Assembly (NCBI GenBank): GCA_002269645.1
Contig: NIVC01000630.1
Span: forward strand, 310,001-374,000
Source of the DNA: Macrostomum lignano
Lineage: Eukaryota
Length of the DNA: 64,000 nt
Direction of reading: 5' to 3'
Notes under the pieces: generated by a model
The model's input: only the letters and a program-made list of their open reading frames with translations
What the model was told of the DNA's origin: nothing
The model's database searches: none
Made by a program: the position numbers and the translations under genes
Shown here: positions 1 to 64,000 of the stretch, piece by piece
How the letters are laid out: the number at the start of each line of letters is the position of its first letter
Numbering within the stretch: the first letter of the stretch is position 1

Positions 1-2835
1 CTGGATTGCCTGCAGTTCGTGCGCTTCACCCAAGTCAAGCGGTGCTGAGTCCTGATCCACGCTTTGATGCGCGAGTCGATGACACAGCCAGGAATCGGGA
101 CAAGAGGTTCGGGGCCGAGAGAGGAGCCGGAGGCACCAACTTTTGCAAGGGTGTCAGCCAACTCATTTCCTCGGATCCCCACATGCCCCGGAACCCACTT
201 AAGGGTAATTTTGTTGGCGGAACCCAACACATTGAGGAGTTTGATACAGTCAAGGACTGTAGCAGAGTTGGTGCTGCAGCCACTGATGGCGTGCAAGGCA
301 GCTTGGCTGTCCGAATGGAAAATGATGTTCTTACCAGTAACGCCAGTGGCGAGAAGCTCTGCAGTGCAGGAGCTGATGGCCAGAACTTCATTTTGGAAAA
401 CACTGGAGTTGACCCCAGTGTATTGAGCGTGGGTAGCGATGACCCTCCCGTTCAGAAAGATTCCAACACCAAAGCCGGTGTTGGCTGACTGCTTAGAACC
501 GTCGGTGTAGCAATGAAGCTCACCAGGGTTCCATTGGTCGTTGATGTTATCGGGCGAGTCGATAGCTATGGAGTAGCGCTGTCTCAGGTTGAGCGTTGAG
601 GCAATGCCATCGGTGAAGACGCGATTGGCCTGACACTCGTTGAGAAAGTTGAGGCACAGATCGCTATGCGGGACAAGGTTCTGCTTAGCAGGTGCTCTCA
701 TGTAAATGAATTTGACGCCGGCATCAATTAGATGCCGCGTCGTTCTAGCCGCCTCACCCCTGATGAAGAGGTCAAGAGGTGGAAGATTAAGGAAGGCCCC
801 CATGCCAGCAAAGGGCGTGGACCTGGTGGCGTTGCAGATGAGCCTACACGCTCTGCCTTGGATCGTGTTGAGCAGGTCTGCATGGCTTTTGACCTGGGTA
901 GCGCTAACCCAGACAACAGAGGCGTACGTAATGGCAGGTCTAACTACGGAAGTATAGATCCACCAAAGCCGCTTTGGGGATAGACCCTAAGAAGTGTGAG
1001 TGCTCGTCGGAGCTGGGCCAGGATGGCTGAGGCACGCTTGGCTTTTGCTTTCACGTGGGAGGACTAGTTGAGCCGGTGGTCAAGTATGACCCCGAGACAT
1101 CTGGTCTGGTGCGCGAAGGCAATATCTCTGCCGTAGAGCTGCAGAGGACGTATGTTCCAGCGTAGTCTGCTAGTAAACATAATGGCAACGGTTTTGGGCT
1201 CAGAGAGTTCCAGACCATTGTCATTGGCCCAGGATTCTGCTTTGCGGATAAAGCTCTGCATCAGATCCCTGAGCGTGCTGGGAGACGGTCCTGCCACAAT
1301 GGCCGTGACGTCATCAGCATACCCAACTTTGAAGACGGGGTCGGGTCGGGAGTCACTCAAAAGAGCGTCCATGACCAGGTTCCAGAGTGTCGGGGTGAGG
1401 ACTCCGCCTTGGGGTCCACCCTTACAGACTCTGGTGGAGGCAGTTTGCCCAAGAAGTTGGGCAGTGACCCTACGGTTGGAGATCATGTACATGATCCACC
1501 GTATGAGGGTAGCATAAGCTTTGCGATTTTGAAGGGCCCTCTGAAACGCTTCAAAGATAACGTTGTCGAAGGCGCCAACAATGTCAAGAAAGAGAGCCAG
1601 AGTGTAACCGTCACCCAGTACCGCCCTTTCAATCTTCTCGACAATCGCATACAAGGCGCTGTCAGTCGACCTCCCGGTACGGAAAGCGTGCTGATTATTG
1701 CTGAGGGGCATCGCTGTCAGCTTGCAGGACAGCAGCCGTCAGAGAATAAGCCTCTCAGTGAGCTTAAGCATTGCTAACGTTAAGCTAATAGGCTGGAAGG
1801 CCTTGACGCTTTGGTAGTCACCCTTCCCAGGTTTGGGAATAAAGACTACCCAAGCTTCAGTCCAGCATTTGGGAACGTATCCCAGCTGGATAGAGGCCCG
1901 CATAAGATTGCGGGTGAGTCTCAGGAACGAGGGTATCTTGGCTGCTTCACGAAGGAGAATAGGGTAGATACCATCAGGTCCAGGAGATTTGAAGGGTTTG
2001 AAGGTTCTGACCACACGAGCGATTAGGTCTTCAGTGACAATGCCCGCCGCTAGGGTGGCTCCATCCATCGAATGGTTGGGCTCCGGTCTAGCAGTAGGTA
2101 CCCTCGGGAAGAATGTGCTAAGCATATGCTGAAGCACTTCTTCAGGGTCTTTAGTAAGAGAGCCATCATCTTTTTTGATCATGGCTAATTTGGACATTTT
2201 GTCCATTGTAAGGGCCTTGACAAGCCTAGAAGTAGGTCTGTCTTGATCCAATTCATTGCAGAATTGGCGCCACTTACATTCCTTGGCCTTGCGCACTTCA
2301 GATTTGAAATTGCGGGAGGCTTGCCGGAAAAGCTCCATGTCCTCCCGGTTTCCAGTCTTCATGGCACGGCGATGAAGGCTTTTGGCCTTCTGCCTGAGTT
2401 TCCCCAGCTCCGGGTTCCACCACGGCGCCGAGGTCTTGCCTTTGTAGGCGCGAGCAAGACAAGCTGCTTCGTAGGCTTCAATAATGCAACCTGTCAGCGT
2501 CTCAGCCATATGATCCACATCCTCGCAGGTCTCAATCGGATGTAAGTCCGTGAATTCCTGCAGGTGCAGATCAAGGGCAGCCTTGTAGGCCGCCCAATCA
2601 GTGTTGCGGATATTGCGTCTCCAAGTGATCGGAGACTGGGTTTTAGTGTCCGCGATGTTAAAGGCGATAAAGCAGTGGTCAGACAGGGAGGGCTCCTCAG
2701 ACCAGACTCTCCACTCCTCAACTCTGTCAAAGAGTCTTGGGGTAACGAGTGTGGCGTCGAGGACCTCAGTCCATCTGCCATTATTAAAGGTAAGAGTGCT
2801 GCCGCGGTTGCAGAGCATGAGGTTTGTGTTAATTG
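1..2835 (-). mobile_element. 5'-truncated, decayed non-LTR retrotransposon (I group, Loa/Lian-like): APE endonuclease C-terminus, reverse transcriptase, RNase H; runs off the left edge
   Basis: Minus-strand translation shows EN motif SDH, RT motifs GPDGI, FLDIVGAFD, QGGVLTPTLW and YADD, and RNase H motifs YTDGSK (509-492), NEVLAI, SDSQAAL and WVPGHVGIRGNELAD (not in the ORF track). In-frame stops at 1741-1739 (TGA) and 1066-1064 (TAG) sit at expected Trp codons; one frameshift near 990. Clade assignment is from recalled motifs. Confidence 0.92.
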
Positions 2836-2942
2836 TGGCCCTTATAATTCTATATTTATAGCAAGTTGGTTAGAGTAAAATGTTATGACATAATCAATTT
2901 CTCAGTCAGCCAGTATCAGTCTCATTTTAAGTAAGCAATATG

Positions 2943-4137
2943 CCCGGTTAAAAAAATAACGGTCGCATTTCAGGGCCCTCGACCGTCCTGCGACCGTGAT
3001 GGCCGGCGTCGACTATTATTGCGACCATTCCAGCGCCCGTTAAGCACGGTCGCCGGATGCGACCATGTGAACGACCGAGTAGTCGACCATTCTGCACGGT
3101 CGATGTGTGCGACTGTGCGACTAATTCTTGCGACCGTGGCATGCGACCGTTGGTAGCGACTGTTCCGTCGACTGTTTTTGCGACCGTTCTTCTGCGACCG
3201 TCTCTGCGACCGTCTCTGCGACCGTTACTTCGACCATCTCTGCGACCTTGTCTGCGACCTTGTCTGCGACCGTCTCTGCGACCGTCTCTGCGACCGTCTG
3301 TCGACCGTCTGTCGACCGTCTGTCGACCGTTTTGTCGACCGTTTTGCCGACCGGCTTGCCGACCGTTCTGTCGACCGTCTTGTCGACCATCTCGGCGACC
3401 GTCTCTGCGACCATCTGTCGACCGTTCTGTCCACTGTTCTGTCGACCGTCCGTCGACCGTTTCGTCGACCGTCCGTCGACCGTTTTATCGACCACTCTTT
3501 CGACCGTTTTTCCCACCGAGGGCTCCGAGGCCACCGCCACGGAGCCCTCGGATGGCACAGCTGCTGAAGCAGGCGTCGACGCCTGCGACGACGGCGACGA
3601 TGTCAGTGAAGCATCCTCGGGAGGCAACGCTGACGAGGTGGCGGCCAGCGAAGGCGGCAACGCTGCCGAGGGGGCGGCCAGCGAAGGCGGCAACGCTGCC
3701 GAGGGGGCGGCCAGCGAAGGCGGCAACGCCGCCGAGCGGGCGGCCAGCGTCAGCGCAGAAGCCACCGTCGGAGGTGCTGGCGAAGGCGGCAAAGCCGCCT
3801 AGGGGGCGGCTTAGTTTCTACTGGGAAGGCCTATGGGGCCCTCGTCTTCGTCGCATCATAGAAACTGATCGTGGTTATACATACCATGGGTGGAAAAGTA
3901 ACAACCCTCGAGGGTTAAAAGGCTAACGAGGGTAATGAGCTCGTTTGTAGAGGTCGACCCTTTTAATATACCCAAGGAATACGTTACCACAGTCGTTTCG
4001 TAATAAATTAACCGTCCATGTTCTTTTCCGTCTGTCACTCTAGATCCCTCCGTATGTCACGGAGTCTGGCTACATTAAAGAGAGATCCAGATGGAGGGAG
4101 AACTGCCTCTATCCCTCTACAGATCTCTCTCTGTCTA

Positions 4138-4206
<69 letters not shown>

Positions 4207-4259
4207 CTCTGGATCTCTCTCTCTCCCTCTCTGTCTCTCTCTCTGTCTGTCTCTCTCTC

Positions 4260-4332
<73 letters not shown>

Positions 4333-6433
4333 AGCCAGGTGGAAACAGTTGCAGAAAAATCCGCCTTGAGAAGCCCCCCCCACGATGGCTTCACCAACTC
4401 ATCGTTTTTGCCCTTTCTTTACTTAGCTACTTAGAGAATGAAAAAGTGCAAGTGACTTAATGTCCAACAACGTATGGAAAGAAGCACATGATCAGGTCGT
4501 CTATTCGCAATGGAAGCTACGAAATCGGATCGGGACACGTTGAAAATTGTTTCTGCAGAACGCCAGCTGACCCATGTCACGATTTTAACTATATGTTTTT
4601 TATGCTACCTTATATTTACGGGATTAAGAAAGGCATACTGTCTATTGGAAGTACTTCCTGAAAATGAAACTAATCCTATAAAAATAGACGTGTGTAATCA
4701 GCTCCAGGTAAACTTCCAATATGCTGCAAGTCCCTTTTACTGAAGCCTTATATCCCTTATAAAAGTATTTTCTGCATTTTGTGCCTCTAATTAAGGGGCC
4801 TTTCTGCCATTTTCTGCTTTCATAACAAAATATTCGTATATTTTTCATTCATGGCAAACTGTGCCTCGTTTTCTAAGCCTATCCTAGCTTTATCCCATCC
4901 TACTACGGAGCCCAACTACTTAATTACATTTGTTGTTCCATTATACGAACCTGTGCATTTTACCTGACGCTTGTGTTCTCTCATTGTATGTATACTTTTA
5001 GCCAGAAGCAATAATTAATCGATGTGGCCATTATTCCACACCTTTCAGTGACACTACCATAGATGATGGAATTCCATATATGTGACGAATGTATTTATTC
5101 ATCTAGAACAGCACAATAAACCAACAACGAAACGGCAACAAGTGCAGCAGCTTCAGTGTGTGGCAAGTTATTGAAAAAATGAATTATTTTTTTACTACTT
5201 AAACTAACACTTGCTCGTGGCAATTTCCTACTTGGGCAATGTGAGCACCAGTTTTTTCTTTCCCTTACTCCACCTACATTAAATCTAGCACCAGCTCGAT
5301 ATTTAAAAATTTATGCTACTTGCCCAACACGGAGCAGCCGTGGTGGGTAAAATAGCAGCAGCAATAGTTATAGTTATAGCAGTAGCAGTTATAGCAGTTA
5401 AAGCAGTAGTTATAATTAGTGTCACAAATGTTCGCGAGCAGCGTGAAGTATGTAGCTATTAATTACTTGCTCACACGAATTTGAACGTGCAGTTTCCGAA
5501 AATGCGAGACACATGCGCCTGGGCGTTAAGCATTTAGCACTGCATTAACCTAAAATACCCATCTTACAATTTCATCTCTCCCCTCCGTCTGGCCACTTCT
5601 CTGTCACTCCTTTGGCATTTGTTCCTTTATGCGCTTCGTTTATATACGCAAATGTTTTTGTTTTTTGGTATTATTGATAACAAAAAGTAGAAAATAAACA
5701 GGGAAGAATGTCTACACTGTCTACGCTTCCTACATTTTCGACGCGTTAAATCTTCAATTTGTCGAAAGTAATAATTAGTAGCGAAAGAAAGTTTCCGTCT
5801 TTACACGCTTTTTTTCATTTTTAGACTTTTAGAACACAATACGATCTAGGGCGACGAAGGGTCGCCGGAGCAATCCAAACAGTCGCTGAACGGTCGATGA
5901 AAGGAGGACGAACGGTCGCAGGACGGGTCACAGGAACGGTCGCAGGAACGGTCGCAGGAACGGTCGATGAACAGTCGATGGACGGTCGCAGGAACGGTCG
6001 ATGAACGGTCGCAGGAACGGTCGATGAACGGTCGCAGGAACGGTCGATGAACGGTCGCAGGAACGGTCGATGAACAGTCGATGGACGGTCGCAGGAATGG
6101 TCGATGGACGGTCGCAGGAACGGGCGCGGGAACGGTCGATAGACGGTCGTGGGAACGGTCGATAGACGGTCGTGGGAACGGTCGATGGACGGTCGCGGGA
6201 ATGGTCGATGGACGGTCGTGGGAACGGTCGATGGACGGTCGCAGGAACGGTCGCAGGAGTAGGTCCCCAAACGGTCGCATTGTTAGTCGCAAAGGTCGAC
6301 GAAAACGACGGTCGAAAATCAACGGTCGACGCGTGACAGGCAACGGTCGACGAACGGTCGACATACGGTCGACCAACGGTCGCGGAATGAACAGTCGCAA
6401 GCCATTTTGGCGACCGTCTTTTTTTTAACCGGG
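2943..6433. mobile_element. Non-autonomous TIR DNA transposon, 3491 bp, CCC termini, 3-bp TSD (probable CMC/EnSpm-CACTA type)
   Basis: 24-bp TIRs CCCGGTTAAAAAAATAACGGTCGC (2943) and reverse complement CCCGGTTAAAAAAAAGACGGTCGC (ends 6433), 22/24 identical. ATG is duplicated at 2940-2942 and 6434-6436. Long CGACCGT subterminal arrays are inverted relative to each other (~2960-3505 and ~5868-6417). No transposase recognised. Superfamily is inferred. Confidence 0.85.
4124..4326. repeat. (CT)n / (CTGT)n microsatellite inside the TIR element
   Basis: Direct reading; gives the SLSLSL/ERERER ORFs. Confidence 0.95.
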
Positions 6434-7312
6434 ATGGTTACACAATTTCAATCAAGTCATGTGTGCATTTTTCGACACTGTTTTCAACTTGTGATGTAAT
6501 CTTTATCAGAATTGAAATTCAGTCAGTTGATTTTTCTCTAGCATTCTTTCAATGCATTTCAAGTCAAAAACATGCCATCAAATTCTTATAGCAAAAAAGA
6601 CACAAAATCGGTGAATTTTTTAAACCAAGCAATTTTAAAGTCAAAAACTATGATTAGATACATTCTACTAGGTGTTTGAAAGGAAGCAAAAAATTATCAA
6701 GATATATTGAAAACTTTACAAACAGTAGACATTTACAACAAGAAAAATTGACCCTAGCAGCATACAAAAAGAGTATGTTTTTTATTTTCAAAGCCTGCTC
6801 ACACAATAGTTGTCATTGATTGTGTCAAACAATTATATTACTATTGTATAAAACTTCTTTATCTTTAAAATGACACTTATATGAATACTGTAGGTTAAAT
6901 ATTAAGAGAGATATGACCAAAGAAAGACAAAAAACTCTTAAATATAGCACTCAAAAGGCATCAACCTGTAGTGTATTTATTTTCCTATCTAAAAAGTGCC
7001 ATTTTTCACACAAAAATGTTATAACTTTTTTATTCTTTGATCAAATTGGACAAAAAAGGCCATTTTAGAATTCAAACACTTTCCTCTATCAAATGTATAT
7101 ATCAAAAATATGAAAAAAAATAAACTTTGAAAATCTCACTGAAGTCCCTAGCTATAGTCCAGTTATATTTAACTGACCATAAATCTATTCTTTTTAAGGC
7201 AAATGAGTTATATTCTTGTTTGTTTCTTTTGAAACACCCTTTGTATGAGGGTTGTTTAGAAAGTCCGCAATCAAATATGTCCAACAGTTTAATAGATTGA
7301 ACAAATGTAATG

Positions 7313-9943
7313 CTACTCTTCCTGCTTCTCAATGTAGGCACCCTTGAGGCACTTGTGCCACCTCTCAGGCAACTTCTTGATGCCGGCAGCATAGAAATCG
7401 GCAGGTGACCCCCTGACCCACTGGCTGATGGCTGATGCCAGGGTCTGTAGAGAGCTATACTGGCAACCTTAGAGGGTTTTTTCACCTCCAAACAGCCAGA
7501 AGTCACTGGGTGCGAGGTCTGGCAAGTAGGGCGGGTATGGCAGCACCTCAAAGCCCAGGTCTGAAATGGCAACCATTGTTGCCTGGCTGGTATGCGGCCT
7601 GGCATTGTCATGCTGAAGCAAGATGCCACGGCTCAGCTTGCCATGCTGCTGGGCTTTGATGGCTTCATACAACTTCTGCAGGACTTGGATATAGTACTCA
7701 CTGTTTATTGTGACACCATGAGGAAGCCATTCAATGAGCAGAATACCCTCCTTGTCCCAGAAGATGGTGGTCATTTGCTTGCCAGCTGAAGGTGCAGTCA
7801 TGGCTGGCCTTCCACACACTGCTCTGCATCTTGGACTCTGGCTCACTATAATGAAACCAGGATTCATCCCCAGTCACAATCTGGTCCAAAAAGTTGGGAT
7901 CAGTGCAATATGACTGGAGGAGCTGCTGACACACCTGGACCCACTATTGCTGCTGCTGGTCAGTCAGAAGTTTTGGGACCCAATGAGCAACCCCGTCGAA
8001 CGTTTCACCCGGAATTTTTTCCGGAATTTTGTGATCCGGGCCCGATTTTTAATTGATTTCCGGGTGAAGGCCCGGATCAGCTTTTTTGGCCCGAAACAGC
8101 CCCTTGTTCCGGAAAAAAATCCGGAAATATGATCCGGAAAATTTTCGAGAAAAGGAAAGCTGTTCCGGTCTGATTTTCCGGAATTTTTCACCCGGAACAC
8201 TATGGAATTCTGGGTGTAGACCCGAATTTCAGTAGTGTTCCGGGTGAAAATGTTCCAGGTGAGATTTCGGGAATTGAGTCGGAATTCTCCAGTGATCCGG
8301 ACCAACTGATCCGGAAAATTCACCCGGATCAGCTCCCTTGACCCAAATTTCAGCCAAGTTCCGGGCGAAGCTGATCCAGGAAAATTTCGGGACTTGAGTC
8401 GGAATTCCCTAGTGATCCGGACCAACTGATCCAGAAAATTCACCCGGATCAGCTCCCTTGACCCGAATTTCAGCCAAGTTCCGGGCGAAGCTGATCCGGG
8501 AAAATTTCGGGACTTGAGTCGGAATTCCCTAGTGATCCAGACCAACTGATCCGGAAAATTCACCCGGATCAGCTCCCTTGACCTCAAAAAAAGTTGATGG
8601 TAGCATCGAAGTCCAGCTGCCCATCCGAGTGACATTCAGAAGGTCAGCATTTTTTGTTTCTGAAAGTACGTAGAAGTGCATAGAAATATACGATTTGCAG
8701 TTGTGCACAACTGAATTCAGTATTTCTGTTTGTGGATGGCTAAATCGAGTTCGATTCAATTCGTAGTCGTGGAAAATGTATGGAACAATGACCCGTTCTT
8801 TATTTAATTTTCTGCTACTGTGATAAGCCCAAGATTTGGCTGCAAATCCGGTTCAATCATCCAGAATTCACCTGGATTCGTGTGCTAATCCGGTTCACTC
8901 TCCCGGAATTCGCCCGGATTTGTGTGCTGATCCGGTTCACTCGCCCGGATTTGTGTGCTGATCCGGTTCACTCTCCCAGAATTCGCCCAGAATTGTGTGC
9001 TGATCCAGTTTACTCGCCCGGAATTGTGTGCTGATCCGGTTCACTTGCCCGGAATTAGCCCGGATTTGTGTGCTGATCCGGTTCACTCGCCCGGAATTAG
9101 CCCGGATTTGTGTGCTGATCCGGTTCACTCTCCCGGAATTAGCCCAGATTTGTGTGCTGATCCGGTTCACTCACCCGGAATTAGCCCGGATTTGTGTGCT
9201 GATCCAGTTCACTCGCCCGGAATTAGCCCGGATTTGTATGCTGATCCGGTTCACTCGCCCGGAATTAGCCCGGATTTGTGTGCTCATCCGGTTCACTCGC
9301 CCAGAATTGTGTGTTGATCCGGTTTTCGTCGCCCGGAATTTAGCCCGGATTTGTGTGCTGATCCGTTCCACTCGCCCGGATCGTACCCGGAACAGTCACC
9401 AGATTTTTTTAGCGATCCGGGTCTATTTTCCGGAATTTTTCTTTTTGATCCGGAAATTTCGCCCGGATTCTGTAAACTTTCGTTACAGATCCGGAATTTC
9501 CACCCGGATCGGATTGCATTACTGGAATAGGAAAAAATTCCGGGTGAACGCAAAAAATTCCGGGCGAAATTCCGGGTGAAAAGTTCGACGGGACAACTCG
9601 TGACATACCGAGCTCAACCATCATGATTGAATGAATGGCCATTGATAAGATGCCAGTAATGGTTGACAACTCTCGCACTAGCTTGGCAGTCAACATCCAG
9701 AGCACAACACTCAAGCTCGATGTTCGACCTGTTGACCATGGTGGCAGGCCAGCCACTCTGTGGAAGGTCATCAACTGTCTCCCAGCCATCTTCAAAATGC
9801 TGCACCCACTTGTTGACCATTGTTTTTGATGGTGCACATTTGCCATACATTGCTTGCAACTCGCAAAGAATTTCTGCCTGTTGCTTTCCTTGTTTTCACA
9901 AAAACCAAATGACACTTCACTTTGCTTCTTCGTTTTTCAGCAT
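7313..9943 (-). pseudogene. mariner transposase pseudogene (stops, frameshifts, 1.6-kb insertion)
   Basis: ATG at 9943; HTH region (YGKCAPSKTMVNKW...DDLPQSGWP), HWVPKLLT, TGDESW, HDNARPH, YLPDLAPSDF and C-terminal GIKKLPERWHKC; stop at 7315-7313. Confidence 0.9.
7992..9592. mobile_element. Nested non-autonomous TIR element, 1601 bp, CCC termini, 2-bp TSD (probable CMC/EnSpm type)
   Basis: 25-bp TIRs CCCGTCGAAC(G/T)TTTCACCCGGAATT, 24/25 identical; AC duplicated at 7990-7991 and 9593-9594. Removing the element plus one AC restores the mariner frame GMSRVVAHWVPKLL. CCGGA-rich arms contain a 120-bp repeat (~8273-8583, ~2.5 copies) and a 42-bp array (~8860-9385). Confidence 0.9.
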
Positions 9944-11461
9944 AGTGATGGAATTTGTGTGTGACTAAAAGCACTGCAAGAAGGAAATTCCTGGCCCAAA
10001 CAAGACCACTCTTGATTTAAAACATTCAGGGTATGATATTTGTCTATGGTATAAAGTTTCAAGACAAAGTAGTGACTCAAAAAAAGATATGCGGACTTTC
10101 CAAACAACCCTTGTACTTTGCATTATAAAAAGTATAAGCTAATAAAAAATAATCAGCTATAAGCACACAAATTAGGCCTAAACTCTATGTATTGGCTGTA
10201 GTTAGTTTAAATTGAAAGTCATTAGGAAAATAAAAGATACAGAGATAAATATTAAGTAGTCTCTAATAAGATAACTATTTATAAAATATAAGGTCTTTTT
10301 TATTTTAGTTACCATGCAAATAATGATTGTCTATTTAAAAAACCTATGACAATCTTAAAAACAGGGGCTCTTGTATTTCATAGATGGTTCTCTTTTGGCA
10401 GATATTTAAAAATATATAAAGGGACCAAATGGCCTCCCTCCTTGGCCTTGGGCTTTACCTTCCAGAATTTTCTCCTTTAGGATGGAATTTTTGTACAAAA
10501 CTTATGTACTTATATATACATTTCTAGCAAACTAGTACAACTCCAAAAGGTTTATATGTATAGGTTTTTTTGCAATTGTAAAAAATTAAATATTATTGAA
10601 ACATAAAAAATCTAAAATTATAATTTAGGTATAAAAATATGATCATCAGCCTAGAAGCAGTAAAGTTCCTTGTGTCCCTTTAGTAAGATTCTAAAAAAGA
10701 TTTTTCAGTATCTTTTTCTATTTGATACGTCTTATTTGCTAAGTTGAATAAACTTAATTTAAAAAATTAGCTTTATAATCAAAATTTAATAATGCTTTTT
10801 GTATTTAAAATTTACAAAACAATGTATTTTGCCTAGGCCCCTTTTAAGCACAGTGATCATCTTTATCTAAAAAGTTTTTATAGTTAATTTATAACTAATA
10901 CATTAGTAATTAAATATATTAGTAGCTTTTTGAAAATCAAGTTGTCTTGCTTTTCTCAGATTTGAATTCTATTTATTCCATTTTAGAAACACATTTTAAA
11001 CAAATTATTTTAGCAGAAAATTTGCATACAGTATTTCTAAGAAACAAAAAACTATAATTGTAGTATTATTAGTATAAACAAATAGTAGAAAAGGAGCACT
11101 ACCTCATTTTGCAGTTATTAATTTGCAAAAGAACATTTTCAAACTAATTTATTAGTATCTATAAAGCTTTGCTTTTTGCTTTTCTATGGCTCTATTAAAG
11201 CATTGCTGAAATTTTTTAAATATTTTAGCATACATTTTTTAATCTCAAAGCAAACAATACATTCCAGCTGTAATAATTGGCAATTGGCAAGACAAACATA
11301 CAACTATTAAATGGTTTGCTAATGTAGCACATGATTTTCTACCCTTAGCAGTAGCTGACCAAGAATTCTATAGATTTTTAAAGATTCAATATTTTTAGTT
11401 GAAAAAATAAGTCCAAAAATTATAAATAAAATCGTCAACTAGCTGGTTGAGGTCATCAGGC

Positions 11462-14400
11462 ATGGCCACCACCAATGGTGGCGGAGGCGGCTTGAGCCCG
11501 ACTTCATGCAGTCAGCAGTTGGAACGTCGCAGTATTGAAGATCTTCTAGCTGGCGAAGATCTGTCCTTCATGGACGACAGTAGCAGCGATTCCTCCCGCG
11601 ATGTTGGCGAAGACGTCTTTGACGGAGCGTCAACAAATCAGCGAGATAGTTACGATGAGGCGGATGCTGCAGATGCCGCTTGGCGCTATCAGCAGATCCA
11701 GCAGCGGCAGCGGTTTGATGAGATTGTCGGGCATCGGGTGAAGCCGGACAGCTCGGTGAGAGGGTCTGGCGTCTCTGTGTGTACTTTTACTATAGGGCTG
11801 CGGTGTACTGAAGCATCACTGGTGTACTGAAGCATCAGGGGTGTACTGAAGCATCAGGGATGTAAAATGAGGCATCACTGGTGTACTGAAGGATCAGGGG
11901 TGTACTGAAGGATCAGTGGTGGGTACAAAGGGGTGTACTGAAGGATCAGGGTGGGTACAAAGTGGTGTACTGACGGATCAGGGTGGGTACAAAGGGGTGT
12001 ACTGAAGGATCAGGGTGGGTACAAAGGGGTGTACTGAAGGATCAGGGTGGGTACAAAGGGGTGTACTGAAGGATCAGGGTGGGTACAAAGGTACTGAAGG
12101 ATCAGGGTGGGTACAAAGGGGTGTACTGAAGGATCAGGGTGGGTACAAAGTGGTGTACTGAAGGATCAGGGTGGGTACAAAGTGGTGTACTGAAGGATCA
12201 GGGTGGGTACAAAGTGGTGTACTGAAGGATTAGGGTGGGTACAAAGGGGTGTACTGAAGGATCAGGGTGGGTACAAAGTGGTGTGTTCCCATTCAAAGTC
12301 AGGCAAACAATAGTACTGCGGTGCCTAGCCTTAGCTTGAATAGTGCAGCTCAACATTTACTAAAGTAAAGACGCAATTGAATTTTATTTTACCCTGCACA
12401 ATGCAATGCCAATTGCCAGCCATAGTTCTTAGTAATAATTAAATGAATATGCAAATTTTGGTCTAGTATCTCCACCTTTTATACTCTCAGCAGAATTCTA
12501 AATTAATAAAAATATATAATCACGAAAGAAATTTTTTTAATGTGGAGCCACAGTATAGTTGTCAAGTGATTTAATGCACTGCAACAAACTAATTGATCTG
12601 CCTACCCCCAACGCCTTGTTCGTGCCTCAAAGTCTGCTTAATATATTTCTGGTTTAAGAGCGTAACTGACCTTTATAAGTGCATTATTGAATTCACTATA
12701 AGCTACTGCTGAAGGATCAGGGAGGGTGTAAATGAAGTCTGAAGGATCAGGGAGGGTGTAAATGAAGTCTGAAGGATCAGGGAGGGTGTAAATGAAGTCT
12801 GAAGGATCAGGGAGGGTGTAGATTAAGTCTCTGAAGGATCAGGAAGGCTGTAAATAAACTGACTGAAGGATCAGAGAGGGTGTAGATGAACTGACTGAAG
12901 GATCAGAGAGGGTGTAGATGGAGTCACTAAAGAATCAGGGAGGGTGTAGATGGAGTCACTGAAGGATCAGAAAGGGTGTAGATGGAGTCACTGAAGGATC
13001 AGGGAGGGTGTAGATAGAGTCACTAAAGAATCAGGGTGGGTGTAGATGGAGTCACTGAAGGATCAGGGAGGGTGTAGATAGAGTCACTAAAGAATCAGGG
13101 TGGGTGTAGATGGAGTCACTGAAGGATCAGGGAGGGTGTAGATGGAGTCACTAAAGAATCAGGGTGGGTGTAGATGGAGTCACTAAAGAATCAGGGAGGG
13201 TGTAGATGAACTCACTAAAGAATCAGAGAGGGTGTAGATGAACTCACTGAAGGATCAGAGAGGGTGTAGATGGAGTAACTGAATAATCAGGGAGGGTGTA
13301 GATCAGGGGTCCCCAACCTTCTACGGGCGGCGGGCCGCATTGACAACTGGCTTAGGGTGTGCGGGCCGCATGCTAATACACAAACATAACGGCCCACCTC
13401 CTTTGCCTTGAACCATATTGATATTAGCTAGCATTCCTTCCTACTTTTCACTTCAACTCTTGACTGCGTGTACATTTGTGCGCTAGGAGTGGCTAAAATA
13501 GCAATCCAAATGAATTGAAGCGTCGCTTCTAGCAGTGGGGAGGGTAAGAGATTTCTGGGAATATTTTCAATACAGCTAGGAAAATTTTAACATTTTCGGG
13601 GGCCGCAGTGAAATCCAGTGAAATGCATGTAATGCAAACTACTGGAAGGTGCCGCGGGCCACAAAAAAGGGCTCGCGGGCCGCAGGTTGGGGACCCCTGG
13701 TAGATAGAGTCACTGACGGGTCAGGGAGGTTGTAGATGGAGTCACTAAAGAATCAGGGAGGGTGTAGATGGAGTCACTGAAGGATCAGAAAGGGTGTAGA
13801 TGGAGTCACTGAAGGATCAGAAAGGGTGTAGATGGAGTCACAGAAAGATCAGGGAGGGTGTAGATGGAGTCACTGAAGGATCAGAAAGGGTGTAGATGGA
13901 GTCACTGAAGGATCAGGGAGGGTGTAGATGGAGTCACTGAAGAATCAGGGAGGGTGTAGATGGAGTTACTTAAGAATCAGGGAGGATGTAGATAAAATCA
14001 CTAAAGAATCAGGGAGGATGTAGATAAAATCACTAAAGAATCAGGGAGGGTGTAGATGGAGTCACTGAAGGATCAGAAAGGGTGTAGATGGAGTCACTGA
14101 AGGCTCAGAGAGGGTGTAGATGGAGTCACTGAAGGCTCAGAGAGGGTGTAGATGGAGTCACTGAAGGCTCAGAGAAGGTGTAGATGGAGTCACTGAAGGC
14201 TCAATATTAGACAGGTGTTCATAAAATAATTTCAAACAAAATGAACTTCTACAAAGCAAAAATTCTGCAAAAACACCCGTCAGTTACTACTGGAGAGACT
14301 ACTATCGGACCAACCTAGCGCCGCAGTCAACGGCGGTCTGGGCACCAGCAGCAGCAACAATTTGTCACCGGTAATCCAACGCAAAGGCATTAACCCAAAT

Positions 14401-17400
14401 TGGTCATCTATAGCTCCGACACCAGACATTGAAGTCGGCGAAGTTGACGATGATGATAATATCGACGATGACCGACCGCGTAATGAGGCTTCAGTCGAAA
14501 CCGATCGCCTGCGGTTGCCGTTGCGAGACGCTGAAGGCGCCGAAGGCTCCTGTCAGGAGGACGGCGGATTGCGCAGTCCCCCAGACGGCGGCTCGGACAC
14601 CGAGTCCCTGCCCGAGAGCATCTATCATCAGCCGCCAAAGGCCGCGGATCGCGAGGCTGCCGCTCGTCTGGCGCGTCGGCTGTACCTGCTGGAAGGCTTC
14701 AAATTTACCGACGTGGCCAAGCACCTGTCTAGGAAGAACGATTTCAATACTATTGTTGGCGAGGAGTACGCAAATAATTTTGATTTCACCGGCGATACGC
14801 TTGACGCAGCGCTGCGCAAGTTTCTCAGTCGCTTCTGTCTGCTTGGGGACACCGCCGACCAGGTGAACTAGGAGTTTGAATGCTTCATCATGGCTTCTAT
14901 TTCTGATTTGTATTTTCCTTTTCATTCCGTGTTCTATCTCATTTTTATTCCGTATTCTATATCCTTTCCATTCCGTGTTCTATCCCCGTTCTAATCCGTG
15001 TTCTATCCCCTTTCTATTCCGTGTTCTATCTCCTTTCCATTCCGTGTTATATCCCCATTTTTATTCCGTGTTTTATCCCCTTTCCATTCCGTGTTCTATC
15101 CCCGTTCTAATCCGTGTTCTATCCCCGTTCTATTCCGTGTTCTATCCCCGTTCTAATCCGTGTTCTATCCCCGTTCTAATCCGTGTTCTATCCCCGTTCC
15201 ATTCCGTGTTCTATCCCCGTTCTAATCCTTGTTCTATCCCCTTTCCATTCCGTGTTCTATCCCCGTTCTAATCCGTGTTCTATCCCTGTTCTATTCCGTG
15301 TTCTATCCCCGTTCTATTCCGTGTTCTATCTCCTTTTTATTCCGTGTTCTATCTCCTTTCCATTCCGTGTTCTATCCCCTTTCTATTCCGTGTTCTATCC
15401 CCTTTCTATTCCGTGTTCTATCTCCTTTCCATTCCGTGTTCTATCTCCTTTCCATTCCGTGTTCTATCTCCTTTCCATTCTGTGTTCTATCTCCTTTCCA
15501 TTCCGTGTTCTATCCCCTTTCCATTCCGTGTTCTATCTCCTTTCCATTCCGTGTTCTATCCCCTTTCCATTCCGTGTTATATCCCCATTTTTATTCCGTT
15601 TTCTATCCCCTTTCCATTCCGTGTTCTGTCTCCTTTCCATTCCGTGTTCTATCTCCTTTCCATTCCGTTTTCTATCCCCTTTCCATTCCGTGTTCTATCC
15701 CCTTTCCATTCCGTGTTCTATCTCCTTTCCATTCCGTGTTCTATCCCCTTTCCATTCCGTGTTCTATCTCCTTTCCATTCCGTGTTCTATCCCCTTTCCA
15801 TTCCGTGTTCTATCTCCTTTACATTCCGTGTTCTATCCCCGTTCTAATCCGTGTTCTATCCCCTTTCTATTCCGTATTCTATTTCCTTTATATTCCGTGT
15901 TCTATCTCCTTTCCATTCCGTCTTCTATCTCCTTTCCATTCCGTGTTCTATCCCCGTTCTTATCCGTGTTCTATCCCCGTTCTTATCCGTGTTCTATCCC
16001 CTTTATTCCGTGTTCTATCCCCTTTCTATTCCGTGTTCTGTCTCCTTTCCATTCCGTGTTCTATCCCCATTTTTATTCCGTGTTCTATCTCCTTTCTAAT
16101 CCGTGTTCTATCCCCGTTCTAATCCGTGTTCTATCCCCTTTCTATTCCATATTCTATATCCTTTATATTCCGTGTTCTATCCCCTTTTTTATTCCGTGTT
16201 CTATCTCCTTTCCATTCCGTGTTCTATCTCCTTTCCGTTCCGTGTTCCATCCCCTTTCTATTCCGTATTCTATATCCTTTATATTCCGTGTTCCATCTCC
16301 TTTCCATTCCGTCTTCTATCTCCTTTCCATTCCGTGTTCTATCCCCGTTCTTATCCGTGTTCTATCTCCTTTCCATTCCGTGTTCTATCCCCTTTCTATT
16401 CCTTGTTCTATCCCCGTTTTATTCCGTGTTCTATCCCCTTTCTATTCCGTGTTCTGTCTCCTTTCCATTCCGTGTTCTATCCCCATTTTTATTCCGTGTT
16501 CTATCTCCTTTCTAATCCGTGTTCTATCCCCGTTCTAATCCGTGTTCTATCCCCTTTCTATTCCATATTATATATCCTTTATATTCCGTGTTCTATCCCC
16601 TTTTTTATTCCGTGTTCTATCTCCTTTCCATTCCGTGTTCTATCTCCTTTCCATTCCGTGTTCTATCTCCTTTCCGTTCCGTGTTCTATCCCCTTTCTAT
16701 TCCGTATTCTATATCCTTTATATTCCGTGTTCCATCTATCCCCGTTCTAATCCGTGTTCTATCTCCTTTCCATTCCGTGTTCTATCCCCTTTCTATTCCT
16801 TGTTCTATCCCCGTTTTATTCCGTGTTCTATCCCCTTTCTATTCCGTGTTCTTTCTCCTTTCCATTCCGTGTTCTATCCCCATTTTTATTCCGTGTTCTA
16901 TCTCCTTTCTAATCCGTGTTCTATCCCCGTTCTAATCCGTGTTCTATCCCCTTTCTATTCCATATTCTATATCCTTTATATTCCGTGTTCTATCCCCTTT
17001 CTATTCCGTGTTCTATCCCGTTTTAATCCGTGTTCTATCCTTTTTCTATTCCGTGTTCTATCCCCGTTCTATTATGTATTCCATCATACATGTTCCTCGT
17101 GCTCTATCCCATCTCTATCGTACCTGCCATTTCTTCTTGCTCCTGTAAAAAATGATGCATTCTAATCCTATCCTATTAATCCCTTGGCAACTAAAACGCA
17201 GGAGCGAGTACTGCTTCACTTTGCCAAGTCCTACCTGCGCTGCAACCCGGCCAGCTACCCGAGCGCCGACTCCTGCCACACCCTGGCCTGCGCTCTGCTA
17301 TTACTGAACAAAGACCTGCACGGCATGACCGGCCAGCGAATGACCAGTCAGCAGTTTATCGACAATCTGGCCAATCTAAACGAAGGCGACAATTATCCTA

Positions 17401-20400
17401 GGGAGGTGTTGAAATCTCTTTACCAAGCGATTAGGGCGCAACCGATTTTACAGCCGGCTAGCGGTCCTATTGTGCCGCAGCATCTGCTGATGCAGCAGCC
17501 GGCTGGCAACGGCGGCGGCGGCGTCTGCGTCTTACGACCGACGCCTCAGCACGCCGGCGGCGTCTTTAACGGCCCTTACGATTCCAGTCTATCCTCGAAT
17601 CTTCAAGACGAACAGCAGCAACAGCAACAGCAACAACAACAACAGCAAGGTCCCGGGTTCGAATTCCGTCGAGGCTATCTATCCCGAAAACAGATTCTGG
17701 ACGCCGGCGGTCGTCGAACTCGCAAAGGTCGGCGAGCTTGGCGCCGAATCTACTGCGTATTGGTCGACCTGCGCCTGCTGCTGCACAAAGACGAATCGGC
17801 GGCAGCTGCGGCAGCAACTAGCGAACAGCCAACTGCAGGTGTGCAGGACGAACTGCGAGTGCATCACTCTCTGGCTAGTCCGGCCGGCGACTACGCTAAA
17901 CGACGTCACGTGTGGCGGCTTCGACTAGCAAACGGTGCGGAATACCTGCTGCAGTGCCAATCAGCCGAGGAGCTGGACGAATGGGTGGTGGCGGTGAACC
18001 GGGCCGCGGCGTTGCTGTCGTCTCCGGCTCTGCCACCGCCGGTTGGCAGTCAGCCAGCTTCGGCCTACGCCAGGCCGCTTCTGCCCAGCGTGCCCAGCCA
18101 TTTTGGACCGGCTGAACAGCTGGAGAGGCATCAGGAACAGGTTTGCTTTAATACCCATCTCTTTACTCGTGCTGGAAGCTATCGTTATTCATTGGAAACC
18201 CTATTGGTCTTCCCTAGTGGAAGCTTTGTCTTCCATAGTGGAAACCCTATTCTTCTTCCCTAGTGGAAATACTATTCTTCTTCCCTAGTGGAAACCCTAT
18301 TCTTCTTCCCTAGTGGAAATACTATTCTTCTTCCCTAGTGGAAATACTATTCTTCTTCCCTAGTGGAAATACTATTCTTCTTCCCTAGTGAAAACCCTAT
18401 TCTTCTTCCTTAGTGGAAATACTATTCTTCTTCCCTAGTGGAAATACTATTCTTCTTCCCTAGTGGAAATACTATTCTTCTTCCCTAGTGGAAATACTAT
18501 TCTTCTTCCCTAGTGGAAACCCTATTCTTCTTCCGTAGTGGAAATACTATTCTTCTTCCCTAGTGGAAATACTATTCTTCTTCCCTAGTGGAAATACTAT
18601 TCTTCTTCCCTAGTGGAAATACTATTCTTCTTCCCTAGTGGAAATACTATTCTTCTTCCCTAGTGGAAACCCTATTCTTCTTCCTTAGTGGAAATACTAT
18701 TCTTCTTCCCTAGTGGAAATACTATTCTTCTTCCCTAGTGGAAATACTATTCTTCTTCCCTAGTAGAAATCCTATTTTTCCCTAGTGGAAACCCTGTTCT
18801 TCCCTAGTGGAAACCCTGTTCTTCCCTAGTGGAAACCCTATTCTTCTTCCTTAGTGGAAATACTATTCTTCTTCCCTAGTAGAAATCCTAATTTTTCCCT
18901 AGTGGATACCCTGTTCTACCTTGGTGGAAACCCTATTCTTCTTCCTTAGTGGAAATCATATTCTTCTTCCCTAGTAGAAATCCTATTTTCCCTAGTGGAA
19001 ACCCTGTTCTTCCCTAGTGGAAACCCTGTTCTTCCCTAGTGGAAACCCTATTCTTCTTCCTTAGTGGAAATCATATTCTTCTTCCCTAGTGGAAATACTA
19101 TTCTTCTTCCCTAGTGGAAATACTATTCTTCTTCCCTAGTAGAAATCCTATTTTTCCCTAGTGGAAACCCTGTTCTTCCCTAGTGGAAACCCTATTCTTC
19201 TTCCTTAGTGGAAATCATATTCTTCTTCCCTAGTAGAAATCCTATTTTCCCTAGTGGAAACCCTGTTCTTCCCTAGTGGAAACCCTGTTCTTCCCTAGTG
19301 GAAACCCTATTCTTCTTCCCTAGTAGAAATCATATTCTTCTTCCCTAGTAGAAATCCTATTTTCCCTAGTGGAAACCCTGTTCTTCCCTAGTCGAAACCC
19401 TATTCTTCTTCCTTAGTGGAAATCATATTCTTCTTCCCTAGTGGAAATACTATTCTTCTTCCCTAGTAGAAATCCTATTTTTCCCTAGTGGAAACCCTGT
19501 TCTTCCCTAGTGGAAACCCTGTTCTTCCCTAGTGGAAACCCTATTCTTCTTCCTTAGTGGAAATCATATTCTTCTTCCCTAGTAGAAATCCTATTTTCCC
19601 TAGTGGAAACCCTGTTCTTCCCTAGTGGAAACCCTGTTCTTCCCTAGTCGAAACCCTATTCTTCTTCCTTAGCGAAAATCATATTCTTCTTCCCTAGTGG
19701 AAACTCTATTCTTCTTCCCTAGTCGAAACCCTATTCTTCTTCCTTAGTGGAAATACTATTCTTCTTCCCTAGTGGAAACCCTGTTCTTCCCTAGTGGAAA
19801 CCCTATTCTTCTTCCTTAGTGGAAATCATATTCTTCTTCCCTAGTGGAAACCCTGTTCTTCCCTAGTGGAAACCCTATTCTTCTTCCTTAGTGGAAATCA
19901 TATTCTTCTTCCCTAGTGGAAACCCTGTTCTTCCCTAGTGGAAACCCTATTCTTCTTCCTTAGTGGAAATACTATTCTTCTTCCCTAGTGGAAATACTAT
20001 TCTTCTTCCCTAGTAGAAATCATATTCTTCTTCCCTAGTAGAAATCCTATTTTCCCTAGTGGAAACCCTGTTCTTCCCTAGTCGAAACCCTATTCTTCTT
20101 CCTTAGTGGAAATCATATTCTTCTTCCCTTGTGGAAACCCTATTCTTCTTCCCTAGTGGAAACCCTATTCTTCTTCCGTAGTGGAAATACTATTCTTCTT
20201 CCCTAGTGGAAATACTATTCTTCTTCCCTAGTGGAAATACTATTCTTCTTTCCTAGTGGAAATACTATTCTTCTTCCCTAGTGGAAATACTATTCTTCTT
20301 CCCTAGTGGAAACCCTATTCTTCTTCCTTAGTGGAAATACTATTCTTCTTCCCTAGTGGAAATACTATTCTTCTTCCCTAGTGGAAATACTATTCTTCTT

Positions 20401-22764
20401 CCCTAGTGAAAATACTATTCTTCTTCCCTAGTAGAAATCCTATTTTTCCCTAGTGGAAACCCTGTTCTTCCCTAGTGGAAATACTATTCTTCTTCCCTAG
20501 TGGAAATACTATTCTTCTTCCCTAGTGAAAATACTATTCTTCTTCCCTAGTAGAAATCCTAATTTTTCCCTAGTGGATACCCTGTTCTACCTTGGTGGAA
20601 ACCCTATTCTTCTTCCCTAGTAGAAATCCTATTTTCCCTAGTGGAAACCCTGTTCTTCCCTAGTGGAAACCCTGTTCTTCCCTAGTGGAAACCCTATTCT
20701 TCTTCCTTAGTGGAAATCATATTCTTCTTCCCTAGTGGAAATACTATTCTTCTTCCCTAGTAGAAATCCTATTTTTCCCTAGTGGAAACCCTGTTCTTCC
20801 CTAGTGGAAACCCTGTTCTTCCCTAGTGGAAACCCTATTCTTCTTCCTTAGTGGAAATCATATTCTTCTTCCCTAGTAGAAATCCTATTTTTCCCTAGTG
20901 GAAACCCTGTTCTTCCCTAGTGGAAACCCTGTTCTTCCCTAGTGGAAACCCTATTCTTCTTCCCTAGTAGAAATCATATTCTTCTTCCCTAGTAGAAATC
21001 CTATTTTCCCTAGTGGAAACCCTGTTCTTCCCTAGTCGAAACCCTATTCTTCTTCCTTAGTGAAAATCATATTCTTCTTCCCTAGTGGAAACTCTATTCT
21101 TCTTCCCTAGTCGAAACCCTATTCTTCTTCCTTAGTGGAAATACTATTCTTCTTCCCTAGTGGAAACCCTGTTCTTCCCTAGTGGAAACCCTATTCTTCT
21201 TCCTTAGTGGAAATCATATTCTTCTTCCCTAGTGGAAACCCTGTTCTTCCCTAGTGGAAACCCTATTCTTCTTCCTTAGTGGAAATCATATTCTTCTTCC
21301 CTAGTGGAAACCCTGTTCTTCCCTAGTGGAAACCCTATTCTTCTTCCTTAGTGGAAATACTATTCTTCTTCCCTAGTGGAAATACTATTCTTCTTCCCTA
21401 GTGGAAATACTATTCTTCTTCCCTAGTGAAAATACTATTCTTCTTCCCTAGTAGAAATCATATTCTTCTTCCCTAGTAGAAATCCTATTTTCCCTAGTGG
21501 AAACCCTGTTCTTCCCTAGTCGAAACCCTATTCTTCTTCCTTAGTGGAAATCATATTCTTCTTCCCTAGTGGAAACCCTATTCTTCTTCCCTAGTGGAAA
21601 CCCTATTCTTCTTCCTTAGTGGAAACCCTATTCTTCTTCCCTAGTGGAAACCCTATTCTTCTTCCCTAGTAGAAACCCTATTCTTCTTCCCTAGTGGAAA
21701 CCCTATTCTTCTTCCTTAGTGGAAACCCTATTCTTTTTCCCTAGTGGAAACCCTATTCTTCTTCCCTAGTAGAAACCCTATTCTTCTTCCCTAGTGGAAA
21801 CCCTATTCTTCTTCCTTAATAGAAACACTATTTTTCTTCCTTAGTGGAAAACATTCTTCTTTGCTTATGGAAACCATTTACTTCCTTAGTGGAAACCCTG
21901 TTATTCTTCCCTAGTGGAAACCCTGTTATTCTTCCCTAGTGGAAACCCTGTTATTAAATTAATCTTGATCTTAATCTGTTTAGTCACTTCTCCATAAATG
22001 TTTCAATACTCTTTTTTTACTCCCGACTGAACTTATCTGTTGCGCAGCTGCCAAATCCAACTCATATTTAATAGCTGGCTTCATCAAACGCCCCTCAGGT
22101 GCTGCAAATCGAGCGAGAGCTGCAATTTCTCAGCGGAGACGTCGCAGGCAGCAGCAGCCCAGCTAACAAAGACAACAACAATGTGAGCGGCTCTGCGGCG
22201 GCAGCAGCTGCATCAGGCGACAACTCCTCCAGTCCAGCGGCCACTCCTTCGCCAGCTAATTTGCGTCGTCAAAATTCCACCGGAAGTAGCGGCAGCGGCG
22301 CTTCCGGTTCCTCGTCTGGCGGCCAGTCTAGCAGTGAGCACGCGAGACACGTGTCCTTCCTGCAGAACGAAGCAATCCGGTATAAGACCTACGCCAGGCT
22401 GCTGGAGCTCATGACTGCCGCTACCCTGGATCTGCAGCAGCAGCAACAGCAGAAGCACTACCAACAGCAACTGCAGCAGTTGCAATATCAGCAACTGCAG
22501 TTGCAGCAATTGCAACAACTGCAACAGCTGCAACAGTTGCCAACTGCAACATCGGCTAAGATGCCGCAATCGACGCTATTCGAAGATTCCCCGGCAACGC
22601 CCGAGCACAGTCTGTTAGAGTCGCCAACTTTTAGTAGCGGCGGTGCGTTTCGACCTCCGACTACGACGGCGACTACGACCTCCTCCTCTTCCTCAACTCA
22701 GCAGGCTGCGTCTGACAGCCTCGGCAGTGCGCCGGCGTCTGCGGAGCTTTACGAGATTGTTTGA
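11462..22764 (+). CDS. PSD (EFA6): PSD/EFA6-family ARF6 guanine-nucleotide exchange factor (Sec7, PH, C-terminal coiled coil), ~825 aa, 4 exons
   Basis: Exons 11462-11755, 14284-14862, 17202-18140, 22099-22764, all phase 0 with GT-AG. Sec7 (LARRLYLLEGF, FDFTGDTLDAALRKFL, GDTADQ|ERVL, ALLLLNKDLH), PH (GYLSRK, WRRIYCVL, DYAKRRHVWRL, YLLQCQSAEELDEWV) and C-terminal FLQNEAIRYKTYARLL. Exon 1 and the exon 2 acceptor are less certain; further 5' exons are possible. Confidence 0.9.
11800..14203. repeat. Two related G-rich 30-32-bp minisatellites in PSD intron 1 (~11800-12283 and ~12710-14203)
   Basis: Units ACTGAAGGATCAGGGTGGGTACAAAGGGGTGT and GTCACTGAAGGATCAGGGAGGGTGTAGATGGA. Confidence 0.95.
13304..13699. 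mobile_element. hAT (Charlie/Buster-like) MITE, 396 bp
   Basis: Perfect 16-bp TIR CAGGGGTCCCCAACCT / AGGTTGGGGACCCCTG with subterminal GCGGGCCGCA motifs. Left flank GTGTAGAT; right flank GTAGAT. Confidence 0.9.
14920..17070. repeat. 23-bp pyrimidine-rich minisatellite, PSD intron 2
   Basis: Unit ~TCCGTGTTCTATCCCCTTTCTAT; source of the FRVLSPF ORFs. Confidence 0.97.
18190..21952. repeat. 25/22-bp minisatellite with block duplications, PSD intron 3
   Basis: Units TTCTTCTTCCCTAGTGGAAATACTA and CCCTGTTCTTCCCTAGTGGAAA. Confidence 0.97.
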
Positions 22765-22799
22765 CAGATTTGCTTCTTCTAGTATAGTATGGAGTCTGA

Positions 22800-24505
22800 G
22801 CGCGGGGTCCCGGGTTAGAATGCTCACTCATATTGTCTTGATTGTTGAGTCTTGATAAAGTTGCGTAAATCAAAAACAAAAGTCCCGGCTTCGAATCCTG
22901 TCCTGATAGTTAACGTCTTGATAAATTTGCTTAATTCAAAAAGTAAGGTCCCGAGTTCGAATCCTCACTCATATTGCCTTGATAGTTGAGTCTTGATAGA
23001 GTTGCTTAATTTAACAACTAAGGTCCTGAGTTCGAATCCTCACTCATATTGCCTTGATAGTTGAGTCTTGATAGAGTTGCGTAATTCAACAACTAAGGTC
23101 CCGAGTTCGAATCCTCACTCATATTGTCCTGATAGTTGAGTCTTGATAAAGTTGCGTAAATCAAAAACAAAAGTCCCGGCTTCGAATCCTGTCCTGATAG
23201 TTAACGTCTTGATAAATTTGCTTAATTCAAAAAGTAAGGTCCCGAGTTCGAATCCTCACTCATATTGCCTTGATAGTTGAGTCTTGATAGAGTTGCTTAA
23301 TTTAACAACTAAGGTCCTGAGTTCGAATCCTCACTCATATTGCCTTGATAGTTGAGTCTTGATAGAGTTGCGTAATTCAACAACTAAGGTCCCGAGTTCG
23401 AATCCTCACTCATATTGTCCTGATAGTTGAGTCTTGATAAAGTTGCGTAAATCAAAAACAAAAGTCCCGGCTTCGAATCCTGTCCTGATAGTTAACGTCT
23501 TGATAAATTTGCTTAATTCAAAAAGTAAGGTCCCGAGTTCGAATCCTCACTCATATTGCCTTGATAGTTGAGTCTTGATAGAGTTGCTTAATTTAACAAC
23601 TAAGGTCCTGAGTTCGAATCCTCACTCATATTGCCTTGATAGTTGAGTCTTGATAGAGTTGCGTAATTCAACAACTAAGGTCCCGAGTTCGAATCCTCAC
23701 TCATATTGTCCTGATAGTTGAGTCTTGATAAAGTTGCGTAAATCAAAAACAAAAGTCCCGGCTTCGAATCCTGTCCTGATAGTTAACGTCTTGATAAATT
23801 TGCTTAATTCAAAAAGTAAGGTCCCGAGTTCGAATCCTCACTCATATTGCCTTGATAGTTGAGTCTTGATAGAGTTGCTTAATTTAACAACTAAGGTCCT
23901 GAGTTCGAATCCTCACTCATATTGCCTTGATAGTTGAGTCTTGATAGAGTTGCGTAATTCAACAACTAAGGTCCCGAGTTCGAATCCTCACTCATATTGT
24001 CCTGATAGTTGAGTCTTGATAAAGTTGCGTAAATCAAAAACAAAAGTCCCGGCTTCGAATCCTGTCCTGATAGTTAACGTCTTGATAAATTTGCTTAATT
24101 CAAAAAGTAAGGTCCCGAGTTCGAATCCTCACTCATATTGCCTTGATAGTTGAGTCTTGATAGAGTTGCTTAATTTAACAACTAAGGTCCTGAGTTCGAA
24201 TCCTCACTCATATTGCCTTGATAGTTGAGTCTTGATAGAGTTGCGTAATTCAACAACTAAGGTCCCGAGTTCGAATCCTCACTCATATTGTCCTGATGGT
24301 TGAGTCTTGATGGAGTTGCGTAATTCAACAACTAAGGTCCCGAGTTCGAATCCTCACTCATATTGTCCTGATAGTTGAGTCTTGATGGAGTTGCGTAATT
24401 CAACAACTAAGGTCCCGAGTTCGAATCCTCACTCATATTGTCCTGATAGTTGAGTCTTGATAAAGTTGCGTAATTCAACAACTAAGGTCCCGAGTTTGAA
24501 TCCTG
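22800..24505 (+). repeat. tRNA-derived higher-order satellite: 291-bp HOR (66+75+75+75) x5 plus terminal monomers
   Basis: TTCGAATCC recurs at 22890, 22956, 23031, 23106, 23181 and onward; HOR starts at 22861, 23152, 23443, 23734, 24025. Monomer has an A-box-like TAGTTGAGTC..GATAGAG and B box GTTCGAATCC at tRNA spacing. Confidence 0.9.
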
Positions 24506-25439
24506 ACAAGTTGTTTAAGTCAAATCTACTGAAGTACGGGGTTCGAATTTCTGTTCCGTTCTGCTCAGCCCTGCTTGGAGTTTCGCTTCTTTGACAAGCT
24601 TTATATGTAAAATTAATCGGATCGCTTGAACTTGTTTTCTATTTTTAGCTATTTGATGACTAATTTTAATTAGTACAGACTGGATATGCACTTACTGCTG
24701 CACTATTGTTAAATAAAATCACATTTTAAGCCTTCTCCGTTTTTTTATTGTAACCTTTGTTTCTATTTCTTCGCTTTGTCTTAGTTTAATAAGTTTTTAT
24801 TAATTACTGTATGTTGAGCCCATGTCCCACTTTTGTTTCAAGTCTGATAGTAATGCGAATCTTCTACTGTTAGTAGTACGTCTATATTAGTAAACTTGGG
24901 TTTCACTGTCTAGTTAGTTTGTTAAAAAATGTTTAAATTCTATCCATTTTTTTCCTAATCACCAAATTTTTGTATAGTATCTGTTTTTAATTAAAAAGAG
25001 CACTAATTTTAACGCCCAGCGAATGCTGCTTTTCTCCACTTTGAACTTGGCGCGTTTTTTATAATTTTCTATAAAATAAGTACTATTAAAGTACAATCAT
25101 TTTTCCCCTGCGCGCAAACCTTTCTGCCCAGTGATAATGCTGCCTTTTGTTTTATGATTACTTCTGTATATTATTGCCCAACATAATTATATCATCTAGT
25201 CTGTCTAATATTGTAATCATGTTTTTATAATGTACAAAAATTCTAGCATTTTAATATTAATGGGGAAAGTTAATTGTTATAGTTTTATCGATTATCAGCG
25301 AGGCTAAAGTGCGTTTGCACTTTTAGTATTGGCCTAGCAGAATTTATGTTAGCATTTGTGAAGTTGGGCCTCGAAACCATAGCCAGTTTAAAGCTATAAA
25401 CTAGATTGGGCCATAGACAGTTTAGAGTTTTAGACTCAA

Positions 25440-26000
25440 GATTAGGTCATAGACAATTAGGAGTTATAAACTGCAGATTGTGCCATAGACAGGAGTTATA
25501 AACTGCAGATTGGGCCATGGACAATTAGGAGTTATAAACTGCAGATTGTGCCATAGACAGGAGTTATAAACTGCAGATTGTGCCATAGACAGGAGTTATA
25601 AACTGCAGATTGTGCCATAGACAGGAGTTATAAACTGCAGACTGTGCCATAGACAGGAGTTATAAGCTGCAGATTGTGCCATAGACAGGAGTTATAAACT
25701 GCAGACTGTGCCATAGACAGGAGTTATAAACTGCAGATTGTGCCATAGACAGGAGTTATAAACTGCAGATTGTGCCATAGACAGGAGTTATAAACTGCAG
25801 ATTGTGCCATAGACAGGAGTTATAAACTGCAGATTGTGCCATAGACAGGAGTTATAAACTGCAGATTGTGCCATAGACAGGAGTTATAAACTGCAGATTG
25901 TGCCATAGACAGGAGTTATAAACTGCAGATTGTGCCATAGACAGGAGTTATAAACTGCAGATTGTGCCATAGACAGGAGTTATAAACTGTAGATTAGGCC
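25440..26000. repeat. 32-bp minisatellite, intergenic
   Basis: Unit GAGTTATAAACTGCAGATTGTGCCATAGACAG, near-perfect copies. Confidence 0.97.
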
Positions 26001-27931
26001 ATAAACATTGTAACTCATAAATTTAATAATCAGTTCCAGTTATTTTAATCAATAAAAGCCAGTTGTATTTTTAAACCAATCCCGTTTGAATTGCCCAATA
26101 CTTTTATTGTTTTATTTATCTAACTTTAAATGCATAGATAAGGTCGCTCCACACTTCACCCCATCTCCTCACCAGCCATTTTTACGCTACTATGCGATTG
26201 CTACACCAGTGCAAACCGCTTTTACGAGTTTTGTAGTTGTAGCTACCTGATTGCTGTGCCGTTACTTGTGTTATTATGAGCCTGCATCTTTGCCTGTCGG
26301 TTGCTATCCGTGCTATGTAGAATCAATGGATAAAACCGCTTTACCTCTTTACACGCAGGTTGATCTTCTCTATCAAATAATTTTCAGGATTTGACAATCG
26401 CAATATACTACTCATTGTATCCTTGTTGCATATTTTATACTGCTTATACCAGTGTAATTACAAATCGGTTATTAATTTGCTGGAAAGTAGAAAGAAATGC
26501 TTTTTAATTTCTCTTGTAATTTAAAATGTTTTTTCAACGTGGAAAAGTCGATAGGGTCCAATGATTTCACTACTAGTAATAAAATAAGAATAGTTGTAAC
26601 TTAATTTATGACTGGCTATTATATTAATAGATAGTATTTAGTTTTTTTCGTCAACTCGGGGTGTGAAACAAGTGATTAAATTGTATAAATCCTTTGAAAT
26701 ATAATCTTATCTTTTTCTGTTCATTTGGCGCGACCGAGCAATCTCAGTGACTCAAACCCTGCTAGTAAAAACTTGGATACTACGAGCAAACTACTACTTG
26801 CAGTAGTAGATTATGTTTAGATTGTAGCTCTTGGATTCTATTGTACTTCAAGTTGCTTCCCTGTTTAATTTCTCTGTTCCCGCTTTTCTTTTGTGTGTGG
26901 CTGTGTGCGGCGCGCTTGCATAGGCTACAGAAAACGAACTAGGGATAGGGACCCTCTGAAGACTGAACTCTTCCTGTGCATCGACTGTCTTGGAATTTAA
27001 TAGCGTTTTTAATATTATTCGTATTTTAACTAGTCGTTAGATTGAAAGCTGAGACTGTTTAAGATATAGTAACAGGAGAATACCTGTTGAAGAGACCCAG
27101 TTCATACACATATTTGCTACGCCAATGCAATTTTCTTACCCCGTTCTATTCGATACTGTACATGTATGTGTGCTTTGTCAAATCATACAAATTTTCTGTT
27201 TATATATCTCTGCATAAGCTTGTGTATACAATGATATAAATATATTGTGCTTGTTTAACTCTGATTGCATGGTTTCTCACGCAGCAAATTTCTAACACGG
27301 CAAAAATTAAAATTGATGCTATAGTTTTCAGTCATTTCTTTCAACGTACGCAGTACGAACAACGTACGATGGTACGAGTGATGCTGTCTAATTTTGCCAA
27401 GAATTATACGGGCCTAGAATCATGAGTAAAATGTACAGATTTATAAAACGCATTAATTAATATTGTATCTACAAGAAAAGTTGAAATACGTACATTCCGA
27501 GTAGTCAATAGACCACTGCTATATTGATCAGATATTTGTCGTAGTTTGTTCTTACTTACGAAAGCGTGCTGCAAAAGAATCTTTTTTATTTTTATTTGCT
27601 AAACATATAAAAAGTTATTGTTATTTATGTCCTTCTAAGTTGACATTATTTTTGTTTTATCTGTTTAAGCGTTTATGCTGCATTTCGACTTTACAATTTT
27701 TTATCATTTTTCTTAATAAATAATTTTTCATAGTCATTTATTTTGCCTTTTTCGGCTTTTTGTAGCTAAGTGAAATTTTAAGTAATTGTTTTATATAATA
27801 TCGTATTGTATTAGTAATTTAAATCAATTTTATTCTGCTTCTAATTACGGTGGTTTATTTAGTAAATTTTCTTGCTTTTGTAAATTAAAATGAAAATTAT
27901 GACGGAAATCCTTTGACAGTCATGCGCAACT

Positions 27932-48721
<20,790 letters not shown>

Positions 48722-49454
48722 TCAACATTGACGAGCCTTCGAATACCCCAGACGAATACAAGACCAACAATTTTGTTGCTTTTACTTGTAACTGAACAAC
48801 TTAAACACTAATTGTTATTACCAAGTCAACAAGCTAATTTGCAATGCGTTTTTGCAGCTGATATTAATAAGTTTTGCATTGGACAGACCTTGTTATACTT
48901 TAAAATCTTTTTGTTTATCTTTTTGAATCTCTAGTCAAGTGGCCGGAGCTGTGATAGCTGTGTTTGCTATTTCGTCCAATTTAAGTCCTTAATACTTCAA
49001 TCTTCTCTTATCCCAATAACGTTTTACCCAACGATATGTACATCCTAAAATGTATTAGCCTGCGCTTGAGTACCGTTTGTTCCTAAATGTATTATAATTT
49101 TTTGCACTGTCTAAAGAGTTTAACATGTCCTTTTTTAACTACTAATAGATTGATAGAGACATTTTACAATTATTTCGTTGAACAATTGTTGTTGAAAAAT
49201 CTCAGTCACATTTGTTTATATTGATTATTTATGTGATATAAATGTACGCCGATATTATTAATGGATTTTTAGACTAAATGTACTTTTGAAAATGTGAGTT
49301 CATTTATTATATTACCTCAGCTGTTTACGCGCTGCTCTTGTCTGTTATAAATTCTATCTGGTCACGTTTCTATTCGCACTTTTACTATTGTGTGCAACGT
49401 TTTGCCATTTTGTTTCAGGTTAACTTCGGATTAAATAGTCTCGTGCATTCTGAG

Positions 49455-50183
49455 TATTTATTATAGGGTTTAGTTTATTCTGGGTGTTTATTATAGGGTT
49501 TAGTTTATTCTGGGTGTTTATTATAGGGTTTAGTTTATTCTGGGTGTTTATTATAGGGTATAGTTTATTCTGGGTGTTTATTATAGGGTTTAGTTTATTC
49601 TGCCTGTTTATTATAGGGTTTAGTTTATTCTGGGTGTTTATTATAGGGTTTATTTTATTCTGGGTGTTTATTCTAGGGTTTAATTTATTTTAAGTGTTTA
49701 TTATAGGGTTTCGTTTTTTGTGGGTTTCCTGGGTGTTACGGGAAAATCGGGTGTTTATTCTGGGGTTTAGTTAGTTTATTTTGGGTGTTTATTCTAGGCT
49801 TTATTTAGTGTACTCAGTGTGTTTATTCTAGGGTTTAGTTAGTTTATTCTGAGTGTTTATTCTGGGTGTTTATTCTAGGGTTTAGTTTATTCTGGGTGTT
49901 TATTCTAGGGTTTAATTTATTTTAAGTGTTTGTTTATTATAAGGTTTCGTTTTCTGTGGGTTTCCTGGGTGTTACGGGGAAATCGGTTGTTTATTCTGGG
50001 GTTTAGTTAGTTTATTTTGGGTGTTTATTCTAGGGTTTATTTAGTATACTCAGTGTGTTTATTCTAGGGTTTAGATAGTTTATTCTGAATGTTTTTTCTG
50101 GGTGTTTATTCTAGGGTTTAGTTTATTCTGGGTGTTTTTTTAAGGTTTAGTTTATTCTGGGTGTTTTTTCTAAGGTTTAGTTT
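49455..50183. repeat. 30-bp T/G-rich minisatellite with degenerate blocks, between the BRSK and GLIS 3' ends
   Basis: Unit TAGTTTATTCTGGGTGTTTATTATAGGGTT. Confidence 0.9.
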
Positions 50184-50964
50184 ATTCTCTTGGGGATTAG
50201 CATGCACCAGTTTTCAATATAAATCAGCACTTATTGTTGTTAATTTATTATTCATGGCTGATTTAAACAGTCCCTGCCCGTTGTCAATGCACCCCATTCT
50301 AGACAAGACGCCCCCTTGCAATCTGTGCATCAACAAAGCCAACAAAAAATGCGTAAGATTTAATTCTACTCTATGACACAAATCATATTGTCGAATGTTT
50401 TTTGCACTACTTGCGTCTTGCGTATAGTCTAGAACAGTAGTCTATACCGTATGTTGTTAGAATTTCTTTGCGCGCTATGACTAAAAGAATCCTTAGAATG
50501 CGAAAGAAATGTTCATTTTTGACGGCATATTTCTGCTCGTTAAAGTGTGTAATCCGGTTTCTAATAATTGCGATTACAATCTTGTTTTTGTGTACTTTTA
50601 AATTTGAATAGTAGTATATTCAGTTTAATAACAATTTAGCTGCGTATGATAAACCTTAAAAATGTACGTAAGTTATGCAAATAAAAACGATGCGATATGT
50701 TGGGTTTTTTGTAAGTATCGAACTGTGCGTGATTTGTACTTCAATGCGGTTTTCTCTGTCTGATGCATTTTTACTGACGAATGGTGGAGAGAGTAAGTGA
50801 AGCAATTTAAATAAAACGAAACTGTTAATTCAAATTCACTTGGCAACCTGCAGAATGCGTCTGTACGATATGTTTGTTTTTTTCTAAAGTCTTGCGTTAA
50901 TTTAAATGCACCGTGGTTTGTTTGATGACTTCTTTATTATTTTCCCGTGACGCACTCAGCCCTC

Positions 50965-51445
50965 TTGAGGGTCACTCCTAGCCTTCACTGAGAGTCACTC
51001 CTAGGCTTCACTGAGAGTCACTCCCTTAGCCTCCACTGAGAGTCACTTCAATTGGCTTACCATGAGAGTCACTCCCTTAGCCTACAATGAGAGAGTCACT
51101 CCCTCAGACTATCATGAGAGTCACTCCCTTAGCCTACAATGAGAGAGTCACTCCCTCAGACTATCATGAGAGTCACTCCCTTAGCCTCCCATATGAGAGT
51201 CATTCTTTTAGCCTACCATGAGAGAGTCACTCCTTAGCCTACGAGTACCATAAGAGATCACTCCTTAGCTGACCATAAGAGAGTCACTCCTTAGCTGACC
51301 ATGAGAGAGTCACTCCTTAGCCTACGAGTACCATAAGAGATCACTCCTTAGCTGACCATAAGAGAGTCACTCCTTAGCTGACCATAAGAGAGTCACTCCT
51401 TAGCATACGATGAGAGAGTCACTCCCTTAGCCTTTAGACTCACTC
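50965..51445. repeat. ~26-33-bp degenerate minisatellite with GAGTCACTC core
   Basis: Repeated GAGAGTCACTCC(C)TTAGC(C/T). Confidence 0.88.
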
Positions 51446-51727
51446 CTTTTGCCTTCATCAAAGTGAATTAGTTCATTTTATTGTATTTGAGATTGATAGT
51501 ATATTTTTAAAAAACGACGTGCGTGTATCGTGCTACTTATTCTAGTAGCATGCTAAGTGTATCCATGTGATAAATACCATGTGGTATCGCCTATCGCCAA
51601 TCAACCGATACAGTTTGACGAACTACTGATCCAGTAGAATTTTCACTTGCAAGTATCTCTATTGCTAACTAGCTACTTAGAGTAACACAGACGACATTTT
51701 TGCAGACGAAAGTGGAGAACTATTCAG

Positions 51728-54700
51728 TCAAAACAAATCAGCTGACCCAACGATTTCGCCGTCTCCAAAAGCGCAAGGCAGGGGCGGTAGGATCTCGTGC
51801 TGATCTATTGGAAGGTCAGTTGCCATGACAACAGTATTGCTATTGCTGCTGTTGCTGCTGCTGCTACTGCCGAAGCACTCTAAAGCATTGCCAATGTGGC
51901 AGCGACTGTGCTTCCTGAGCGAACTGGGATCTGTGTAGCGCTTCTGGCAGCCGGCAATTTCGCAGATGTACGGCTTCTGGAGACGGGTTGGGTGTTAGGG
52001 AAAAGTACATTGACCTAAATACAGATTCCTTATAAGGCTTTTTTAGATTCTTATTATGTTTATTAGGTCTTTATTAGGCTTATTATATAGGTCCTTATTG
52101 GTACTTTTAGGTCGTATTTGGTTCTTACAATAGACTTATTACGAGCTAGGTCCTTATTAAGATTGGCTTAATGTATATATAATACTAGATTAGATAATAA
52201 TATAGTTTATCAGGTCCTTGTTAGGCTTCTTTATTAGACTTACTAGGCTCTTATTAAGTTTATTTGGTCTCCGTTAGGCTTTATAGGTCCTATTAGGTCC
52301 TATTAGGTCCTTATTAGGCTTATTAGGTCTCAATTTCAATAACGCACAACTCTTAAAAGAGTGAGTTACATGTACGCTCGCACACGATTTCAAGAGTCGG
52401 TTTTCGACGTGAATTAGCTTTCTATTCGAAAAGAAGCGCTGAAATACACGTACAAGATGAGAATGTTATATTTTAACTGTTGCAACTGACAGACCTCATC
52501 ACAGTGAGTCCTCTGGTGCTTGGCCCTGTCAGACGAGTTGCTAAACGCTCTGTCGCAGGCCGGGAAACCGCAGGCGTAAGGACGCTCGCCAGTGTGGGAA
52601 CGAAAATGAATCTTCAGATTCTCCAGGCGGGAGAAAGCCTAGCGTTGATGGAGAATGGAGAGGCTGTGATCAGTTTACTGCAGAGCCTGTCGCTCTGATA
52701 CAAAAAAGCTTTACTCATTTATTAGAGGCAGGGGGCGCTGTGTGCACCCGGGCTCACTTTAAGCGACATTGTCACAGAACTGGCAAGAGGCATCACTGCC
52801 CACTCTACCGACTCCCCTGAGCAGGCACACAATTACGACGCAGTCATACGCACAGGCACTCACCTGTAGCTTAGGGGTCAGAGCGTCGCGGACTCACGAC
52901 TTGAAGGTCGGGGGTTCGATTCCCGATCCCACTGGAACAATTTGTGTCCTTGAGCAAGACACTTAACTCTGCATTTCTTCAGTTCACTCAGCTGTAAAAT
53001 GGGGTTAGCCCAGCATTAGCTGGGGTAATTGAGGCTGTGTGGGGCGACCCCTCAGTCCTTGGACTGAACAGCCGTACGCAGCTATCAGATTCGCACCGCA
53101 ATAGCAATGGGGCAGGTGTAATTATTATTATTATTATTATTACAATACACACAAAGAAGGAGTGTACAGCGTTAATTGCACGAGCAGAGCCAAGCCGAGA
53201 TTCCAGTTTAGCCCCAAAATTAATGCGACTGCACTTGGAATCGAGCCTGGGCCGCTGGCACACCAGAGCGTCATGCACTCTTGGCCACGGTACACCCTTG
53301 CACCCACCTTGCCGCACCCAGGATGAGGGCAGGTGTTCGGCCGCTCTCCGCTGTGCACTCGCATATGGATTAGCAGTTTGTATCTCGCATTGAAAGGCCT
53401 TCGCTTCCTTGCGCAGCCATTCCAGAAGCAGGTGTACTCGTCGTTCAAAGAGCGTCGGTCGATATGCAGTCGCTCAATGTGAGCCACCAGCTGACTGACC
53501 TCGGGGAATCGCTGGAATGTGCGGTCATTGTTCCAACGCTAATATCTGGTCAAATCTGGTCCTATCTTAGAGATGTCAGGAGCTCTGATTGTGGGGTGTC
53601 AGGAGCTCTGATTTTGGGGTGTCAGGAGCTCTGATTTTGGGGTGTCAGGAGCTCCGATTTTAGAGATGTCAGAAGCTCCGTTTGTGGGGCGTCAGGAGCT
53701 CCGATTGTGAAGAATCAGTAGCTCTAGGGTGTCAGAAGCTCCGATTTTGGGGTGTCAGTAGCTCTGCTTCTAGGGTGTCAGGAGCTCCGATTTTGGGGTG
53801 TCAGTAGCTCTGCTTCTAGGGTGTCAGGAGCTCCGATTTTGGGGTGTCAGTGGCTCCGATTTTAGGGTGTCAGTAGCTCCGATTGAGGGGTGTCAGGAGC
53901 TCCGATTTTAGGGTGTCAGGAGCTCCGATTGTGGGGTGTCAGGAGCTCCGATTTTAGGGTGTCAGGAGCTCCGATTGAGGGGTGTCAGGAGCTCCGATTG
54001 TGGGGTGTCAGGAGCTCCGATAGTGGGGTGTCAGGAGCTCCGATTTTAGGGTGTCAGGAGCTCCGATTGAGGGGTGTCAGGAGCTCCGATTGTGGGGTGT
54101 CAGGAGCTCCGATTTTAGGGTGTCAGGAGCTCCGATTGTGGGGTGTCAGGAGCTCCGATTGTGGGGTGTCAGGAGCTCTGATTTTAAGGGGTGTCAGGAG
54201 CTCCGATTGTGGGGTGTCAGGAGCTCCGATTGTGGGGTGTCAGGAGCTCTGATTTTAGCGGTGTCAGGAGCTCTGATTTTAAGGGGTGTCAGGAGCTCTG
54301 ATTTTAAGGGGTGTCAGGAGCTCTGACTTTAGCGGTGTCAGGAGCTCCGATTTTAGGGGTGTCAGGAACTTCGAATTTAGGGTGTCAGGAGCTTTGATTT
54401 TAGCGGTGTAAGGAGCTCCGATTGTGGGGTTTCAGACAATATAAAATCTAAATTTAACAAACCATGGAACAGCCAATCCAGCGACACTGATAAGCTGATG
54501 AGGCTGGCTCCGCCGGTCCAGCTGCAGGTCCTGCTACACTACTATCAATAGTTGCTACATCGGGTGACGCCATCTCCCACAATGACGCATGACCAGCAGC
54601 AGGAGGTGCCGGTTCGTCTAATTCGGCAAGCAGATCGGATAAAAGTTGAGTTTGCTGATGCTGCTGAGAGTTGAGCTCATCATCTGCGCTGCTCAGCTGG

Positions 54701-54924
54701 GTCAGCAAGCGGTCACAGTTAAACTGCTGCTGCTGCTGCACGTGTTCATAGTGCAGGTTTTCCACCCTCGGCGCATCCCAATCGGACATCAGTGACGTCA
54801 TCGATTGCGACTCGAAATCAAAGCCAAACTCGGCGGACATCAGGCTGGCCTGAAGCGGGTCCAGCTGGTAACTGCAGACCTGCTCCTGGGGCTGCCGACC
54901 GTCTGCGGAATCTGGCGGATCCAT
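51728..54924 (-). CDS. GLIS1/3: GLIS1/3 (lame duck-like) five-C2H2 zinc-finger transcription factor, at least 352 aa
   Basis: Exons 54924-54463, 53511-53308, 52638-52495, 51976-51728, all phase 0. Spliced product contains CRWIGCSM|[61 protein letters not shown] and [12 protein letters not shown]; [10 protein letters not shown] is diagnostic of GLIS1/3 rather than GLI or GLIS2. Upstream exons are possible. Confidence 0.93.
52020..52330. repeat. Degenerate AT-rich TTATTAGG repeat, GLIS intron 3
   Basis: Recurrent TTATTAGG(T/C)C. Confidence 0.7.
52855..53144 (+). mobile_element. tRNA-derived CORE-SINE (MIR-like core), antisense within GLIS intron 2
   Basis: A box TAGCTTAGGGG and B box GGTTCGATTCC; core TGTGTCCTTGAGCAAGACACTTAAC...CTGTAAAATGGG matches the MIR/CORE consensus as I recall it; (ATT)n tail; probable 9-bp TSD ATACGCACA (52846) / ATACACACA (53145). 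Confidence 0.85.
53572..54430. repeat. 23-bp minisatellite, GLIS intron 1
   Basis: Unit ~TGTCAGGAGCTCCGATT(TTA/GTG)GGG. Confidence 0.95.
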
Positions 54925-54959
54925 CAGTCTGACGGAGGGACGGCTACTCCAGCAGGCAA

Positions 54960-55535
54960 TTCTTCTGGCGATTCTTCTGGAGATTCAGAGGCGATTCTTC
55001 TGGAGATTCAGAGGCGATTCTTCTGGCGATTTAGAGGCGATTCTTCTGGCGATTCAGAGGCGATTCTTCTGAAGATTCTTCTTGCGATTCTTCTGGCGAT
55101 TCAGAGGCGATTCTTCTGGAGATTCAGAGGCGCTTCTTCTGGAGATTCAGAGGCGCTTCTTCTGGAGATTCAGAGGCGATTCTTCTGGAGATTCAGAGGC
55201 GATTCTTCTGGCGATTTAGAGGCGGTTCTTCTGGAGATTCAGAGGCGATTCTTCTGGCGATTCAGAGGCGATTCTTTTGGAGATTCAGAGGCGATTCTTT
55301 TGGAGATTCAGAGGCGATTCTTTTGGAGATTCAGAGGCGGTTCTTCTGGCGATTTAGAGGCGGTTCTTCTGGAGATTCAGAGGCGATTCTTCTGGCGATT
55401 CAGAGGCGATTCTTTTGGAGATTCAGAGGCGATTCTTCTGGAGATTCAGAGGCGCTTCTTCTGGAGATTCAGAGGCGATTCTTCTGGAGATTCAGAGGCG
55501 ATTCTTTTGGAGATTCAGAGGCGGTTCTTCTGGCG
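54960..55535. repeat. 23-bp minisatellite just upstream of the first GLIS coding exon
   Basis: Unit GGAGATTCAGAGGCGATTCTTCT. Confidence 0.95.
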
Positions 55536-56144
55536 GTTCGGAGTCTAGTCTCACTCGATTTTAAGGCAGTTTTGCTGGGTATTTCGAGTAGATTCTCAAA
55601 GCACATGAATTATGGTCAAACGAAACTGCATACATGTAGCAGGAATTCCGATTTGACTTGCACCGGTGGATCAGCTACCAGAGGCTACCGAAACTCAGAG
55701 CTTGCATGCAACAATTTATACCAGTTACATGTAGCACCCACTCCTCAATCAAGCTTGGAATGAAACTTGATATCGTTCTAGTCGTCAGCTCAGGAAGATC
55801 AAGATAAAGCAAGCAACTCAATTACCATTCACTCGCCAGCTGCTTAACAATTATCGCGAACCAATCACAGTGAGAGCAATCGTATCCAGACAATTGAACA
55901 ACGCAAAATCAATTGATTTTGATATCGACTCATGGCGACATTGTGGAAACTTGAGCACACGGAAATCTGATCTTCACATCTGATACTACACTGGCGTATG
56001 CGCGGCATTAGGGTTAAAAATTTAGTAATTGGGAAAATATTAAAATTTTCACTGCCCGTACGAATTTGGCCATGAAAATACGACTCGTATATATTACTCG
56101 TGAAGCACTTCATTGGCACTGACATATATTGTTAGTCAAGTTGT

Positions 56145-56566
56145 CACTGACAGCCAGTTAAATTGTCGCTGACAGTCAAATTGTCACTGACAGCCAGTCA
56201 AATTGTCACTGACAGCCAGTCAAATTGTCACTGACAGCCAGTCAAATTGTCACTGACAGCCAGTCAAATTGTCACTGACAGCCAGTCAAATTGTCACTGA
56301 CAGCCAGTCAAATTGTCACTGACAGCCAGTCAAATTGTCACTGACAGCCAGTCAAATTGTCACTGACAGCCAGTCAAATTGTCACTGACAGCCAGTCAAA
56401 TTGTCACTGACAGCCAGTCAAATTGTCACTGACAGCCAGTCAAATTGTCACTGACAGCCAGTCAAATTGTCACTGACAGCCAGTCAAATTGTCACTGACA
56501 GCCAGTCAAATTGTCACTGACAGCCAGTCAAATTGTCACTGACAGCCAGTCAAATTGTCACTGACA
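56145..56566. repeat. 22-bp perfect minisatellite
   Basis: Unit CAAATTGTCACTGACAGCCAGT, ~19 copies. Confidence 0.97.
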
Positions 56567-57429
56567 ATTGGGTCAGTTGACTTTTTAACAGAAAAGCACA
56601 ATAGAGTCGAGAAGACATCGCCACTGAATATTGGTTTTGACTATGAAATATTCATATGATTCGGTCGATTTAAAATCAAACACGTGGGTTACTTTTGCAT
56701 GTCTATATTTATTGAAACAAAACCACCAAATTTTATCGTTTTAAATTTTCGGCAATTGAGAACAAAAGAATGAAGAAAATTCTGTTAATATAAACACCCA
56801 TGAATCGTAGATGAAATCACGCTAATAATGCTACTTTCAGTAGAAATAACAGTTTATATATGAATAGTAGTAGCAGCAGCAATCAGATATTATTACATTT
56901 GAGGCAACAATATTAGTTGAATAAAAATGATAGATTATTTACAATTGCAAAATTGGCTGCTGAAAACGGGAACAATTGATGGGGCGATTGGGATGCACAG
57001 TGATCCTAATAGGATCATTTTTAAATATTAATTTTTAATAGAAGTTATTATACTGGCTTGCAACACTCGAAACAATTCATATCATATACTACTAAGTGCA
57101 GTAATACAGTAGCATGACGCTATATAGAAAATAATATATAAATATATTTCAGGCGAAAGGGGCAACGAAGAAGCGGAGCACGTTTGCAACTATTTAAAGA
57201 ATTTAATGTTCATTTCTACATTTTTGCGTTAAAAAAACAACAAAATCAGAAGAATAAAGGGTTTTACAATTGCAAACTCTAAATATTCTAGGCAAAGTTT
57301 TTTAAAGTATGTTCTTATTTATTGGTATTGATGATTTTAATGAAAAATTTATTAATTATTAATGATAGTTTTACATATGCAACAATATATACTGAAAGCC
57401 AACCCTGCTGGGTTATCCGAATGGACCCA

Positions 57430-57875
57430 ATTAGACTACTAGATATAACTTAATTAGACTATTAGATATAACTTAATTAGACTATTAGATTTACCCTAAT
57501 TAGACTATTAGATATAACTTAATTAGACTATTAGATTTAACCTAATTAGACTATTAGATTTAACCTAATTAGACTATTAGATTTACCCTAATTAGACTAT
57601 TAGATTTAACCTAATTAGACTATTAGATTTAACCTAATTAGACTATTAGATTTACCCTAATTAGACTATTAGATTTAACCTAATTAGACTATTAGATTTA
57701 ACCTAATTAGACTACTAGATATAACTTAATTAGACTACTAGATTTAACCTAATTAGACTACTAGATTTAACCTAATTAGACTATTAGATTTAACCTTATT
57801 AGACTATTAGATTTAACCTAATTGGGCTACCAGACTCAACCTAATTAGGTTTCCAGATTTAATCTAATTAGGCTA
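57430..57875. repeat. 23-bp AT-rich minisatellite
   Basis: Unit CCTAATTAGACTATTAGATTTAA. Confidence 0.95.
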
Positions 57876-58529
57876 CCAGATTAGGCTATAAAATCATTAA
57901 ATGTAACTAATTCTTGTGGCTACATGATTAAAAACAAAATAACCAGACTAAAATAAAATGAAGTTACAGTTCCCCAGCGAGTTGGCCTAAGAGAGATCAA
58001 TGGGTCACTAATCAACAATATGCACGCAATACCGAGTAAACTACAAATAGAAAACAATACAATCAGTATATATAACAAATTATTATTATTTAATAGTTAA
58101 TAGCTGCAAAAACGGATGAAACATGAATTTTCATATGCCAACCATTATAAAGCAATTAGTACAACTAATAGCATTAATAATAAAATATAAAGCAGTAGTT
58201 AATGAATTGTTTACTGACATTAAAATCCATTTGCAAGCTACTCAAACACAACAATGAAAATTAGTTAACATATTAGAGAACGAGACAGACAGAAACTTTA
58301 AACAGTATTTTTTGTAAGGCCTGTCGTAAACTATTCAGTTTTAGATTTATTATAGTTAGATAGTTTATACATAATGAAACCAAAAAGCGAACTAATAATG
58401 GAAGTGAGTATATAGTTATGCACAGACACTGCACAGGGAATATTATATGATTTTTCAATACAGTGCACACGGTGCAGGGCAGATGTTTGCTTAAATAGAA
58501 AAACAATAGATCAAATTGTTATTGGGTAG

Positions 58530-58625
58530 ACTCAGCTATCGCTTGAGTAGACTCAGCTATCGCTTGAGTAGACTCAGCTATCGTTTTATTTGACTCAGCT
58601 ACAATTCAGTAGACTTAGCTACAAT
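58530..58625. repeat. Short 21-bp tandem repeat
   Basis: GACTCAGCTATCGCTTGAGTA x2-3 plus degenerate copies. Confidence 0.75.
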
Positions 58626-59139
58626 TTGAGTTAACTCAGCTATTAACATCCCTGCAATGAATACAAATCCGCAATGCTATACTTTATTAAACAAAATATT
58701 AAGACTTTCTACTAAGGCTGGAGAAAAGCATTATAAACAGAAAAAATCATCATAAGTGATATAAACAGTAGTGCAATATTAGCAGTAAATTACAGTCACC
58801 AAATATAAATTTAGTTTAAAGAATTGTCACACTTAAACAAAAATTAATTAATAATAGTTAAACAACAATAAACAATAAGTCGATATATTAACATTATAAC
58901 GCAAAAACAAGACTACGAAACAATTGATTTTGCTTTACAAAAAGATAAAGCACGGTTTAGAAGCCTACAAGTAACAAATAATAAGAATGATATTTATTTA
59001 AGATCGCGAGTTGACTATTGTAGTAGGCAGAGAATCCCCAGAGACATGAAAACAACTTGATTTAGCCACTCGGCACATGTGCGCGTAAGCTACTTTCAGT
59101 ACAGTAGAAAAGCATTTATTCAAAGACACTTTATTATGG

Positions 59140-59485
59140 TTCCCTTACCCCCGCCGCGTCGTTCCACACAAAAACTCTACCCCCGCCCCTATTCCCCCAA
59201 ATTTTTATCGCCTTCCTCGGTTCCTGGCCAAAGCTACTGCTATGTACATTTTTAGTGCTCCCACTCCCACCCACAACTGTACCCCTTCGGTCGCATCGTT
59301 CCACCCAAAATCTCTACCCCCGCCCAATTTTTATTGCCTTCACTGTTTCAGCCCAAAACCGTTATCTACTGTACATTTCAGTGCCCCGCCTAGCTAAACC
59401 CCTCCGGTGGCGTACAGAATCTCTACCCCCCAATTTTTATTGCCTTCCTCTGTGTTCCCGCCTAAAACTATAATGTACATTCTCA
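59140..59485. repeat. Three diverged ~120-bp tandem copies
   Basis: Shared CTCTACCCCC...AATTTTTAT(C/T)GCCTTC...TGTACATT. Confidence 0.7.
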
Positions 59486-59743
59486 ATGGCCGTGGCTAAA
59501 TGTATATTATGACTGAAGCTAAATAGCAAGTTGTTTATTCACGTCTATCAAGCCATTTAACTGCCTTTTTTCTTCATTTTATTCTTCATTTTTACTGAAC
59601 TGAATGTAGACAACTGTTTACTAAGCATTATATGCCTCAGAGGCCGAACCAGTTATTTTAGGATCTGTGGTTATGTTTATGATGAGAGCAGTTAATAACA
59701 ACGTTGCTTAGATTACAGTCTCGAGGCTCGTCGATTTAAACTT

Positions 59744-62700
59744 TCACTTCTTGCCAGACAGCCAGATCTGCACTAGATGTGTCTGTTTAGTTAAAAACAG
59801 ATCCGGATACAGTCGAATCGCATTGGCATTATCCGAGCCGCTATTATAGTGCTGCAAACACTTATCAACTATTTTACTAGCCGAATTGCCGACGCATTTG
59901 TCCTCCTCGGTGACTAGCTTTTTCAATGAGCGCCAAAGTTGCAGTACGCGAAGGTAGCGACGCTGCTGGCCAACAACTCGTTCGAGTTTTGAGAACAGCT
60001 GCCTGCGCATGTTGGTTAGAATGCCCCGGCCGGATAGGTCCGGCGGTGATAGGCTGCTGCCTGTGTCTGTGTGGTAGGGGTGCAATGAATAACACATTTA
60101 AGCTAGCATATTCTCGAATTAGTAACGAATAAGTAAACCTTTCTTCTATCTACTATAATAAATGTAAAATTGTGCAAAGTTGATGTGATAGATAAACAGG
60201 GGTGGATAGAATCTATAGGATAGAATATAGACGGCTAAATAGAATCTAAGATAGTTTTTAGTCCTCAGACGGTCAGTTAAAAAAAGCAAGCAACAGACAA
60301 AGCCCCGCTCACCAAAGAAGAAGATAACCAAAGTGAGAAAGATGACGAATTCTTCCTCTTTGAGCCGGAGCTCAACCAGATCCTTAGTGAACTCGAACGA
60401 CAGCCTGACAAACTCTTCGCCGTACAAGAAATGAGCCTTCATATCGGCCAGACTGAGACTGCGATCTTGCACTAGCAGGTAGCAGGCAGGCGACACCACC
60501 CAAAATTGGGAGTGGATCAGAATGGCGGCAGCTTTGAAACAGTTCAACACAATCTGGCAGCGATCCGCGGTTGACAATGATTGAAATTCTCCAAATTTAA
60601 TAGCAAAATCGCACACCTTGGACAGGATAAAGTTCATTCGGAAAACGTACAGATTCCACAAATAGTCGCGAAAATTCTCGGTCGAGTCCATCTGAGGTGG
60701 AGTGTTTTTCAAGTCCTGCGACGATTGCACAATCTCCTGCAGCATGTCCGGGCCGAATACGATTTTAAAGTACAATTGCAACTGTTCAACAATGGACGTT
60801 GGCGAATAGCCAAACGGTACAAGATTCCTAGCCGTCCGCCCGGATGCCATAATCTCCAAGGAGATCTTCACTAATTCGCGACAGAGTCTATCTCTGGCCT
60901 GACGCCTTCGAAGCACCGAGTCCAACACGGGATCTTCCAATTGTTGAATCATTTCGCTGAGCAAATCGCGGCAGTACTCTCGTTGAACTGGTAGGATTTT
61001 AAAGTCCTCGTCGGCTATTGAGTGACACTGGCGAGTTAGTTGAGTTCGAGTTTGAGACCGACTGGCTGTCACAGCTGGAGTTGATGCAGATTGAGGCTGC
61101 TGAGTACCTTGGGGAGCAAGCTTAATCATTGTGGCAGATGGCAACTGAGGTTGTTTCTGCTGCTGCTGCTGCTGCTGACGCTGACCATAAGACGCCTGTT
61201 CAACATCAGAATCTGTGTCGGATTCATTACGGACAACCTCTTCGTGAACAACCTCGGAGGCGACAACAACGGATGCATCTTGTTGCTGTTGTTGTTGCTG
61301 CTGTTGTTGCTGCTGCTTGTTACCTGATAGATTTCCCGAAACTCGAATTAGCTGGGCGCAGAACTGGGCCCGACCAGCCGGGTTTCGCTGTTCAACTGAT
61401 CGCAACACAGCCGGTGACAATTGGCGAATCAGCTGACCAATCGAGTCGCGTGTTCGATTTCCGCCAGCCAATTGCTGGCACTGATCAATGAGAGACGATT
61501 TCAACTGTTGAAACTCTTCGCTAGAGGCTGCAGGCTGCTGCGTTGTCAGATCGCGGATGATCTCAATGGCTGGCGGAGATGCTACACCAACAGTTGAAGC
61601 GCTGCTTGACGATGGAACAGCGAAACTGCTGGCACTGGCTGGCTGATGCGGCGACGTCTTGAGTACTACTCGACGGTGAAGGACCTGAGTGTTGGGTTGA
61701 ATGGTAATTATATTTACAGCATATGAATGAATACTTTTTGAACTAAAACTCTCTCCCATGGTCCCTTGGTTTCCAACATCAGCCTCTCCCATGGTCCCTT
61801 AGTTTCCAACATCAGCCTCTCCCATGGTCCCTTAGTTTCCAACATCAGCCTCTCCCATGGTCCCTTAGTTTCCAACATCAGCCTCTCCCATGGTCCCTTA
61901 GTTTCCAACATCAGCCTCTCCCATGGTCCCTTAGTTTCCAACATCAGCCTCTCCCATGGTCCCTTAGTTTCCAACATCAGCCTCTCCCATGGTCCCTTAG
62001 TTTCCAACATCAGCCTCTCCCATGGTTCCCTAGTTTCCAACATCAGCCTCTCCCATGGTCCCTTAGTTTCCAACATCAGCCTCTCCCATGGTCCCTTAGT
62101 TTCCAACATCAGCCTCTCCCATGGTCCCTTAGTTTCCAACATCAGCCTCTCCCATGGTTCCCTAGTTTCCAACATCAGCCTCTCCCATGGTCCCTTAGTT
62201 TCCAACATCAGCCTCTCCCATGGTCCCTTAGTTTCCAACATCAGCCTCTCCCATGGTCCCTTAGTTTCCAACATCAGCCTCTCCCATGGTCCTTTAGTTT
62301 CCAACATCAGCCTCTCCCACGGTCCTTTAGTTTCCAACATCAGCCTCTCCCACCGGTCCTTTAGTTTCCAACATCAGCCTCTTCCATGGTCCTTTAGTTT
62401 CCAACATCAGCCTCTCCCACGGTCCTTTAGTTTCCAACATCAGCCTCTCCCACGGTCCTTTAGTTTCCAACATCAGCCTCTCCCATGGTCCTTTAGTTTC
62501 CAACATCAGCCTCTCCCATGGTCCCTTAGTTTCCAACATCAGCCTCTCCCATAGTCCCTTAGTTTCCAACATCAGCCTCTCCCATGGTCCCTTTGTTTCC
62601 AACATCAGTCTCTCCCATAGTCCCTTAGTTTCCAACATCAGCCTCTCCCATGGTCCCTTAGTTTCCAACATCAGCCTCTCCCATAGTCCCTTAGTTTCCA

Positions 62701-64000
62701 ACATCAGCCTCTCCCATGGTCCCTTAGTTTCCAACATCAGCCTCTCCCATGGTCCCTTTGTTTCCAACATCAACCTCTCCCATGGTCCTTTAGTTTCCAA
62801 CATCAGTCTCTCCCATGGTCCCTTAGTTTCCAACATTAGCATCTCCCATGGTTCCCTAGTTTCCAACATCCGCCTCTCCCTTAGTCTTCCAGCTCAGCCA
62901 CCTTATTTACTATCAGTCCCCAAATCTGCCACTCGATTGTCTTTTATTCCTTTTATTCCCTGTAGTCCTAATTATTGCGCAATGTTTTAAAGTCGAATGC
63001 ATTTTATTAGACAGCTATTAGCTACGCTCTTTCATATTTAGAAGCTAAAAACTCACTCTGTCCTCAGCCCTAGCCTGTTGCAAGGCCTCCTGCAGCTGCA
63101 AATCCGACAGCGCCCTGGCCCTATTAAGCGAATCATCGCCTACGGCTACTGTTGTCTCAGTCTGAGCAGCCAGCGGTCTACGCCCCAGTTTGCACGACTC
63201 TCGGCTCATGCCAACAGCCAGGCACTTGCGCAATCGACAGGCTTTACAATCCGACCGATTATTCGGCGTCACGTCGCACTGATTGCCGCCGCGTACGCAG
63301 ACTAGACGCGTCGGAGGCGACAACGAGCCGCCGACGTCCGACACAGACGATTGCTGATTATTAGCCAGAGCTCGTTTGAAAAAATTCCGACAACTTTCGC
63401 AGGCGTGCACGCCGTAGTGCAAATTAACTCGACGATTAGTGCCGCACACCGAGCAGCAAACAGTTGAAGAATTTGTCGCCGAAGAATTCGACGCTGTCGG
63501 AGTCCAAGTAGACGATGTCGGCGATAAGGATGAAGCTGTGGAAGCGGCTGCAACCGACAACAGTTGGCCAACGATGGCATCTTCGTCATCAACATCTTCA
63601 TTGTCATCGTCAAGAACCTCATCGTCGACAATAACATCGTCGTCCATCTGGCCGCCAATGCTGATCGAAGTCGCTGCTGCTGATGTCGGCGATACGACCA
63701 CTGTGGTTGTTGGCGAAGTAGCCGACGGTCTAGCGAGTCGCACGGTGACAGTCCGCCTAGGATTCGATGGCAGGCTTTTAACAACGGCGCCGTTCTTGGC
63801 CGTTGTGGACGACGAAGCGTTGGTTAGCAGAACGTCCTGGCTGTTGTTTTCAACAACTGACCGACGACTGCGGCTGCCACCACTGCGCTGCTGCCTAGCA
63901 ACTCCAAGCACATCGGCAAGAACGTCGTCTTCATGATCATCATCTTTGACGCTATTATCGTCGGTAGAATTATGATTGCCGACAATGATTTCGGCTGGCA
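59744..64000 (-). CDS. Divergent nuclear hormone receptor (C4 DBD and LBD), 5'-partial, >878 aa
   Basis: Exons >64000-63057, 61684-60313, 60066-59744 (phases 0 and 1 consistent). DBD CSVC...HYGVHACESCRNFFKR...CVRGGNQCDVTPNNRSDCKACRLRKCLAVGM; LBD signature DFAIKFGEFQSLSTADRCQIVL; frame open to the window edge. Confidence 0.92.
61750..62880. repeat. 33-bp minisatellite, nuclear receptor intron
   Basis: Unit TTAGTTTCCAACATCAGCCTCTCCCATGGTCCC. Confidence 0.97.

Follow-up and report, generated by a model that had tools for sequence, protein, structure and literature searches.

The locus and its flanking genes

The window, i.e. the complete 64-kb stretch of Macrostomum lignano DNA that was analysed, contains on its + strand an upstream gene with Sec7 and PH_9 domains (Pfam), which is PSD/EFA6-like, and a downstream BRSK gene, recognised by its KA1_BRSK domain. 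The tandem array described here lies between these two genes; the Pfam domains confirm both neighbours named in an earlier sequence-only reading of this DNA. The M. lignano UniRef entry A0A1I8HUK0 maps to the upstream exons 11462-11758, 14308-14862 and 17190-17519 at 98-100% identity. The open reading frame 22075-22761, followed by a TGA stop codon at 22762-22764 (+ strand), would form the last coding exon of the Sec7/PH gene, as suggested by its strand, its position and a weak likeness by eye to the Enterobius homologue in its C-terminal region; a BLASTP comparison of this reading frame with the Enterobius homologue gives nothing significant (best E-value 0.62). The closest recognised BRSK exons are located 20 kb downstream of the array.

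The array begins 41 bp past the stop codon of the Sec7/PH gene, and not at the distance of about 35 bp given earlier. Neither the monomer nor tRNAs are significantly similar to the 40 bp between stop codon and array. Within them the segment TAGTATAGT recalls the A box of tRNA-Asp/Gly, a candidate that was rejected because the similarity is not significant. Neither AATAAA nor ATTAAA occurs between the stop codon and position 24712. On the + strand the first T4 run is found at 24635 and the first AATAAA after the stop codon at 24712-24717, so that the array would sit in the PSD 3′ UTR; the 3′ end of the mRNA is likely to fall within 24635-24717, in which case the 3′ UTR would include the array as a whole.

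Organization of the array

Analysis with TRF delimits an array at 22806-24504 with a period of 291 bp, 5.8 copies, 97% matches and sub-periods of 75 bp. When units are cut after each GAATCC, the 1.7-kb array contains a total of 23 monomers. The TRF result and the monomer list agree with the architecture first observed, i.e. five higher-order repeats (HORs) of 291 bp followed by three terminal monomers, with unit lengths of 75 and 66 bp, and the array is thereby confirmed as real. The five HORs (22824-24278, + strand) each consist of four monomer types in the order A (75 bp), B (66 bp), C (75 bp) and D (75 bp), which in the first HOR occupy 22824-22898, 22899-22964, 22965-23039 and 23040-23114, respectively, all on the + strand; monomer A carries CTTCGAATCC. 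They are followed by the D-like monomers E1, E2 and E3 (24279-24503, + strand, 75 bp each), the last of which carries GTTTGAATCC.

Both edges of the array extend beyond these units, by a partial leader and a monomer-like tail that were missed in the earlier anatomy. The leader, GGTCCCGGGTTAGAATGC (22806-22823, + strand), is T-arm/B-box-like, aligns with the 3′ end of the monomer at 14/16 positions and retains the canonical GGG where the inner copies have GAG. The decayed tail (24504-24600, + strand) comprises approximately 1.3 old monomers, including GGGGTTCGAATTT, and aligns locally to the monomer with a score of 20.0 (null 9.8 ± 2.3), a score reached by 2/1000 shuffles. Inside the monomer itself a near-duplication of 14 bp is observed (CTTGATAG...CTTGATAG).

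HOR copies 2-5 (23115-24278) are 100% identical, which could partly be an effect of assembly polishing, and copy 1 differs from them at 2 positions (99.3% identity). The monomer types share 84-96% identity among themselves. This hierarchy, with 99.3-100% identity between HORs versus 84-96% between monomer types, is that of a classical satellite, and the head-to-tail arrangement of near-identical units is that of a tandem repeat derived from a tRNA or SINE head. Unlike a classical satellite, which forms long arrays at many loci in heterochromatin, the array measures only 1.7 kb and lies between two genes. A blastn-short search reveals no second copy of the HOR in the rest of the 64-kb window, and 22-mer and 26-mer patterns of the monomer have 0 matches in two metagenome scans.

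Tandem repetition is common in this region. The window contains 46 tandem arrays, which together cover 41.5% of its length, and several of the others are also of higher order, with periods of 80, 120, 188 and 236 bp. None of the 45 other arrays contains the B-box motif discussed below, and with so many motif-free arrays nearby, the formation of an array here needs no functional explanation. A common dispersed element that would carry the arrays of the window was considered and rejected, as the spacers are mutually unrelated. Simple and tandem repeats make up 15% of the published M. lignano assembly (PMC5730564), and from 15% of 764 Mb the genome may be estimated to hold about 10^5 tandem arrays.

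B box, A box and T runs

The exact motif GTTCGAATC occurs 17 times in the array and 0 times elsewhere in the 64 kb, with the variants CTTCGAATC (5 times) and GTTTGAATC (once) also present in the array. Counted per unit, AGTTCGAATCC is found in 17/23 monomers, CTTCGAATCC in 5 and GTTTGAATCC in 1. Compared with the B-box consensus GGTTCGANTCC, AGTTCGAATCC matches at 10/11 positions; tRNAs vary at position 52. The count of 17 perfect B boxes in a unit with a canonical B box is thus reproduced, and all of them lie inside the array. They do not, however, represent 17 independent conserved cases: because HOR copies 2-5 are identical, all 17 trace to three founder monomer types, B, C and D. The B box varies to the same extent as other parts of the unit, with 2/10 variable columns versus 16/66 in the remainder of the monomer (Fisher p=1.0), a comparison of about 7 distinct monomers at one locus that has little power to detect selection. 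To that extent nothing in the sequence indicates function or selection on the B box.

An A-box-like segment, TAGTTGAGTC, lies 46 bp upstream of the B box, within the working spacing of 30-60 bp. Its match to an A box is at chance level: TAGTTGAGTCT agrees with TRGCNNAGTGG at 6/9 specified positions, which 44% of shuffles equal (p=0.44), and the segment lacks both G18 and G19. A motif scan of the + strand finds no TTTT in 22806-24634 and places the first at 24635, exactly where the absence of T4 was said to end, so that the array contains no T4+ terminator such as a tRNA gene would have. The − strand of the array contains ten T5 runs, two per HOR, which the earlier reading did not mention.

Search for tRNA structure

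None of the monomers is a tRNA gene. ARAGORN finds 0 tRNA genes with either its default or its metazoan-mitochondrial settings, and at a relaxed threshold of 60% returns only implausible and inconsistent pseudo-calls. The Rfam tRNA model RF00005 has no match at E≤10 in 22000-25500 (3.5 kb) or in 24200-24560 (361 nt), and at the gathering score no tRNA, SINE or ribozyme family is found in the whole 64-kb window. The sole Rfam matches are spurious miRNA hits on the CAG/CAA polyQ-coding stretch 22454-22548. The folding z-scores of the monomers (+0.3 to +0.8) are no better than those of shuffles, and the minimum free energy (MFE) folds are not cloverleaves. Pairing of the T stem is seen in 47.5% of cells and the acceptor stem is unpaired, leaving neither a cloverleaf nor an acceptor/T-arm minihelix of the mascRNA type.

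The paired variants reported for a 4-bp stem are real, but the stem is disrupted in type A, and the covariation is equalled by 190/500 shuffles. With the register shifted by 3 columns the sequence pairs nearly as well; the stem register is ambiguous, and neither the 4-bp and 5-bp hairpin models nor a T-arm model shows significant covariation. The description of the units as tRNA-like genes was therefore overstated, given that cloverleaf, covariance match and folding signal are all lacking; the accompanying statement that they are not functional tRNAs holds. The absence of a covariance match had been named beforehand among the outcomes that would refute the earlier reading. No match was indeed obtained, but the test is insensitive, as the window also contains an evident SINE head of tRNA origin that neither Rfam nor ARAGORN matches. 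Since a genuine SINE head escapes both the covariance model and ARAGORN, the negative covariance result is compatible with a tRNA ancestry of the array.

Similarity to tRNAs and SINE heads

Several comparisons of primary sequence point to a relationship with tRNA. The 19-mer AGGTCCCGAGTTCGAATCC has 19 exact matches in 596 Gb of prokaryotic genomes, 11/19 of which fall in the variable loop and T arm of tRNA-Thr/Pro genes called by ARAGORN; at least 3 further matches (loci L011, L013 and L019) resemble the 3′ part of a tRNA by eye. In real genomes this 19-mer is thus almost confined to the tRNA variable loop and T arm. The whole monomer aligns to a set of 41 tRNAs with a score of 17 (null 10.5 ± 1.4), which 0/500 shuffles reach. 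Of the metazoan tRNAs in the set, tRNA-Lys(UUU) is the one whose sequence was verified, in PMC11096365.

When the 5′ 45 nt of the monomer are aligned globally and in register with tRNA positions 1-43, the observed scores are reached by 0/1000 shuffles for type C, 6/1000 for type E and 9/1000 for type D, with weak or no signal for types A and B. In the same in-register alignment, the 5′ part of type C compares to a real bacterial tRNA-Thr at 3/1000 shuffles. Free local alignment of the monomer 5′ half to tRNA 5′ halves is not significant (p=0.14-0.57). The 5′ resemblance to tRNA-Lys(TTT) that had been noticed earlier is borne out, as tRNA-Lys(UUU) is the best 5′-half match in 4/5 monomer types; the monomer is identical to it in 45/76 columns, a low value from which no isotype can be assigned.

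The sole SINE in the window, a MIR-like element, shows a distant similarity to the monomer: monomer E aligns to its head (52863-52940) with a score of 3.0 (null −18.5 ± 4.2; 0/2000 shuffles). Among 123,950 background windows of 75 nt, 2 other loci reach the score of the array, and both look tRNA-derived. The tRNA signal of the array is present on the + strand only. The unit follows tRNA positions ~1-62 collinearly over approximately 64 bp, and the 11 bp TCACTCATATT stand in place of the 3′ strand of the T stem and the acceptor strand. Similarity to a tRNA or SINE head is thus found in one orientation and in register, at modest identity and with types A and B weak. A different composition of the unit, in which the part outside the B box would be SINE body as in the snake repeat sSat3, was rejected (local score 7.0 versus null 7.6). 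Taken together, the sequence comparisons suggest that the 75-bp unit is probably tRNA-related in origin, and the proposal of a satellite derived from a tRNA or SINE head is upheld by the 19-mer, the in-register 5′ alignment and the SINE-head similarity.

Origin of the array and alternative explanations

The explanation that we favour, and regard as probable, is that of a young, locally amplified repeat with a four-monomer HOR, derived from tRNA-related sequence and most likely situated in the 3′ UTR of the PSD/EFA6-like gene, rather than a set of tRNA genes. From the sequence-only reading this retains a HOR with a B box, of tRNA or SINE derivation and non-functional as tRNA, and it drops the tRNA-like genes and the cleavage by RNase P/Z. 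The 75-bp unit would go back to either a pseudogene of a tRNA or a SINE head of tRNA origin. This ancestral unit would have been duplicated, after which its copies may have diverged into types A-D (84-96% identity), and unequal exchange or replication slippage would then have multiplied the 291-bp ABCD block in the very recent past. Such growth may be the same process as that behind the unrelated arrays of the window (41%). The B boxes would be intact because the copies are young, and the array may well be neutral.

Chance resemblance, in which an arbitrary unit happens to contain a B-box-like decamer and has no tRNA or SINE ancestry, is unlikely. It is in keeping with the negative covariance tests, with the A box at shuffle level and with the free local alignment of the 5′ half. 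In addition, the per-array p of the whole monomer is ~1e-3 (a Gumbel estimate), to be set against possibly ~10^5 arrays in the genome; among so many arrays, a few units bearing a B box by chance are expected, and the 14-bp near-duplication CTTGATAG...CTTGATAG could mimic the symmetry of a D arm. Against chance, however, partly independent signals, i.e. the 19-mer, the anchored 5′ alignment, the SINE head and the rank among background windows, agree in register and strand, and the oldest copies, at the edges, retain the more canonical GGGTT..GAAT.

The array might instead be a landing site for TFIIIC, in which 22-23 B boxes at intervals of 66-75 bp would be occupied with no productive Pol III transcription, as at ETC/COC sites, forming a boundary or architectural element between PSD and BRSK. 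B-box clusters are established as boundaries in S. pombe, and the proposal is in keeping with the location of the array between two same-strand genes, with its poor A box, as at TFIIIC-only sites, and with the presence of AGTTCGAATCC, at 10/11 positions of GGTTCGANTCC, in 17 units and nowhere else in the 64 kb. Nevertheless we judge such a role to be rather improbable. The B box shows no more constraint than other parts of the unit, recent amplification accounts for the identity of the copies, and the 45 motif-free arrays of the window make a functional cause unnecessary; moreover, with the nearest recognised BRSK exons 20 kb downstream, the candidate promoter to be insulated is not located. 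The bolder form of the proposal, according to which TFIIIC bound to ~22 consensus B boxes would act as a chromatin boundary, a 3D anchor or a Pol II roadblock or termination aid, as a metazoan equivalent to the S. pombe elements that is tunable by copy number, is judged improbable as well.

Transcription by Pol III, with each monomer acting as a putative type-2 promoter and read-through multimers ending at the T run at 24635, is very improbable. The B box is intact and TAGTTGAGTC lies 46 bp upstream at a workable spacing; the A box itself, however, is at chance level (6/9, p=0.44) and misses G18 and G19. The + strand of the array has no T4, with ten T5 runs on the − strand, as this proposal would have it, but Pol III does not typically make terminator-less transcripts as long as 1.8 kb, the crowded promoters would interfere with each other, and the RNA has no structural signal. 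Some tRNA-related tandem repeats are nonetheless transcribed in vitro, for example the newt PolIII/TAN repeat (PMC10702118).

Finally, tRNA-like processing elements in the PSD 3′ UTR, cut by RNase P and RNase Z in the manner of mascRNA or tRNA punctuation, can hardly be envisaged: although the array is sense-oriented and probably part of the PSD transcript, with no AATAAA or ATTAAA before 24712, and multi-gene transcriptional units that involve trans-splicing occur in M. lignano (PMC5730564), its acceptor stem is unpaired and its T stem paired in 47.5% of cells, which makes an RNase P/Z-cleavable 3′ UTR unlikely, its MFE folds are neither cloverleaves nor stabler than shuffles, and neither the tRNA covariance model nor ARAGORN finds a tRNA.

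If the favoured explanation is correct, the array represents another short sequence related to a tRNA or SINE head that has seeded a tandem repeat, and it would be the first such case that we found described in a free-living flatworm; no description of SINEs or satellites of Macrostomum was found in the literature. It would be useful mainly for the annotation of repeats in the highly repetitive M. lignano genome and the interpretation of its 3′ UTR models. Should TFIIIC occupy the B boxes, the locus would offer a natural, copy-number-variable test case for B-box insulators in an animal capable of transgenesis. A practical lesson is that tRNA covariance models and ARAGORN miss the array unit and a genuine SINE head alike.

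Comparison with known systems

The IR/COC elements of S. pombe and the ETC sites of yeast and mammals resemble the array in having clustered consensus B boxes, poor or absent A boxes and an intergenic location. Their definition rests on measurements of TFIIIC occupancy and boundary activity, whereas the array is known from its sequence, and, unlike the array, they are not higher-order repeats of tRNA-length units.

With ordinary M. lignano minisatellites (PMC5730564) the array shares its context and, most likely, its growth mechanism. It differs from them in its clean four-monomer HOR, its identical copies and its recognisable tRNA-related ancestry, and among the arrays of the window it has the longest basic unit except for a 120-bp array at 8219-8588.

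Parallels are also found in vertebrate tandem repeats. Like the array, PolIII/TAN of newt, OAX/satellite 1 of Xenopus, Rana/polIII and Hy/polIII contain a tRNA-like segment of modest identity and have no confirmed SINE parent (PMC10702118, PMC6947457); in Rana/polIII this segment shows 64% identity over 64 nt (PMC10702118, PMC6947457). These amphibian repeats are highly abundant and have units of 200-750 bp, of which the tRNA-like part is a fraction (PMC10702118, PMC6947457), whereas in M. lignano nearly the entire 75-bp unit is tRNA-like and the array is a 1.7-kb element in a genic 3′ region.

The squamate sSat repeats also consist of short head-to-tail units (67 versus 66/75 nt) with a tRNA-related head including box B, and they occur as few to tens of monomers, with alternating types (di- or trimeric in sSat) and up to 100% identity in longer loci (PMC10702118). 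The 67-nt unit of snake sSat3 combines the 3′ part of a SINE head with SINE body (PMC10702118), whereas the unit of the array matches the stretch of the head that spans the A-box region through the B box, and lacks similarity to SINE body. The parent SINE of sSat3 is identified, whereas for the M. lignano array, represented here by one locus, the single SINE in the window is only distantly similar. By its sequence the array is probably a further tandem repeat derived from a tRNA or SINE head, a kind that has already been described.

Organization of the array

The tandem repeat at 22806-24504 is a real, young higher-order array, for which Tandem Repeats Finder gives a period of 291, 5.8 copies, 97% matches and 75-bp sub-periods. 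Cutting after every GAATCC delimits 23 monomers: five higher-order repeat (HOR) blocks at 22824-24278 (+), each consisting of types A to D, 75 bp long except for B with 66 bp, followed by three terminal D-like monomers of 75 bp (type E) at 24279-24503 (+). The array is preceded by a partial leading unit, GGTCCCGGGTTAGAATGC, at 22806-22823 (+), and followed by a decayed tail up to ~24600 (+) which is still significantly monomer-like (2 of 1000 shuffles as good). HOR copies 2-5, 1164 bp in total, are identical base for base, and copy 1 differs from them at two positions; part of this exact identity could stem from assembly polishing. The monomer types share 84-96% identity, with monomer B lacking TCACTCATAT and containing one additional base. 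The B-box sequence GTTCGAATC has 17 exact copies in the 64-kb window, all within the array, where its variants CTTCGAATC (five times) and GTTTGAATC (once) also occur. Apart from small corrections, this anatomy agrees with the sequence-only reading, which had described a HOR satellite of 23 monomers with 17 exact B boxes and placed the first T4 run of the + strand at ~24635; it is found at 24635, and the array itself has none. The - strand of 22824-24503 carries ten T5 runs, two per HOR, which would terminate any antisense Pol III transcription.

Genomic setting

A protein search with exon 17184-18140 retrieved UniRef entry A0A1I8HUK0 (Macrostomum lignano), which aligns to three exons of the window (11462-11758, 14308-14862, 17190-17519) with 98-100% identity. 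The gene upstream of the array contains Sec7 and PH_9 domains (PSD/EFA6 type), and + strand exons downstream, at 44.6-48.3 kb, encode a kinase fragment and a BRSK KA1 domain. The last PSD-like ORF ends with a TGA at 22762-22764 (+); the array indeed starts directly downstream, but at a distance of 41 bp instead of the ~35 bp estimated earlier. Because no AATAAA or ATTAAA was found in a motif search between the PSD stop and 24712, the whole array would lie, in sense orientation, within the 3' UTR of the PSD mRNA. The last PSD exon also contains a self-complementary CAG/CAA polyglutamine-coding stretch (22454-22548), which gives spurious sub-threshold Rfam miRNA/sRNA matches on both strands. Other elements of the window include, all on the - strand, the remnant of a non-LTR retrotransposon (3-2869; endonuclease, RVT_1 and RNase H domains), a mariner-type transposase fragment (7472-7873, Transposase_1/DDE_3) and two genes, one for a C2H2 zinc-finger protein (51731-54984; Gli/Zic-like exons, zf-C2H2_15) and one for a nuclear hormone receptor (60149-63998, zf-C4 and ligand-binding domain).

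Local tandem amplification is pervasive in the window, since its 46 tandem arrays, covering 41.5% of the sequence, have differing units and are separated by spacers without mutual similarity. Of the 46, 35 are at least 150 bp long, typically 0.5-0.7 kb, their units measuring 12-120 bp; higher-order periods also occur in several arrays besides the present one. Simple and tandem repeats make up 15% of the published M. lignano assembly (PMC5730564). That an array stands here calls for no particular explanation, its unit being the sole unusual feature. Many of the arrays occupy PSD-like gene introns (14920-17073, 18193-21949) or are interspersed with BRSK exons (25-47 kb). Some form pairs with a common unit of 40 bp (43321-43881/44900-45433, on both sides of the BRSK kinase-domain exon at ~44.7 kb) or 32 bp (12709-13303/13700-14203), or with a common core, CCCTACCCTCCGA (31155-31800/35006-36413).

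Relationship to tRNAs and SINEs

Four lines of evidence, all from sequence comparison, agree on a tRNA relatedness of the array, and the monomers very probably descend from a tRNA or a SINE head. The 19-mer AGGTCCCGAGTTCGAATCC has 19 exact matches across 596 Gb of prokaryotic genomes, 11 of which fall within tRNA-Thr or tRNA-Pro genes called by ARAGORN and invariably cover the variable loop and T arm; there the 19-mer corresponds to CCCGGGTTCGAATCC, the common form, with the rare change G52A. At least three further matches (L011, L013, L019) resemble the 3' part of a tRNA, as judged by eye. GGGTT is retained in the oldest edge copies of the array. Against 41 metazoan tRNAs (of which Lys-UUU was checked letter for letter, PMC11096365) the whole monomer scores 17 (null 10.5 ± 1.4; 0 of 500 shuffles), a signal residing chiefly in its 3' third; its 5' half gives no significant free local alignment with the tRNAs. 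When the 5' 45 nt are globally aligned to tRNA positions 1-43, in a register set by the B box, shuffles are as good in 0 (type C), 6 (E) and 9 (D) of 1000 cases, and types A and B are weak. Lys-UUU is the top match for four of the five types, which corroborates the resemblance to the 5' end of tRNA-Lys noted in the sequence-only reading. For type C, replacing this tRNA set by real bacterial tRNA-Thr yields 3 of 1000. The similarity to Lys-UUU is modest (45 of 76 columns identical), and agreement of the A box with the consensus, at 6 of 9 positions, does not exceed chance.

When every 75-nt stretch of the 64 kb was scored against the tRNA set on both strands, the array attained 10.0 (+ strand) and -0.5 (- strand), and only two loci outside it reached at least 9.5. 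One is the head of a MIR-like (CORE-type) SINE at ~52856-53135 (+), which comprises a tRNA-like head (52863-52935 (+); A box TAGCTTAGGGG, B box GGTTCGATTCC), a MIR-like core (TGTGTCCTTGAGCAAGACACTTAAC...CTGTAAAATGGGG; cf. the MIR core oligonucleotide of PMC6344866) and an (ATT)n tail. The SINE is situated among the exons of the C2H2 zinc-finger gene on the - strand, probably within an intron. A global alignment of monomer E with this head scores 3.0 (null -18.5 ± 4.2; 0 of 2000 shuffles) and spans the A-box region through the B box; the remainder of the monomer has no counterpart in the SINE body. The second locus, 53030-53104 (-), is a degenerate stretch resembling tRNA-Asn (global score 15.5 with tRNA-Asn-GTT); it lies in the SINE 3' region on the opposite strand, and may be due to chance or be a second tRNA-derived fragment.

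The monomers are not tRNA genes, as ruled out by ARAGORN, Rfam, folding and T-stem pairing. ARAGORN finds zero tRNA genes in the array, with inconsistent calls only at a 60% threshold, and the proposed covariance check, run with Rfam, yields no tRNA match at the gathering score and none at E≤10 on 3.5 kb or 361 nt. The folds of the monomer RNAs are no more stable than those of dinucleotide-shuffled controls (z +0.26 to +0.83), no cloverleaf appears among the minimum-free-energy structures, and under a T-stem model 47.5% of cells are paired. The earlier term "tRNA-like genes" is therefore abandoned, while the accompanying judgement that these are not functional tRNAs stands. Of the paired variants seen in a 4-bp stem, the compensatory change in type B is real, but type C has a G-U pair, type A a break, and the covariation is equalled by 190 of 500 shuffles; sliding the register by three columns gives 90.6% pairing. 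The negative covariance result is no evidence against tRNA ancestry, because the SINE head is likewise missed by ARAGORN and by the Rfam tRNA model at E≤10.

Functional readings

The array sequence gives no sign of function, and the functional readings are unsupported. Transcription as a multimeric Pol III unit would be possible, but atypical in view of the poor A box and the lack of a terminator over up to 1.8 kb. TFIIIC, as in an insulator, may bind, since the motif itself is a good B box; it has 17 perfect copies. This count is exact, but the copies arose from the founder types B, C and D when these were very recently amplified fivefold, with two more in the three terminal monomers, and hence are not independent. 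Comparison of the eight distinct monomers shows 2 of 10 columns to be variable in the B box and 16 of 66 in the rest (Fisher p=1.0), with the non-tRNA blocks TCACTCATAT and GTCTTGAT equally invariant. Since its variability equals that of the rest of the unit and the copies are non-independent, the argument from B-box conservation falls, leaving TFIIIC binding unsupported. An RNase P/Z-cleavable PSD 3' UTR is unlikely on structural grounds.

Comparison with known tRNA-related repeats

Metagenome scans gave no match to the array unit, and literature searches turned up no account of SINEs or satellites from Macrostomum. The functional analogy of the array to TFIIIC-bound B-box clusters (IR/COC of S. 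pombe; ETC sites) amounts to a resemblance only. tRNA-related tandem repeats include newt PolIII/TAN, Xenopus OAX/satellite 1, Rana/polIII and Hy/polIII (PMC10702118, PMC6947457). The best documented are the SINE-derived satellites of squamates, in which the 67-nt unit of snake sSat3 contains box B of the head and long loci show alternating monomer types with up to 100% identity (PMC10702118). Unlike in these repeats, nearly the entire unit of the array is the tRNA-like part, and it is without a known parent element, in a comparison based on one genic locus. With a probable ancestry in a tRNA or SINE head and a likely location in a PSD/EFA6-like 3' UTR, the array fits into the established kind of tandem repeats with tRNA-related segments.
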